Shown piece after piece: positions 1 to 64,000 of a stretch of DNA of 64,000 nucleotides. The notes beneath the pieces are model-generated. The model had not been told where the DNA came from. It made no database searches and saw nothing but the letters and a program-made list of their open reading frames with translations. This stretch comes from a virus: IMG/VR virus record IMGVR_UViG_3300025168_000001; one strand, written 5' to 3'. The stretch's first letter is position 1, and the number at the start of each line of letters is the position of its first letter. Position numbers and translations under genes: made by a program.

Positions 1-621
1 GACCATAGTAGTCAGTATCAAGACATGATTAGACGTATCTGCATACGGATATGCAATTGTTTAAGAGAAACTAGTCACTAGACGACACAACACCACTCAT
101 ACCATCTTACTTGTTGTTCATTATCCAGCCAAATTCAATCACTCTAACTAGTTATTGCACATTAAATCAAATTTAAGTTCGATTGTGTGCACTTGGTCTC
201 AAAGACCCTATTTACGACATTATGTATCTCTTTCCCTGAGACACTGATTGATATAATATAGCACAATGATTGCAGATTCGAGTCTATGAATTGTCACCTA
301 CTCACCACTTTGATGGATGATTGGACATGAAATACACAGTAATAATCTGACGGATACACCTAAACTTAGGTCACTGTCCATCATTGGTGCTATGTTATGT
401 CATATGTTTTATAACAATAACTCAGTGGTGTTTTGAGCAGTCCACTGGATATAGACAAGCTCCAGATAGTACAGTGTGTGCACGTGTAACACGCTATGCT
501 AGTCTGTAACATAGATTAGGCATCGTAATCCATCCAAATAGGTGGGTGCGTATAAGTCCTTTTCTTTTATCTAGAGTACTATTAACCTTATTTATAAATA
601 AACCAATTAAACAAACCAATC
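1..621 (+). ncRNA. candidate structured non-coding region (5' end may lie outside the window)
   Basis: No ORF >=60 aa on either strand in the supplied track. G+C is higher than in flanking genes (52/120 in 421-540). Helices: 45-49/54-58; 195-199/203-207; long-range 317-327/375-385 with a 1-nt bulge and one G-U; 423-428/442-447; 499-505/513-519 with one G-U. The G-U pairs only work on the + strand. Function and ends unknown. Confidence 0.25.
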
Positions 622-1194
622 ATGGCAAATTTACAAACAGTGGCGACTGACGCAAAATTATTATTAGTTAACATCAGATTATCATCTAAACCAGATGCAA
701 CTCTTGTTGATGACAAAGACGGTATCAATGGTAAGCTAAACCAGACTTCAGACGGTCGAAACTACTACATTGCAACATTCAGAGATCCATCTAATCCATT
801 TGGAGTAGAAAGAACTAGAGTGATTGCACAAACTACTGACTCATCAGATAATCCTGTATGGAAAAGTGGTAACCCTTCAATGATTAAGAACTTCGTAGGT
901 AAACAAATACCTGGAGACATAGTTACTAGACAAGTACCATCTTATATGGTAGGTGATAGAACTGTTGACTCTTGTTCTTTAGTTATACTTAAGAATGAGT
1001 CTATAACTTCTGTATTCAAATCTAATGGTCACGACCTAGATGGACAAGAAGATTTATCAGACTTAGGTAATCTTGACCTAGATACAGGTGAGATTATGGG
1101 TGATGAAGGTGATGTAACAGGTGGAACTACACGTAATGAACAAATGAACGATGTAGAGACTGCTGTGGAAGAGAGTCCTGAGGAATTAGGATAA
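622..1194 (+). CDS. hypothetical early protein with acidic C-terminal tail
   Basis: 190-aa ATG ORF. The last ~55 residues are D/E-rich (DLDGQEDLSDLGNLDLDTGEIMGDEGD...EESPEELG). No catalytic motif recognised. Confidence 0.6.
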   Translation: MANLQTVATDAKLLLVNIRLSSKPDATLVDDKDGINGKLNQTSDGRNYYIATFRDPSNPFGVERTRVIAQTTDSSDNPVWKSGNPSMIKNFVGKQIPGDIVTRQVPSYMVGDRTVDSCSLVILKNESITSVFKSNGHDLDGQEDLSDLGNLDLDTGEIMGDEGDVTGGTTRNEQMNDVETAVEESPEELG

Positions 1195-1203
1195 TAACTT
1201 AAT

Positions 1204-1248
1204 GTGATGATGGGTGTATGTAAAAGTACACTCATCACCACTTTGTTT
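1204..1248 (+). terminator. possible intrinsic terminator (bulged hairpin plus T-rich tail)
   Basis: GTGATGA (1204-1210) pairs with TCATCAC (1232-1238) and GTGTA (1214-1218) with TACAC (1227-1231), with a 3-nt bulge. Followed by CACTTTGTTT. Confidence 0.3.
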
Positions 1249-1285
1249 AACAACTTATATTAACAATTAAAACAATATCACATTT

Positions 1286-1486
1286 ATGTTTAAAACCAAG
1301 GAATTAATCGATTTAACATTCTTCAAAAGGCTAAGACTAGCACTTAATTTAGAATGGACAAAAGGAGCTTTCGGCTTCGGAGTAGTACTAGATGGTACAC
1401 TCAAGAACTTTGCAATACATGTAATTATACTTAAATTTGCAGTTAGCGTACATGCTAAGTGGTTAGAAGACTGTAAAACATGTTAA
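1286..1486 (+). CDS. hypothetical small protein (66 aa)
   Basis: ATG ORF with an A-rich leader (ATTAAAAC). No motif; short, so coding status is uncertain. Confidence 0.35.
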   Translation: MFKTKELIDLTFFKRLRLALNLEWTKGAFGFGVVLDGTLKNFAIHVIILKFAVSVHAKWLEDCKTC

Positions 1487-1586
1487 AATATAGCGAGTAT
1501 CGTGGACCAGCGCTCACAGTAAATGGTATTGACTACCGTTTACTTGGGTATTGCTGTTCTTCTAATAAATATGAATACATTATTAT

Positions 1587-1871
1587 ATGAAAAGAAATAA
1601 GATCTTTATTAAAAGCATCATTAGTCTGATAATGTCTATATTCTTCGGAATTGCAACTGTCATACTATTAGTAATGCTAATATATGCACTAGTTACAGCT
1701 GGTGTATATGATGAAGCCCAAACATTGGGCAGAGTAGCTCTCATGGGTATGGGAGTAGCAATATCATTTATTATATCTGTATCTTTCGTAAGATATAGCG
1801 AGAAATTACAGCGATCATTTGACTATGGGGCGTACAAACGACTCAGAAACAAAGCAACCTGGCAGAAATAA
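1587..1871 (+). CDS. small membrane protein (two predicted TM helices)
   Basis: 94 aa. Hydrophobic stretches IISLIMSIFFGIATVILLVMLIYALV and VALMGMGVAISFIISVSFV, with a basic C-terminus. Confidence 0.55.
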   Translation: MKRNKIFIKSIISLIMSIFFGIATVILLVMLIYALVTAGVYDEAQTLGRVALMGMGVAISFIISVSFVRYSEKLQRSFDYGAYKRLRNKATWQK

Positions 1872-2643
1872 TACAATCAATAAACTCGTCATAGCGAGTA
1901 TAAATAGACTTTAGGCTATGAGCGTCAAGGTGTTACAACCTTGGGTAGTGGGCTTGGCCCGATAAGTACAGCAATGTACCTAATGACAATTACTGCACGC
2001 ATGAACAGTAATTGTTGCCATTATTTATAATGGTCAAACCAAGCAAGCAGGATACTACACGGCACCAATGGACGAATGTCTGAGGGTATGTGTATCTCTT
2101 CTTTTAGTTGGAGGGATGAGCTAGCGATAGCAATAGGAAATAACTGTAGATTTAGTTCTGAGTTAACTGTCAAGTTAATAAAGAGTATAAGTCAGTATGA
2201 TGGGCAATCTTAGGGAATAAGATATAACCTGAAATACTATAACGATGAAAAGTTGTACCTAGGATGTATTGTATTTTGTCTTTCAAAAGAAGACGAAGCA
2301 ATTGTGGACCAACCACATCCTGGAAAGTAAATGCATAACAATAACTAAAAGAACAAGTGTTGGCCTGTTACTCCCGAAAGGTGACTAAATCTCTGCTTGA
2401 CAGAGAGTGGATGATTCCTCAAGATGATTCTGTTTGCGAGTAAAAGACTGATATAGAGTTTAGCGGCTTTATATTACGTTCGAGTAATTCGTGAGTAAGT
2501 AGTAACATTAGAAGTGGTTAGTCTAACTAACCGTCACTGCACATTACTATTGGAGACAATAGTGGATATGTTGTTAACCTTAAGGAGGAACTAAACAACT
2601 AAAGATGTGTGTATAATGGTGTAATCTCAGCCCATTATATTTT
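1872..2643 (+). ncRNA. candidate large structured non-coding RNA (~770 nt)
   Basis: No ORF >=60 aa on either strand. G+C is locally ~50% (31/60 in 1921-1980). Helices: 1889-1895/1915-1921 and 1926-1930/1939-1943. Four-way junction 1952-2044: closing helix 1952-1957/2039-2044 and hairpins 1966-1979, 1986-2015 (perfect 10 bp) and 2018-2033. Helix 2096-2101/2110-2115 needs U-G wobbles, so it is + strand only. GCGA-loop hairpin 2120-2131; 2516-2521/2527-2532; GAGA-loop hairpin 2546-2563. Terminal hairpin 2613-2620/2632-2639 is followed by TTTT. Confidence 0.4.
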
Positions 2644-2648
2644 AAACT

Positions 2649-2768
2649 ATGAATAAAGTTAAACTTATTCGAAGACTTAGATGGGAGCTTGCACAACGTA
2701 AGCGTACAATCCTATTACACAGAGTAGTCATCTGTATTCTTATCTTAATCCTAGTATTCATTTACTAG
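2649..2768 (+). CDS. possible 39-aa tail-anchored membrane peptide
   Basis: ATG 2649 to TAG 2766-2768: MNKVKLIRRLRWELAQRKRTILLHRVVICILILILVFIY (basic N-half, hydrophobic C-half). Below the ORF-track size cut-off. Confidence 0.3.
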   Translation: MNKVKLIRRLRWELAQRKRTILLHRVVICILILILVFIY

Positions 2769-2805
2769 GGTTAAGAGTATTTATTAACTTAATTAAACAA
2801 TTACT

Positions 2806-3342
2806 ATGGGGAAAACCAGGTACAACCATGACGCAAACTCTCTTGGAGAGTCAGTTGGATTCGATAGAGACCAACAAAAAGAGATCATTAAATGTTTTAA
2901 TGACTCGTTAAATGAATTCGATGAAGATGAAGCTGCTAAATCAGCAATATTAGAAAGAACTATTACTTTAGCTATACAACGAGGGTTACTTAAAGATCAT
3001 GAAGACTTTTTCTTTGCTGCATTCTTTTTGTCTGAGTTTATAACAAGAAGACTAGTAGAAAGTGATAATGATGAAGAAGGGCCTAGAGTTGCGAAAACTT
3101 TGAAAGCTATTGCAAGTCAATTTGCTAAGCAGATGAGAAAGAGAGGTATAGAGTTAGATGATTTACCTTTAGATGATATGATAAATGAAGTTAAAGGTGA
3201 CATGGAAGATTTTGATAGTGGAAACACAGCAGATCTACGGGACCCTGATGACCTTTCTAAACTCATGTCAATGGATACTGGTGACATAATAAACAAAAAG
3301 AAACTAGTAGCACATATGGAATCAGATACAAATGACTTTTAA
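2806..3342 (+). CDS. hypothetical acidic early protein
   Basis: 178-aa ATG ORF, D/E-rich, no recognised motif. Confidence 0.6.
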   Translation: MGKTRYNHDANSLGESVGFDRDQQKEIIKCFNDSLNEFDEDEAAKSAILERTITLAIQRGLLKDHEDFFFAAFFLSEFITRRLVESDNDEEGPRVAKTLKAIASQFAKQMRKRGIELDDLPLDDMINEVKGDMEDFDSGNTADLRDPDDLSKLMSMDTGDIINKKKLVAHMESDTNDF

Positions 3343-3402
3343 ATAAGTTTTAACTATATAGTTATACAATTATTTGTATATTTATAACTTTAAATATTAG
3401 AT

Positions 3403-3855
3403 ATGGCAAACAAATCAATCAGTAAGACCCAGGGAATTAGCAAAATACTCAAAAACAGTAACAGTGTTCTAAAAGAATTAGAAACTGCTGATAAGTATAG
3501 CGAACAACTGGACAGTCTTGCACGTCTATCACTTGAACAGGAAGACGTTAAAATAGATGTTCAAATTTATGTTAAGGTAACACCTAAACACACAGAAGAA
3601 AGCAATGTAGCAGGGCCTGGAGACTTACTTAAAGCTTTAAAGAACTCTAAAAACCCTGAAGACTTTGTTGATGCACTTAGTAATATAGATGAATCTATAC
3701 ATGACCACAAAGATGGTCATAGTGATCCAAAATATTATGAAGCTAACCTTGACAATGTAGATAACTCTACCTTTCTATGTGTTGTTGATAAACTACTTCA
3801 ACATTACAAATCACGCAGTACTAATTTATTAACCAAATTAAAATCTTTACTATGA
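3403..3855 (+). CDS. hypothetical early protein
   Basis: 150-aa ATG ORF. Its stop overlaps the next start (ATGA), suggesting translational coupling. Confidence 0.6.
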   Translation: MANKSISKTQGISKILKNSNSVLKELETADKYSEQLDSLARLSLEQEDVKIDVQIYVKVTPKHTEESNVAGPGDLLKALKNSKNPEDFVDALSNIDESIHDHKDGHSDPKYYEANLDNVDNSTFLCVVDKLLQHYKSRSTNLLTKLKSLL

Positions 3856-4217
3856 CACTATTAATTATCCTTGGGAGTTTATGTCTTATTATTTTTCTAA
3901 TGTTTTACATTGGATATTCAAAAGAGAACAATGAGCTACAAGACAACATGAAAAAGCATACAGCAAATCATGACAAACTTGATGAAGTATTATCAAAAGC
4001 GGATGAACTAGCAGCTACATTAGCGGCACATAAAGTTAATCCTACTACTCTGAGCACAAGGGCAGAGAAATGTATTAAAGGTCTACACATAGTTTATGTG
4101 CACGATCTGGAAGCAGTTACAGTACGTAAATTAGAGGCTGTAAAAGGAGTTGGACAAAAAACTATAGATGAAATAGACTTTTGGGCAGCAACAAATTATG
4201 ACATCACAATCAGATAA
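3852..4217 (+). CDS. membrane-anchored protein with helix-hairpin-helix-like C-terminus
   Basis: N-terminal TM helix (LLIILGSLCLIIFLMFYIGY). C-terminal LEAVKGVGQKTIDEI resembles the HhH G-h-G motif. Confidence 0.55.
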   Translation: MTLLIILGSLCLIIFLMFYIGYSKENNELQDNMKKHTANHDKLDEVLSKADELAATLAAHKVNPTTLSTRAEKCIKGLHIVYVHDLEAVTVRKLEAVKGVGQKTIDEIDFWAATNYDITIR

Positions 4218-4263
4218 CAATTCCCTTGGATAGGTTATCTAACGATAACTTGTGTGATTGTTC

Positions 4264-4303
4264 GCTTATGACGGGGCTTCGGCCTTGTTATAAGCTTTTT
4301 TTT
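4264..4303 (+). terminator. intrinsic terminator
   Basis: 14-bp stem 4264-4277/4282-4295 (three G-U pairs, + strand only), UUCG loop 4278-4281, then T8 (4296-4303). It ends 4 nt before the tmRNA 5' end. Confidence 0.75.
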
Positions 4304-4307
4304 ATAC

Positions 4308-4703
4308 GGGGGTGACATGGCTTTGACATTCTGATGGAAGTATAAATGGCAAGCAACGATGCTTTTTAACTGGCGAAAATAGTTATTCTAAAGTCGCTAA
4401 GTTCTTCCCTAGAGGGAATGGATTTATCGCTAGTGCTCTACCACTACAAAGTGTAGAACTTGCAGTAGCTGCTTAGGTAGTTATTTCGAAAGTGTTTTTT
4501 GGTAATTTGTCACTTAATACAAAGATGGCCTAATTAGCTCTAGGAGCTTCAGGTCTGTTTCGCTTGACTAAGCGAAATACCGTAGTAAAGAGAGCACGTA
4601 AGTAATGTGTAACTCTAGAAAAATATAGTCAATTACTTAAAAGCTTGTACATCTATTTATGTGGATACAGTATGGACGTGGGTTCGAAACCCACCACCTC
4701 CAC
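4308..4703 (+). ncRNA. ssrA: tmRNA (transfer-messenger RNA)
   Basis: Acceptor stem GGGGGUG (4308-4314) pairs with CACCUCC (4695-4701), including a G3:U70 wobble. T-arm GUGGG-UUCGAAA-CCCAC (4678-4694); discriminator A4702. The 5' GGCUUUGACA resembles the conserved tmRNA box. P2-like helix 4340-4349/4653-4662. Tag ORF 4372-4473 plus TAG 4474-4476 encodes GENSYSKVAKFFPRGNGFIASALPLQSVELAVAA. Confidence 0.9.
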
Positions 4704-4731
4704 TTTTTATTAACTATTTAAAACTATTATT

Positions 4732-5295
4732 ATGGGATTTGATCTACACGGGGTGGCACCTAAAATTAACCAGCCAGAGCCTAAGATTTTAAAAGACAAT
4801 CATTGGTCTACTGTTACTCCAGATCTTAGAGAAGCTTATACGATTGCTTGGGATGAACATGAAAAAGTTAATCCTGGTATATATTTTAGAAACAATGCAT
4901 GGTGGTGGAGACCACTATGGACATATGTATGTAATATATGTCATGATATATTAACTCAAAAAGATATGGTTAAAGGTACTTGGAATAACTTTGATACTAT
5001 ATCTAAAACTAAAGGTATTAAGATAGCTGCACGTATAATGAAAGAGAATAAGAGTGGTGCTCTTGATAAGTATGCTCAAGGGTATGAAGAAGCTATTGCT
5101 AAACTAGATAAAGAAGATTGTATGCATTGTAACGGCACAGGTAAACGTGATGATGAACATGTAAAAGGAAAATGTAATGGTTGCGAAGGAACAGGTAAAC
5201 GTGAGGCATGGGCTGCATCATATCCTTTTAGTGTGGAAAATGCGTTACAGTTTGCAAAGTTTGCAAAAGAATCGGGTGGATTTCAAATATCTTAA
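4732..5295 (+). CDS. protein with DnaJ-type CxxCxGxG zinc-finger repeats
   Basis: 187 aa. Contains CMHCNGTGKRDDEHVKGKCNGCEGTGKRE, i.e. two CxxCxGxG units as in the DnaJ cysteine-rich domain. No J-domain HPD motif seen. Confidence 0.65.
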   Translation: MGFDLHGVAPKINQPEPKILKDNHWSTVTPDLREAYTIAWDEHEKVNPGIYFRNNAWWWRPLWTYVCNICHDILTQKDMVKGTWNNFDTISKTKGIKIAARIMKENKSGALDKYAQGYEEAIAKLDKEDCMHCNGTGKRDDEHVKGKCNGCEGTGKREAWAASYPFSVENALQFAKFAKESGGFQIS

Positions 5296-5310
5296 TTAAA
5301 ATTGATTATT

Positions 5311-5754
5311 ATGAACAAAATTTATGACGAGACGCAAAGCATTAATAAATTATTTAGAATAGTTACTAATGTATTCGGCATTTCAAAGCAAGAGATGATA
5401 TCTAGAACTAGAAAGAGAGCGTATGTAGAATCTAAAACTATGTTTGCTGTTATTGCTAGAGAAAAATTATTATTAAGTACAGTAGAAGTAGGTGATCTTT
5501 TAAATAGAGATCATAGTTCTATTATACATTATAGCAGGACACACAAAGATCTATATAAAGTAGACAAGACTTATAGAAGAATGTTTGATCTTATAAGTAA
5601 TACCTTTACTGATAAACCATTTATGGCTGATAAATTATTAACTGTAGATGACAAATTAAGTATAGCGCATATTAAAATTGATACTTTACAAGTAGAAAAT
5701 GAACAATTACGTGATGCAATGACTCTTATAAAAGAGGCAGTACTTACGTATTAA
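5311..5754 (+). CDS. stand-alone DnaA domain IV-like helix-turn-helix protein
   Basis: SRTRKRAYVESKTMFAVIAREKLLLSTVEVGDLLNRDHSSIIHYSRTH follows the DnaA C-terminal DNA-binding pattern (R.R..v.aRqiamYl.re....s...IG..f..rDHstV.ha). The track start at 5302 is TTG; the first ATG is 5311. Confidence 0.6.
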   Translation: MNKIYDETQSINKLFRIVTNVFGISKQEMISRTRKRAYVESKTMFAVIAREKLLLSTVEVGDLLNRDHSSIIHYSRTHKDLYKVDKTYRRMFDLISNTFTDKPFMADKLLTVDDKLSIAHIKIDTLQVENEQLRDAMTLIKEAVLTY

Positions 5755-5763
5755 TGTAACTGA

Positions 5764-5838
5764 AAGGACCCCAAAGCAATACCTGTTCATTGACTGAATG
5801 ATCCAGTCTCAATGGCTAACAACGCTAAGCGGGTCCTT
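5764..5838 (+). ncRNA. candidate small structured RNA A (75 nt)
   Basis: Perfect 8-bp closing helix 5764-5771/5831-5838 encloses hairpins 5787-5791/5797-5801 and 5803-5805/5813-5815. No canonical tRNA loops. Confidence 0.2.
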
Positions 5839-5850
5839 AAACTAAAAGAA

Positions 5851-5964
5851 GAGAGATGAGCACACAGTAGTTAAATCCTATGCCAAGGGTTACTACACAT
5901 AGATAACATGCTAAAGAGGGTTTTCCTCGTTATCGGTCTGGTTCGACTCATCTCTCAACTTTTT
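5851..5964 (+). ncRNA. candidate small structured RNA B (four-way junction, ~106 nt, plus T-tract)
   Basis: Perfect 10-bp closing helix 5851-5860/5947-5956. Arm 1: 5867-5871/5892-5896 stacked on 5874-5879/5886-5891. Arm 2: 5902-5907/5929-5934 with inner 5916-5919/5925-5928. Arm 3: 5936-5938/5945-5947 carrying a GGUUCGA T-loop-like sequence. T5 at 5960-5964. Confidence 0.35.
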
Positions 5965-5998
5965 CTTATTAAATTATTTATTAACTAAACTATATAAC

Positions 5999-6520
5999 AT
6001 GGTAACTAACGAGGTGGCTAAGTTTAAACTTAGAGTATTAAAACATGTATCTAACGTAGTAAAGGGTGGAGTAGAATTACCTCCTGTTATGTATGTTAGA
6101 ACAAGTAAAGGCAAATTTAAAATTATGCCTGTAGCTCCACAATTAATGGCAGAAAAAGAACTACGAGATAAATGTAGAGAAATTATGCAACACATGCTAA
6201 CTTTAGCGAAGGCTGATCTTGTGTGTTTTGTATCAGAAGCGTATGTTTCATCTATTCGTAGAGATGAGATGAGCCCAGAAGAACTAAGAAGGGCAGAAGC
6301 AGGGCGCCCAAGTAGAGAAGATTACAAAAAGGCAACTAAGAATCGTACAGAATGTATATTTTTGAGCTTTGAAACTAAGGGATTACCGAGAGAAAATGAG
6401 CTTATGACTTTCAAAGTTGAAAACAAATCATTACAACCTCATCATTTGATGTCAGAAATGGAGAATTCTGGTGTAGTAGGAAACGCACAAGGTAATTTTC
6501 AAAATCTATTTGAACAATGA
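5999..6520 (+). CDS. hypothetical protein
   Basis: 173-aa ATG ORF. Its stop overlaps the polymerase start (ATGA). No motif recognised. Confidence 0.6.
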   Translation: MVTNEVAKFKLRVLKHVSNVVKGGVELPPVMYVRTSKGKFKIMPVAPQLMAEKELRDKCREIMQHMLTLAKADLVCFVSEAYVSSIRRDEMSPEELRRAEAGRPSREDYKKATKNRTECIFLSFETKGLPRENELMTFKVENKSLQPHHLMSEMENSGVVGNAQGNFQNLFEQ

Positions 6521-8367
6521 TAAATTATATAGGACCCGAAAGAAATATTCCTTCGGAACATTATAAAGTAGCAACTATTGAAGATGCGGTTAGCTACTGT
6601 AAAGACAAAAAGTATCTAGGTGTAGATACTGAAACAGAAGGATTAGACTTCCAAACAAAGAGAATGCTAATGCTTCAAATAGGAGACGATAACGAACAAT
6701 TTGTTATTGACACAAGACACGTAAGTATTGAACCTTTACGTGACATTTTAGAATCAAACTCTATAATAAAGATTCTACATAATGTCAAATTTGATTATAA
6801 AGTTATTAAAAGGTGGGGTAATATTACTATGAATGGATGTTGGGATACTATGTTAGTGGACCAAATTATTCATTGTGGTAAATTTACTTTACGATATTCT
6901 TTAAAGGAGCTTTGTAAGCGCTACCTACAGGTAGACTTAAACAAAGACGTTAGAAACCAATTCGTTGGTTTAGAAGGCGAACCCTTTAAAGACGATCAAA
7001 TAGTATATGGTGCTAAAGATGTAGAGTATCTATGTTTTATAAGGAATGCTCAAGAGCAAACACTCATAAAACATAAATTAGAAGACGTTGCAGAGTTAGA
7101 AAACACTGCAAGTTTAGCTTTAGCAGACATAGAATTTAATGGCTTTAAATTGGATACAGAACAATGGAGTAATATAGCGAAGGATTCCAAAGACGAAATG
7201 ATTAAGTATGAAGACACATTAGATCAATTAGTTATGGCAGATCCAAGGTTATCTAGTTTTGTTAATCCAAATGTACAGACACAATTATTTACAGCAACAG
7301 AAGATATTAGAAAAATTATGGTTAAATGGTCTAGTCCTACACAAGTATTAAGAGTATTCAAAATTTTAGTACCTGATTTAGAAAATGTAAATGGAAAAGA
7401 ACTGATAAATTATAGAACTCACGGATTAATAAATAACTATGTAAAGTATAAAGAGAAAGCAAAGCTTGCTACTTCATATGGTATAGAATTCTTAAAGAAT
7501 ATTGGAGCAGATGGTAAGATTCATACTAGATTTAATCAAGTATTAAATACTGGTAGAATTGCTAGTAACTCTCCAAATATGCAGCAGATACCTGCAGACA
7601 ATAAGTTTAGACATTGTTTTATACCTGATGAAAATCAAGTACTAGTATCTGCCGATTATAGTTCTCAGGAATTATGTATTATAGCGACAGGATCTAAGGA
7701 CCCTGTTTGGTTAAAAATTCTAGAAGAAGGCGGTGACTTACACAGTGAGTGCGCAGATCTAGTATTTCAAGACAAATGGAGAGAAGCTGATGAAAAAGGT
7801 AAGAAAAAGTTGCGTACTAACGTAAAAACCATTAACTTTGGCCTCGCTTATGGCATGGGTCCATTTAAATTAGCAAACACTTTACAGATAAGTACAGAAG
7901 AAGCACAGATACTAATAGATAAATATTTTAGTGTATTCCCCTCAATTAAAAAGTTTCTAAATAGTCTAGGAAATTACGGAAAACGATACGGTCACATTAA
8001 AACCTTTGCGCCTTTCAGAAGGATCAGATGGTTTGAAGATTGGTTCCCTGGTATGGGATTCAGTTCAGGAGACATGAAGGTGTTAGGTTCAATTGAACGT
8101 GCATCTAAAAATACTCCTATTCAAGGTACAGGTGCTGACATGACTAAACTTGCATTGGCTTTCTTACGAAAGAGAATACAAGATGACAACTTACCAGTTA
8201 AGTTAGTTATGACAGTACATGATCAAATTGATACAATGTGTCCAACAGATTACTCCACAGAATGGTCAGAAATTTTAAGTTACGAAATGGAAAGAGCTGC
8301 AGAGCTTATTTTAAATAATAAGTTATTGAAAGCTGAACCTAGTATTAATTCAAAATGGGAAAAATGA
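6517..8367 (+). CDS. polA: family A DNA polymerase with 3'-5' exonuclease domain
   Basis: Exonuclease motifs: GVDTETEGL (ExoI), ILHNVKFDY (ExoII), YGAKDVEYL (ExoIII). Polymerase motifs: VSADYSSQELCI (A), RTNVKTINFGLAYGMG (B), MTVHDQID (C). Confidence 0.92.
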   Translation: MINYIGPERNIPSEHYKVATIEDAVSYCKDKKYLGVDTETEGLDFQTKRMLMLQIGDDNEQFVIDTRHVSIEPLRDILESNSIIKILHNVKFDYKVIKRWGNITMNGCWDTMLVDQIIHCGKFTLRYSLKELCKRYLQVDLNKDVRNQFVGLEGEPFKDDQIVYGAKDVEYLCFIRNAQEQTLIKHKLEDVAELENTASLALADIEFNGFKLDTEQWSNIAKDSKDEMIKYEDTLDQLVMADPRLSSFVNPNVQTQLFTATEDIRKIMVKWSSPTQVLRVFKILVPDLENVNGKELINYRTHGLINNYVKYKEKAKLATSYGIEFLKNIGADGKIHTRFNQVLNTGRIASNSPNMQQIPADNKFRHCFIPDENQVLVSADYSSQELCIIATGSKDPVWLKILEEGGDLHSECADLVFQDKWREADEKGKKKLRTNVKTINFGLAYGMGPFKLANTLQISTEEAQILIDKYFSVFPSIKKFLNSLGNYGKRYGHIKTFAPFRRIRWFEDWFPGMGFSSGDMKVLGSIERASKNTPIQGTGADMTKLALAFLRKRIQDDNLPVKLVMTVHDQIDTMCPTDYSTEWSEILSYEMERAAELILNNKLLKAEPSINSKWEK

Positions 8368-9563
8368 TTCAAACAGATTTATTTAACGAACAAAAAGATG
8401 AACTTCAATTAGAACATCTAGATGCTTGGGTCTCGAATGGTTACAAAGGTACTTCTATTGCTGCTACTGGTCTTGGTAAAACTAGGATTGGTATTTTAGC
8501 AATTAAAAATACTTTAGGAAAAGATTCTAACAAGTCGGCATGTGTAATTGTGCCTACTGAGAATCTTAGAGACAATGAATGGGTTAAAGAATTCCATACT
8601 TGGAATTTAGAACATTTATTACCACAAGTAGAATTCATGTGTATACAATCTGCATATAAACTTGCAGGACATCATTGGGATATCGTTGTTGTAGACGAGG
8701 TACACACTACCTTATCTACATCATATAGAAATTTCTATGAAAATAATCTTTGGGAAAGGATGTATTGCTTCACAGCAACGCCTCCTGAAAACGAAGAGTA
8801 TTTTAATTATTTACATGAACACGCCCCTATTATTAAAACAACCAATTTAAATGAGGCGAGAAAACTGGGGATTGTGTCCCCTTATACAGTGTATAATTTA
8901 GGTGTTAGTTTTACACCTGAAGAAGCACTAGAATATAATAGAGTAGATAAGCTTCTTCAAGATTGTACAGATGAACTCGGTGGACCTTTTAATGCATTTA
9001 AAAATGCAAGTAAATTTATGAAATCGAGTAATCATCCTAAGAAGAAGATATCTATTATATATTATAAGATGATGAATAAAAGGAAACAAATGTGTTTTAA
9101 TGCATTTAGTAAATTAGTATTAGTTAAGAAATTAACTGATAAGTTTCCTAATAGGAAAACATTAATCTTTAGCGAAAGCATAGAGTTTGCTGAGCAAATT
9201 CAAACAGTAATTGGATCTGATTGTTCCGTATTTCATAGTAAAATGCATAAGAACGATCGTAAAGATACTCTTGAAAAGTTTGGAGAAGAGAAAGGTGTTA
9301 GAATATTAAGTTCCGTTAAAGCGTTAAATGCAGGTCTTAATGTGCCAGATTGTTCTTTAGGAATATGTGTTGCTGGCAGTTCAAAAGCCCTAGACAGTAT
9401 TCAAAGAACAGGTCGTACATTAAGATTAAAAAATGGCAAGAAAGCAATTTATGTGAACTTATACATCAAAGGAACACAAGAACTAAAATGGGTTAGAAAG
9501 AGAGTAAAAAGTGATTACACAGTGAAATGGATAGATGATATAAGCGAAATTATTAATTTATAA
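8355..9563 (+). CDS. superfamily 2 DEAD/DEAH-box helicase
   Basis: AATGLGKT (Walker A), VVVDEVH (motif II), FTATP (III), QRTGRTLR (VI). Confidence 0.85.
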   Translation: MGKMIQTDLFNEQKDELQLEHLDAWVSNGYKGTSIAATGLGKTRIGILAIKNTLGKDSNKSACVIVPTENLRDNEWVKEFHTWNLEHLLPQVEFMCIQSAYKLAGHHWDIVVVDEVHTTLSTSYRNFYENNLWERMYCFTATPPENEEYFNYLHEHAPIIKTTNLNEARKLGIVSPYTVYNLGVSFTPEEALEYNRVDKLLQDCTDELGGPFNAFKNASKFMKSSNHPKKKISIIYYKMMNKRKQMCFNAFSKLVLVKKLTDKFPNRKTLIFSESIEFAEQIQTVIGSDCSVFHSKMHKNDRKDTLEKFGEEKGVRILSSVKALNAGLNVPDCSLGICVAGSSKALDSIQRTGRTLRLKNGKKAIYVNLYIKGTQELKWVRKRVKSDYTVKWIDDISEIINL

Positions 9564-9576
9564 ATATATTATTTTT

Positions 9577-10218
9577 ATGATTGCAATTGGCAAACCATTT
9601 ATAGATATACTGATAGAAAACCAGCTAACACTGGAAGAGTATACAGTTATCTATTGTGTTGTTTATGATAAAAAAGATTTAATTAAATCTTATAGTCGTA
9701 ACGTTAACACAATTAATTCTGAAGCGGTTAAGAATCTTCAAGACAGAGGATTCATAACTATGACGGAAGGAAAATGGGCAGCTACAGATAAAAGTGATGT
9801 GTTTATACGAGATCTAGTAGATAGTTATTCAAATCAGAAATCAGATAACCCTTTCTTAGGAGATGAAGATTTAGTAGACTTGGCGGATAGTATATATGGT
9901 AAAGAGTTTGATGACTTTTTATCTTCATATCCGACCAAGGCTATTAGGCCTAGTGGGAGGACAGATTATTTAAAAGAAGGTACCAAAGAGATAAAGAAAA
10001 TGTATCTCAGTATTATTCAGGGAAATAGATGTTCACCTCAACGACTACAAAAAGCTGTTGAATTCTATGTCAACAGGCAAAAACGAAATGGTATGAACTA
10101 TATTAAGACACTAAAGAATTGGCTTAAACAAGAAATTTGGAAAGACACTCTTAATATATTAGATACTGAAAGTAATGAACCAAATAAAAATATCAATTAT
10201 GGCGGTAAAATCAGCTAG
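9577..10218 (+). CDS. possible replication organiser / helicase-loader-like protein
   Basis: N-terminal wHTH-like segment (NLQDRGFITMTEG). The C-terminal pattern YPTKAIRPSG...AVEFYVNRQKRNGMNYIKTLKNWLKQEIWKD recalls DnaD/replisome-organiser C-termini. Its position just upstream of the DnaB-like helicase fits this. Confidence 0.35.
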   Translation: MIAIGKPFIDILIENQLTLEEYTVIYCVVYDKKDLIKSYSRNVNTINSEAVKNLQDRGFITMTEGKWAATDKSDVFIRDLVDSYSNQKSDNPFLGDEDLVDLADSIYGKEFDDFLSSYPTKAIRPSGRTDYLKEGTKEIKKMYLSIIQGNRCSPQRLQKAVEFYVNRQKRNGMNYIKTLKNWLKQEIWKDTLNILDTESNEPNKNINYGGKIS

Positions 10219-11197
10219 AAGCTTAAAGTATAAACATATAAAGACGGCCAGTGATGAAATTATACAGTATATCGATGATAGAAGGAAAGGACTCATACGT
10301 TCGCTTAGAACAAGATGGGCTAAATTAAACAATTCAATTACAGGAGGTTTGGAATGGGGAACAATAGTTACTGTGGCAGGTATGTCTGGCTCAGGTAAAT
10401 CCTCAATTGCAAATGAAATGGAAACGAGTTTGTTTGATTTTAACCCTAATGAAAACTTTTCAATATTATCATTTAATTTCGAAATGCTAGCAATGAAGCA
10501 GGTAGGAAGAAAAATTTCTTCTAAATTAAACTTGACTTCGTCTGAACTATATTCAGGTAGCGACTCATTAAAAGATTTAGATTTCGAAAGATCTAGATTT
10601 GTAGTAGAAGATACGATAAAAGATTATGACGTATATTATGTAGATATTCCAGGATCAGTACAGCAAATTTATAGCACTATAAAAAGATTTCACACAAATG
10701 AAAAGAGAAAGAAAGGAGATGATTACGGAACAGTAGTGTTTCTTGATCATACATTATTAACGAGAGGAGGTAAAGGAGCATCAGAGAGGGAGATTTTAGT
10801 TAATTTATATAAGATGTTTATGCTTATAAAAAAAGAATTTAAGATTGTTGTAGTAGTTTTAAGTCAATTGAATCGAGATTTAGAAAGACCTGAAAGACTA
10901 TCAAACCCTATGACACATTATCCTATGAAAAAAGACATATTTGGATCAGATGCAGTTTTTCATGGGTCAGATATAGTTATGATTAGCCATAAACCTTTTA
11001 TGCTTCATCTACAAACTTATGGGCCTAATAATTTACCTGTTACAAATCCTTTGGATAGTGACCAGGCAATGATATATTGGCATATAATAAAAAACCGTGA
11101 GGGAGAATCAGGAGTAGTATTAAGTATGCTTGATAATCTTAAACACAGTAAAGTAGACGAATATGAAAAACCAAGTGAAATAAACTTTAATTTATAG
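10175..11197 (+). CDS. DnaB-like replicative helicase (RecA-fold domain)
   Basis: AGMSGSGKSS (Walker A), VVFLDHTLL (Walker B), VVVLSQLNRDLERPER and IIKNREGESG match DnaB-family motifs. An alternative in-frame ATG at 10199 would shorten the overlap with the upstream gene. Confidence 0.85.
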   Translation: MNQIKISIMAVKSARSLKYKHIKTASDEIIQYIDDRRKGLIRSLRTRWAKLNNSITGGLEWGTIVTVAGMSGSGKSSIANEMETSLFDFNPNENFSILSFNFEMLAMKQVGRKISSKLNLTSSELYSGSDSLKDLDFERSRFVVEDTIKDYDVYYVDIPGSVQQIYSTIKRFHTNEKRKKGDDYGTVVFLDHTLLTRGGKGASEREILVNLYKMFMLIKKEFKIVVVVLSQLNRDLERPERLSNPMTHYPMKKDIFGSDAVFHGSDIVMISHKPFMLHLQTYGPNNLPVTNPLDSDQAMIYWHIIKNREGESGVVLSMLDNLKHSKVDEYEKPSEINFNL

Positions 11198-11199
11198 AT

Positions 11200-11463
11200 A
11201 TGACAGCAAAGATAATAAAAACAGATGGTGCAGAAGAATTGTTTGTTCTGCCCTCAAAAAATCAACTCAAGATTATGCAAAAAGCAGTAGGAGGGTTGAT
11301 TGAAGTAGTACCGTCAACACAAGAGGGACTTAGTGTTGTCTGTAACGAAGAAGGTAAAATACAGGGCTTACCTATTAATTATAAAGCCACTGTTTTACAT
11401 AGATTTTCAGCAGATCCCTTATGCGGGGACGTAATAATTATACAAACCGATAAATTAATTTAA
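11200..11463 (+). CDS. hypothetical small protein (possibly DUF3846-like)
   Basis: 87 aa. The pattern GGLIEVV...VVCNEEGKIQGLPINYKAT...GDVIII recalls DUF3846, but this is from memory only. Confidence 0.3.
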   Translation: MTAKIIKTDGAEELFVLPSKNQLKIMQKAVGGLIEVVPSTQEGLSVVCNEEGKIQGLPINYKATVLHRFSADPLCGDVIIIQTDKLI

Positions 11464-12147
11464 ATGGCACAAGAAATTTTAATCATTGGAGAATCGGGTT
11501 CTGGTAAATCAACTAGTTTTGAGCACTTAGACCCTAAATCAACTTTTATAGTTAATGTTGGTAAAAAACCAATGCCCTTCAGAGGGTGGAAAAAAAACTA
11601 TACAACTCTTTCAAAAGAGAATCCTAGAGGTAATTACTTAGAATCAGATAATCATTCTGTAATTGTATCTACATTAAAGCATATAGATGAACATATGTCA
11701 CACATAAAAACAGTTATTATAGATGACTTTCAATATGTTATGGCAAATGAGTATATGCGTAGAGCAAACGAACGAGGCTTTGATAAGTTCACCGATATAG
11801 GATTACACGCTTGGGAGATAGCAACAGCTGGTAAAGATTTAAGAGAAGATATTACATTTATTATGGTAGGACATGCAGAAACTGCAACTGACCTACAAGG
11901 TAATAGAAAGCTTAAATTTAAAACAGTAGGTAAATTAGTAGATAATATCATTACTATGGAAGGGATGTTTACAATTGTGTTATTCACAGATGTAAGTCCT
12001 GATGCTGAAGGTAACATAAAACATTCATTCTTAACTCAATCTGATGGTACAACTACTGGTAAGAGCCCTAGAGGAATGTTTAATGAAAGTAAAATACCTA
12101 ATGATATTAACACAGTTATTCAAGAAGTTAACAAGTATTATAATTAA
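11464..12147 (+). CDS. Sak4-like / AAA_24-type RecA-fold ATPase
   Basis: N-terminal IIGESGSGKST (Walker A) and TVIIDDFQ (Walker B). Its ~227 aa size and position next to an SSB-like gene are typical of phage Sak4-type recombination ATPases. Confidence 0.6.
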   Translation: MAQEILIIGESGSGKSTSFEHLDPKSTFIVNVGKKPMPFRGWKKNYTTLSKENPRGNYLESDNHSVIVSTLKHIDEHMSHIKTVIIDDFQYVMANEYMRRANERGFDKFTDIGLHAWEIATAGKDLREDITFIMVGHAETATDLQGNRKLKFKTVGKLVDNIITMEGMFTIVLFTDVSPDAEGNIKHSFLTQSDGTTTGKSPRGMFNESKIPNDINTVIQEVNKYYN

Positions 12148-12158
12148 AAACCAATTTT

Positions 12159-12821
12159 ATGAGATTAGTAGGAAAAAGAGTCGAAAGACTAAATCGTTAT
12201 GGCGATGACCTATGTATCGAATTACAAGAATCTGGTAGAATGCGTATAAGCCCTGCTTTGCAGTCTAGGATGAATCTTCGTCCTGACAACAACAAAGTAG
12301 GCTTTGCATATCCAGAAGAAGGTGATACGGAACAGGTCGTTAATATTTATGTAGCACCCGATGGAAATGGGGTTGCAGTAAATAACCAAGGAGTATTAAG
12401 TAATACACCACACAACCGTGATCTAAGATCACATTATGAAGAGTCAAGTTTAGAGAATGTCAAATTATTTGTAGCAGAACAGTCTACAGAAATGGACGGA
12501 TTTCCTGGATATAGATTTTTCAAAATTAAGTCACAAAGTATGTTAAATACAGCAACAGATGATTACTCTAAAGCTGTAAATACATTAGAAGAAGCCCCTG
12601 TAAATATGGAAACTTTTGTATCTTCGCAAACAGATGAAGATATAATTGAACATGCTACAGAAACAGAAAGTTCAAACCCTGCAGTTGAAGAAGAGGTCTT
12701 TGGGACTGATTACGTAACTTCAACAAAAAGTAACATAGAAAAGAACTTTCAAGAAGATGCTATTCAAGACATGCAAAACCAACAAGAAGAAGAATCATTA
12801 GATTCTTTGGACATATTTTAA
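12159..12821 (+). CDS. hypothetical protein with acidic C-terminal tail ending in DIF
   Basis: 220 aa. C-terminus NQQEEESLDSLDIF. No catalytic motif. Confidence 0.6.
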   Translation: MRLVGKRVERLNRYGDDLCIELQESGRMRISPALQSRMNLRPDNNKVGFAYPEEGDTEQVVNIYVAPDGNGVAVNNQGVLSNTPHNRDLRSHYEESSLENVKLFVAEQSTEMDGFPGYRFFKIKSQSMLNTATDDYSKAVNTLEEAPVNMETFVSSQTDEDIIEHATETESSNPAVEEEVFGTDYVTSTKSNIEKNFQEDAIQDMQNQQEEESLDSLDIF

Positions 12822-12856
12822 ATCAATTAAATTAATAATAACAAAAAAAAAGAACT

Positions 12857-13429
12857 ATGTATCAAATTAATCAAGCATTAAATGTAAACGAAGTATCAGG
12901 ATCATCACCAATTCCTGTAGGTGTAAATGACAATTGCCTATTTAGCGGTGTAGAAAAGAAGACAGACAAGAATGGAAAGTCTTACTTAAGTTTCAAATTT
13001 ACAGACTCTGACGCTAATGAATTAACTCACAATGAGTTTGACATTAATCCAGATTATGTAACTCCTAAAGAAGGAGAGTCTAAAGAAGACGCTGTTGCTA
13101 GAAGAATAAATAATATGCTTATTAGAATCAAACATATTTGCACACAATTTATTCCAAAAGACCAATTTAGCGTTAGTGGTAATAATTTTGATGAATTATG
13201 TACTAATCTATGTGCGACTATGTCAGCTGCTAATACTCACACACCAGTGAGATTAAAAGTTGTATACGATTACAAAGATTACTCATCTATTCCTAATTAT
13301 GCACCATTTATTGAAGCGATGACTAAAACTCCTAGTGGGTTAAAGATTACAGCTTATGATAAAACTGAAAAGACTTCTCAAGCAGCAACTACTCAAGTAG
13401 TTGGTACTGAAGAAGATCTTCCATTTTAA
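12857..13429 (+). CDS. probable single-stranded DNA-binding protein
   Basis: 190 aa. The C-terminal tip GTEEDLPF resembles the bacterial SSB tip DDDIPF, and the gene sits in the recombination/replication cluster. OB fold not verified. Confidence 0.45.
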   Translation: MYQINQALNVNEVSGSSPIPVGVNDNCLFSGVEKKTDKNGKSYLSFKFTDSDANELTHNEFDINPDYVTPKEGESKEDAVARRINNMLIRIKHICTQFIPKDQFSVSGNNFDELCTNLCATMSAANTHTPVRLKVVYDYKDYSSIPNYAPFIEAMTKTPSGLKITAYDKTEKTSQAATTQVVGTEEDLPF

Positions 13430-13448
13430 TCAATTAAGATAACTTAAT

Positions 13449-13525
13449 ATAAGAGAGATAGTATGCGAACTCTACCTGTGCTAGACAGTTGTAGATTCTA
13501 TTTATTACTATCTCTCTTATTTTTA
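13449..13525 (+). terminator. long hairpin plus T-tract (terminator or small RNA)
   Basis: Perfect 15-bp stem ATAAGAGAGATAGTA (13449-13463) / TACTATCTCTCTTAT (13506-13520) encloses an inner TCTAC/GTAGA helix. Followed by T5. Confidence 0.5.
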
Positions 13526-13527
13526 TT

Positions 13528-14526
13528 ATGTATGATTTAACAAACATCCAGGAACCAGAAAAGTTATCGAAGCAAGCAATATTAGATAGAATAACTGAAG
13601 AAGATATTATGAGACATTACTTGGGATTTGATTTCCAAGTAGGAAGACCTTATAGTAGCCCTTTTAGAGAGGACAAAAATCCCTCTTTTGCATTGTATTA
13701 TACAAAAGACCGAGGATTAAGATTTAAAGATTTCAATGGATTACAAGGAACATGTTTTGATTTAGTAATGAATTTATATGGGTCAACTTTTTTAGAGACC
13801 CTTAACATTATAAATAATGATTTAGATTTACGTATTGGAAAAATAAAGGCAACTAATGTAACACGAAAGATAATTTCGTCTTACAAACCCGAAGTAATAG
13901 AAAGGAAAAAATTAATCCAAATAAAACCTCAGCATTGGACAAAAGTCGATGCTAAATATTGGACTCAGTTTGGAGTAACATCTAAAACTTTAAAAAAGTT
14001 TAATGTATACTCTGCAAAGTTTGTCTTTTTAGACAAACAATTAATTCTGCAGTATATGGAATATAATCCTATATACGCATATAAATTTAACGGTAGAACT
14101 AAAATTTATAGACCTCTAGCAGATAAAACACAATTTAAATGGATGAGTAATGTACAGCATGAAGATTTACAAGGTTTAGAACAGCTTGAATATAAATCTG
14201 ATACTGTAATTATTACAAAATCTTTAAAAGATGTAATGTGTCTATCTGAATTAGGTTACGAAGCGGTTGCTCCGCAATCTGAAAATACAAGAACACAATT
14301 TGACTTACTAAAAGAACTTATACCTAAATACGAAAAGATAATTATATTATACGACAATGATGAAGCAGGAATGCATGGAGCAAAAACTTTAGAAAAGTTT
14401 CTTGATAACGATAAAGTTAAAAATGTTATTATTAAAGATCCTAAAACTAAAGATATAAGTGATTATATACAAACATATGGAATAAACTGCGGACAATTAT
14501 TAATCAAAATGCTTATAGATGAATAA
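13528..14526 (+). CDS. DnaG-like Toprim primase with degenerate zinc-finger box
   Basis: SPFREDKNPSF aligns to the DnaG CPFHxEKTPSF box but lacks the Cys/His ligands. Toprim motifs: VIITKSLKDV and IILYDNDEAG (DxD). Confidence 0.7.
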   Translation: MYDLTNIQEPEKLSKQAILDRITEEDIMRHYLGFDFQVGRPYSSPFREDKNPSFALYYTKDRGLRFKDFNGLQGTCFDLVMNLYGSTFLETLNIINNDLDLRIGKIKATNVTRKIISSYKPEVIERKKLIQIKPQHWTKVDAKYWTQFGVTSKTLKKFNVYSAKFVFLDKQLILQYMEYNPIYAYKFNGRTKIYRPLADKTQFKWMSNVQHEDLQGLEQLEYKSDTVIITKSLKDVMCLSELGYEAVAPQSENTRTQFDLLKELIPKYEKIIILYDNDEAGMHGAKTLEKFLDNDKVKNVIIKDPKTKDISDYIQTYGINCGQLLIKMLIDE

Positions 14527-15100
14527 AGTATGGAAAATAATTATCCCAAATTATGAGGATAAAGTCCCTGTCAGCCAAAGACGCAGGGCAAAGTATTACA
14601 AAAAAGAAGATCACGATAAAGGAAAACTACCAAAGAAATATCAAACTCAAATACAAAAAGGATTAATGACATTCGATTCTAAAGGCTTTTTAATAGACGT
14701 CTCTAAAAATCGAGTTATATCTAATCCTTTGTCAGCAGGTAAACCTAAATATTGGACAATTAATGGTCAGCGTATTTATGATGGATCTTTGCATTACACT
14801 GCAAGGTCTAAAGTAACGCGTTGGGCTCACAAATATTTAGGAGAATATATCACTCAACTACCACAAATTAAAATACCGCCTGGTAGGCACTTAAGAGTGT
14901 GGATGGATATATATAAACCTGGAGACAGATTAAATTGGGATTGTGATAATCAATGGATTTGGACAAAGTGGTTCTTAGATACACTCGTTGAGTTTGAAAA
15001 AATACCTGATGACAACGTACAGTATGTAAGAAGCTCTGGACAAATAAACTATATCGAATCTGATGAAAGAAAATTAGTGTTTAATATTCAAATAATTTAA
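14519..15100 (+). CDS. RusA-like Holliday junction resolvase (extended N-terminus)
   Basis: LNWDCDNQWIWTKWFLDTLVEFEKIPDDNVQYV parallels E. coli RusA [28 protein letters not shown] (D.DN...K..D.L......DD..V). Confidence 0.55.
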   Translation: MNKVWKIIIPNYEDKVPVSQRRRAKYYKKEDHDKGKLPKKYQTQIQKGLMTFDSKGFLIDVSKNRVISNPLSAGKPKYWTINGQRIYDGSLHYTARSKVTRWAHKYLGEYITQLPQIKIPPGRHLRVWMDIYKPGDRLNWDCDNQWIWTKWFLDTLVEFEKIPDDNVQYVRSSGQINYIESDERKLVFNIQII

Positions 15101-15101
15101 A

Positions 15102-16121
15102 ATGATAGAAGTAAACAACCCTTTACTGGAACACGTAATGAGCGTGTCATCTTTAAATTTATTTGCACAAAGTCCCGCAGCTTATAGAGAACATATCCTT
15201 AGGCCAGTTAGAAAAGAAACTACATACTTTATTAAAGGAAGTGCTGTAGATTGTTTAATAACAGAGCCAGGAGAATTTAATAATAAGTTTGCAGTTATTA
15301 GAACAGGTAGACCTTCAGGTATGATGGGGGATCTATGTAAACTAATGCACGACTATATGCAAGTAAACAATGATGGGCTCCCTGTCGAGACCCTGTTTAA
15401 TGTTGCTTTTAAAAAAGTAGGATTTAAACTAAAAGAAGAGACAGTATGGAAAAAGTACAATGCAGCTGAGATACAGAACTATATGAGATTTTTACAAAAC
15501 TCTGTAGGTAAATCAGTTATTACTGAGTTTGAGTACGAACAAGCTTCAGATGTAGTTAATATGCTCCAAAATAGCGTGCATACTAAATACTATATGAAAG
15601 ATTGTAGTGCTAACACTATGGTAGATGTATATGACCAATTAAGAGTAGATTTTGTTTATAATGATATAAAATGTAAAGGATTTCTAGACCGTGTCGTAGT
15701 TGACCACTATGCAAAGACTATACAACCTATAGATTTAAAAACAACAGGTAAATCTGTTTTAGAATTTAAAAACAGCTTTATGAAATTCGGATATTTTAGA
15801 CAAGGCGCTTTTTACCAAACAGGTATAAAAGCTTGGCAACATCAACAACCAGAACTTGCAGGTTATGAACTAAAGAACTTTATGTTTATAGTTGCAGAAA
15901 TGGAATGTATGCATTTACCTATAGTATATAGAATGACTGATAATGATTTAAAAGTATCTGAGTTTGGAGGATTCACGCAAATAGGCTCGCCTGTTAAAGG
16001 TTTCCAACAACTAATAGAAGAAGTAAAATGGCACCGACAAACAGATGTTTGGGATATGAGAGCCGAAGACTGCACTAGTATGAAGAATACAGGAGCAGTA
16101 GAATTAAATATGTTTAAATAA
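15102..16121 (+). CDS. PD-(D/E)XK family nuclease (RecB/Cas4-like exonuclease)
   Basis: GFLDRVVVD...IQPIDLKTTG gives the D...(D/E)xK signature. It is followed by FRQGAFYQ, a Q...Y motif. Confidence 0.7.
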   Translation: MIEVNNPLLEHVMSVSSLNLFAQSPAAYREHILRPVRKETTYFIKGSAVDCLITEPGEFNNKFAVIRTGRPSGMMGDLCKLMHDYMQVNNDGLPVETLFNVAFKKVGFKLKEETVWKKYNAAEIQNYMRFLQNSVGKSVITEFEYEQASDVVNMLQNSVHTKYYMKDCSANTMVDVYDQLRVDFVYNDIKCKGFLDRVVVDHYAKTIQPIDLKTTGKSVLEFKNSFMKFGYFRQGAFYQTGIKAWQHQQPELAGYELKNFMFIVAEMECMHLPIVYRMTDNDLKVSEFGGFTQIGSPVKGFQQLIEEVKWHRQTDVWDMRAEDCTSMKNTGAVELNMFK

Positions 16122-16138
16122 AAAACCAATTAAAAAAA

Positions 16139-17293
16139 ATGGAATCAAGAAAAATCAAAACTAGATTAGTAGGAAAAACAGAAGTTTTTCAAATGTTGGC
16201 TTTAGGAGAAGCTACAAAATTACCTGTACTTCTTTTAGGAGAACCTGGAGTAGGTAAAACTCAAGCTTTATTAGATTATGCAGCTTCAAAATATAATTAT
16301 AATAGAGATGAAGTACGTGAAAAGACTTTTGTTATCGAGTTAGATGAAGGAACAAAAACATCAGAAATTAAGGGACGTGTTAATATGAAATCTTTGTTAG
16401 AAGACAAAGAATATAAAATTGATGCTCCTATTGCTGATGCAGAGTTTGTTTTAATTAACGAAGTAGATAAAGGTACTTCTGGTGTTCGTAACACTTTACT
16501 TTCTGTTATGAGAGAGAAAGCAATATTTTATGGAAATGAGGTTAAAAAATGTGCGTGGCAAATCTTCGCAGGTTCTTGTAACGTAATTCCTAATGATGAG
16601 TTAGAAAACCCTTTCTGGGATCGTTTTGTTTTAACACAAAAAGTTGTTAGAATTGGGTCAGATAAAATGCAGGAAATATGGGAAGACAAGCATGGTGTGC
16701 AAGAAGTAGAACTTAACGTTCCTACTACGAAAGAGATTAATAATACTTCTATTGAAAAGAAGCATATGAAGAAATTTCTTACAGCAATTTACACATCCGC
16801 TTCTGATCGAACTGTATTTCATGTTCCTTTTATAACTAAAGCAGTTAAGTTAGTTTATAATTTAAGTGATATTGAAGCTATACTTAAAACTTGTGAGCTA
16901 ATAGCTCCTGGTAAACTAGGTGAATTATCGTCTAAGTTAGAGACTAAAAGAGAGAACAATGTTCGTTCTTTAGTTAGCTCTTTAGAAGATATACTTAAAG
17001 GTAATAATGAAGCTTATGCTCAATTATACATGGGGCAGGTTGCCGATGCTATTGTTGAAATGGGATCTGTAGGAAGCTATCATAATAAAGCTAAGGAATT
17101 AGGTGCAGAAGTTGCAACTATATTACGTAAATGCTATGACAGTAGTAGAGATTTAGAGCAAACTAATGCTTTAGCTATAGAATTGACAAGTAGACTTCAT
17201 AAGGCTACTGAAAACTATGACAATGTATTTGAAGAACTTAACGAGATAGACGGGTTAACGTTTGATGCTGTAAATGTGGAAAGTATACAGTAA
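16139..17293 (+). CDS. MoxR/CobS-like AAA+ ATPase
   Basis: LLLGEPGVGKTQ (Walker A) and FVLINEVDK (Walker B). Followed by a vWA partner gene. Confidence 0.75.
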   Translation: MESRKIKTRLVGKTEVFQMLALGEATKLPVLLLGEPGVGKTQALLDYAASKYNYNRDEVREKTFVIELDEGTKTSEIKGRVNMKSLLEDKEYKIDAPIADAEFVLINEVDKGTSGVRNTLLSVMREKAIFYGNEVKKCAWQIFAGSCNVIPNDELENPFWDRFVLTQKVVRIGSDKMQEIWEDKHGVQEVELNVPTTKEINNTSIEKKHMKKFLTAIYTSASDRTVFHVPFITKAVKLVYNLSDIEAILKTCELIAPGKLGELSSKLETKRENNVRSLVSSLEDILKGNNEAYAQLYMGQVADAIVEMGSVGSYHNKAKELGAEVATILRKCYDSSRDLEQTNALAIELTSRLHKATENYDNVFEELNEIDGLTFDAVNVESIQ

Positions 17294-17297
17294 TAAT

Positions 17298-17321
17298 AAA
17301 GGGGGTGTAATGCCCCCTTTT
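17298..17321 (+). terminator. intrinsic terminator
   Basis: AAAGGGGG (17298-17305) / CCCCCTTT (17313-17320), 7-nt loop, then a T run. Confidence 0.65.
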
Positions 17322-17338
17322 AATTTAAAAAATAAAAA

Positions 17339-18679
17339 ATGGAAACAAATTATAGTTTAAGACAAGGTAGAAGTTATTGGAATACCCAATCTTTCTACGA
17401 AAGTAGCAATACTGCTATGAGACCTTCTCAGGCAAGGTCTATTATAAAAAATGAGCCTGATAGTGATATAGCTAGTACAGTATATCAAAGATTATATAAT
17501 AAAAGTACAGCAAAATCTTTTATAAATGGAGAAGGAGCTTCTAGTTTAATGATGGATGCATTTAATCATTGGTATCAGCCTAGTAAAAATTATGATATTC
17601 AACCAGATAAATATTGGTGGCACTCTTTATTACAGAAAGTTGATAACCATCTATTACAATTTGCTACGAATGGTAAGGCAGGCTTTAGTTATGCAGCTGC
17701 TTCTCAAGTTATAGAAATTATTAACAAGTTATATAAAAAACATGGAGATGATTTAACAAATAAAATAGGAGAGTATAACAAATCTTTACAAAACGGAGAG
17801 CCTGCTCCAGACGGAGACTTTGAAAAAGATCTAGACTCTGCTGCTAACTCGGCAAAGAATAAGATTAAAAAAGATTTAGATAATCTGGATAAAACTTCTA
17901 AAACAGCAGGAAAAGGTAATGGTGTTGAAGATATCGAAATGATAGATATGATAACAGATCCTAGACTAGCTAAAATGGTAAGTATTAAAGAATCTCATAT
18001 AAGAAATTTTCTAAAAACAACTATAGATAGAGCTACACAAATGACTAGTGGTAAAGCTACTATTATAGAAGAATCTATATTTGATTCTGAATGTATAGAT
18101 GATCTTATAAATATAGAGAATTTTGCACATGTTGCTTTGTTTGATGATTTAACAACTAGATCTAAAAAGTATAATGTAAGTTTCGATGTTTATATAGATG
18201 ATTCAGGTTCTATGGATTCTCATTTTAACTTAGGAGGCTGGGACGGACCTACTGTTACATACAGAAATATGGCGAGAATGTTAGCTTTTAAATTATTAGA
18301 TATGCAGATATTGAGAGATACGTACTTATTTTCTCATGAAGACACTCTGACTAAAATAAAAAATGAGCATTTATTTTCTGCTCATATTGGTGGAGGAACT
18401 GATATTGCGCAATGTATTTATAATGCACAAAAAGCAGGCAGACCTGCTATTATAGTTACAGACGGTTGGGATAGAATTCCTGATGATTGTTATTATAAAG
18501 ACTGTTTTATATTAATCTTAGATTGCGCGCAAACAGATATATCATTTAAAAAGTTTGCTGAGAATAAACAAATTATATTTTATAATGGAACCTTTTCAGA
18601 AGCTATGATAGGACAAGATGAATATAGAGGTGAATGTATAATGTCTGTTGAGGCGTATAACAGAATGCAGGTAAATTAG
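17339..18679 (+). CDS. von Willebrand factor A (vWA) domain protein
   Basis: C-terminal FDVYIDDSGSM (MIDAS DxSxS) and AIIVTDGWD. Paired with the upstream MoxR-like ATPase. Confidence 0.7.
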   Translation: METNYSLRQGRSYWNTQSFYESSNTAMRPSQARSIIKNEPDSDIASTVYQRLYNKSTAKSFINGEGASSLMMDAFNHWYQPSKNYDIQPDKYWWHSLLQKVDNHLLQFATNGKAGFSYAAASQVIEIINKLYKKHGDDLTNKIGEYNKSLQNGEPAPDGDFEKDLDSAANSAKNKIKKDLDNLDKTSKTAGKGNGVEDIEMIDMITDPRLAKMVSIKESHIRNFLKTTIDRATQMTSGKATIIEESIFDSECIDDLINIENFAHVALFDDLTTRSKKYNVSFDVYIDDSGSMDSHFNLGGWDGPTVTYRNMARMLAFKLLDMQILRDTYLFSHEDTLTKIKNEHLFSAHIGGGTDIAQCIYNAQKAGRPAIIVTDGWDRIPDDCYYKDCFILILDCAQTDISFKKFAENKQIIFYNGTFSEAMIGQDEYRGECIMSVEAYNRMQVN

Positions 18680-18688
18680 TATTAATTA

Positions 18689-18720
18689 GAGGTGGTCAAC
18701 TTATCTGACCACCTCATTTT
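18689..18720 (+). terminator. intrinsic terminator
   Basis: Perfect 10-bp stem GAGGTGGTCA (18689-18698) / TGACCACCTC (18706-18715), 7-nt loop, then ATTTT. Confidence 0.75.
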
Positions 18721-18731
18721 AAATTTTAAAA

Positions 18732-19061
18732 ATGAAAACAGATTATCAAATCAAAGAAATAATGACAAAAGTAACTAATCTTTTATTAGTTAAAAATGCT
18801 AGCTATGGAGACTCAGCTACAAAGCCCTGCAATATATTTGCAAAAGGTTCTGCTATAGAAAATATATGTGCACGAATAGATGATAAACTTGCACGTATTA
18901 AAAATAAGGGTTTAGATGAGTCTACATATGACACAATAGATGATTTAATGGGATATTTATGCTTATTAAAAATTGCTATTGCAGAGGACGCATTAAGTGG
19001 TGCAGAACTAGAGTTAAAAGAGTTAAATGGTCGTATCTTAAAAGAATCTAAAACTAAATAA
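18732..19061 (+). CDS. MazG-like / DUF1599-like all-alpha protein
   Basis: KNASYGDS...RIDDKLARIKN...DTIDDLMGYLCLLKIAI resembles the DUF1599 / MazG-type pattern (YG...DK..R...D...D..nY). From memory only. Confidence 0.35.
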   Translation: MKTDYQIKEIMTKVTNLLLVKNASYGDSATKPCNIFAKGSAIENICARIDDKLARIKNKGLDESTYDTIDDLMGYLCLLKIAIAEDALSGAELELKELNGRILKESKTK

Positions 19062-19063
19062 AT

Positions 19064-19195
19064 ATGGAAGATCTAATTTTTACAATAACTAGTCTTGTAA
19101 TATTTATGTTAGGAGTAGTAACAGGAATTTACTGGTCCTCTCAAATAGAAAAAGACATTAAAAACAGAACGAATAATGATAACAAAAATAACTAG
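19064..19195 (+). CDS. possible 43-aa membrane peptide
   Basis: ATG 19064: MEDLIFTITSLVIFMLGVVTGIYWSSQIEKDIKNRTNNDNKNN. One TM helix. Overlaps the next gene start by 20 nt. Below the track cut-off. Confidence 0.3.
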   Translation: MEDLIFTITSLVIFMLGVVTGIYWSSQIEKDIKNRTNNDNKNN

Positions 19196-20036
19196 AAAGT
19201 CTATGATGATCAGACCTTCGGGAAGATCTACAGATTTTATATCTCCTAGTTTTGGATACGGTTGTTTATACAATTGTTCTTATTGTTACATGAAACGTCA
19301 CCAACCTGAGGGTTTATCTATTGCTGTAAATGAAAACGATATATTAACAGCAGTTAATAATCACGCTTTCTTTACTCCTGTAGATAAACCTAATCAGACT
19401 CATCCCACTTTTACTACTTATGATATTTCATGTAACGAAGATTTTGCATTACATGCGAAACATCATAAGTGGAAAAAGATATTTCAATTTTTTAAAGACC
19501 ACTCTGTTGCTATGGGTAGTTTTGCTACTAAATATGTAAATGCTGACTTACTTACTTTTAATTCTGAAGGAAAGATCCGTATTAGGTTTAGTCTGATGCC
19601 ACAAAAAATGGCAGATATACATGAACCTCATACATCTAAAATTATAGATAGGATAAAAGCTATTAACACATTTATAAAAGCGGGATACGATGTACATGTA
19701 AACTTTAGTCCAGTTATATTATATAAAAACTGGCAAAAAGATTATGAACAATTATTTAAAAGCCTTAATACAATTGTAGAAGAGGAGTACAAACATAAAG
19801 TTTTAGCTGAGGTTATATTTTTAACACATAATCAAGATAAACACTTTAGAAATTTAGAGAAGCATCCGAAAACAGAAAAACATCTCTGGGTACCTGAAAT
19901 ACAAGAAACTAAAACTTCTCAGTATGGTGGTAAAAATGTAAGATACAAAGCTAAATTAAAACAAAAATTTATTAATCAATTTATTGAACTCCATGATAGT
20001 ATAATACCATGGAATACAATCAGATACATATTTTAA
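19176..20036 (+). CDS. radical SAM enzyme, spore-photoproduct-lyase (SplB/COG1533)-like
   Basis: FGYGCLYNCSYCYM carries the CxxxCxxC 4Fe-4S/SAM motif near the N-terminus. Size is 286 aa. Confidence 0.65.
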   Translation: MITKITRKSMMIRPSGRSTDFISPSFGYGCLYNCSYCYMKRHQPEGLSIAVNENDILTAVNNHAFFTPVDKPNQTHPTFTTYDISCNEDFALHAKHHKWKKIFQFFKDHSVAMGSFATKYVNADLLTFNSEGKIRIRFSLMPQKMADIHEPHTSKIIDRIKAINTFIKAGYDVHVNFSPVILYKNWQKDYEQLFKSLNTIVEEEYKHKVLAEVIFLTHNQDKHFRNLEKHPKTEKHLWVPEIQETKTSQYGGKNVRYKAKLKQKFINQFIELHDSIIPWNTIRYIF

Positions 20037-20038
20037 TT

Positions 20039-20227
20039 ATGGAAGGATATAACGAAGAAACAAAAGACTATCATTCATTTGCAATGCAGTTTGGTTGGGG
20101 CATGTCTCCTATAAACAGACTTTCTGCGCGAAAACAATATGCAAAAAAGAAAAGATATTCTTATGTGGACAAGAGAACCAAAAAATACGGTGCTCAACGA
20201 ACTGAATTATTAAAAAAAAATAAATAA
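20039..20227 (+). CDS. small basic hypothetical protein
   Basis: The track ORF starts at 20009, overlapping the upstream gene by 28 nt. The in-frame ATG at 20039 lies 2 nt after the upstream stop and is preferred. K/R-rich C-terminus. Confidence 0.45.
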   Translation: MEGYNEETKDYHSFAMQFGWGMSPINRLSARKQYAKKKRYSYVDKRTKKYGAQRTELLKKNK

Positions 20228-20228
20228 C

Positions 20229-20558
20229 ATGGCATTTCAAGCATTAAAAACAAAGTTGTATATAAAAGTAAAAGATATACTACAGCAATACCCTAAAACT
20301 AGGGAAAATGACACAGCCTTAATGGCAAAACTATGGGAAGAAGATATTACTACAGGAGTAGTACAACCTTCTTCTGCTAAAGGTTTTTTACAAACTTTAG
20401 AAGCAAACGCTTTAACCAATTGGGAAAGCGCTACACGGGTAAGACGTAAAATCATGGAGGTACATCCTGAACTAAGAGGATTATCTTATGTTATGAGAAA
20501 AAGCAAAGCTCAAACTGTAAAAAAGCAGATTAAGGCTTGGCCTAATAACATAAAATGA
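20229..20558 (+). CDS. hypothetical protein
   Basis: 109-aa ATG ORF abutting the previous stop. No motif. Confidence 0.55.
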   Translation: MAFQALKTKLYIKVKDILQQYPKTRENDTALMAKLWEEDITTGVVQPSSAKGFLQTLEANALTNWESATRVRRKIMEVHPELRGLSYVMRKSKAQTVKKQIKAWPNNIK

Positions 20559-20604
20559 TTACATTTGTTACCCCTTTTAATTAACTAATTAATTTATTAA
20601 ACAT

Positions 20605-22458
20605 ATGGATAAGAGTAATCAAATACTTAGTGACATTGTTGTATTCAACAAATACGCAAAGTATTTACCAAAAAAGAAAAGAAGAGAGACTTGGGAAGAA
20701 ATTGTAACCCGTTATACAGATATGATGATAACGAAATACCCTGAGCAAAGAGAACAGATACTAGATTACAAACCATATTTAGTAGATAAAAAAGTTCTTA
20801 TGTCAATGAGAGCTGCACAGTTTGCGGGACCTGCGATTGTAAAGTCGGAATCTCGTGTTTATAACTGTGCTTATTTACCTATTGATGATTATAGAGGATT
20901 TTCAGAGGCAATGTTTTTGTTACTTGGTGGAACTGGAGTAGGTTATTCTGTCCAGAATCATCATGTAGCAAAGCTTCCTGAAATTGTTAAACCTTTAAAA
21001 TCACAAAAGTATTTAGTTGGTGATTCTATTGAAGGATGGGCAGACGCAGTTAGACATTTAATGTCAGCATATTTTGGATTCCGAAAGACTAAACCTGTAT
21101 TTGATTATACAGATATTAGACCTAAAGGATCACGGTTAGTTACTGCTGGGGGAAAAGCTCCAGGTCCTGACCCATTAAAAATATGCCTATTTAATATAGA
21201 ATTATTACTAGAAAAAAAGAAAGAAGGAACTAAGTTAAGCGCTCTTGAAGTTCATGATATAGTTTGTTATATAGCTGATGCTGTACTAGCAGGTGGTATA
21301 CGAAGAGCAGCTCTTATATCATTATTCTCTGCTGGAGATGAGGAAATGATTTCGAGTAAATCAGGTAATTGGTGGGAAACAAATCCACAAAGAGGTCGTG
21401 CTAACAATTCAGCAGTTTTATTAAGACATAAAATTACTAAAAAATTCTTTCTTGGATTATGGAAAAGAATTCAAGCTAGTGGATCAGGTGAGCCAGGCGT
21501 ATATTTTTCTAATGACAAAGATTGGGGAACTAACCCGTGTTGTGAGATCGCGCTGCGCCCTTTTCAGTTTTGTAATTTAACAGAAATAAATGCAGGTGAT
21601 ATAAAAGGACAAGAAGACCTTAATAAACGTGCTGTAGTAGCTGCTTATTTTGGCACATTACAAGCAGGATTCACTAATTTCCATTACTTAAGACGTATTT
21701 GGCAGGAAACTACCGAGAAAGATGCGTTAGTTGGTATAGGAATGACAGGAATATGTAATGGTACAGTTCTTGCACTTAACTTAAGACAGGGAGCAGAGGC
21801 TGCTATTATGTCTAATGCTGATACAGCAGAAAAGATAGGTATTAGAAGAGCTGCACGAGTAACAACAGTTAAACCTTCAGGTACAACTAGTTGTGTAGTA
21901 GGAACTTCTTCAGGTATACATGCATGGCATTCACCTTATTACATAAGACGTATGCAATGTACTAAAGATGAACAGTTATATAAGTATTTAGCTAAAAATC
22001 ACTCTGAATTAGTAGAAGACATGACTTTACTTCCTAATTCTGCAGTAATAGAATTACCTCAACGCGCTCCTAAAACGGGAATTGCTAGGAATTTTGAAAC
22101 TGCAAAACAAATGCTAGATAGAGTACAGAAGTTTAATACAGAATGGGTAAGACCTGGTCACATTAAAGGTAACAATACACATAATGTATCAGCAACTGTA
22201 TCTATAAAGAAAGAAGAATGGGATATGGTAGGAAACTGGATGTGGGAAAACAGAGAAACATTTAATGGATTATCTGTTTTACCTTACAATGGCGGCACTT
22301 ATATACAGGCCCCTTTTGAAGAGATAGATGAGAAAAAGTTTAATACTATGTACAGAAAATTGACAGAAATTGATTTAACTAAAGTAAAAGAAATAGAAGA
22401 TAATACAGATTTACAGGGAGAACTAGCATGTGCAGGAGGAAGTTGTGAGATTACATAA
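20605..22458 (+). CDS. nrdJ: class II (B12-dependent) ribonucleotide reductase
   Basis: GTNPCCEIALRPFQFCNLTEIN matches the class II active-site block (NPCGE...CNL..IN). A C-terminal redox cysteine pair is present in CAGGSCEIT. No beta-subunit gene nearby. Confidence 0.8.
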   Translation: MDKSNQILSDIVVFNKYAKYLPKKKRRETWEEIVTRYTDMMITKYPEQREQILDYKPYLVDKKVLMSMRAAQFAGPAIVKSESRVYNCAYLPIDDYRGFSEAMFLLLGGTGVGYSVQNHHVAKLPEIVKPLKSQKYLVGDSIEGWADAVRHLMSAYFGFRKTKPVFDYTDIRPKGSRLVTAGGKAPGPDPLKICLFNIELLLEKKKEGTKLSALEVHDIVCYIADAVLAGGIRRAALISLFSAGDEEMISSKSGNWWETNPQRGRANNSAVLLRHKITKKFFLGLWKRIQASGSGEPGVYFSNDKDWGTNPCCEIALRPFQFCNLTEINAGDIKGQEDLNKRAVVAAYFGTLQAGFTNFHYLRRIWQETTEKDALVGIGMTGICNGTVLALNLRQGAEAAIMSNADTAEKIGIRRAARVTTVKPSGTTSCVVGTSSGIHAWHSPYYIRRMQCTKDEQLYKYLAKNHSELVEDMTLLPNSAVIELPQRAPKTGIARNFETAKQMLDRVQKFNTEWVRPGHIKGNNTHNVSATVSIKKEEWDMVGNWMWENRETFNGLSVLPYNGGTYIQAPFEEIDEKKFNTMYRKLTEIDLTKVKEIEDNTDLQGELACAGGSCEIT

Positions 22459-22489
22459 TTTTTTATATATTTGCTAAATAAATAAACAA

Positions 22490-22678
22490 ATGGACAAACC
22501 ACTTATATTTAAAGATATGGACCTTTCTCCTAAAAGAGGAGAGAACGAATCCTATGAAGATTACAAGCTTAGACGATACAACAACAATACACTAATTAGA
22601 TCGTATATTAAGCATGGATATCTTGCATGGATGGGTGGAGCAGGTACCTATATTAGATCAAGAGATGGAGACCTTTAA
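22490..22678 (+). CDS. hypothetical small protein
   Basis: 62-aa ATG ORF with no motif. Its 3' end overlaps the next ORF in another frame. Confidence 0.45.
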   Translation: MDKPLIFKDMDLSPKRGENESYEDYKLRRYNNNTLIRSYIKHGYLAWMGGAGTYIRSRDGDL

Positions 22679-23105
22679 AGTTCCTATCAAAAGTATATGG
22701 GGAAACTTTAGAGAGTTGAGGTGGTTTGAAAGACAGATGAAACAAACAGTATCATTTTGTAATGATAAAACTAAAAAGCAGCGAAAAGGTTTAGTATATT
22801 CGTATGATTTTGAAGCTTTAGAAAAAGATTTATTAGACGATACTGTTACAGATCAACCTATTGAAGTTTTAGAAGCACTAAGTGCTTCTGAGATTCCTGA
22901 GGAAGGAGAAGATAAAAATAGATGTTTAGGAAAATATATGAGATATACTAAATATTTTACTGATTACAATTACATAGTTAAAGATGGTAATCATAGATGT
23001 TATATCTTAGAGAAAATTTACGGAGGGGACCATATGATAGAATGTGTTTGGGCAGAAAAACAAGTTAATGATATGGGACTTAAAAATATTAGGGAGTTGC
23101 GATAG
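22665..23105 (+). CDS. ParB/Srx-fold nuclease-like protein
   Basis: IVKDGNHRCYILEKI fits the ParB N-terminal DGxHR box. The track start at 22614 overlaps the upstream ORF by 65 nt; the in-frame ATG at 22665 (METFKV) reduces this to 14 nt. Confidence 0.5.
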   Translation: METFKVPIKSIWGNFRELRWFERQMKQTVSFCNDKTKKQRKGLVYSYDFEALEKDLLDDTVTDQPIEVLEALSASEIPEEGEDKNRCLGKYMRYTKYFTDYNYIVKDGNHRCYILEKIYGGDHMIECVWAEKQVNDMGLKNIRELR

Positions 23106-23161
23106 CTTCGGCCCTAGCTTGGGGTAGTTTTGTGATTGGTTTTACCTATACCCAGCATAAG

Positions 23162-23196
23162 AAAGGCTAGTAATTAATATTACTAGCCTTTTTTTT
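23162..23196. terminator. bidirectional intrinsic terminator between convergent modules
   Basis: Perfect stem GGCTAGTAAT (23165-23174) / ATTACTAGCC (23179-23188), flanked by AAA upstream and T8 downstream. It lies between the last + gene and the last - gene. Confidence 0.75.
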
Positions 23197-23223
23197 ACCT
23201 TATAGACGTAATCTTCTTCTTCG

Positions 23224-26200
23224 TTAATCCCTATAGTGGTAAGTTAAAATATCTTTTACATATTTATGACGATTGATTGCTTTGGACCACGGCACTACAT
23301 CAAACAATGCTTTTTGTATTTTTGTTTCTCCTTTTCTAGACCCTGCTTTATACCTTTCCCATTCTCCTCCCCAAGTATCACTACCAAATTGTTCCATAAG
23401 AGTCCATATACGTTCTATAAAAGTTGTAGTAGTTGCTGGAGACTGTAACAATCTTGCAGCTTCCCATGGATTTATATAGGCCATTAGCTCTGTTTGAAGC
23501 CTAGCCATAAAGAATGCATACATATAATACATATCATCTTCATCGTCTCCTCGTTTTTTCATTCCTTGTGCAGCATACATTAAAGTTACAGCAAGCCCTA
23601 ATTCAAAAACTGTTTTTCTAATACCAGCCTTTTCATGTGCAGACATGTTTCCCCATTCTTCTTTTGACATAGATAAAATACCTTTCTTTACTTTATAAGT
23701 ATCATCATGTAATCTAGCAAACTTTTGTCCTAGCTTTTTAAACCCGTGGTATGCAGAAAAAGCAAAATATTTTAAAGCTGTTACATATTTACCTTCTTTA
23801 AGTGTATTTAAAATAGGATCATATATACGAGTTGCATTTTTTGAAAAGTCCTTAGAATCTTTAAAGAAAGATGCATTACCCCTAGTTCTAGCAAACTCTC
23901 CAAAATTAGTAAACAATTGAAATAAGGCGCTTCCTATACCCTGAAGTCTCTGCTTGATACCTACAGGATAAAACTTTCTCATTGTTTCTAGTCCCTGCCC
24001 TACAGCTTGTCTTCTCATAGGAGGAGCATTTCTTAATGAGTATGCCCCATGTTCCATTTCATTTATCTTTTGTATTATATGAGTTAATCTACTTATTGTT
24101 TGCATATTCTCTTCCTCTTGCTGTGTACGTAAACTCATATCAAGATTCATATTACCATGTAACGGAGCTTTATAATAACTTTCGCCAACTCTATATTCTA
24201 CCTGCGCAACTTTTTTATCTAAATTTACATCAAAAGCTCTGATACCATCTTTAATTTTTTTTCTAGAATAAGCTTTTGCAAGATCCATGGCCTCTTCTCG
24301 TTTTTTTGTAATACCTTTACCACTTTTATGTATATAATCCCCCTCCTTGTTTAGAACTTTTGTTTCGGCTAAAACCGTTAACATAACTTCATGGTGCATA
24401 TTATGCTCTGCCAGATTATTAAGCCCATGTAAAGTATTACTATTTAAAAGAGCTTTCATTTTATTATTATAGGCGTATACATGGTTATGCATACTAAAAT
24501 CATTCATAGGATCAAATAGTAGTCCTAATAAATTTGTTTTAGATCTTGGAAAAGCTCTTCCTATATCTGCAATTATGTTAGCTTCATCCATATGATAATA
24601 TACAGCTCCTTTAGCCATTGATTTAGGACTAAAGAATTCATTACCTATAGATTCAGAAAGATGTAAAGTTCCACCTAGTAATCTATTACTTATTGTTGAC
24701 ATCCAGTTTGCTGATAGTAAAACAGTACTTGTAGCACTTAACCATAAATTCCATAGCTGTCTAATAGAAATAGGGCCCACTGTTATTCCAGCTTCTTCTA
24801 CAGTTTCATTAAACATCCTTTGAGCAACTAAATCCATAGCATTATTATAAGTATTGTTAGCTTCTTGAGACTCTTCTTTTTGAAGAACTTTTCCTATGCT
24901 CTCACTTGCAGCACTAGACATTTGTTTAAATACTCTTTGCCAACCTTTAGTCTTAATTAATTTTCTACTATGTACCAAATTTAATAACATCTCTATATAT
25001 GGAAGTATCTTATTCTTCTCATTATAATTTATAGAAACATAGTTACCAACTAATATGTTTTGATGTATATGCATTTGCTGATCTGCAAGTTCTATAGTCT
25101 TTGTAAAAAATATAGGAATATGTGTTAATTTAGAATCTACAACGTCCCCTGTAGCCTTCAATTGTTGCCCACTTTCAATATCTTTACCTCTCTGGTACGT
25201 AAAAATTTCTTTTATGTAATTCTTTGTCCAGTTATTCCACATTTCTCCGATACTATTAGGGCCTGTCATTACATCATCAAATCTTTCCCACATTAATTTT
25301 CTAATAGCATCATACTTATATCTAGTTTTAAACTCTTCAGGACGTGCAGAATCTCTCATTTTCATTCCTTTCAGTACAAACTTTTTGTAATACTGATAGA
25401 TAGGATTATTAGGATCTGTTGCTTTTAATTTATTAAGCTCTTCATATTGTTGAGACTTATAACTTTCTACAGGATGTAAATTAAACTCTATGTTTACACT
25501 GTTTAGAAGTCTTTTTAAATTAGCCCTATCCGACTTTATTCTATTCATATTTGGAACATGGTATAGATCTTCAAAATTAAATAGTTCGTCTCTTAGAGTG
25601 TTCTCTAAAGACACTGCATCAGATATCATAGATGCTCTTGTTTCCATTAATTCATATACCTGCTGTTCTAATTTATTTATTGTATTTATTTGTTTAGGTG
25701 TAGCAGATTTAAGATCCTGAAGACTTTTTATTACAGCAGATTTCTTTAAAATAGCTTTTTCTAAATCTCTAACCCTTTCATATGCTACAGATATCCTATC
25801 TTTTTGACCTTTAATTCCTGCGTCCTGATCATAAGATTTATTGGAGTGATATAATTTCCTTAGAGCTGTATAAACTCTGTTTATTTTTCTATTATTTGCA
25901 CTTGCAGCTTTATCTATTTGGCCTAAAGCATTTACTGTTGCTTTCTTTTTTAAAGCATACATTGCTTTCTTTATAGTTTCGAGATCTTTATGCCAATTAC
26001 TATGCCATCTATGTGTTATCCAGCCGCTACCATTTTTACTAAGATTCCCTTTGTCATCATAGGATCTTTCACCAATAAGAGAAAAGAAATCCGATAAATT
26101 ATTCTCATTCTTACCTAAAGAATTCATATACTTCTTATACTCTTGGAAAAGTATATTACCTTCATGTGCAAATTTAGTCCATCTTAATCTTCCTGTGTCT

Positions 26201-27291
26201 TCAGCTTTAAGTATATAATAGTTTAAAGCTCTAAGTATAGGAGAGGTTGTATTACTGGCATTTAAAGCCCATCTTTCTAACCAGGAAATGTCTATACCTG
26301 CCGATAATAATCTTACTACATGCTGCTTAGCGTCTGCTTCTATAATAGAAGAACTTGCCTGCATTTTTAAAACCACATGATCTTGAACTCTTTGTTGATA
26401 ATCTGTGTTTGTTTCACCTTTCTTCCTTTTTCCTTCTTCTGTTTCTGCAAAAGATCTTCTATAAAATTCTTTAGCATTTGCTTCATATTCTCCTGTTACA
26501 ATATTGTCGGCTACTTGCTCTAAAGATCTATTTTTATATTCGTTTTCTATAAGATCTAAAGTTTCTTGTAAATTTTTAAGATTCCTTATCACAGCTTCAG
26601 GTAAAAAGTAAGATTTACCTAAATTTAGACTAGAGCTGTTTTCTAACTCTTGTGCGTCTTTAATTACTTTAGATACATCTTTATACGCCTGTATAATACT
26701 GTACATGTTTTTCATTTGCTGGCCACTTAATTTCTTACCAGTTTTTTCACTCTCTTCAATTTGTTCTACTATTGTTTCTACATCTCTAATAGCATTTTTT
26801 GTATAATTAACAAATCCTCTCATCTCATTTGCTTCACCAATTTGCCTTAACAAATCTCCTATTTGTACCCTTAATTTTTGTTGTTGATGAAAAGTTCCCT
26901 CCATCCTTCTTAAGTTTTCTAAACGAGTACTTAAAGTGTCTACAATTTTTTGTAATCTTGACAACCCTGGAGTTGCAACATTATTAAACTCATTGTAATT
27001 ATGTCCTTTTTTAGCTATTCTCCAATTAGCAAAATATTTAACAACATCTGTAGCCAAAGGTTCTCCATATTTATCTAATCTAGGTATTCCTTTATCAGTC
27101 TTTAAAGTATATAAATTAGGATTTTTATGAAAATTTCCAAATTGAGATTTAAATTTAGGACCGTCAATGACAGATCTATACGCTTCTTCCGCTTCAGATT
27201 CTGAATTGTAATGATCTACTAAGTCTTTATATAAAAGACTATCAACATCTTGTCCTGTTTTAGGATCCTTAACTATAAATGTACATGCCAT
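23224..27291 (-). CDS. giant virion-associated protein (1355 aa), function unknown
   Basis: Uninterrupted 4.07-kb ORF in AT-rich DNA. Largely helical/coiled-coil-like composition, with a hydrophobic segment (FELGLAVTLMYAAQGM) near the C-terminus. Last gene of the giant-ORF block. Confidence 0.85.
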   Translation of the reverse strand: MACTFIVKDPKTGQDVDSLLYKDLVDHYNSESEAEEAYRSVIDGPKFKSQFGNFHKNPNLYTLKTDKGIPRLDKYGEPLATDVVKYFANWRIAKKGHNYNEFNNVATPGLSRLQKIVDTLSTRLENLRRMEGTFHQQQKLRVQIGDLLRQIGEANEMRGFVNYTKNAIRDVETIVEQIEESEKTGKKLSGQQMKNMYSIIQAYKDVSKVIKDAQELENSSSLNLGKSYFLPEAVIRNLKNLQETLDLIENEYKNRSLEQVADNIVTGEYEANAKEFYRRSFAETEEGKRKKGETNTDYQQRVQDHVVLKMQASSSIIEADAKQHVVRLLSAGIDISWLERWALNASNTTSPILRALNYYILKAEDTGRLRWTKFAHEGNILFQEYKKYMNSLGKNENNLSDFFSLIGERSYDDKGNLSKNGSGWITHRWHSNWHKDLETIKKAMYALKKKATVNALGQIDKAASANNRKINRVYTALRKLYHSNKSYDQDAGIKGQKDRISVAYERVRDLEKAILKKSAVIKSLQDLKSATPKQINTINKLEQQVYELMETRASMISDAVSLENTLRDELFNFEDLYHVPNMNRIKSDRANLKRLLNSVNIEFNLHPVESYKSQQYEELNKLKATDPNNPIYQYYKKFVLKGMKMRDSARPEEFKTRYKYDAIRKLMWERFDDVMTGPNSIGEMWNNWTKNYIKEIFTYQRGKDIESGQQLKATGDVVDSKLTHIPIFFTKTIELADQQMHIHQNILVGNYVSINYNEKNKILPYIEMLLNLVHSRKLIKTKGWQRVFKQMSSAASESIGKVLQKEESQEANNTYNNAMDLVAQRMFNETVEEAGITVGPISIRQLWNLWLSATSTVLLSANWMSTISNRLLGGTLHLSESIGNEFFSPKSMAKGAVYYHMDEANIIADIGRAFPRSKTNLLGLLFDPMNDFSMHNHVYAYNNKMKALLNSNTLHGLNNLAEHNMHHEVMLTVLAETKVLNKEGDYIHKSGKGITKKREEAMDLAKAYSRKKIKDGIRAFDVNLDKKVAQVEYRVGESYYKAPLHGNMNLDMSLRTQQEEENMQTISRLTHIIQKINEMEHGAYSLRNAPPMRRQAVGQGLETMRKFYPVGIKQRLQGIGSALFQLFTNFGEFARTRGNASFFKDSKDFSKNATRIYDPILNTLKEGKYVTALKYFAFSAYHGFKKLGQKFARLHDDTYKVKKGILSMSKEEWGNMSAHEKAGIRKTVFELGLAVTLMYAAQGMKKRGDDEDDMYYMYAFFMARLQTELMAYINPWEAARLLQSPATTTTFIERIWTLMEQFGSDTWGGEWERYKAGSRKGETKIQKALFDVVPWSKAINRHKYVKDILTYHYRD

Positions 27292-27294
27292 AAT

Positions 27295-30200
27295 TTAACA
27301 TTTTTTCTTTGCTCTGGTTTTTACTTCTTTACTAAGTCGATTATAAAATTTGAGATTTTCATTAGAAGGTAAAGCAAAGTTTCCAATCTCTTTATAAATA
27401 TCTTCTATACTCTTATCCAAAGATACGCCATTTTTAATGAAATCCGTGAAAGTAATCTCTAATAATTCTTTAGCGTTAGTCCCTATCACTTTATCCATTA
27501 AACTTGTAAATAAATCTATGATAGATTTTATAAGATTAGATAACATTGTTCCTTCAAATAAAGGGCCTTCTTCTTGTATTTGTATATTCTCTAATTGTTT
27601 CATAACCTTTTTAAAAGTTAATCCATAAGCTAAGAACTCATCAAATACGTTATTCATTTCTTCTGCATATGCTCCGTAATTAAAGTACTTTTTCTCTCCT
27701 GAAAGAAGGTTTTCATTAATCTTTATATATTTTTCTACAGCAGTTTGCAATTGTTCAGGCATATCTTTAAGCTTAGTTTTTTCAATATATAAATCTAATA
27801 ACTTTTGTACCCTAACTTGGAACATTTTTTCTGTCGTTGTTTTACTATTCCAAGGTTTGTGTAAAGATTGCGCAGTCATATTATGAATAGTTTCATGTAA
27901 TAAAACCATTGCTTCTGTCTCTGTTTTTGAATATCCTTTTATTGTGTTTATTTTAAGAGGCATAAACACTCTATTTGCATTTAGATCATAAAATGCTACT
28001 GAACTCTCAGCTCTAGATTTCTTTATAACATCCGCACTTGTATAAACAATTTCAGTGTGTGTATCTCTAGTTAATTCCTGCATCATATTAATTATAGGAC
28101 TATAAGCCGACTTAACTGGTAATTGACGTTCAAACTGTTGTAAAAGTACTGTTAAAGGTCTAGAATCAAGGAAGTAATCCATCTGGTTTATTTTTTGCTG
28201 TTCAAAAAATATCTGTTGACCCTCACCTCTCGCTGCTAAACCTATGAATTTATTCCATGCTGCTGCATATCCAATATAATTACCTACTTCTTTATCATAA
28301 GAAACAGACTCTTCTGAAATTCCTGCTATATACTCCTGCAGCTCCAAGTTATACTTAAGAGCAGCTTTAATTGCTACTTCTGGTTCTATACCTTCATTTA
28401 TAGCCTCAGCTATAGTTTTAAATATTCCTACAATTCTAGGACCTTTACTTGTTTGAATTACAACAGGGAAAGATTCTTCTAATTTATAATTAGGAGTAAG
28501 TATAGTATGTAAATCTTGTTCTTCAGATATAGTACTAGTAAAATCTTCTTCGTTATTTAGAGTATTACTAAATTCTGATTGAGAATCATAGTCTAATTGT
28601 GCAGCATCTAGAGGAATGAATTTTCCACCTTTGTTAAGTTTTGCTGCTATTGATGCTAAAGCTACTAGTTTATTATTTTGCCTTAGAACACCTAACCAAT
28701 TATTTATAACTTTATCATTAAATACATTTACTATCTGGTTTTCTTTAAGCTCAGTTCTGTTTTCTGCATTTTCAAAGATTTTTCTACCTTTCTTATAAGT
28801 ACCTGTTCTTTCAGTTAATTGATAAATAGCATCTCCTTTTTCATTATAACCTATGTGCTCCATTAAAACAACTTGTTTACCTTTAACATTTACTTCTATG
28901 AATGGTACAAAATGTTTAAATCCTTCTTTTGGTTCTCTGGTTATAAATTTACGTGCACTGTTAGAAGGTAATACTATATTATAAACATAACTTATTTTAG
29001 ACCCTGGAATCTTAATGACTTTTGGAGACTTAGCAAAATATTCTGGAACTAATTCCGTATTACTAGTTTGAGTTTTAAGGAATTTTTTTAGTTCTGTCTC
29101 ATCAAATATTATATTACCATGAGTTTTAATGTCTAGTACTTGTTGACCAAATTGGTCATATACACCATTGTCTAGTTCATACTGTAAAGGCGCTAATTCG
29201 TGGAAAGAAAACAAAGTATTACTAAATCCTGATGATAATATAGAGAATTTATATAAGTCCTCAGCAAATTTTCTTACAGCAGCATCCTCACTAGAGAGCA
29301 AAGCATTCCACCCTTCAGTTAATGAGTCTTTATCTACACCTTCTTTTTTCTCACTCGCAGATGTTATTATATAATCATGTCCCCTTTTAGTATTAGAGAA
29401 CTCTGGTGATAAATATTGTACAAAAGGATTATCTTTTATAGGGCTATTATCTTCATTCTTATATCTCCATAATCTATTTACAACATTGTTTTTAGAGTAT
29501 AAAATATCAGTTACGTCTATACCTTTGTAAAAAGGCGTTTTAGAAAATAAGTATGAAATAAAGCCTGCATAAACTTTTCTATATAAGTCTTCATTTTGTA
29601 ATACTTTTTCATTACCTACTAACTCAGAAAGGTCTTTCATAATACCTTTAAAATTAGCGTTTCCAGCTAGGAATGTATTGCCAAATAAAGACAGCATCAT
29701 ATTAGGACCATTTTCTTGATACTTACCTAGCATAGTTCCATCAAACCTTTCAGAAAACCCTCCTATTACATCTGTTTCCAATACAGCTTCTATATTATTT
29801 TGGCCTATAATAGCCCCTACAACACCTCCTGCAGCACCTTGAGTATCTGCTTTAGAAGCTGTAACTGCTTTATTCAATTCACTAGCGGTACCTTTAAGAT
29901 TTAGGAACAGGTTTAATAATAATAACTCATCATAAGTTCTATTTGCCGTTGGAGTCTGTGAAGAGTCCAGTAGAGATTCTAATCTTTCTGTAGTTATAAT
30001 GTCACTAATTCTTATAGGACTTTTAGCATTAAGTGCTACAGCATCTTCTAAAGGTATATTATTACGTCTAGAATACATTCTTATACGGCTATCTTCTTTA
30101 AGTAAATTAACTATTTTAATATCTGCTATAGGAGTGCCTGTTAATGCGGAGTACTTAGTTAGTAAACGATTTCTTAAAACTTGTTCTGCTTTAAATACAC

Positions 30201-33200
30201 GCTTGCCATTAATATTTACCCCAGGGCTACCTGGAGAATTAATGAAATCCTGAGTTTTTACATAATCTGATAAAACTCTAAGACCCATAAATCTGTTAGT
30301 CCATCTAGGATCTACACCTGCTCTATCTAGTAAAGCAACGGTATTAGCAGTTGTTTTATTATTATTTAAATAAAATATATAAGGATCTTTAGCTATATCT
30401 ACATATGCATCTAGTCGTGCAGACATAGTGTTAGATATAAGGCCTCCTGCTGTATCAGTTATACTAGAAAGATCTGTAACCATAGTTTGTGGAGTTAGTC
30501 TACCTAGACCTATATCTTTACCTTTTAAAAATAAAGAAGATTCTACATTTTCTAGTGCCCACTGTGAAATAGCATGATCTACTAGATGCCTAGCTTCTTG
30601 ACCTACACCAAACTTACCTCCTAAGAATGTTTCTTTGGTTCTCATTTGGTACACAGGAGAGAAAAACTCTAAATCATTTCTAGAAGCTAGCACAGAACTT
30701 ACAGTAGAATAGAAATCTTCAGTTTCTCTGGCTGCTTCAATCTCTTCAATTTGAGATGGTAATAAAGTAGATTTAACTTTTAAATATCTAACTAGAGCAG
30801 CATCTTCTTTAGTGGCCATACTATCTAAAGGATTTATTAGCTGATCAAATGTATTATTACTCGTTAGTATAGATTGGTATAACTCTAGTTTTCTATTTCG
30901 TAAAGATTTTTTAAATAGCTCTACTCTGTTTCCTCTAGTTTGTCTGTTTTCTTCAATTGTTTTTGTGCCGTCATAATTTACGTAATACAAACCTTTTTTA
31001 GACTCTGCATAAGAAGGTAGCATTATATACAATTTATCTATATCAAAATCAGCCCCAGTCTTAGCCGTAAACTCATCGTAAACTATAACAGTATCTCCGA
31101 CAGATTTTGGAAGGAATCCTACTATATCAAAAGAGTCTATAGAACTCATAGCCTGATTAGGTATACGATAACCTACTGCAGTTAATAATCGTTTATCTTT
31201 TATATATTTTGCTATTTCTTTATTAGACATTTGCTCATGTCCTGGAACGTGCTTTTCTTTAAACCAGCTAGGTAAAAATATTTGAGCTCTTACTGTACCA
31301 TCTTTACTGTTATATACAGCACCTAATCCTCTTTCATTTATTTGTTTGTTTAACTCTATTTTAACTTTTTGAGGCAGATCAGAAAATTTCTTCATTCTCT
31401 GCATACCAAAATTACTTTGCTGTATAAAAGACCCACCTGGCATCTTAAGCTTAACAAGTCTATCTGTTATCATTGCCCCTAACATACTTTCAATATCTCT
31501 CATAAAAGGATGCGAGCTAATATCAATAGCAAATCCAGTTCCAGACTCATTTAATGCTAGAGATTCTAGTAGTTTTTTAGGAGTATTTTTCTTAGCTTTA
31601 AAAGCATTGTATAATATACTATGTAGTTTTGTATAGTCTTCTATATGATATTTAACTTGACCAGTTAGCATATCAACAGTTTCTGTACTAACTCCCCATT
31701 CATTTACCATTGCATCTTTTTCAAGATCGCTTAATGATCTGTCTATAGCATGTAACTCTTTAACTAGTTCATACCCTGAAATCTCTTTATATTGTTGTTC
31801 ACCATTAGCAATCCTAGTAGGAACTTTATACATAGCTTCTAAGTCAATATTACCTATTATATTTTTCTTAACCTGAGATCCTTCTAAAGATTCTGACTCC
31901 AAATGTGGCTTTAAGTCTTGCTGTAATTTCCAAAATTCATTCTTTAATATAAATGGATTTAAAACTATATTATTAGAAAGTTCCCCAGTCTCCTGGTTTT
32001 GCATTATATTAGAAGGACTCAAAGCCCCTACTTTTATACCTGATTCAAATACAACTTCATCTACATGTTGCGTATTCATAGCTTCAAGCAATTTAGAAAG
32101 CTCTGTTCCTTTTACAACACTAGGTATAAGAACAGCTTGAGAGTATTTTAAATATGTTGGTATATGTAAAGTTGTTTTCCCATTATCAGCTGTTTTTCCT
32201 TTTCTAGTTTCAAAATGCATACCTTTTAATGGCTGCGCCAGTATCATGTCAAAATTAGTGTCATCAACAATTTCTCCATTTAATACTCTAAAGTAAGTAG
32301 CATCATATTTTTTATCCCATTTCCCTAACATCCTCATAAGAGACCTCCATCTAGGAAGAGTTATATAAGCTTGTGCATCAGTAACATTTATATTTAAATA
32401 TGGTTTTAATATTTTTTTAGCTTCGTCTCTACTTAACCCTTTCTTTTCAATTAAGAATTTAAGATAATTATCATAGTACTTCGCTTTAGGAAGAATCTGA
32501 TCTTCTATAATAGCCGCTGTGTAAGTTTCATGGCCTTTTATTATTTTAAGGTCTTGACCAGGCGCTATTAATTCAGGAAAACGTTTAGATAAATCATCTA
32601 AATTTTTATAAAAAGCAGGATCTTGAGAGTATAACTTTGTTGTCTCTATATTAGATATTAAGTTATTAATTGAATAGTTAGCTATAGCTAATCCTATACC
32701 ATAATGTTCTTTAAATTTACCTCCTTTTTGACCATACTTCTCTTTATGTGCTTTTAATATTTTAGTAGATATACTATTATTTTTATAAATTATAGTATCT
32801 TCTGTAGGTTTTGTTCTAATTATTACACCATTTTCTAAAGCAAATGAAATTTCATCTTGTATTCGATTCATTAAAATAGGCTTTACAAATTTTGTAAGCT
32901 TATCTAATACTAAATCTGAATTCCAGTTATCTAAAAATAAACCATCTTCTGACATTATCCCTGCTTCTTTAAGAAATTTACTAGTTAAAGATGGGAATAA
33001 TATAAATTTAAGTCCATTTGCAGAGTCTCTATTACGTGTATTATCTTCATTATTACCATTATAGTGATAATAATTTGTAAGCTCCGTGTCATTTAATTTA
33101 TTTTTACCAAATAATTCTTCGGTAACTGCTTGTACTCTAGAAATCTCAGACGCTGCGTATAATGCTATTTTTCTAGATATATTGTCACCTAATCTTATAG

Positions 33201-36200
33201 TGCCGTCTGGTTTTAATTCAAATCCTGTATCAGAATTTTCAAATACGTCATATACAGACATTCCTTCTATAAGATTCCAAATAGATTTATCAGCCATAGT
33301 AGGAGGCGATAAAAGACCTTTTTGCCTAGCTATACCATCTAGTGTAGAATTTATTCTAAATGCATGCTCTTGTGATGGAGTTAATTCAGTATTTGAAGTA
33401 CCCTCATCTTTAGAGTTAGATAATTTTAAGTTATTAAAAGTTCTTACTTTAATGGCGTTACCTGCTAATATAGATTTTAACCATGAGGAACTTTTAGACC
33501 ATCTATCATTTAATAACTGTTCTCCTTCATATGTAGAAGCATTAAGTTTATTAGAAAACTTAGATAAATAGTTATTTAAAGAATACAACCAGTAAGATTT
33601 ACCTTTAGGCCCTAATATGTTACTTTGCCCCATACTGTTATTAACTAAAGCCTCAGCTTCAGCTAACATATTAATAGCAGAGTTGGCCCAAGAGAATGGA
33701 TTGTTTTCACTGAAGTTTAAATCCATAGGAGCATTTACATTTTCAGATCTCACTTTTATACTGCTAAAGTCATAAGGATTTCTACCTGTTTTTTTACTTT
33801 TAGTTGTACGCACGTAAACATCTTGTAATCCGAAATTACGTTCTTTACCTAAAAATAAAGTCTTTAATGACTCTGCTTCAGTAGCTTCTGCTTTTAATAA
33901 TACATCTAGTCCCATTGTAGATAATGAAATACCAGAAACTTTTAAATTAGAGATTAGTTCAGATTTATATTCTTCTGATACTTTCAAATCCATATCTCTA
34001 TTCATACGTTTAAGTTCAGACATATATCCCTTCTTCATGATATCCCAAGATTTCAATATAGTTTCTAATACGGGCGTATTAACATCTAAATTTTCTTCCT
34101 CTTCTTTTAATATAAAGAACTTCTTATTTTTTAATCCTTCTAACCACTCTTTTCTAATAGCAAATTTTCTACCCTGAACTGCAGGATCAATAAATCTAGT
34201 ATTTGATTGTTCTATATTCATTAACTCTCCGCCTTCTTCCTGTAATTGATAAGACCACTTATCTGTGATTCCTGTTACAAAATTCATAGAAGCTTTAGAA
34301 AACGCATTGAAAAATCTAATTTGATCATTCTCCTCTAAGTTTTTTATTTTAGAAGATAGCCCCGTAAAAGTAGGGACTAATTCAGATAATCTTTCTAAGG
34401 ATTTCATCATTAAATCATAAGCGTTGTATACCACTAGCTCATTTTGTGAATTATACTCTGCATAGCTAGTAATATCTGCTAAAGATTTTTCTATTGTATT
34501 CCATACTGTTGAAAACCTTTCTATCTCTGTCAAACCTGTACGAGCATCAACTATTTCCTCCCCCCTCTTGTTACGTTTGGCTAAAAACGACAGCAATATT
34601 TTAGTATTTGTACTAGCATTGTCTTTACCACTGTATTCAAAATGTGAGGACATAGCCTGTGACACATCTTTATTTCCTTTAGTATCTTCGTCAGTCTCTA
34701 ACTTGATTTTATATTGAGAAAGTATATCAGGAACTAATCCTTTATTAGTTTCAGCATCAAAGAAATACTTTATATTATCTTTTATTATTTCTAAGTTATT
34801 TGCAACACTCTGATTACCTGCTTCTTTTCTTATCTTTTGTATATAATTTAAATAACCTTTAAGTATATTATCAGTTATTTTAATATCTGTTAAATTCTTA
34901 ATATTTTTAAGGCCCTTGTTAGTTACTAAAGCGTATATTAAAGATGTAGCAATTGCATTTCTATCACTTATAGAAAAACCTGCCTCTTCTAAAGCAGTCT
35001 CTTCTATTGACTGTGAAAGATTGTTTATAGATAATGAAAGTATTTTATTAGAGTTTTTTCTATAATGTCCTCTTGAAATCCTACTATATATTTTAGCGGC
35101 TGTAGTAGTAGAAAACATAGGTACTAAATAATCAATAAGTTCATTAAACCATCTTTTTAATTTAGCTCCTAAATTTTTAAATGTAATCCTATCATCTTGA
35201 ATAGCGGTTTCATACATTCTGTATTCTTCTGCACGTATTTCACTAAGAGCTATGCTTTCAGCAGTGTTTTTAGTTAACTCCCAAGTAGGATATTTCTTTT
35301 GTATTTCTGATATAGTAGCATCTGTAGGTTTTCCATGCTTTAATCTAGTCTCAGCATTTAATGCTGCAATTTCACTACTAGTTAAGTAAGAAGTTTCTAC
35401 AGCATGATAAGCTTCATGATATTCAGCTCCTTTCGGTGCCATTTTAGATAACTCTATAACACCTTTAGTAAATGCAGCATACACTTCCATGCCATTGCTT
35501 CCAAGTTTTACTAATTTGTCTTTAACTCTAACAGGAACTGCGGTCCCCAGTACTTTATCTAAATATGCTCTTGCTTCTTTTGGATTTAAAAGCTCAGTTG
35601 GAGAAGGCTCTAAAATTATCTCCATAGGTTGATCAAACATATCAGGATTAAATTCCTCATCATTAACAGGAGTAGTATCTACGCCTTTAAGGTCTTCAGG
35701 TAATTCGTTTATTTTATCTTCATTTTTAAGAACTGAAGGTTTACCTGTAAACTCGTAAATGTCTATAACTAATCTTCTATCTTTTTGTATTCTACCATTA
35801 GATAATACTTCTAAATCAGTAGTTAAAACTCTGTCAGCTTCTACAAAATCTGAGTTATAATTATCATTAACACCTTTCTTATATACTTTTCCTAAGAAAG
35901 TGAATTCAGTAACTCCTGTTGATGCTATAAAAGGAATATCAAATATACTACTATTGATACCTGCAGCATGTGCATGTCTCTTTTTGAATTTACTTACATG
36001 ATTCATAAAAGCTGTCCGTGCTTTAGATCTTTCTTGATCTAGCATATTTTTATTTATAGTAAGATTACCAAATTGGAAATGAGCAGATCTCGTTGACGTA
36101 GAAGGATTAAATCCAAAAGTAGTTGCGGAAGCTGCATTTAAATCAAATTGGTCATCTGCTAAATCTGTATTATCATTTACAAACGTTAATAAATTCATAT

Positions 36201-39200
36201 ATTGAGACACAGTTAGTCCTGTATCTTTATATAAAGATGTAAATGTAAAAGGGTCCTGTGTTGTAGAGTTTAAAAATTTCTCTACAATTTCAAATAGCTC
36301 ATTTGTTTCTTCTTTCGTTAAGTTTCTATTATTTAACTTAACAGGAATAGTAGTATTATCTACAGGATCTGTAAATATAGCATATAATCTACCTCTACCT
36401 ACACCATCTTCAGTTACAGTAAAATATGGATTTATACCATCAGTTATACCTTTACCATCATTGATTGCTAGGTGGGGCTTGTTATTACCAAATAACTTTG
36501 ATATTTTACCTTGTTGTCCTGGTATATTATTAAATTTTCCAAAATCTACATATGATACAGATCCATATAAAGGTCCGTTATTTAAAATTCTAGCATTTAA
36601 TATATTTTTAAAAGTAGTAACAATATTATCAGACTCTTCTATCTCACTGGTAGACACTATGTTATAAAGATATGTCTCAACAGATTGATTCGTTTTAGGG
36701 TCTATAAGTTTAATTTTGACTTTAACATTTCTACCAAATTGACTTTTAGCATTAGCTGTTCTTAAATCTACATTCTCATCTATAGGTTCTTTTCTGGATA
36801 TTAATTCATTTATATTTGAAGGGGCGCCCTCAGTATTTATATCAATAATTTGTACAATAAGATTTTTCAAGTCTTCTCTACTCCTACTGTTTACAAATTT
36901 ATTTACAGCGTCATCTTCTTTACCCGCTTGAATATTTGGATGATGCTTATATGAAAAATCTTCATTCTGCGCAGAAAATGAAACAGGAGTAGAAAGATCT
37001 TGATCACTTCTCTGTTTTAAAACTAATTTATCTTCTTTAAGTTGTTTTTTAGTATCATCTTGTGTATTTGAAGCATCTACAACAGGTTGTGTGTCTTGAC
37101 TGTCTTTATTTTTTTCAACTTTAGTAGAAGTTCTTTGTTTATTAGAATTAGAAACAATATCTTTAACTTTATCTTTATCTAGAATTCTTCGCTCCATGCT
37201 TGCAAAGTCCTCTGCATCTAAAGGGTGAAACCCATCTTTATTTTCAATCCCATTAATTCCAAATTTTCTAACATATTTACCTTTTAAATTTCCTGATCTA
37301 GCCCATACTATATCTCCTTCATTTATATTTTGATCTTTAGCCTTAGTACTATTTAAGTAATCATTAATTTCTTTAGTTTTTCTTTTATTATATGCATCAG
37401 TAGCTTTTTTCCACGCCTTCATATCCATGTAAAAAGGATTCTTCTTAATCTTAAATGCTTTATTAGCATCTTGCATATCCATCAATTGTGGTGCAATAAT
37501 AGCAGCTCCCATAAGTCCCCCATTTTTACGAACTAGAGCATCAGTATAAGTTTTATTTTCTGATATTTCAGGAATAGTTTTAACACCTAACTCTTTCATT
37601 TTAGCTTTTAATTCTGCCTCAGCTTCTTTTAATAGTTTATTATTAGCTTTTATAAAAGAAGAGTTTACAAATTTAGTGTATGCTGCGGAACCATATTTTT
37701 CTTTACCTGGTTTAACTTTTTTATGAGACGCTCCAATAGCTTTTAATGACATTACATTCATAGCTAATTGCCATAAATTAAATTGCTCATCACTCGGAAA
37801 AGATTTTCTAGCTTTTTTTGCTATTCTACTAGCTTCTTTCTCGGCTATTGCTGCTTCTGATATATTAGTTTCAGATACATGTCTCATATGAGAAAACGCC
37901 TTTAATGCATCTACTTTATCTTCTTTAGTAAGATTTTTATATTTATCCCCTTGTAAAAGATCATAGTAAGACTTTAAATCTGCTACTTCTTTATTTACCT
38001 TACCGTATTCAACCATGTCTGATTTGTCAGTAAGTCCTTCCTGTTGTGTATATTCTTCGTGAGATCTTAAAGCTCGTGTTAGTCTTTTACCACCGTCCTT
38101 TTCAAACACATTATATAATATGTCTGCTCTATCTGACCTCTGCTGACTATCATAATATTTATCTAAATTATCATTTATTAAATTATACTCTTCTTGGTAT
38201 TTAGCTTTTACTGTTTTATTCTCTGCAAAGTCTAAAGCATTTTGTGCAAGACTTATACCACCTCCCATAAATAATCCTAAAAGCCCTCCTGCTCTAACAG
38301 CATTTCTAAATTCTTTAGAGTCAGTTCTATTGTTATCTCTATGCTCTGTAAACCCAAATAATCCTCTTACAGGATTGCCTACTAATGTGTTATATACTCC
38401 TGGTACAGATCCTACTGTTGCATCAAAAGATGGTGGAAGATTTTCAAAAAATCCTGGATCGTATTCGTCATACTTTCCTTGTTTATAATCATCTGCAAGT
38501 GTGTATTGATAACCTTCCTCAAATCCCTCCCAAAATCCATTAGCCCCCATAATAGGAACAGCTCTTCCCATTGTTCTAAGTCTATTAGCATTTCTAGGAT
38601 TCCAAGCCCATTTAGGCAGCTTATTCATACCTGTAGATAGTTTAGATCCTGCTGCCGCCACTCCTGGTATTTTAGATCCTGCCGCTACAAAAGGACTCAT
38701 AACTTTTCCCCACGGAACAAACATCATAGATACTTGTGCGAAATCACCTGCTAACAGATTCATATTCTGTTGATGCATAGATTTCATACCTTTTATAGCT
38801 TCTCCTTGTATAGATTCTTTTTGTTTAGCAGTAGGTGGTTGGCCTGTAGTAAGTAAATGCCTAGCTTCAAGATCTTTTACACGTTGCTCATAAGCACCGT
38901 AAGCTTCAGCATCCGATTCATGCTGTCTCATTTTATAAGCAAATCCTCCACCCGCTAGCATACCTCCTAAAGTTACTACAGGTGGAATTACTTTACCCCA
39001 GGCGCCAGGAAGTCTTTTTGCATACTTAGCCAGTTTATTACTACCATAACCTGTAGCAAGTGCCATACTTAACATTTTAAAATCAGACATAGCTCCTCCT
39101 ATATCTTCTCCCATTTCTCCTGACATCCAATAGTCAGTGAAATCAGAACTTTCCTCGTCCATTAATCTTCTACCCTCAGCAGAAAACATTGCGTCTACAG

Positions 39201-39828
39201 GTCTTTCTGCTATACCTTTTTCAGTTTCTTGAAGTTCAAGTTTATTCTTTTTAATTTCACTTTGTAACTCAGCAGCTTGTTTCTCTATTTCAGATAATCT
39301 TTTAGCATCTTGCTGATCTTTTTCAAAGCCCTTTATTAAATTCTCCTGCTTCTGTAATTCACTTTTTTCTTTTAATATATCCTTTAACTCTAGTTCGTCA
39401 GTAAGAATATTATATTTTATAGCATCACCATGAATCCTATCTGCAGAATTCCATATTTGATTCCAAGTATTTCTTGGGTCAGATTGCTGTTCAAAAAGAT
39501 TTGCATATCCTGGAGTTCCCTTAGGGGCTATGTATGTAGGAGTGTTATCTGCTATATAAGGAGACGTTAATATGGCATCAAGATTTTCATCGTTTTGCCT
39601 ATTTCGTAATATTTTTATAGTCTCATCGTCAGCAGTGTCGTAAATATTTTTTATATCTTTAAGACCTTTATTATCTATTTTATAAAGATTATCCATTCTA
39701 TCATCATAATCATTTTGAATTATAGGATTATCTTGTAAAAATTCACGATTAGTTTCGCTCTGGTTAACTTCCATGTTTTCCATAGCCTCATCGTATTTAT
39801 CGATAGGTCTGTACTGTTTTTTAGACAT
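27295..39828 (-). CDS. giant polyvalent protein (4177 aa) with beta-prime-like DPBB RNA polymerase loop and two HExxH motifs
   Basis: 12.5-kb ORF. YRIPNQAMSSIDSFDIVGFLPKSVGDTVIVYDEFTAKTGADFDIDKLYIMLP (DFDID at 31036-31050, residues 2927-2931) parallels the RNAP beta-prime block NRAPTLHRLGIQAF...[28 protein letters not shown]. HEAYH at 35404-35418 (res 1471-1475); HETIH at 27883-27897 (res 3978-3982). Gly-rich hydrophobic N-terminal segments. Confidence 0.85.
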   Translation of the reverse strand: MSKKQYRPIDKYDEAMENMEVNQSETNREFLQDNPIIQNDYDDRMDNLYKIDNKGLKDIKNIYDTADDETIKILRNRQNDENLDAILTSPYIADNTPTYIAPKGTPGYANLFEQQSDPRNTWNQIWNSADRIHGDAIKYNILTDELELKDILKEKSELQKQENLIKGFEKDQQDAKRLSEIEKQAAELQSEIKKNKLELQETEKGIAERPVDAMFSAEGRRLMDEESSDFTDYWMSGEMGEDIGGAMSDFKMLSMALATGYGSNKLAKYAKRLPGAWGKVIPPVVTLGGMLAGGGFAYKMRQHESDAEAYGAYEQRVKDLEARHLLTTGQPPTAKQKESIQGEAIKGMKSMHQQNMNLLAGDFAQVSMMFVPWGKVMSPFVAAGSKIPGVAAAGSKLSTGMNKLPKWAWNPRNANRLRTMGRAVPIMGANGFWEGFEEGYQYTLADDYKQGKYDEYDPGFFENLPPSFDATVGSVPGVYNTLVGNPVRGLFGFTEHRDNNRTDSKEFRNAVRAGGLLGLFMGGGISLAQNALDFAENKTVKAKYQEEYNLINDNLDKYYDSQQRSDRADILYNVFEKDGGKRLTRALRSHEEYTQQEGLTDKSDMVEYGKVNKEVADLKSYYDLLQGDKYKNLTKEDKVDALKAFSHMRHVSETNISEAAIAEKEASRIAKKARKSFPSDEQFNLWQLAMNVMSLKAIGASHKKVKPGKEKYGSAAYTKFVNSSFIKANNKLLKEAEAELKAKMKELGVKTIPEISENKTYTDALVRKNGGLMGAAIIAPQLMDMQDANKAFKIKKNPFYMDMKAWKKATDAYNKRKTKEINDYLNSTKAKDQNINEGDIVWARSGNLKGKYVRKFGINGIENKDGFHPLDAEDFASMERRILDKDKVKDIVSNSNKQRTSTKVEKNKDSQDTQPVVDASNTQDDTKKQLKEDKLVLKQRSDQDLSTPVSFSAQNEDFSYKHHPNIQAGKEDDAVNKFVNSRSREDLKNLIVQIIDINTEGAPSNINELISRKEPIDENVDLRTANAKSQFGRNVKVKIKLIDPKTNQSVETYLYNIVSTSEIEESDNIVTTFKNILNARILNNGPLYGSVSYVDFGKFNNIPGQQGKISKLFGNNKPHLAINDGKGITDGINPYFTVTEDGVGRGRLYAIFTDPVDNTTIPVKLNNRNLTKEETNELFEIVEKFLNSTTQDPFTFTSLYKDTGLTVSQYMNLLTFVNDNTDLADDQFDLNAASATTFGFNPSTSTRSAHFQFGNLTINKNMLDQERSKARTAFMNHVSKFKKRHAHAAGINSSIFDIPFIASTGVTEFTFLGKVYKKGVNDNYNSDFVEADRVLTTDLEVLSNGRIQKDRRLVIDIYEFTGKPSVLKNEDKINELPEDLKGVDTTPVNDEEFNPDMFDQPMEIILEPSPTELLNPKEARAYLDKVLGTAVPVRVKDKLVKLGSNGMEVYAAFTKGVIELSKMAPKGAEYHEAYHAVETSYLTSSEIAALNAETRLKHGKPTDATISEIQKKYPTWELTKNTAESIALSEIRAEEYRMYETAIQDDRITFKNLGAKLKRWFNELIDYLVPMFSTTTAAKIYSRISRGHYRKNSNKILSLSINNLSQSIEETALEEAGFSISDRNAIATSLIYALVTNKGLKNIKNLTDIKITDNILKGYLNYIQKIRKEAGNQSVANNLEIIKDNIKYFFDAETNKGLVPDILSQYKIKLETDEDTKGNKDVSQAMSSHFEYSGKDNASTNTKILLSFLAKRNKRGEEIVDARTGLTEIERFSTVWNTIEKSLADITSYAEYNSQNELVVYNAYDLMMKSLERLSELVPTFTGLSSKIKNLEENDQIRFFNAFSKASMNFVTGITDKWSYQLQEEGGELMNIEQSNTRFIDPAVQGRKFAIRKEWLEGLKNKKFFILKEEEENLDVNTPVLETILKSWDIMKKGYMSELKRMNRDMDLKVSEEYKSELISNLKVSGISLSTMGLDVLLKAEATEAESLKTLFLGKERNFGLQDVYVRTTKSKKTGRNPYDFSSIKVRSENVNAPMDLNFSENNPFSWANSAINMLAEAEALVNNSMGQSNILGPKGKSYWLYSLNNYLSKFSNKLNASTYEGEQLLNDRWSKSSSWLKSILAGNAIKVRTFNNLKLSNSKDEGTSNTELTPSQEHAFRINSTLDGIARQKGLLSPPTMADKSIWNLIEGMSVYDVFENSDTGFELKPDGTIRLGDNISRKIALYAASEISRVQAVTEELFGKNKLNDTELTNYYHYNGNNEDNTRNRDSANGLKFILFPSLTSKFLKEAGIMSEDGLFLDNWNSDLVLDKLTKFVKPILMNRIQDEISFALENGVIIRTKPTEDTIIYKNNSISTKILKAHKEKYGQKGGKFKEHYGIGLAIANYSINNLISNIETTKLYSQDPAFYKNLDDLSKRFPELIAPGQDLKIIKGHETYTAAIIEDQILPKAKYYDNYLKFLIEKKGLSRDEAKKILKPYLNINVTDAQAYITLPRWRSLMRMLGKWDKKYDATYFRVLNGEIVDDTNFDMILAQPLKGMHFETRKGKTADNGKTTLHIPTYLKYSQAVLIPSVVKGTELSKLLEAMNTQHVDEVVFESGIKVGALSPSNIMQNQETGELSNNIVLNPFILKNEFWKLQQDLKPHLESESLEGSQVKKNIIGNIDLEAMYKVPTRIANGEQQYKEISGYELVKELHAIDRSLSDLEKDAMVNEWGVSTETVDMLTGQVKYHIEDYTKLHSILYNAFKAKKNTPKKLLESLALNESGTGFAIDISSHPFMRDIESMLGAMITDRLVKLKMPGGSFIQQSNFGMQRMKKFSDLPQKVKIELNKQINERGLGAVYNSKDGTVRAQIFLPSWFKEKHVPGHEQMSNKEIAKYIKDKRLLTAVGYRIPNQAMSSIDSFDIVGFLPKSVGDTVIVYDEFTAKTGADFDIDKLYIMLPSYAESKKGLYYVNYDGTKTIEENRQTRGNRVELFKKSLRNRKLELYQSILTSNNTFDQLINPLDSMATKEDAALVRYLKVKSTLLPSQIEEIEAARETEDFYSTVSSVLASRNDLEFFSPVYQMRTKETFLGGKFGVGQEARHLVDHAISQWALENVESSLFLKGKDIGLGRLTPQTMVTDLSSITDTAGGLISNTMSARLDAYVDIAKDPYIFYLNNNKTTANTVALLDRAGVDPRWTNRFMGLRVLSDYVKTQDFINSPGSPGVNINGKRVFKAEQVLRNRLLTKYSALTGTPIADIKIVNLLKEDSRIRMYSRRNNIPLEDAVALNAKSPIRISDIITTERLESLLDSSQTPTANRTYDELLLLNLFLNLKGTASELNKAVTASKADTQGAAGGVVGAIIGQNNIEAVLETDVIGGFSERFDGTMLGKYQENGPNMMLSLFGNTFLAGNANFKGIMKDLSELVGNEKVLQNEDLYRKVYAGFISYLFSKTPFYKGIDVTDILYSKNNVVNRLWRYKNEDNSPIKDNPFVQYLSPEFSNTKRGHDYIITSASEKKEGVDKDSLTEGWNALLSSEDAAVRKFAEDLYKFSILSSGFSNTLFSFHELAPLQYELDNGVYDQFGQQVLDIKTHGNIIFDETELKKFLKTQTSNTELVPEYFAKSPKVIKIPGSKISYVYNIVLPSNSARKFITREPKEGFKHFVPFIEVNVKGKQVVLMEHIGYNEKGDAIYQLTERTGTYKKGRKIFENAENRTELKENQIVNVFNDKVINNWLGVLRQNNKLVALASIAAKLNKGGKFIPLDAAQLDYDSQSEFSNTLNNEEDFTSTISEEQDLHTILTPNYKLEESFPVVIQTSKGPRIVGIFKTIAEAINEGIEPEVAIKAALKYNLELQEYIAGISEESVSYDKEVGNYIGYAAAWNKFIGLAARGEGQQIFFEQQKINQMDYFLDSRPLTVLLQQFERQLPVKSAYSPIINMMQELTRDTHTEIVYTSADVIKKSRAESSVAFYDLNANRVFMPLKINTIKGYSKTETEAMVLLHETIHNMTAQSLHKPWNSKTTTEKMFQVRVQKLLDLYIEKTKLKDMPEQLQTAVEKYIKINENLLSGEKKYFNYGAYAEEMNNVFDEFLAYGLTFKKVMKQLENIQIQEEGPLFEGTMLSNLIKSIIDLFTSLMDKVIGTNAKELLEITFTDFIKNGVSLDKSIEDIYKEIGNFALPSNENLKFYNRLSKEVKTRAKKKC

Positions 39829-39830
39829 AT

Positions 39831-42800
39831 TTATTCGCCTTTAGATTGTGTACTATTTTTTAAAATAACATGATAATGATCCCCGTGTAGTTGTATAGAT
39901 CTTATCGCTCCTCTAACTGTAGGATCTTGACTATCAAATGCTTGTTTAATTTGTCTACCTGAGCTTAAATCAAGATCAAGCGCATTACCGTCTAGATGAG
40001 GACTATCCTGATGCCCTTTTACTATTTTATTATAAGCGGGTAGTCTAAACATACTAGTCACTGTTATATTCATGTTGTTTGCAGAAGCAAAAGTATTTAA
40101 AGAATTTAAAGATCCTTGTGCCCCTGGGTTAAGGTATGCACCATTTACTCCATTATTACCGTCTTTTAACGTTATATTTGAATACTCTGTATCATTAATA
40201 GGAGTGTAGCCCTCAATAGTTGCTTGTCTATCAGTAGCAGTTCTTAATAAATCAAAATCTGTTACCCGACCATTTTCAATACCTATATTATTATTACTAT
40301 TTGAAGCATCTAAACTATTATCTAACCTAGTAAAATCACTTACTATAACTCTAGAAGATTCTCTTAATTCAGAGTCTGTATAATCCTTAACTAAAGCATT
40401 ATGCATTTGTGGATTAATCAATGAATTCATTCTTATAACTCTCCCAGCTTTTTGATTAAGATCAGCTCTTAATTTAATTAAATCTTTACCGCCATACTCT
40501 TTATTCATAAAGGCCGTAAGAGCACCTGCATTACCATTTGTCTCGTTTAATCTTGTTAACCATTCTATCTCATCAGAAATATAATTTGATAATTCTCCAT
40601 GTAAAGCAGGATCAATATCTTTAAGCCTATCTAACTGAGACACAATACCTGTATTCTCATTGGCAATAACATTGTCAAACAATAACTGTCGACTGTTTAC
40701 CATATCAGGAGTATTGAAAGCACCGCTTACTTCTGCTCCAGGTATATTGTTTCCTACATATCCTTCTATCATATATCTATTAGAAGTATTTCTACCCTTC
40801 CTTCCTCTTTCAAGCTCATTAGTTGAGGATATTATATTTAAACTCTTATTTAAATTTTGATCCCATTGATCACCATATTGAGCCGATTTATCTGTTCCCA
40901 TTTTCATAATACCATCATCATATCTCGCACGAGCTTGTCCTCCTACTGGGTTACGTAAAACCATAGATATACCATATACAGGTACCTGAGTTGCTTTACC
41001 ATTAGGATCTGTAGATTTAACACTGTGAGTTGTTTTTTGAATTATATTCTTTTCTGTCAATTGTTCGATCCAAAGATTACTTCCGTCAAAATCCCAGAAT
41101 CTATCATCCTCTTCTATAGTTTCAAAAGTTCTATCTTCTTCAGGTATAGTATTTATAATATTATCTAACTCTTGTTCTGTAAAATAAGCAGTTCCATATG
41201 TGAGCATTTGGTTTGTTCCTTCTTCTCCATTAAGACCTGGGACATATTCTAAGAAAGTATTATTACCACTTAATGGGACAAACTCATAATCTGCTCCTTT
41301 AAATCCAGGGGCTTCAAGAACTTTTGTAAAGTTTTCGTATGCTATTCTGTCCTCATCACTTAAGTCGTTTAAATATTTTTCATTTGCTTTATAGATATTA
41401 CGAGCTTCAGTACCAAATGGATCATATATACCACTATTTTGTAATTGTATTAATTGCTTACTTTGTTGAGCACTTAGCCCTTCTCCTGTCAAATAAGGTC
41501 CCATAAGTTCAGTACTTGATGAGATATTCTGATTCAACTTACTTAACATTTTTTGTTTTAAATCTTCAGTTAATAGTATAGGTTTAGCATTTTGCACAGC
41601 AGACTTATCTAATCCTCCTTTACTGTTTTTCAATTTAGCCAACTCTTCTGCAGGTAAAAGTTCCATTAAGTTTTGATCAAGGTATAAGGCAGGCTCTATA
41701 TATTCTCCTGGCTGTATAGCTACAACTCTGTTTTTTACACTTGTAAGATCAGATATACTTTGTATTTCTTCACCCATATTATCAAAACTTACATTTGCAC
41801 CTTCGTAAAACTCTTTAAGAAGTTGATATTGATGTGATTGAATCTGTCTGTCTATTGCAGAACCTTCCTCATCAGTATTTACCCATTCTCCTTTATTATC
41901 AGATGTCCACATAGAAGCGTCTGGAGAAACAAAATAAGGAAGATTTCCTTGGAAGCTAGGAGAAACATATAATCTATTATCATCAGGAGCTACTCCCGTA
42001 CCATTAACAGCTGTTGAATTAGGTACAAGTGTACCTTCATTACCTGTTAAGGTTATTAATTCTGATGAACTTAAATCAGTTCCATCAGGAGTACTAGCCC
42101 TATTAATAACTTTGTTATAATAACTACTTGGTGTAGTTACATCTGTATTATTGCCGTTGTTATTCTTTCCATTATTCTTTCCATTATTAAACTCTACACC
42201 AAATCTTTCCATACCTGTGTTATACAACATATCATAAGATTTCTCTTGCATCCTCTTCATAGCGGCTGGATCTCCATTAGCTGCTTTTATAAAATCATCT
42301 TTAATATTCTTTTCACCATAATGATAAATTAAACTAGAATATTGCTCTTGCCAAGATTCAGAACCAAACGCTGCTTTATTTGCAATTCCTTGTTGTGTTC
42401 TTTGATGATCAGGCATATTGTTAAAGAAAGATTCTTCGAAAGCTTTAGCTTTACTTCTGTCCCCTCCTTCAGCATAGTCAAACTCTCTATTAGTTCCTTG
42501 AACTGTAAGATTTCCGTCTGCATCGAATTGATCAAGAGTAGGACCCACATTACCTATATTAGGATCATTTGCAGGATTATACTGGTTATTTTTCTTGAGC
42601 TCCATTATATTTTGTTGCTCAGCTACCCATCTATCATAATTGAATTGTACATCTTGAATGTCTTTAGAAGGTATAGCACCTTGTATATCTCTTTTTATAA
42701 GGCCTTCAGCGTTACTTAAATCAGGCATTTGAGAATATTTAGTATAAATATCTTGTATATTACTTTTCCAACCATTTACAGTTCCTTCATCGTCAGGCTT

Positions 42801-42962
42801 ATAATTCATCTGCATCATTTCATCGTAAGAAGTTTGTAAAGTTTCTAATGATTTATCATGTCGCTTATCTTTATACTCTTTAGCTCTGAATAACTCATCA
42901 AATGGTAATTCAAAGCCGTAATCTACTGTAGGAGTTGCTGTTGTTTTATAATATCTTGACAT
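39831..42962 (-). CDS. large virion protein (1043 aa) with C-terminal M15/LAS-type peptidoglycan peptidase
   Basis: The C-terminus has SPHLDGNALD (H-x6-D, 39975-39998) and GDHYH (HxH, 39870-39878), the zinc ligand pattern of VanY/M15 DD- or LD-peptidases. An N-rich linker NGKNNGKNNNGNN is present. Confidence 0.8.
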   Translation of the reverse strand: MSRYYKTTATPTVDYGFELPFDELFRAKEYKDKRHDKSLETLQTSYDEMMQMNYKPDDEGTVNGWKSNIQDIYTKYSQMPDLSNAEGLIKRDIQGAIPSKDIQDVQFNYDRWVAEQQNIMELKKNNQYNPANDPNIGNVGPTLDQFDADGNLTVQGTNREFDYAEGGDRSKAKAFEESFFNNMPDHQRTQQGIANKAAFGSESWQEQYSSLIYHYGEKNIKDDFIKAANGDPAAMKRMQEKSYDMLYNTGMERFGVEFNNGKNNGKNNNGNNTDVTTPSSYYNKVINRASTPDGTDLSSSELITLTGNEGTLVPNSTAVNGTGVAPDDNRLYVSPSFQGNLPYFVSPDASMWTSDNKGEWVNTDEEGSAIDRQIQSHQYQLLKEFYEGANVSFDNMGEEIQSISDLTSVKNRVVAIQPGEYIEPALYLDQNLMELLPAEELAKLKNSKGGLDKSAVQNAKPILLTEDLKQKMLSKLNQNISSSTELMGPYLTGEGLSAQQSKQLIQLQNSGIYDPFGTEARNIYKANEKYLNDLSDEDRIAYENFTKVLEAPGFKGADYEFVPLSGNNTFLEYVPGLNGEEGTNQMLTYGTAYFTEQELDNIINTIPEEDRTFETIEEDDRFWDFDGSNLWIEQLTEKNIIQKTTHSVKSTDPNGKATQVPVYGISMVLRNPVGGQARARYDDGIMKMGTDKSAQYGDQWDQNLNKSLNIISSTNELERGRKGRNTSNRYMIEGYVGNNIPGAEVSGAFNTPDMVNSRQLLFDNVIANENTGIVSQLDRLKDIDPALHGELSNYISDEIEWLTRLNETNGNAGALTAFMNKEYGGKDLIKLRADLNQKAGRVIRMNSLINPQMHNALVKDYTDSELRESSRVIVSDFTRLDNSLDASNSNNNIGIENGRVTDFDLLRTATDRQATIEGYTPINDTEYSNITLKDGNNGVNGAYLNPGAQGSLNSLNTFASANNMNITVTSMFRLPAYNKIVKGHQDSPHLDGNALDLDLSSGRQIKQAFDSQDPTVRGAIRSIQLHGDHYHVILKNSTQSKGE

Positions 42963-42964
42963 AT

Positions 42965-45900
42965 CTATTTTCTATTTTTCATAAAAGTTTGGAACTCAGA
43001 AATTCTTTGATCCGCTAAATTACGATTATTCTTTCTATTTCTGTCCTTTTCGCTCATAAAATAGTTAACTAATCCTCCATGTTTTTCTACTGGTGTAGGC
43101 GTTGCGTACTCAATGGCTTTCTCTACATTTCCAGTTTTACTAGCTTCATCATAGTTAGATGCTAAAGGAACTTTATTAAACATAGCTCCTTGTCCACCTT
43201 TATTGTTATGCGTAGTTTTAGAACCTGCAGAATTAAATAAAGTTGTAAAAGGTTCCATAAAACTCATTGAATACTCTTCTCCGTTTCCTTGATTTTCTGT
43301 ATAATTATCCATCATAAAGTCCTTCATCATATTAGTTTTTTTACTAGAGTTAGGTATAAATGCCTCCGATGATTCAGTGTTTTCTGGTGCCATTTCAAAA
43401 TTAGGCTGCATAAATATAGTATCGCTAACACTAGGATTTAGTGTATTTAGCATATTATTTATCTGCCTTTTTTTCATACCTGCCCCATTTTTACCATACA
43501 TATCGTGATAATCTTGTCTTACGTTATCTGAAATAGGTTCTTGATGTGGATGAACATGATCTCCCTCATCATATCTCTTAACTTTAGTTCCATATCTATA
43601 TGGATTCTTTTTAACTTTAGTTCCATACATCATCTTAGCAATAGGTCCCCCATACTTTTGTACTTCTGGGTTATACATAGATATAGCATCTTCTATTGTC
43701 ATTCCTTCATTAGCAGCTAACCATGCATCTTTTTGAGTTTTATTCCATGTTGAAGGATCTAAGTCTTCACCTCCTTGAAAAGTAGTAGTACTTTCCATTG
43801 TTTTAGAGTCAGGATTTAAAGGTATTTGATAAGTACCAGATCCTTTTCCTGTTAATAATCCACTAGTATATCCGTCTTCACCATCTGCGGCTGACGGATT
43901 ATATTGTCCAGTAGATATTAAATGTCTTAAATAATCTTCTCCATACCAATCTGCAGTAGTCTTAACGTTCTTACCTACAGCATTATCCCTACCAGGAAAC
44001 TGCATTTGCCAATCAGCTCCAGCATCTTCTGGTCTTGCATTTACACCTATGTCATCAGAGTAAGTATTTGTGTTACCTTGTTTCCCTCCTTGCGTCAATC
44101 TACTTAATTTTTTACCAGTTGGATCTTTATGTATGTTTAACCACTCTTGATAGTAACCAGTATTTAAACTTCCATCGTCATTAATAGGAGAATAATCTCC
44201 ACTAAATTCTTTTAACCCTCCTACTTTGTTTTCTGTTTTAAAGTATCCTGAAGGTTGGTATTCAGTATTAGTTACTACATCACTTTTATTTTCCCCAGGA
44301 TCTCCATCTGTATTAGTAATTACTTCTGTATTATCAGTAGGAACCTCTGTATTATCAGCAGGAACTGTATTGTCTATTATTTCTCCTTCAGGGATTTCTC
44401 CTTCAGGGACTCCTTTTGATCCATCACCACACTTTCCTCCAGGACATAGTTCCCACTCTCCTGTTGGGGTTTGATGATAATTATTAGTAACATTATTAGT
44501 AGTTGAATTGTTATTAGGAACTAATTGTCCATTAGGTCCAAATTGGAATCCTCCTGAACTATTAAGAGCGTTACCTTGTAGCAAACTTGCAAAGCCTTTG
44601 TTTTTGTTTTTAGCAAGCTCCATCATATTCTTAGCAATGTTTTGTTTATCGGCTCCTAGCTGAGTGTAGTACCCACTTAAATCATTTTGGTCATTGCCTC
44701 TAACTGTCCAATCTCCTTTAGCTTCTAATTTATCGCTTTCAAATTCAGCATCGGCTAAATCACCCTGCTTATCAAGATTCATCATACCGTATTTAATATC
44801 AGAATCTATAGAGTTCTCTGCATATGTATTAAATGCATTTTGATCTCTCGCATTTAAATTACCAAAAGAAGAAGCAGTATTTCTATTACCTCTTAATTGT
44901 GTATTTAAATCCTGACGTAAATCACGTTTAGTATTCTTTTTAGATGCATCTATAATGTCCAAGTTATTATTTAATCTATCTTCACGTCTTTTTCCAACTC
45001 CTTCTGAGAAATTTTCATTTGGAAGACTTTGATACTCGTCCCAAAATTTCTTAGTATTTCCTATACCTGCTTGGGCTCCATAAATTAATCCAGCATCTCC
45101 TAACCAGTCATAAGGACTTTTTCCAAATCCTTGCGCGTAAAAAGATTGAAAACCAGGACTTGTTACACTTTGATGATTCCATCCCTGACTACCTCCAGGT
45201 ATCTCTCCATCAACTACTTGATTATTAACATTGTTTACAACTTTGTCTTTGTTTTCATCTACTACTGTAACAGTCTCATCATCACCTGTTACAGTAGCAT
45301 TCGTAATCATCTCATCAGTAACTTCTACATCATCACCTTTACTATTAGAAGTTTCTGTATTATCATTTTTGGAAGGAGCATTGTTTTTATTTTTATTATA
45401 TTTAAAACCGTCACCTTTATTAAATAGATCTGTAGCATTAGAAGGTACTACATTATTTATATCTTTAGCACTAACATCTGTAACATCTGCTGATTCTATA
45501 GGCTGATCTGAGTTTAAAGGATCTCCTCCTGCGTCTACAGGAGCAGTTAAAGCATTGTTTCTATTATTTATTATTTCATTATTTCTTGTCTCAGCATCAA
45601 TCTCTGCTACTTCAGGTGCATCATCATTCCATCCATCACCATTCCAAGTATCTCCATTACTTTTACTTTTAGTTCCTTTTTCAGGCACTAAGTCTCCTGC
45701 ATCGTTATATATTAAAGAGTCTTCAGGAACGTCATACCGCTGTGCCGCAGCTTTCTTATTATCAGCTATTTGCGCAGCTCTGTTATCCATACTAACTTGT
45801 AAATCTTCAGGTATTTTAGACCCTTGAATATCTACAGCCTCCTCATCTACTGGTATACTTTCAACAGACTTAGGAGGTATACTTACAGGTGTTTCTGGTT

Positions 45901-48631
45901 CTACCGCTGCAGGAGTAGCATCAGGCTTTTTAAATCCTGTAAGTATTCCTTCAGCATTATACTGAGGAACTAAATCTTCTTGGGGTGGTAATTCAGAATT
46001 TTCAATATTATCTGACTCTGAAGAAGGAGGTATATTATTTTCTACTTGAGTTTTTGTAAGATTTATATTTCCACTCTGATAAGGAACAGTTGCAAAGTTT
46101 TCAGGATCTGCTTCAAAATCTGAAATTGCTTTATCATATTCGCTAGCTGAAACTTTTCTACCATTTACTGTGTACTCATACTTTCCATCTTTTTCTTCTA
46201 CATTAAATTGACTCTCTGTAGATTTTTCTAAACCTGTTTCTATACTATTATTTGTAGCTGCAGCGGGAGTGTATAAATCAGAAGTTTCAGCATTGTTACC
46301 TGAGTTATCAGTATTTGTATTAGTTTTTTTATTTTGAGAAGCTTCGTATGAACTCATATCTGTTTCATATGTTTTCATTGCTTTTTTATAGTCACGCATT
46401 TTTTTCTGAAAACTCATATCAGTTGGATTCCCAAATGGCCTAACAGGTTTCTTAGGTTTTTTAACCTCAGTACCTTCTTCGTATTTAACTTCAGTTCCCA
46501 TTCTCATAATAGAATTATTATAAATACTTTCTTGGAATGCTGTTAACTTTTTACGTTTACCTTTCTTAACATAGCTACCATTTTTAGCTATAGCTGTATT
46601 ACCTATTAAAAGATTATCAAGATCTATTCTTTCTTTTAATTCTTTCTTTCTTTTAATATTACCTTGAAGATCTTTATCAGCATTTTCTTCTACTTCTAAT
46701 AACATTAACTGTCTCATTAAAGTATTCTTTCTATACTCATCTGTAGTAGTACTACTACTTAGAGTCTCTAACTCAGTTTCAATAGTAGATGCTTTCTTAT
46801 CTCTATTCATTTTTCTTTTAGCAAATGTAAGATTAGTCCCAGGAACTTTATTCTTACTCCAGATGTAAGTTTCATTATTTTCTACATCCGCTACTTCTCC
46901 TTTTTCAGCTTCTATAACAGTATTACCTTCGCCTTCCGCAGGTACATCCATAAATGTACCACCGTTCTCATGTGTATTACCCTCTGTAATTTCAAAAGTT
47001 GTATTAGCATCAGGAGCTACGTTATACTGATTCCCGTCCCAACTTACTCCTGAAGGTAATGTGGATTCTGTTTCATAATCCATTTCTGAATTCTTCATCA
47101 TTGAACCATCTGGCATTTTATGAGAACCACTGGTTTCAACATCTGCTCCGTACCCATACTTTCTAACATTGGCACCATCATAATATAACTTTGTTTTCAT
47201 ATCTTTATTTTTTATATGTCCTCCATGCTCTACAGATCCAGGAGCATTCATTCCAAAATATTTCCCTAAATTCTTCATATCAAATCCACCACCGCCTCCT
47301 CCTAGCATAGAAGAAAAGTCCATTCCTCCTGCACCTCCACCTCCAGTAAGACTACTAATATCAAAACCTCCTCCATTTCCCATTAAAGAAGATGGGTCGA
47401 AACCTCCAGCACTTGATCCTCCCATTCCAGAAAAGAAAGAATTACTACCTCCTCCTCCAGAAAACATAGCACTGCCGTCTCCTCCTGGAGCGCCTCCTCC
47501 TCCAACATAATTAGAAGCAAGGCTACCAAGTTTAGCTATTGTATTTCCTGCTCTATTCCAATTGTCGTTACCTACTGCAGTTCTAGAATTAGCCCAATCA
47601 GTATAAGCATTATTAGCATCGTTACCATAACTTACAACATTAGAATTTCCTGATCCAGGATCATTAGAGTACATTCTCATGCCAGACTCACCTTCTGAAT
47701 TAGCAAAATTATTTGCAACATCTTTTTCTTTATCGAAAGCTGCTAAAGCATTTACTTGATTAGGAGTTTTATCTGTCCAAGTACTAATTAAACCACCATC
47801 CATTCCAGACCAATTTCTATCTAGGCCTTTACTCATAGTATCTCCGTCTATTCTATTAGGATTTACTTTACCAGAAGCTTTACCATAAGTTCCCATAATA
47901 CCTTGTAACTTGTCTCCACCTCCTAGTGACCCTGTTAAATTAGACATAAGCTCTCCAGTACTGTTTCCATTCACTGCTGCATCTGTAGAGTTACCTCCAG
48001 TTAACATACTCATAAAACCATCAGTACCTGCATTACCTGTATTACCTCCTAAAAGGCCAGCTAGTTTACTCATATCAAATCCTCCTCCAGGCGTTCCCCC
48101 GTCATTAAACCTTCTAGAATTACCTGCAAGTCTACCCCCTATACTACCTCTAGTTTTATATTCTCTATTACCTATTTTATAACTTACATCACCTCCATGT
48201 TTAGTAACTTGTCCTTCCCCTGGTCTGTAAGATAGTTTATTGTTAGGATCTACTTTATTCAGTGAACTAGATACAGCTTTCTTTCCCATAGTATAGAAAG
48301 GGCCTCCAAAATAAGTACCCACTATGTCAGTTGCAGCAGATGAAATACCTGAAGTCACTGCGTCAGCTTTGTCCCATCCCGAATAATTAAATTCAGGTTC
48401 ATAGATTTCTCTACCTGCAATAGTTTCTAAAGGAGTTACAGCTGTATTTAATGCCCACTTACCAGCATCCATTAAGAATGTACCAGTAGTATGATTAACT
48501 TTCTTTTCGACCTTTTGTTGGTCCATCATACCACGGGTATTCATCATACCTGCGCCTCCACCAGCACCCCCTCCTTCTGCAAATATTGGGTAAGGTCTGC
48601 TAAGTCTATTATTATAGTTAGATGTCTTCAT
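42965..48631 (-). CDS. giant Gly/Asn-rich low-complexity virion protein (1888 aa)
   Basis: 5.67-kb ORF. Poly-Gly tracts (GGGAGGGAG; GGGGAPGGDG). Repeated GGFD(M/I/P)S(S/K)(L/M) units. Short tandem coding repeats (PEGEIPEGEI; PADNTEVPTDNTEV). Confidence 0.85.
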   Translation of the reverse strand: MKTSNYNNRLSRPYPIFAEGGGAGGGAGMMNTRGMMDQQKVEKKVNHTTGTFLMDAGKWALNTAVTPLETIAGREIYEPEFNYSGWDKADAVTSGISSAATDIVGTYFGGPFYTMGKKAVSSSLNKVDPNNKLSYRPGEGQVTKHGGDVSYKIGNREYKTRGSIGGRLAGNSRRFNDGGTPGGGFDMSKLAGLLGGNTGNAGTDGFMSMLTGGNSTDAAVNGNSTGELMSNLTGSLGGGDKLQGIMGTYGKASGKVNPNRIDGDTMSKGLDRNWSGMDGGLISTWTDKTPNQVNALAAFDKEKDVANNFANSEGESGMRMYSNDPGSGNSNVVSYGNDANNAYTDWANSRTAVGNDNWNRAGNTIAKLGSLASNYVGGGGAPGGDGSAMFSGGGGSNSFFSGMGGSSAGGFDPSSLMGNGGGFDISSLTGGGGAGGMDFSSMLGGGGGGFDMKNLGKYFGMNAPGSVEHGGHIKNKDMKTKLYYDGANVRKYGYGADVETSGSHKMPDGSMMKNSEMDYETESTLPSGVSWDGNQYNVAPDANTTFEITEGNTHENGGTFMDVPAEGEGNTVIEAEKGEVADVENNETYIWSKNKVPGTNLTFAKRKMNRDKKASTIETELETLSSSTTTDEYRKNTLMRQLMLLEVEENADKDLQGNIKRKKELKERIDLDNLLIGNTAIAKNGSYVKKGKRKKLTAFQESIYNNSIMRMGTEVKYEEGTEVKKPKKPVRPFGNPTDMSFQKKMRDYKKAMKTYETDMSSYEASQNKKTNTNTDNSGNNAETSDLYTPAAATNNSIETGLEKSTESQFNVEEKDGKYEYTVNGRKVSASEYDKAISDFEADPENFATVPYQSGNINLTKTQVENNIPPSSESDNIENSELPPQEDLVPQYNAEGILTGFKKPDATPAAVEPETPVSIPPKSVESIPVDEEAVDIQGSKIPEDLQVSMDNRAAQIADNKKAAAQRYDVPEDSLIYNDAGDLVPEKGTKSKSNGDTWNGDGWNDDAPEVAEIDAETRNNEIINNRNNALTAPVDAGGDPLNSDQPIESADVTDVSAKDINNVVPSNATDLFNKGDGFKYNKNKNNAPSKNDNTETSNSKGDDVEVTDEMITNATVTGDDETVTVVDENKDKVVNNVNNQVVDGEIPGGSQGWNHQSVTSPGFQSFYAQGFGKSPYDWLGDAGLIYGAQAGIGNTKKFWDEYQSLPNENFSEGVGKRREDRLNNNLDIIDASKKNTKRDLRQDLNTQLRGNRNTASSFGNLNARDQNAFNTYAENSIDSDIKYGMMNLDKQGDLADAEFESDKLEAKGDWTVRGNDQNDLSGYYTQLGADKQNIAKNMMELAKNKNKGFASLLQGNALNSSGGFQFGPNGQLVPNNNSTTNNVTNNYHQTPTGEWELCPGGKCGDGSKGVPEGEIPEGEIIDNTVPADNTEVPTDNTEVITNTDGDPGENKSDVVTNTEYQPSGYFKTENKVGGLKEFSGDYSPINDDGSLNTGYYQEWLNIHKDPTGKKLSRLTQGGKQGNTNTYSDDIGVNARPEDAGADWQMQFPGRDNAVGKNVKTTADWYGEDYLRHLISTGQYNPSAADGEDGYTSGLLTGKGSGTYQIPLNPDSKTMESTTTFQGGEDLDPSTWNKTQKDAWLAANEGMTIEDAISMYNPEVQKYGGPIAKMMYGTKVKKNPYRYGTKVKRYDEGDHVHPHQEPISDNVRQDYHDMYGKNGAGMKKRQINNMLNTLNPSVSDTIFMQPNFEMAPENTESSEAFIPNSSKKTNMMKDFMMDNYTENQGNGEEYSMSFMEPFTTLFNSAGSKTTHNNKGGQGAMFNKVPLASNYDEASKTGNVEKAIEYATPTPVEKHGGLVNYFMSEKDRNRKNNRNLADQRISEFQTFMKNRK

Positions 48632-48632
48632 A

Positions 48633-51600
48633 TTATCTTATATTTTGTTGTGCGGATCCGTACAAATAATTCATAACTAGCTTATGTTTTCCTTGACCCG
48701 CTAAATTACTAAAAAATAAGCGAATACCCAAGTATTTATCACTCAAATACTGGCGCTCATACCATGCTTTAGTGTTGGAAACCGCTAAAGGATTAACAAC
48801 TTTATCTAACCAATGTGTAGTTGTAACAGATGACCAAGCTGAGGTAAACAAAGGAGTCCCCGTTCCCCTAGCTATAGCCATATCTCTAAACCCATTAAAG
48901 CCCCAAGTTCTTTCTTTCCTTTCGAGTAGTAATTGATTAGCTACTTCATTTACAGAAGTGCTCATCATTGTGTTTACACTAGTGTCTTTAATAGCAAAAT
49001 TTAGATTACCTGTTAGTTGATAATCATTATACAGAAGTACAGAATCAAATGTTATATATCTGTCATCTACATATGAGTCTGTTGTACTATTATAATATGA
49101 TGCATCTGTAACAAAATGAAAATTATCATAAGTATTAACATTTAATGGACTGTCGTTATTTATTATATCTACAACAAATGGTTGCACACATCCATAATAA
49201 GTTTGATAATTATTTTTAGTAAGAGGAACTAATCCATGTCTATATATTTCTACACCTTTCTGTACATTCCAAGAACCTACATTTAACCCACTGTAAAAAT
49301 GATTTCTCATTCCTACATAATAATGAGGCATATAACTATGGAAAGATACCCATTGGTTTAGACCTACATTAAAACTAGAGGTCCAAGATTTACATTCAAA
49401 TATATCATCTAAGCTGTTTATTATAGCAACTGTATTATCGTTTAAAGTTATATTTATATTACCAGCAGTTTCATTTGCACCACATGTAGAACAAATATCA
49501 CTTCCAGTATCCATTAAATTTTCCCAGTTACACGGAGTTACTTGCATAAAGTCATTAGTTACACTAACTGTAGTAGTTACAGTTTGTGCACTTACAAACT
49601 CACTTATATCAAGACCTAGATTAGCACCAAAGTCACTATCATCTCTTCTATCCCATCTACCTCCCCATCCATAATCAGTCATAGGAGGTTGATTTCTATA
49701 AGGATTATTAGCACCTGTTCCTGTGTAAGCCATAGATAAATTTACAAATCCTGCCCCAGTACCAGAAACTCCTACTTGACAAGACTTTCCTACACCGTCA
49801 TCAGGATTAGCATTAGTAGCACATGATGGTAAATTGTCTATATTATTACCATGCATAGCAGAAAACGCGTGTAAAACAAAAGCAGCTTTCCAGGCATCAT
49901 TAGCTACAGAATATATAAGAGAACTAGCCTCTTTACCACCGCCTGTATGGGCATTCCATGCATTTCTATAACTAGTATAATCAGTATCCCAAGCATTTGT
50001 ACGTTGTGCTCCGTAGTTAGCAATATCACCAAAACCATGATACCTGTTCATAGACTCATCTAGTAAACAAATACAAAAGACATTTTCTCCAGTTGCCATA
50101 GCATCTATCGGCCATACTACCCATTCTTCAGGTTGACCTTTTGTTACGTGATGTACTTGACCAGACCAGTTTGCTAACAGTCCTCCTGGCACATTTTCAT
50201 TGGATATCCAATTATTTATAGAAGCTTTAGCAGCAGCTTGTGCGCCAGCTCCCATAGAAGTTGTATCATAAAATGCCCATATATGAGTATCCGATGGTAA
50301 CGATTGTGTATAAGTATTAGTTACTGTTTGTGTCCAAGTATGTTCACATTCTTGTTCACCAGTTAAAGCATTAGTTATTTCAGTAACTACGTAGTTATCA
50401 AAGTCTTCCCATAAAGGATTATTTTGACAATCACAAGTGGCAGCTGCTCCTCCACTTATTACCCAGTTGCCTGAGTACTCGTCTGCTTCTATAACGTGAT
50501 AATAAGGAGATGCAGGGTCAGTAGTATCCCAAGGAGCTCTTAACTCATAATCTCTTTTTGTTACTATAAATCTATTATGTCTAACATCATACACAGCGTT
50601 GTATCCCGCCCCCGCAGGGTTAGCAGGATTATCTATAAAAGGAAACTTCTTTTTATATATAAGCTCGTATTGATCATATATCTCAATATTCATATTATTT
50701 TCAAACCAGGCCTTCATCCCTACATTAGTAAGATCCTTAGGATTCTCTTGCTGTAGGAACATATGCCCTTGCCTTTCATCTGGCCAGAATGTTCCAGTTT
50801 CAGTTTGCATAGTAGCCCACTGAGATTGACATCCTAGATATCCTTGATCAGATTGTAATATTTCTTGTATATCATTGCTAAAGAAATCACCAGTTCCTAT
50901 GTAAACACTACGCTCTCCAGCTGCAGGAGAAACTACATTTCTTGAAGGATCTATCCTCCACATAGATTCAGCTGTATGTATATATACAGAATTATTTAAA
51001 GTAAACATATTCCATATTTCACCTCTATGTGCTGGTATATCTTTGTAATTATTTGCTAAGAAAGATTTATATCTATCTCTTTGTTCTTCTTGGAAAGTTT
51101 GTTCAGAATATGTTATTCTAAATGGATGCCTTTCTTGGCAGTCTGCACAGAAATCAAATTGTAAAGGTAACGGAGAATATATATTCTCTTCGTTAATTTT
51201 ACTATAGTCTTGATTATAGTCATAATAATTTGCAGTCTGGTGATCTCCACCATCTTGAGTTGAGAATGCTTTAGCTCTATCATGTACTCTAGCATCATCT
51301 ACAAAACTTATAGCTCCATAAGAACCTCCTCCTCCTACACCTTCAAAATGATAAGGGTAAATTCGTTCGCCTGTTACGTCATTACCATTTCTTAATTCTG
51401 TATTCATATAAGACTCTGTCCAGTACCATACAATATTATTATATACTGCATGTCTAGATTCATTGTTTCCAGACTCTCTTTCCCTTACATTCCATCCTCC
51501 CGCATAGGCAGGAGTTTGAGTACCCTCTGCACCTGATGCGAACTCTGCTACACAATCATCGGTTCTAGCTCCTTTAACTGCATTAGCACATCTCTTGTTT

Positions 51601-54600
51601 TCATTTCCTTGTTTAAATGCGAACCTAGATACAAAACTATCTCCACCAAATAAAGGACCTGAATCCATAACCATACTTGGCATAACTGGATCTGTATAAA
51701 CTAAACAATTATGTGTAGGATGATAAAGTAAAGATCCTATAGCTCCATATGCATCATAAGCTTTTTTCTTAAGGGACACATAATATGCAGTACCTACTCC
51801 TTCATTACTTCCATTACCTCCCTCTAAATATTTACACATTCTTCTAGACCACGCCTGATCTTGTGGGCAATTTGTTGCCTCAGGGTTATTACCAAGCCAA
51901 GGAAACGCATAAGGATACCTAGTTCCAGGAGATCCTTTTGTATAGCCTATCATTAGCATACATTCTTGTTGCTCATTATCATTACTAAAAGGAGCCCACC
52001 CCATAGTAGGTATAAAATGATTTCCAGAATTATGTTCTATTTGTACGTAATCTTCTAATCTAACGTTAGTTAACCCAAAATTATATAAAGCATCTCTATC
52101 CCAAATCCATTCACATGTACCACTATCACCTGTAGAATGGCACTTAGGACTAGAACTATATTGACTATTCATTCCTGTATCAACTCTAGAGTAAGGCACT
52201 ACTGATTGTTGATAAGACATTCTTTGATATATATAAGTAGTACCACCGTTACCACCATTACCGTCATCTCTACCATCAGAAGACATACCTATACCTGATA
52301 AAGAATTACCAGACCATGAACTATGTGTCCATGTAGTATGAGTACTTTGATCAGTAGCTATATCATTTACACAACAGGCATTATTACATAATATTAAATA
52401 ATTATATCCTAGCAGAACTCTTTCTACTTTTATGTACTGTGCACCAGACACAGTTCCAAACTTAGCTAAAGGTCCATGATAAGCTTGTGTAGCACATGGA
52501 TAAACTATTTGCTTTGTCCAGTATCCTTGGTTAACTCCAGCGCTTGTGCTAAAATCTGATTCATCTGGTGTTTGCCATCCCCAAAATCCTAAAGGATATC
52601 CGTTACCTCTATTAATAGCATCACTTACATTATCATCCCCGTCAGCTCCGTCATAGTAATCAAACTCACCGTGTATCATTGCTAAAGGCATCATATGATA
52701 ATACTTATCTTCATCTTCATTATCAGGACATTGTATACAATCTGTACTTCTTGCTCCATAAGGAACAAATCCATTAAAGTGATTTCCTGTTTCATCAAAA
52801 TTTAACAGGTAATAATTATCAGCTACAACAGTAGTCGTACCATCATCTCCAAATCCTAAAAAGGTTGCAAACGCTGTTGCATAATCTCCACTATTTAAAT
52901 TACTAGTCCCACCCGCAGACATGTGAACACAAGCAAAACTATATATATGTTTATTAAAATTACCTGCTTGAAATTGAAAACCACATGAACTTGGTGGTGG
53001 AGTTGGTTCTGTCTGCCTTCCCATCCAAGATACCGCTGCAGAAAAAGTAAAAAACATAACTCCTTTATCTAACACACTTCTATCTGTTTCTTCTGTTCTC
53101 GCTCTAACAATTTTCCATCCTTGAATATGCTTCGCCATATCCGCAGGTATTTTTACATTTTTAGCTTCTATACCTAGAGTTACAGTTCTTGGGATATCCA
53201 TACTATTTCCAAAAGGATTATCTCCTCTATCTCCAATATTAGAATTTTGAACAGTTCTTGCCCCATAAAAATGAGGTTCTAATGTTGTGTCAGGCATTTG
53301 GTGATGTCTAACAAAATGCATTGCATATTCTCCATTTCCTAGATCTTCATGTGGATAAATAGGAATTCCTTTACAATCTCTCGTATCTGGATATATATAA
53401 TTACGGGCTTCGTAATATGACATCTGACCTTTAGTAATATACTCTGCATCTTGATATTGCTCTACCTCTCTAACAGCAGTATTATATATTTCCCACCTGT
53501 GTACATGTGCGGTACCTCTATTATAAGGAGTAATTAATCCAGGATTTACATCATTATCTTGAGGATCATAATGCATAGCATTCATATTATTAGTAGTAGC
53601 CCAGTTTGCCTCTGTAACTATAACATCACTATCCCATCCTCCACTTCCTACTGGGGGTCTATTGTGCTGCCCCATAGTATAATTTAAAGCTCCTGGAACA
53701 TTATAATCTCCGTCTGTTATAAGTCCTGATCCTGCTCCTCCATAAGTCCAATCATCAGTAGCCGAAGAGTAAGACCACTTTTGACTATTGGCTGCAGACC
53801 TATTCATTTCTCTTCCTGGTATATGATATGTAGGACTATTAGTACCATCTTTATAATAAAATACAATACCAAAAGCATATACTTCATCTCTCATATAAGG
53901 TCTATAATCAAAATAATACTTTCCTGATACACTAGATACATCTTCAGAATCCTCTGCATTTAAAGTTTGTGTAGTATATGTTATCTCTATGTTTTGTGCG
54001 GCTCTTTGAAGTGCTATATGATCTATAGTTAATTCTTCTGTCCCTCCTAATATAAGTCTATTAGAATGTTGTGCTATAGTTTTAGCTTTATTAAATACTT
54101 TCCTATCTACTGTAAGCTCATCTCTACTTAAGTATATAGTTGAGGTAGGATTATACTCTCCAAAAGCAAATGTTTCTACAGTGTCAGTAATAGGAATTTC
54201 AGCTACAAGCCTACCTCCCTCAACATTTTGACCTAAACCTCCTGTAGAAGGCCATGCTGCAACTCTTAAAAATTGGAAAGATGTATCAAGATTTGTAAAT
54301 TTTAATACAATAGCTTTACTTGTTTTATTTCCGTCTACACTAAAACCACTTGCTGTACCCCCGTCTGCCTGTACAGTTCCAGACGTAGTTCCTTTGATCC
54401 CTAAATCACCTGCAGTTATAGGATCAGCATATACAGGAACAGGCTGTGTTAAATCTGTCCAGTTTGTAGGATTAAAATCTTGATCTAGATATTGAACTGC
54501 AAATTGATAAGTACCTGCCGCCAATCCTCCACTATCATTAATTTCTACTAGCTCTATACAAGGGTAATCAAAATCTGGGAATAGCTTCATGTTTTCACAA

Positions 54601-55196
54601 TCCCACAAAGATGATCCATCATGGTGATCGTACGGACTTAGTCTGTAATCGTTAGGGTCTCCTTCAGGATGGTCAGATAAATATTGAGCTTTACCATAAA
54701 TAACATAGTCCTCTAAAGAGTCTAGATTCAAATGTCGTATATCATTAAAGTTGTCTGTAAAATATATATTTAGTTCACAACCATTTCTAACTCTTATTAT
54801 AGCCTGTATTTGATGATGTATTTTAAAATTTAAACAGTTTGCCGTTATTAAAACTTGTACAGTACAGTCTTTTTTAATACGTACAATACGACCCCAATTA
54901 TAATAAGGACTTGCAAAAGAAGAATCCTTAGGCGCTAAAAAAGCAATAGCCTCATCATCTTCTACGTATACGTGTCCAATTATAGCCCAATCATTACCAA
55001 TTTCACCACATTCATAATTACCAAACTCGTTTGTAAGGAACCCTAAATCTCCATCAACACTTTCATTCATAGCGTTTAGAGCCCATCTGTACGTTCCTTC
55101 TGGTTGCGTTTGAGGAGAAGTGTCGTTGTTTAACCCTTTAGCAAGGGAATTAACAAACTTATTACTTCCACCTGTACTTTGTCCTTGATCTGCCAT
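48633..55196 (-). CDS. giant virion protein (2187 aa), W/Y/G/N/C-rich, function unknown
   Basis: 6.56-kb ORF with beta-rich composition. Contains a module (about 50101-50286) paralogous to the N-terminal part of ORF 59961-61898. Confidence 0.85.
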   Translation of the reverse strand: MADQGQSTGGSNKFVNSLAKGLNNDTSPQTQPEGTYRWALNAMNESVDGDLGFLTNEFGNYECGEIGNDWAIIGHVYVEDDEAIAFLAPKDSSFASPYYNWGRIVRIKKDCTVQVLITANCLNFKIHHQIQAIIRVRNGCELNIYFTDNFNDIRHLNLDSLEDYVIYGKAQYLSDHPEGDPNDYRLSPYDHHDGSSLWDCENMKLFPDFDYPCIELVEINDSGGLAAGTYQFAVQYLDQDFNPTNWTDLTQPVPVYADPITAGDLGIKGTTSGTVQADGGTASGFSVDGNKTSKAIVLKFTNLDTSFQFLRVAAWPSTGGLGQNVEGGRLVAEIPITDTVETFAFGEYNPTSTIYLSRDELTVDRKVFNKAKTIAQHSNRLILGGTEELTIDHIALQRAAQNIEITYTTQTLNAEDSEDVSSVSGKYYFDYRPYMRDEVYAFGIVFYYKDGTNSPTYHIPGREMNRSAANSQKWSYSSATDDWTYGGAGSGLITDGDYNVPGALNYTMGQHNRPPVGSGGWDSDVIVTEANWATTNNMNAMHYDPQDNDVNPGLITPYNRGTAHVHRWEIYNTAVREVEQYQDAEYITKGQMSYYEARNYIYPDTRDCKGIPIYPHEDLGNGEYAMHFVRHHQMPDTTLEPHFYGARTVQNSNIGDRGDNPFGNSMDIPRTVTLGIEAKNVKIPADMAKHIQGWKIVRARTEETDRSVLDKGVMFFTFSAAVSWMGRQTEPTPPPSSCGFQFQAGNFNKHIYSFACVHMSAGGTSNLNSGDYATAFATFLGFGDDGTTTVVADNYYLLNFDETGNHFNGFVPYGARSTDCIQCPDNEDEDKYYHMMPLAMIHGEFDYYDGADGDDNVSDAINRGNGYPLGFWGWQTPDESDFSTSAGVNQGYWTKQIVYPCATQAYHGPLAKFGTVSGAQYIKVERVLLGYNYLILCNNACCVNDIATDQSTHTTWTHSSWSGNSLSGIGMSSDGRDDGNGGNGGTTYIYQRMSYQQSVVPYSRVDTGMNSQYSSSPKCHSTGDSGTCEWIWDRDALYNFGLTNVRLEDYVQIEHNSGNHFIPTMGWAPFSNDNEQQECMLMIGYTKGSPGTRYPYAFPWLGNNPEATNCPQDQAWSRRMCKYLEGGNGSNEGVGTAYYVSLKKKAYDAYGAIGSLLYHPTHNCLVYTDPVMPSMVMDSGPLFGGDSFVSRFAFKQGNENKRCANAVKGARTDDCVAEFASGAEGTQTPAYAGGWNVRERESGNNESRHAVYNNIVWYWTESYMNTELRNGNDVTGERIYPYHFEGVGGGGSYGAISFVDDARVHDRAKAFSTQDGGDHQTANYYDYNQDYSKINEENIYSPLPLQFDFCADCQERHPFRITYSEQTFQEEQRDRYKSFLANNYKDIPAHRGEIWNMFTLNNSVYIHTAESMWRIDPSRNVVSPAAGERSVYIGTGDFFSNDIQEILQSDQGYLGCQSQWATMQTETGTFWPDERQGHMFLQQENPKDLTNVGMKAWFENNMNIEIYDQYELIYKKKFPFIDNPANPAGAGYNAVYDVRHNRFIVTKRDYELRAPWDTTDPASPYYHVIEADEYSGNWVISGGAAATCDCQNNPLWEDFDNYVVTEITNALTGEQECEHTWTQTVTNTYTQSLPSDTHIWAFYDTTSMGAGAQAAAKASINNWISNENVPGGLLANWSGQVHHVTKGQPEEWVVWPIDAMATGENVFCICLLDESMNRYHGFGDIANYGAQRTNAWDTDYTSYRNAWNAHTGGGKEASSLIYSVANDAWKAAFVLHAFSAMHGNNIDNLPSCATNANPDDGVGKSCQVGVSGTGAGFVNLSMAYTGTGANNPYRNQPPMTDYGWGGRWDRRDDSDFGANLGLDISEFVSAQTVTTTVSVTNDFMQVTPCNWENLMDTGSDICSTCGANETAGNINITLNDNTVAIINSLDDIFECKSWTSSFNVGLNQWVSFHSYMPHYYVGMRNHFYSGLNVGSWNVQKGVEIYRHGLVPLTKNNYQTYYGCVQPFVVDIINNDSPLNVNTYDNFHFVTDASYYNSTTDSYVDDRYITFDSVLLYNDYQLTGNLNFAIKDTSVNTMMSTSVNEVANQLLLERKERTWGFNGFRDMAIARGTGTPLFTSAWSSVTTTHWLDKVVNPLAVSNTKAWYERQYLSDKYLGIRLFFSNLAGQGKHKLVMNYLYGSAQQNIR

Positions 55197-55200
55197 TTAA

Positions 55201-56121
55201 TTAATTCTTTAAATCTAACCGTTCTCTTGAACTTAAATTACCAAAAAACCCATCATATCTTTTAGTTTTAGGAAGCAGCCTAATATGCTGGTTCTTTAAG
55301 TTTTCTAATGTGTCTATATCTTTAGGCATGTTTGCTTTGTTACGGGCTTGTTGGCAATACCAGTGCCAGTCATCTTCTAGTTTAGTAAATATATTAGCAG
55401 GAAGATGCCCTTGTAAAAACTCTGCATATTTTACTTTATATGTTATGTATCTTTTAATAGCTTCTATGTAAGAAACTTCATCAGGTATTAAAGGCCATCC
55501 TCTATCATCTAAAGGCTGACTTAAATATGCTATACATATAAATCCAGTTTTAAAACTAGTTCTAATATAAGGCCAATCTAATGAATATTCAGGTATACAC
55601 CCTGGAGAAATATCTGTACAAGTAGTACAATCTGCAGTAGATGCTTTTGAAAAAGGGCCTGTAGATTTAGCTAAAGGTCTATAGTGGTCATAGTAAGAAT
55701 TAGTAGCCCTAAAAGAATTTGGTTTGTAATACTGTAAAAACAATTCTGCATTAGCAACTAGTTGTGCACTGGTTGCACACACGCTCGCACAACTAGAACA
55801 AGCTGCTGGTGAACACGGGTCATCACATGTAATACATTTATCTGCAGTAGTGAGCATAGCAGTTGTTGTTGTAGGACTTCCTTGCGTATGTTTATATGCT
55901 ATTTGTACAACACTTTTTAATCCTGATGGTACTAATACCCTATAGTCTCCTATTGTAAGGTTAGTAACTTTTTCTACTAACTGTGTATACGCTCCTATAA
56001 ATTCTAAAGCCTCTCCTGCCCATTCTATCATATCATTCTCATTCAATTCTATGATTGGCTTAAGATCTCTATACAGTCCCGCTAAGACTCTTTCTATACT
56101 TACTAATTGTATCTGGCTCAT
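55201..56121 (-). CDS. hypothetical late protein with Cys-rich patch
   Basis: 306 aa. Patch KCITCDDPCSPAACSSCASVCATS. No motif recognised. Confidence 0.65.
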   Translation of the reverse strand: MSQIQLVSIERVLAGLYRDLKPIIELNENDMIEWAGEALEFIGAYTQLVEKVTNLTIGDYRVLVPSGLKSVVQIAYKHTQGSPTTTTAMLTTADKCITCDDPCSPAACSSCASVCATSAQLVANAELFLQYYKPNSFRATNSYYDHYRPLAKSTGPFSKASTADCTTCTDISPGCIPEYSLDWPYIRTSFKTGFICIAYLSQPLDDRGWPLIPDEVSYIEAIKRYITYKVKYAEFLQGHLPANIFTKLEDDWHWYCQQARNKANMPKDIDTLENLKNQHIRLLPKTKRYDGFFGNLSSRERLDLKN

Positions 56122-56129
56122 AATATTAT

Positions 56130-56567
56130 TTATTCAAAAAATTCTACACTGTTACTTTTTAATAAAGACGCTAACGTTCTTTTATTTTTTCTAGTAGGGG
56201 AAAACGAATATGCTGACTTATTAGTAAAGACAGCTTTCTTTTTATGCCAGAACCATTTATAATAGTAACCATCTGTGTGGAAATTTAAATGGTATATTTT
56301 AGTATCGTGCTCTCTTGTAGCTTTCCAATCTACTCTTCTCTTTTGGTTACTTATAATCTTTTTTATTCTTATAGCCCCTAATCCTGAAGGAATTTTAAAT
56401 TCCATTGCATCAGTAATAATAGCTTCTGATAACATCTCATTAAATTTTATACAAACTTCTCTATAAGTAGATTTATCAATATCTTCCATTACTTTCTCAT
56501 CTTTGAATTCTTCTTTGAAGTCTTCGTATGCGTCTACTAATGTTTTATTTCTTTTTTTTCGTCTCAT
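56130..56567 (-). CDS. basic protein, possibly HU/IHF-like DNA-binding
   Basis: 145 aa, K/R-rich. The segment FKIPSGLGAIRIKKI...RRVDWKATRE loosely resembles the HU/IHF beta-arm region. Weak. Confidence 0.3.
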   Translation of the reverse strand: MRRKKRNKTLVDAYEDFKEEFKDEKVMEDIDKSTYREVCIKFNEMLSEAIITDAMEFKIPSGLGAIRIKKIISNQKRRVDWKATREHDTKIYHLNFHTDGYYYKWFWHKKKAVFTNKSAYSFSPTRKNKRTLASLLKSNSVEFFE

Positions 56568-56571
56568 TGTT

Positions 56572-57279
56572 TTATTGTTGTGGTTGTGATGGAGCTAAGG
56601 AAGGACCTGCGGCAGAGTCTTCTATAGCATTATTAGCTGCATCTTCTGGCATAGATTTAAACATACTGATAAGCTCTTGAGCTACAGCACCAACTATAGC
56701 ATCAGTTAGATGTTCATCTAAAGGAAACTCTTGTTCCATAGGATCTATACAAGTTTCTGCGCAAGAGTCTAAATAAACAATAGATAAAGGATCTTCAAAT
56801 ACTCCCGATACACTTACATATTTAAGCAAACTGTTTACTGTTAAAAATAAATAATCATCTTTTATAAAATAATCGGGCTCACCTGAAGTGAACTTGTTAC
56901 CTGACTTGTACTTCTTTTTAACCCAGTTTGTTTTAGAAAACATAACGGTACCATCCATATTAGTAACAGCTTCAAGCTCAGGACCAAACATAGATTGAAT
57001 CGGTTTTGGTATCTTATGCTTAGACCGTAATATGTCACACCCAGGAGCGGGTAAACATGGGCATTCGTTTGGATGTGTTTCTACTAACTCCATGCACTTA
57101 ATAGTTTGTACTATCCAATCAGAAACTTGTCTTTTTTTATCTACTTCTCTTTTTACCATTAAAGATCTACTCGACTTTAATTTAGCATATATCAATCTAT
57201 TTGATAATCTACTATCATCCGTAGCACCTCCTTTATTATAAAGAGCTTTAATCCTTGATATTATGTGTTTAATTTGCAT
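56572..57279 (-). CDS. hypothetical late protein
   Basis: 235-aa ATG ORF overlapping the upstream gene end by 11 nt. No motif. Confidence 0.65.
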   Translation of the reverse strand: MQIKHIISRIKALYNKGGATDDSRLSNRLIYAKLKSSRSLMVKREVDKKRQVSDWIVQTIKCMELVETHPNECPCLPAPGCDILRSKHKIPKPIQSMFGPELEAVTNMDGTVMFSKTNWVKKKYKSGNKFTSGEPDYFIKDDYLFLTVNSLLKYVSVSGVFEDPLSIVYLDSCAETCIDPMEQEFPLDEHLTDAIVGAVAQELISMFKSMPEDAANNAIEDSAAGPSLAPSQPQQ

Positions 57280-58000
57280 AGGTCATTATTTTATCTAATA
57301 GGGGTATTATATTATGAAAAACTTCAACTCCTGTAGCTGCTTTACTTCTTAATTCTGGTTGAGTTAACTCTGCAGGATTCTCTCCCTCACCTGCTCGTAA
57401 TCTAGGAGAAAAAGGCCCTGTAGTAAAAGAACAACAAGATGTATGCTGAACCCACATTACAGTAGTAAACTCAGGATCTTGCCAATAACTCTGAATACTA
57501 GACACATTAATTTGTTTAGTCACATAGTTAGGAGGAAGCATGTACATCTTTAACCTAGGCTTATTATGGCGTTTTTGAGGATTAGATTGAAAATCTTTTA
57601 AATTTCTAGATAGTGTTCTTGTCTTCATTAGACTCTCATCATACTTTCTTTCTTCTTCTCCCAAGTATGTAATATGCATTTCAGTAGTCGAAGTTATAAT
57701 AGGCTTTCCATGCCATAAATTAGTTTCACACTCTGTAACAGGATCATATTCAACAAATTGAAGAATCACGTTTGCCCCAATTAAACCAGTTAGAACTGCA
57801 CTACCAAATACCCACCTATAGTCACTTCCTGCTTCAGTGTTTGATGCAGACAATACGTCATAATCATCTATTGTTAAACCGCCTGTAAAAGTAAGTTCTA
57901 CTTTAATAGGCTCTAGTTTTAAATAGAGTAATCCACCTGGAGCAGTGTCAACACCTGTTAATGCTCTTTTCCCAACACCATATTCCTCCCCGTTAGCCAT
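57269..58000 (-). CDS. hypothetical late protein
   Basis: 243-aa ATG ORF. No motif. Confidence 0.65.
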   Translation of the reverse strand: MANGEEYGVGKRALTGVDTAPGGLLYLKLEPIKVELTFTGGLTIDDYDVLSASNTEAGSDYRWVFGSAVLTGLIGANVILQFVEYDPVTECETNLWHGKPIITSTTEMHITYLGEEERKYDESLMKTRTLSRNLKDFQSNPQKRHNKPRLKMYMLPPNYVTKQINVSSIQSYWQDPEFTTVMWVQHTSCCSFTTGPFSPRLRAGEGENPAELTQPELRSKAATGVEVFHNIIPLLDKIMTYAN

Positions 58001-58253
58001 CGTCTTCTTGGTTTAATTCAGTTGTGAAACTCTTTTTCACAAATTCAGCCATAACCTCTTTTTGAACTTCTGGGTTATAATCTTCAGCTCTTTCTTCTCT
58101 AGCTTCTAATGCTCCTAATTTAGTTGTTGGTTTTCCTTGATAAGATAGACCTACTTCACCTGCATGAATACCACCAAATTGTGAATCATGCATTTCTTTT
58201 CGACATCTAGGACATTGATCAGAGGGTTCATATTTATGTATACACTTAGCCAT
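57993..58253 (-). CDS. small hypothetical protein
   Basis: 86 aa. N-terminal C...CPRC could form a partial zinc knuckle. Overlaps both neighbours by 8 nt. Confidence 0.5.
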   Translation of the reverse strand: MAKCIHKYEPSDQCPRCRKEMHDSQFGGIHAGEVGLSYQGKPTTKLGALEAREERAEDYNPEVQKEVMAEFVKKSFTTELNQEDDG

Positions 58254-59523
58254 TGTTTAATTCATTTACGTTAACTTGAAAATGACCCTTATAGCCATTC
58301 TCTTTACTCCATACATAAGCCTGAGCAGCTCGTGTATTTCCTACATATCCTTTTTCATGGTGCCAAGCATCTGTCCCTGATAGTGAAGGTAATATCCTTA
58401 CTACAGTTCCAAATCTTTCATCAATATCAACCCAGTTCATAGACTTCTGCTTATGTAAATGACCTATATGCCATTCAGTGTGTTTAGCTTTAGCCCATAG
58501 CTCAGGTCTTTCTGATGCCATGATCAACGGTAGATCAGCTTGTTTTTCTGCAGATCCGTGTGTAAGTCCTATTAAGTTAACTCCATAAGTTACATACTTT
58601 CTTGGAGAAGGATCATTATTTACATCCACTTCTTTACAGTTATGATACCATGAATATATAGCATCACCTATATAAAACATTCTCTCATAATCATGATTTC
58701 CAGGTACGACTATAACTTCTACAGGAGCTACTTGTCTTAGCCTATCAATCACTTGAACTAGCATTTCTCTACACAATGTAAAAGAACGTTGCCAACGTAC
58801 ATCGTCATGCTGAGGAGTACCTTTAGTAGTAGTCATGTTTAATCCGTCAGAATTAAGAAGATCATTACCTATTGGAAAAATAATCTTATCTACATGAAAA
58901 TTGTTAGAATACTCTAACAACTTATCTACTGCTTCTGCGAAGATGTCTTTTGCTATGTTTACATCATAACTATGTCCAACTTCTTTTCCCCATCCTAATT
59001 TACCTAAGTGTAAGTCAGGTAAATTAACTTCGTACGCAACTCTTGTTTTGTTTCCAGCTTTAGGGTATTTGACGGCTTTGTATTTAGGAGCGTGTATCTT
59101 AGACGCTTCTATAAACTCTTCTCGTACTTGATCTCTGGCTCCCTTACTTTGATCAAAAGTAGCTCTTACAGCATACTTTGTATCTCCGTTAAAGTCTTGC
59201 CAGGTTGATGCCCTAAAACCTTTAACATCCCAGAAGTCTAAGTTAACACCTACTGCGTTAACTAAGTCTTCCAAAGTAGTTATCTCTGTACTAGAATAGT
59301 CAATAAATTGTTTACCGTTTTCATTGACTACCTTAGGTAACTCCTTTTCAGAACCTGGCTCTCGACTTACTTTAAGTCTCCTCCAAATTCCTCTTACTCT
59401 TTCTCCTGAAATAACACCACCTTTGTCTGTTACTCCAAACTCTTGAGCTAACTCATTGTAGCTCTTGTTTCTACCATTTACTAGTAGATGTTTTTTAAGT
59501 CTTTCGACTGCGTTCTGTTTCAT
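58246..59523 (-). CDS. calcineurin-like metallophosphoesterase with N-terminal HTH-like region
   Basis: All five metallophosphatase blocks are present: LPDLHLG, PIGNDLLNSD, VPGNHDYE, GLTHGS, HIGHLH. N-terminal SYNELAQEFGVTDKG is HTH-like. Confidence 0.75.
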   Translation of the reverse strand: MKQNAVERLKKHLLVNGRNKSYNELAQEFGVTDKGGVISGERVRGIWRRLKVSREPGSEKELPKVVNENGKQFIDYSSTEITTLEDLVNAVGVNLDFWDVKGFRASTWQDFNGDTKYAVRATFDQSKGARDQVREEFIEASKIHAPKYKAVKYPKAGNKTRVAYEVNLPDLHLGKLGWGKEVGHSYDVNIAKDIFAEAVDKLLEYSNNFHVDKIIFPIGNDLLNSDGLNMTTTKGTPQHDDVRWQRSFTLCREMLVQVIDRLRQVAPVEVIVVPGNHDYERMFYIGDAIYSWYHNCKEVDVNNDPSPRKYVTYGVNLIGLTHGSAEKQADLPLIMASERPELWAKAKHTEWHIGHLHKQKSMNWVDIDERFGTVVRILPSLSGTDAWHHEKGYVGNTRAAQAYVWSKENGYKGHFQVNVNELNNG

Positions 59524-59569
59524 TCGTTTGTTGTTTTATTGGTTAAACAACAAAGGTACAGCTTTTTTC

Positions 59570-59959
59570 TTAATCAGTGCCAAATGCATCCTCCGATATT
59601 GCAGTCTGATAATATTTATCTCTTTCTTGTCCCTTTGTAAGAGTTTTTTTATTACCAAAATTTGTATGATTCAATATATTTCCTCCTTCCTCATATAAAT
59701 ATCTAGTATCATGTGATACACTTCCTGCTACATGTATCACACCATTAAGTAATGCCTTTTTTAACTTTTTAATATCTCTAGCAGGAACATTACGCTTTTG
59801 AGCTAAAGATAATAAACTTATATGTCCTAACTTTTTTAATTGTTTTCTACCCCGCATTCCCGCTCTAAGGTTCTTTTGTACTACAAGATCCCCTTTATTA
59901 ATATTAGTATTACTTCCATTTCTAGTATACTTTTTTGCTGTACTTAAGTTTATCTTCAT
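59570..59959 (-). CDS. basic hypothetical protein
   Basis: 129-aa ATG ORF, K/R-rich. No motif. Confidence 0.55.
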   Translation of the reverse strand: MKINLSTAKKYTRNGSNTNINKGDLVVQKNLRAGMRGRKQLKKLGHISLLSLAQKRNVPARDIKKLKKALLNGVIHVAGSVSHDTRYLYEEGGNILNHTNFGNKKTLTKGQERDKYYQTAISEDAFGTD

Positions 59960-59960
59960 A

Positions 59961-61898
59961 TTATAAGTTTAAATACGCTTGTATGTCCACACTAAACTGA
60001 GTAGATGTACAAGGTAAGTCAACAATATTATAACCAAAACCTGCTCCCCACGCTTTCATGTTATTAAAACCTGATACATCGTAAGGACCACTTGTTGTCG
60101 CTGCTGCAAGATTACAACTAGCTCCTAATGGAGCAGCTCCTAAAGGTCCATTTTCCATAGCTCCTATCACATGTAAAGGAAATATAACTTGAGTAGTTAC
60201 TCTAGAATTAGCTACTGGTGGAACAGCATATAAGAAATATCTAATATTACCTAAATGAGAATTAATTACTTTTTTAGCTACACAGTAATCATGTTGAAAT
60301 AAAACAGTAGGAGTACCATCATTAGTAGCAGGAACTCCTTGTTGAGTTTGTCTGTATTTCAGCATAGTACCTGTTGTAGAAGTTGCAGTAGACTTAAATG
60401 TATATTTGTATTCATTTGCATTAGTTGCTTTATTAGGCACACAACCATCTGTATTTGCTTGAGTTGATGTACACTCGCACATTATCATTGACAATGCTAC
60501 AGACGCGCATGACCCTCCTTGTTGCCCTGCATTTGCAAGTCCGTTGCAAAGTGATGAGTTGTTTACTGCTACCATCATAGCTGATAGAGTCATACCTGCA
60601 GAAAAATTATTACCTGCGGTATTAGCATTTAGCCAAGTTATACCTTGACTTACTGTAGTAAAAGAAGGACTAAGGGCTGCTCCTCCATTTGCATTTATTT
60701 GCCAAGCTGTGATCTTATTATAACAATTTCCATTATCACAACAGCAAGTAGGGTGGTTGATACATTCTTGCGTTCCATTATTGTTTACAAACATAAAATT
60801 ACCAATAGTAACATTTGGATTATTTGCTGACATCCAGCTCCAATGACTTTGAGGATCATGTGTATTTCCAGTATCTGTTTGAGTAGAACAAGTGTTTGTT
60901 TGAACTACACCCCCTATTCCATAGTTACCCCAGAAACTTACATCATATGTATGATTAGCTGTATCTCCAGAATGATCTGTATATAAAGCTACATTTTGAG
61001 GGTTATGTACTAATGACATTGCCCCTCCTAATTGTGCCATTGTTGCCACTTGCACAGTATGGCTAGCAGCAACATCTTGCCAAGTAGTTAGATAACTTCC
61101 ATCAGTAGCTACTGTTTGTATTGGTGCCAAACTATCATAGTATCCTCCTAGATTCCAATTTCCATTTGGTCCATACTCTTCTGCTGCATAATTTGCAATT
61201 TCTGCCCATTTATTAGGCGTAGCATGTGCCTCATCTTCAAATCCAATAACTAACAATTCTTCAGTATTACTAAATACAGGAGGCATCGTAGGACTAGTTT
61301 GATTATCCCCATAATATACTGTTGTTTCATTAGCGTCTCCAGATCCATCAAAGGTTACTCCACCATTTTGTGTACCAGTTATAGTTCCTCCTCCATCTGC
61401 ACTAATCCAATTAAGTAACTCATCTAAAGCATCTATAGCTTGTCCAGTAGTTCCTGTACTATTTACGTGGTCTTCAATACCCCTAGTATGTACATTTCTA
61501 TCTAAAACCCACGCTGGCCAAGATACCCATCTTTCTCCATACGCCCCTACATGATACACATCTCCAAAGAAACCGAACTGCGCTTTCATTTCGTTAAAGA
61601 ATTTATTAGAAGATATAAAAGCATCTCCTAATTCACCTGCGCCCATAGAAGTTAGATCATAAAATAAAACTACTTTTGTATGAGATGCTAATCCTGTTGG
61701 ACAGCATTCGTGCAGACTAGTCTGTCCAGTCTGTATAGATTTTGCCATAGATCGCATACCTCTTGCACTTGATCTACTAGTACCACTATTTAAACAAGAC
61801 AAAGCTTCAAGTATATGTTTAACGCTTCCTCGTTTCCTTTGCCCTCCAGGCTTTTGTAGTCTAGCACCACAATTCCTCATAAAATTTTTAAGTCCCAT
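59961..61898 (-). CDS. hypothetical late protein (645 aa), Cys/Asn/Thr-rich, paralogous module to the 2187-aa protein
   Basis: VVLFYDLTSMGAGELGDAF...ERWVSWPAWVL (about 61503-61680) parallels IWAFYDTTSMGAGAQAAAK...EEWVVWPIDAM in ORF 48633-55196. The DNA also matches: cccatagaagttagatcataaaa versus cccatagaagttgtatcataaaa. Confidence 0.75.
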   Translation of the reverse strand: MGLKNFMRNCGARLQKPGGQRKRGSVKHILEALSCLNSGTSRSSARGMRSMAKSIQTGQTSLHECCPTGLASHTKVVLFYDLTSMGAGELGDAFISSNKFFNEMKAQFGFFGDVYHVGAYGERWVSWPAWVLDRNVHTRGIEDHVNSTGTTGQAIDALDELLNWISADGGGTITGTQNGGVTFDGSGDANETTVYYGDNQTSPTMPPVFSNTEELLVIGFEDEAHATPNKWAEIANYAAEEYGPNGNWNLGGYYDSLAPIQTVATDGSYLTTWQDVAASHTVQVATMAQLGGAMSLVHNPQNVALYTDHSGDTANHTYDVSFWGNYGIGGVVQTNTCSTQTDTGNTHDPQSHWSWMSANNPNVTIGNFMFVNNNGTQECINHPTCCCDNGNCYNKITAWQINANGGAALSPSFTTVSQGITWLNANTAGNNFSAGMTLSAMMVAVNNSSLCNGLANAGQQGGSCASVALSMIMCECTSTQANTDGCVPNKATNANEYKYTFKSTATSTTGTMLKYRQTQQGVPATNDGTPTVLFQHDYCVAKKVINSHLGNIRYFLYAVPPVANSRVTTQVIFPLHVIGAMENGPLGAAPLGASCNLAAATTSGPYDVSGFNNMKAWGAGFGYNIVDLPCTSTQFSVDIQAYLNL

Positions 61899-61928
61899 TT
61901 TTCTATTTTTTATATATTATTATTTATT

Positions 61929-62531
61929 TTATGCACAACTGCATAACTTTCTTTCTAAATCAAGTCTAGCTTTAATACTAATAGTATTAGTAGGACCTGC
62001 AGAGGTCATTCTAATAAATATGTATAATAGACTATTTTTAGGAATAGCTTTATCATTAAACGTTGTCAAATTTTCAGAGCTTAATTTCCAATTATCTTCA
62101 AATACTACAGTTTGTGTTCCTAAACTTACCATTAAATTATTAGCAGCTGTTACAGGTGTTCCAGGTGTATATGGAATATATCCTATAAATAACTCACAAG
62201 TTCTATCCCCAGGTCCCCCTCCTTGTTGAGTTCCTATAATCTGGGCGTTTTTAATTGTACAAGCTTCTGGTACAAGTGTATCTCCAATTGTAGTAAAACT
62301 CTTAGCTCCTGAACTTGTAAAATCAAGTAGTAAAGGTTCTGCGGTTGTTAGCCCAGTAGTCTGAAGGTTAGAATTAGCTTCATCTTGTTGCTTATAGTAC
62401 CACGCATTTTGAGTTACCTCTCCCATAGACGCAGTCCACTCTACAGTATTTATTTTATACTGCACACTTTGTGTGGCTTTTTCTAGCGCAATCTGGGACG
62501 GTGTCCTTGCGTGCGATGTTTTTAAATCCAT
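61929..62531 (-). CDS. hypothetical late protein
   Basis: 200-aa ATG ORF. No motif. Confidence 0.6.
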   Translation of the reverse strand: MDLKTSHARTPSQIALEKATQSVQYKINTVEWTASMGEVTQNAWYYKQQDEANSNLQTTGLTTAEPLLLDFTSSGAKSFTTIGDTLVPEACTIKNAQIIGTQQGGGPGDRTCELFIGYIPYTPGTPVTAANNLMVSLGTQTVVFEDNWKLSSENLTTFNDKAIPKNSLLYIFIRMTSAGPTNTISIKARLDLERKLCSCA

Positions 62532-62549
62532 AGTTTTATATTTTATAAT

Positions 62550-63275
62550 TTAAGTAAGTTCAGGATAATTCATTAACCTATATCTTACTAGTATCTTTAT
62601 TTTTGTTTGGCCTCCAAGTGCATTTTCAAGTATTGTAGAAGTAGCATCTTTTGATACACATATTTTCATATGAGTATCTAAATTTTCGCCACTATTTAGT
62701 TTTCTATGATTAAGATGATCTGAAGTTCTTCGATGATCTTCATGTTCTCCATTACTTCCTCCCTGATATATAGGTCCAGCACTAGGGCCTACATTTTTGT
62801 TACAGACTCTAGCAACAGGACCACCATATTGACTATTAACAAAAACTGCCCCACTTGCAGTTATCTCTGCAGAATTTCTAGTAAGCTGAATTAAATGCGT
62901 ATTATTAGCAACGTTATAGCTAGGACTCATTCCTGCAACCTCAGGATTGTATATTATTATTTGAAAATCTACAACTTTTACCATTTGACTTTGTGGTATT
63001 TCTATTGGAAATTGGAATGTAGACAGTGCTGCGGAATAAAAGAACCGATGAAATGTGTCTGTAAACGTTTGACTATATATTTTATCATTCTCTAACGCTG
63101 TAATTTTATTACTAGCAGTTGCTACTGTATCAGCCATAGAACCAGCTCTAGAATCATCTGAAGTTTCATTAGATTTTAATGTATTTATTTGTGTTTGTAA
63201 ATTTATTTTGTTTTTAGTTCTAGATGCTCTAGAATCTTTAAACATTCGTTTTATACCTGAATTATAAAAGGCCAT
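62550..63275 (-). CDS. hypothetical late protein
   Basis: 241-aa ATG ORF. No motif. Confidence 0.6.
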   Translation of the reverse strand: MAFYNSGIKRMFKDSRASRTKNKINLQTQINTLKSNETSDDSRAGSMADTVATASNKITALENDKIYSQTFTDTFHRFFYSAALSTFQFPIEIPQSQMVKVVDFQIIIYNPEVAGMSPSYNVANNTHLIQLTRNSAEITASGAVFVNSQYGGPVARVCNKNVGPSAGPIYQGGSNGEHEDHRRTSDHLNHRKLNSGENLDTHMKICVSKDATSTILENALGGQTKIKILVRYRLMNYPELT

Positions 63276-63294
63276 GGCTATTAATTTTAAATTA

Positions 63295-63687
63295 TTATTT
63301 TTTTGTTTTTTCTAGTGATCTACCGCCAAAATAGGCACCGATCACAGTTATTAATACTAGTTGTAATAAGTCAGTCCATTTAGGCTCTACTACAAAATTA
63401 ATTGTACCTGCATCTATAAATATCATCAATACAGTAGATATTACTAAGAATACTAGTACTAATGGTCTAACATTTTTACTTAACCAAGAATCGCTTGCCA
63501 TGTCAGCTGCCCACCTAGAAGAAATTTCTTTCTCCATTTTAGTTTCATAACTGGCTATAAGTTCTTTGATTTTTAATTCAGCCTCTAGTTTCTCTTCTTT
63601 AGAAGTATGTAGGTTATCTATTACACCTCCCACACTCTTAACAAGTTCTCCAGCCCCTGCTGAAAATATTTTACCTAATATACTCAT
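63295..63687 (-). CDS. holin-like membrane protein
   Basis: 130 aa. Soluble charged N-half, then two hydrophobic helices (VRPLVLVFLVISTVLMIFI; LLQLVLITVIGAYFGG) and a basic tail KTKK. Its start overlaps the upstream stop (ATGA). Confidence 0.4.
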   Translation of the reverse strand: MSILGKIFSAGAGELVKSVGGVIDNLHTSKEEKLEAELKIKELIASYETKMEKEISSRWAADMASDSWLSKNVRPLVLVFLVISTVLMIFIDAGTINFVVEPKWTDLLQLVLITVIGAYFGGRSLEKTKK

Positions 63688-64000
63688 TGTTTAATTATTC
63701 TATAGTTAAAACTTTTACCTCTTATTTTTATAACTGCATTATACATACCATTATTATAAGGAGTTAGATCTATCCTACTAACATTTTCTTTAGAAAATAG
63801 TTTATCACCTAGTATGCTATATAGCTCTATATCTACAAATATACTAAAATTAACACTACCTTCAGTAGGGTTTGGGTATATAGTTAAATATTTATTGATA
63901 TCTTCTATCGCGGTAGGCCATCCTGATTCACAATAATTATATAAAGTTTGGCAACTATTGTCCCAAGTAGTATTACAACAATAATTATCTACATCAATTA
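63684..64000 (-). CDS. 5'-truncated ORF ending in a T9SS (Por) C-terminal sorting domain
   Basis: My own translation of the - strand: ...IDVDNYCCNTTWDNSCQTLYNYCESGWPTAIEDINKYLTIYPNPTEGSVNFSIFVDIELYSILGDKLFSKENVSRIDLTPYNNGMYNAVIKIRGKSFNYRIIKQ*. The YPNP...(G)xY...K..K pattern over ~65 aa is the hallmark of the Bacteroidota T9SS CTD. The ORF runs off the window. Confidence 0.7.
   Translation of the reverse strand, partial: IDVDNYCCNTTWDNSCQTLYNYCESGWPTAIEDINKYLTIYPNPTEGSVNFSIFVDIELYSILGDKLFSKENVSRIDLTPYNNGMYNAVIKIRGKSFNYRIIKQ

Follow-up and report, generated by a model that had tools for sequence, protein, structure and literature searches.

The 64,000-nucleotide stretch of viral DNA that we analysed (hereafter the window) is a crAss-like genome, from a distant phage of the Crassvirales type that has not been cultured. 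The ADFDID loop of its 4177-aa open reading frame (ORF) very probably binds Mg2+ as the active site of a DNA-dependent RNA polymerase with two barrels in a single chain, orthologous to gp66 of phage phi14:2, a confidence that we attach, on the strength of sequence comparison, to the whole explanation, including the fusion and the predicted packaging described below. Phages of the crAss-like group are known to bring such an enzyme along in their particles and to inject it at the onset of infection. gp66 itself is packaged in the virion, is resistant to rifampicin, transcribes early genes and needs Mg2+ and each aspartate of its DFDID motif (bioRxiv 10.1101/2020.03.07.982082).

Polymerase core and catalytic barrel

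The ORF spans positions 27295-39828 on the minus strand and encodes 4177 residues without an internal stop; it is also the largest gene of the phage. Searching PDB sequences with the whole protein using phmmer, we found that residues 1727-3629 matched 6VR4, the structure of phi14:2 gp66, at E = 1.1e-107; the match consists of three collinear stretches and covers PDB-chain residues 236-2059 (a numbering that includes a 14-residue tag). BLASTP against gp66 likewise returned collinear matches (9e-100, 4e-20 and 3e-6), with identities of 28-35%. The polymerase proper can therefore be placed at residues 1721-3700 (28729..34668, minus strand), equivalent to gp66 residues ~220-2100, and the proposal of the first-pass annotation that the ORF encodes a candidate virion RNA polymerase is supported. 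The gp66 alignment begins at ~220-236; the window segment before it showed little similarity, and an equivalent of the gp66 cleft-blocking domain (196-233) was not clearly recognisable in the window protein.

At E < 1e-3 the polymerase had 3948 relatives, and tblastn matched 123 phage records, which were crAss-like or had Bacteroidota hosts, the best match among deposited phages reaching a core identity of only 34.5%. At the DNA level, only ~150 bp around the active site were matched, at ~70% identity to crAss-like phages, and a word-indexed homologue search with the polymerase core returned only 4 proteins. A single-sequence scan of IMG/VR gave no match, whereas the alignment-based scan did recover relatives. 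Scanning the full-length chain against Pfam and PHROGs yielded no usable match, neither collection having a model that recognises it. A protein identical to that of the window was found in public data (P0005) and also on a Logan contig from SRR6207170, which may not be independent of the window, and the closest relative, L008, was 74% identical overall.

The catalytic barrel (DPBB-A) block, assigned by alignment to gp66 and by conservation, is GYRIPNQ...GADFDIDKLYIMLP (residues 2886-2938; 31015..31173, minus strand), within which YRIPNQ...ADFDIDKLYIMLP makes up residues 2887-2938 (nt 31015-31170). The interval of 31015-31175 originally assigned to this block was accurate to one or two bases, its exact translation being out of frame. 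ADFDID occupies residues 2926-2931, with DFDID at 2927-2931 (nt 31036-31050), and aligned residue for residue with the gp66 active-site motif 1361-DFDID-1365, which bears out its earlier reading as a catalytic loop. Among the best homologues, D2927 was kept in 151 of 152, D2929 in all 152 and D2931 in 151 of 152, and R2888, P2890, Q2892 and K2932 were invariant; the residues R-I-P-x-Q, G-D, K-T-G and K around the aspartates were conserved in ~150 homologues. Loss of the aspartates in homologues had been named beforehand as an observation that would speak against a polymerase, and they proved to be kept in 151-152 of the 152. At the fourth position of DFDxD, 146 of these homologues carried isoleucine and 4 carried valine; according to the gp66 paper, this position is Ile or Val in every crAss-like RNAP and Gly in other RNAPs studied earlier (bioRxiv 10.1101/2020.03.07.982082).

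The first-pass annotation had also described the block as a mirror of the cellular beta' segment. Indeed, the family profile aligned with beta' in hhalign (E. coli 424-473) through the same R.P / G / DFDxD / P positions at E = 0.024, a value that is marginal alone (cross-controls 0.63-0.65), and local alignment of the block with E. coli beta' 403-477 gave z = 5.2, a score reached by 3 of 2000 shuffles. Direct similarity to cellular beta' is thus marginal at the sequence level. The profile and shuffle results and the Foldseek results given below, each weak alone, are mutually consistent with a beta'-type DxDxD barrel. The resemblance of the block goes beyond chance; the decisive support comes from the gp66 match.

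The other elements of a two-barrel polymerase could be mapped on the same chain. In the first barrel (DPBB-B), FESGIKVGALS (residues 2594-2604; 32017..32049, minus strand) forms a loop around Lys2599 and Gly2601 that aligned to DGVKVGA (K1065) of gp66, each of the two residues being kept in 151 of 153 homologues. It lies ~330 residues upstream of the catalytic loop, as first described, although the coordinates given for it, 32014-32046, were three bases off. Its reading as the beta-type lysine loop is plausible, if tentative, given that K2599 is invariant, sits in the first barrel and precedes the Connector, from which the loop is ~30 residues away. Alignments to E. coli rpoB, made to see whether it corresponds to HGNKG of beta, were below significance (z = 2.4; hhalign E 0.2 over 8 columns only, the aligned part being NIVLNP/DIVLNP), and the AlphaFold2 (AF2) model had pLDDT < 50 at this loop. 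The Connector between the barrels comprises residues 2631-2801 (31426..31938, minus strand) in our alignment A2, corresponding to gp66 1095-1238, limits taken from bioRxiv 10.1101/2020.03.07.982082. The bridge helix equivalent, SPVYQMRTKETFLGGKFGVGQEARHLVDHAI (residues 3057-3087; 30568..30660, minus strand; gp66 1529-1559), is conserved and falls inside the second phmmer stretch, and the likewise conserved trigger loop equivalent, …SARLDAYVDIAKDPYIF… (residues 3130-3168; 30325..30441, minus strand; gp66 1598-1636), carries D, K, D, P and Y residues that were invariant or nearly so in A2. This alignment therefore places two barrels, the Connector (~140 residues in the family), the bridge helix and the trigger loop in one chain.

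An AF2 model of residues 2540-3200 was of moderate quality (pLDDT 68). Its first Foldseek match was again 6VR4 (E 2.3e-23, TM 0.54), followed at ranks 2-50 by RNA polymerase large-subunit chains only (E 1e-3 to 3e-2), namely beta' of bacteria plus a single subunit from phage AR9. Profile or structural similarity to such polymerases, the absence of which had been named as speaking against the proposal, was thus found by phmmer and Foldseek alike.

Two other functional readings of this module were weighed. It might be a two-barrel polymerase with another activity, such as an RNA-dependent RNA polymerase of the QDE-1 kind, a primase-like enzyme or a DNA polymerase resembling PolD: QDE-1 is the structure closest to gp66, in vitro gp66 favours templates that are single-stranded (bioRxiv 10.1101/2020.03.07.982082), and template specificity is not readable from sequence. 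However, the phage has its own Pol A and primase, and the 50 listed Foldseek matches were RNA polymerases only, which makes such an activity very unlikely. We consider it slightly less likely again that the module has degenerated into a catalytically dead relic within a structural or ejection (cargo) protein. Such a relic would suit a protein made up mostly of non-polymerase sequence and located in a structural/cargo block, and gp66 itself was crystallised in an inactive conformation (bioRxiv 10.1101/2020.03.07.982082). Against it, the family-invariant residues are all intact (the three aspartates, R2888, P2890, Q2892, K2932 and K2599), and the core is the best-conserved part relative to L008, at 70-75% identity vs 42-46% in the extensions. 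L008 keeps every module of the window protein at 42-75% identity, except a 40-residue C-terminal tail (38%).

Fusion architecture and the two HExxH domains

That the module lies within a protein twice the size of gp66 had been correctly noted, and on sequence evidence the double size is a fusion of a gp67-like region, a zincin-like domain, the polymerase and a gp65-type zincin-like domain. Residues 1-1400 (35629..39828, minus strand) form an N-terminal extension homologous to phi14:2 gp67 and crAss001 gp47. A jackhmmer search with residues 700-1400 reached gp67 626-1247 at E 1e-11, further collinear weak and transitive BLAST matches linked the extension to gp67, and gp67 in turn matched the N-terminal extensions of 22 giant homologues. 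In a hydropathy scan, residues 280-298 and 510-528 stood out as hydrophobic segments rich in Gly.

Between this extension and the polymerase lies the first zincin-like domain (residues 1410-1600; 35029..35601, minus strand), with HEAYH at residues 1471-1475 (nt 35404-35418). In alignment A1 its H, E and H were invariant and a Glu ~58 residues downstream nearly so, and its AF2 model (pLDDT 86) consisted of a beta-sheet followed by the HExxH helix, a topology compatible with a zincin. Metalloprotease matches were sub-threshold (YME1/FtsH 0.066, Zmp1 0.6, MATCAP E 0.03), as was the match of the HExxH domains to Peptidase_M41 at 0.068. The same domain is carried at the C-terminus of crAss001 gp47, which matched window residues 1390-1615. 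The second zincin-like domain (residues 3941-4137; 27418..28008, minus strand; HETIH at 3978-3982, nt 27883-27897) is homologous to the HExxH domain of phi14:2 gp65, whose 211-363 profile it matched with an hhalign probability of 96.4% (E 1.3e-9), and is common to P0011, P0012, P0015, P0016 and Fpv1 gp33 (HExxH at 4179 of 4401). Compared with the gp65 zincin in hhalign, the first domain reached a probability of only 59%, and the two were therefore treated as different HExxH domains. Both are best called zincin-like, as candidate proteases to which motif conservation and sub-threshold matches point.

From gp65, only the HExxH domain is fused C-terminally; the large C-terminal domain of gp65 is the separate next gene. 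The C-terminal 528 residues had no tblastn match in deposited phages, and jackhmmer missed relatives that BLAST finds. Pfam scans of two giant homologues with extra inserts (P0007 and P0027) gave no matches.

The ORF could in principle be an artefact, an assembly chimera or a lost stop that merged gp67-like and gp66-like genes, given that these are separate genes in phi14:2 and crAss001. We regard this as highly improbable, more so than the readings weighed above. The identical protein on the Logan contig argues against it, with the caveat on independence already given, and an N-terminal extension that places the polymerase core beyond residue 1900 is common to 43 of 153 cluster representatives. 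The same fused layout occurs in RefSeq Fpv1 gp33, cr118_1 gp14 and cr56_1 gp39 and in L008-L010, and fused proteins are without the junction cysteines of split genes, as a genuine evolutionary fusion would give. Since the same architecture is found in RefSeq phages and gp65/66/67 fusions in some phages are in the literature (bioRxiv 10.1101/2020.03.07.982082), it is well supported that the fusion architecture is already in public genomes and that the window protein is an ordinary member of a known family.

Genome context and terminal cysteines

Downstream of the polymerase lies a 1355-aa ORF (23224..27291, minus strand) orthologous to gp65, an RNAP-associated protein (BLASTP E 4e-42), the N-terminal 218 residues of which resemble the gp66 N-terminal domain (BLASTP vs gp66 1-206, E 3e-6). 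Besides this gp65 orthologue, the window carries Pfam families for the muzzle and for ring proteins 1 and 2, together with a divergent replication module (Pol A / SNF2 / DnaB / primase / RNR), and the polymerase sits in the structural/cargo block. Thousands of residues in a virion-cargo context also recall the giant virion RNA polymerase of N4, a T7-like, single-subunit, right-hand enzyme, yet an N4-type identity is hardly conceivable, as searching PDB sequences with the full-length chain, even with E values allowed up to 10, brought up only 6VR4 and bromodomains matched by chance, no N4 or T7 polymerase appeared among the PDB sequence matches or the listed Foldseek matches, and DFDxD lies in a double-psi barrel, not in a palm domain.

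For the gp66-type polymerase, the following course of events can be proposed. It is translated as one 4177-residue chain, in which the gp67-like region and one zincin-like domain precede the polymerase and the other zincin-like domain, in phi14:2 a part of gp65, follows it; the chain may either stay intact or be split into its modules by the zincin-like domains that it carries. As orthology and gene context suggest, it would be packed in the capsid as cargo and reach the host by being threaded through the tail, before the DNA or together with it. There, without relying on the host polymerase, it would transcribe the early replication module, which lies on the opposite strand (window ~1-23 kb). 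For packaging, ejection and template preference, the inference is drawn from an orthologue of 28-35% identity.

The cysteines of these proteins followed a pattern of their own. The sole cysteine of the 4177-aa protein is its last residue, Cys4177 (27298..27300, minus strand), and that of the 1355-aa ORF is residue 3 (nt 27283-27285). Proteins of the transcription block contained ~0.2 cysteines per 1000 residues vs 15 per 1000 in the other ORFs of the window. Terminal cysteines were present only at gene splits and absent from fusions: of 61 junctions, 44 had both cysteines, 16 had neither and 1 had a single one. The pairing pattern held in crAss001 despite gp47 being on the other strand; there C2339 at the gp47 C-terminus would face C5 of gp50, and C2404 of gp50 would face C5 of gp49. 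We suggest as a serious possibility, somewhat short of probable, that the transcription-block cargo (gp67-like, polymerase and gp65-like) is joined head-to-tail in the virion via terminal cysteines, most simply as disulfides. Cys4177 would then pair with Cys3 of the next protein, the linked cargo would make one continuous thread, the post-translational equivalent of a polyprotein, and reduction in the host cytoplasm would free the parts. We found no mention of such a linkage in the literature searched.

Other roles for the terminal cysteine were considered. A lipoprotein signal was ruled out, as there is no hydrophobic leader, and so was a split intein, there being no intein domains and the cysteine being the very last residue. 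Start/stop coupling at the nucleotide level does not fit crAss001, whose gp47 gene is non-adjacent and runs on the opposite strand.

Relation to known systems

The polymerase resembles phi14:2 gp66 (PDB 6VR4) in its orthology over ~1900 residues, its identical DFDID motif and the same two barrels, Connector, bridge helix and trigger loop, as well as in its gp65-orthologue neighbour and its position opposite the replication module. It differs in length, gp66 having 2180 aa; the N-terminal residues 1-220 of gp66 are replaced in the window by a 1720-residue extension (gp67-like plus HExxH), and the window adds ~480 C-terminal residues with the gp65-type HExxH, a motif that gp66 is without. The layout of the window is shared by Flavobacterium phage Fpv1 gp33 (4401 aa), crAssphage cr118_1 gp14 (4946 aa) and cr56_1 gp39 (4461 aa). 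In these, DFDxD is found past residue 3200, the protein that comes next is gp65-like with 1568-1667 aa, and a cysteine in the last four residues is followed by one at residue 3-6 of that next protein; Fpv1 also shares the C-terminal HExxH. They are nevertheless distant from the window protein (25-29% in the core), and their records ('virion structural protein', 'exonuclease V', 'nuclear pore complex protein-like') do not recognise them as polymerases.

In Bacteroides phage crAss001, gp50 matches the polymerase, gp47 the gp67-like part and gp49 both gp65 and the 1355-aa protein of the window. These three are separate genes, with gp47 on the opposite strand, unlike the window, where the first two are joined in one polypeptide; all three were found in virions and have been proposed to be ejected partly unfolded (PMC10172136). 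Neurospora QDE-1 and cellular beta/beta' share with the window polymerase a DxDxD loop in a double-psi beta-barrel, but no sequence similarity is significant (E 0.024 at best), the window has Ile for Gly, and both of its barrels are in one chain; QDE-1 was not among the 50 listed Foldseek matches. In Thermus phage P23-45, too, a two-barrel RNA polymerase of the virion (gp96) is fused to a large virion protein that is not a polymerase, although there the partner is the tail tape measure and the phage is a siphovirus (PMC10770324). We detected no sequence relationship between gp96 and the window protein.

The analysis gives this phage's largest gene a confident functional annotation. Pfam and PHROGs overlook the gene entirely, and RefSeq relatives turn out to be misleadingly named ('nuclear pore complex protein-like', 'exonuclease V', 'DprA-like'). 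The known picture of crAss-like transcription is left unchanged by the identification of the polymerase. The comparative by-products may be more useful than the annotation itself. The module map of the gp67/gp66/gp65 block shows two different HExxH domains that move among three proteins, and the terminal-cysteine rule offers a testable idea of how a very large cargo may stay together and ordered for packaging and ejection.

Catalytic centre of a virion RNA polymerase of the crAss-like type

The flagged block lies within a 12.5-kb minus-strand ORF (27295..39828) that encodes a protein of 4177 aa. Translation of this ORF places the catalytic block YRIPNQAMSSIDSFDIVGFLPKSVGDTVIVYDEFTAKTGADFDIDKLYIMLP at residues 2887-2938 (nt 31015-31170, minus strand) and the motif FESGIKVGALS at residues 2594-2604 (nt 32017-32049, minus strand), so that the first-pass annotation was right to within a few bases, its literal interval 31015-31175 being out of frame and its second interval off by three bases. 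The resemblance to RNA polymerase beta' that it had claimed for the block could be recovered, both in a local alignment with E. coli beta' (z = 5.2, a score reached by 3 of 2000 shuffles) and with a profile of 150 family members, which returned the same alignment over 50 columns (E 0.024; cross-controls 0.63-0.65). Taken alone, this sequence likeness is suggestive but marginal.

A far stronger signal emerged when the whole protein was searched against all PDB chains, as the single real match was 6VR4 (E 1.1e-107), that is gp66, the DNA-dependent RNA polymerase that the crAss-like Cellulophaga phage phi14:2 packages in its virions. The match consists of three collinear stretches (query residues 1727-2941, 3051-3189 and 3302-3629), in which the catalytic block aligns with gp66 residue for residue (GYRIPNQAMSSIDSFDIVGFLPKSVGDTVIVYDEFTAKTGADFDIDKLYIMLP vs GYRIPNQGQSSNDPLQIVGILPEAMGDTIVAYTEIPTKTGSDFDIDKMYVMLP) and FESGIKVGA pairs with VLDGVKVGA; in gp66 gene numbering, the aligned sites are K1065 and D1361-D1365. 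Previous work showed that gp66 requires Mg2+ and each aspartate of 1361-DFDID-1365, is rifampicin-resistant, is present in virions and transcribes early genes, and that crAss-like polymerases all typically have Ile or Val as the fourth residue of the motif (bioRxiv 10.1101/2020.03.07.982082). The motif of the window protein, DFDID, carries Ile at this position.

Residues 2440-3200, used as the query of an exhaustive HMMER search, matched 3948 proteins at E < 1e-3, the identical 4177-aa protein among them. Scored over the best 150 of these homologues, the three aspartates were almost always retained (D2927 in 151/152, D2929 in 152/152 and D2931 in 151/152), R2888, P2890, Q2892 and K2932 were invariant, and K2599 and G2601 were each kept in 151/153. 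Mapping gp66 landmarks through the polymerase family alignment placed the Connector at residues 2631-2801 and a clearly conserved bridge helix and trigger loop at residues 3057-3087 and 3130-3168, respectively. An AlphaFold2 model of residues 2540-3200 (pLDDT 68, pTM 0.66) again retrieved 6VR4 first in a structure search (E 2.3e-23, TM 0.54), followed at ranks 2-50 by RNA polymerase large-subunit chains (E 1e-3 to 3e-2), nearly all of them bacterial beta' plus one phage AR9 subunit. Since similarity to two-barrel polymerases is present in both sequence and predicted structure, and since the aspartates are conserved, the proposed virion RNA polymerase stands. Judged from these alignments, the protein shows the complete, strongly constrained catalytic apparatus of a gp66-type two-barrel polymerase, and the flagged feature forms the active site of a virion RNA polymerase of the crAss-like type, whose packaging we infer from the orthologue. 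This polymerase adds a new and distant member to a family that is already known and has been characterised structurally.

The assignment of FESGIKVGALS as a beta-type lysine loop fared less clearly and is tentative. Its invariant Lys does lie in the barrel preceding the Connector, but only NIVLNP/DIVLNP aligns with E. coli beta (E 0.2; z 2.4), and the model is unreliable at this loop. The polymerase gene also contains an antisense 161-aa ORF with a GTG start (33086-33571, plus strand), which most likely arose by chance, the DNA being AT-rich (window GC 33%).

Fusion architecture and genome surroundings

The embedding of the polymerase in a protein twice the size of gp66, remarked on in the first-pass annotation, is explained by a chain that, from domain homology, reads gp67-like part, HExxH domain 1, polymerase and gp65-type HExxH domain 2. 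The gp67-like part spans residues 1-1400 (jackhmmer to gp67, E 1e-11); gp67 likewise gives collinear matches to N-terminal extensions in many of the giant homologues and is matched by the N-terminus of crAss001 gp47. Within this part, two Gly-rich hydrophobic segments, at residues 280-298 (38935-38991, minus strand; VIPPVVTLGGMLAGGGFAY) and 510-528 (38245-38301, minus strand; AVRAGGLLGLFMGGGISLA), may be parts of an ejection protein that insert into a membrane. HExxH domain 1 (residues 1410-1600; 35029-35601, minus strand) has an invariant H, E and H, followed about 58 residues later by a conserved Glu, and its model is confident (pLDDT 86) with a sheet plus HExxH-helix topology; its database matches to zincin proteases were sub-threshold. 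HExxH domain 2 (residues 3941-4137) is homologous to a domain on the N-terminal side of gp65 (hhalign 96.4%, E 1.3e-9), and the remainder of gp65 forms the next gene, encoding a 1355-aa orthologue (23224-27291, minus strand; E 4e-42).

HExxH domain 1 switches host protein between phages: internal in the window protein, it forms the C-terminus of crAss001 gp47 (residues 2077-2323) and the N-terminus of some 2200-aa polymerases (P0100, P0121); the corresponding region of phi14:2 gp66 lacks HExxH. Residues 1-218 of the 1355-aa gp65-like protein resemble gp66 1-206 (E 3e-6) and not the gp65 N-terminus. Judging by such similarities, N-terminal domains seem to be exchanged between cargo proteins.

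Among 153 representatives, 43 carried the gp67-like extension, 4 a fused gp65 and 5 both. Fusions among gp65, gp66 and gp67 have been described for some phages (bioRxiv 10.1101/2020.03.07.982082), as have variable boundaries of transcription-block proteins (PMC7886860). The layout of a giant polymerase fusion plus a gp65-like protein also occurs in RefSeq, in Flavobacterium phage Fpv1 (gp33, 4401 aa) and the crAssphages cr118_1 (gp14, 4946 aa) and cr56_1 (gp39, 4461 aa); this architecture is therefore already represented in public genomes, poorly annotated. In many deposited crAss-like genomes, including RefSeq NC_055890, NC_055872, NC_055892 and other matched records (H15-H37), the polymerase gene is labelled 'nuclear pore complex protein-like protein', 'exonuclease V', 'DNA helicase' or 'DprA-like'. 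For the window protein, neither Pfam-A nor PHROGs gave a family match, despite about 3900 homologues.

The minus-strand block further encodes a 2187-aa muzzle protein (Pfam crAss_MUZ, 1e-52), ring proteins 1 and 2, a 1888-aa protein and, immediately upstream of the polymerase fusion, a cysteine-free 1043-aa protein (39831-42962, minus strand), which is, from its C-terminal Peptidase_M15_3/endolysin-like domain (residues 939-1016), a probable ejected cell-wall hydrolase. On the plus strand, a replication module (about 1-23 kb) comprises Pol A, SNF2 and DnaB helicases, a Toprim primase, a PD-(D/E)XK nuclease, a bpMoxR/AAA_5 ATPase (16139-17293, plus strand) and a class II RNR; a spore-photoproduct-lyase-like gene (19176-20036, plus strand; Pfam SPL 2e-29) also lies there. 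The arrangement of this block and the opposite replication module is the same in phi14:2. By analogy with gp66 and with work on the crAss001 virion (PMC10172136), the polymerase fusion would be capsid cargo, would exit through the tail partly unfolded and then refold, and would transcribe the early (replication) genes ahead of host polymerase takeover.

The best deposited phage match, phi14:2, is 34.5% identical in the polymerase core, and at the DNA level only some 150 bp spanning the active site are similar; by sequence distance, the phage is new. An IMG/VR relative (L008) is 74% identical and conserves every module except a poorly conserved 40-residue C-terminal tail. In many gut-derived relatives (L034-L080, IMG/VR, mostly sample 3300045988), the polymerase ORF, when read with the standard bacterial code, is broken into stretches of 260-900 aa, in keeping with the reassignment of stop codons that has been reported in some crAss-like phages (PMC7886860).

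Terminal cysteines at gene junctions

The 4177-aa protein has a sole cysteine, its last residue (Cys4177, 27298-27300), and the next, gp65-like protein has a sole cysteine at Cys3 (27283-27285), so that the sequence across the junction is K K C stop, three bases, M A C. At the 15.3 Cys per 1000 residues of the other window ORFs, 85 cysteines would be expected in the two proteins vs the 2 observed (Poisson P about 6e-34). The pattern was noted at the window and at loci L001, L002, L003-L005 and L008-L087, with internal Cys at about 0.2 per 1000 aa in gp67/gp66/gp65-block proteins vs 15 per 1000 in other genes. In phi14:2, gp67 ends in its sole Cys, gp66 carries Cys3 and Cys2179, and gp65 carries Cys3; the crAss001 counterparts carry C2339 of 2341 (gp47, encoded on the opposite strand), C5 and C2404 (gp50) and C5 (gp49).

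Across the 153 representatives, stand-alone polymerases had an N-terminal Cys in 76 and a C-terminal Cys in 76 of 80 cases, gp67 fusions in 2 and 42 of 43, gp65 fusions in 2 and 0 of 4, and triple fusions in none of 5 at either end. Of 61 junctions scored in IMG/VR loci that form an independent set, 44 had both cysteines, 16 had neither and 1 had a single one. These counts indicate that the cysteines are paired across gene breaks and lost where fusion closes the break. In the simplest reading, which we offer as a hypothesis drawn from residue positions, the proteins would be linked head to tail, either covalently (by disulfides) or through a metal; elsewhere in the crAss001 virion, disulfides have been documented (PMC10172136). 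Within incomplete literature coverage, neither the gp66 preprint nor the crAss001 atlas mentioned the pattern, and a full-text search found no mention of it. The polymerase identification itself is of low-to-moderate interest, and this pairing rule is the most novel lead: if true, a head-to-tail link would let the split proteins act like a polyprotein.
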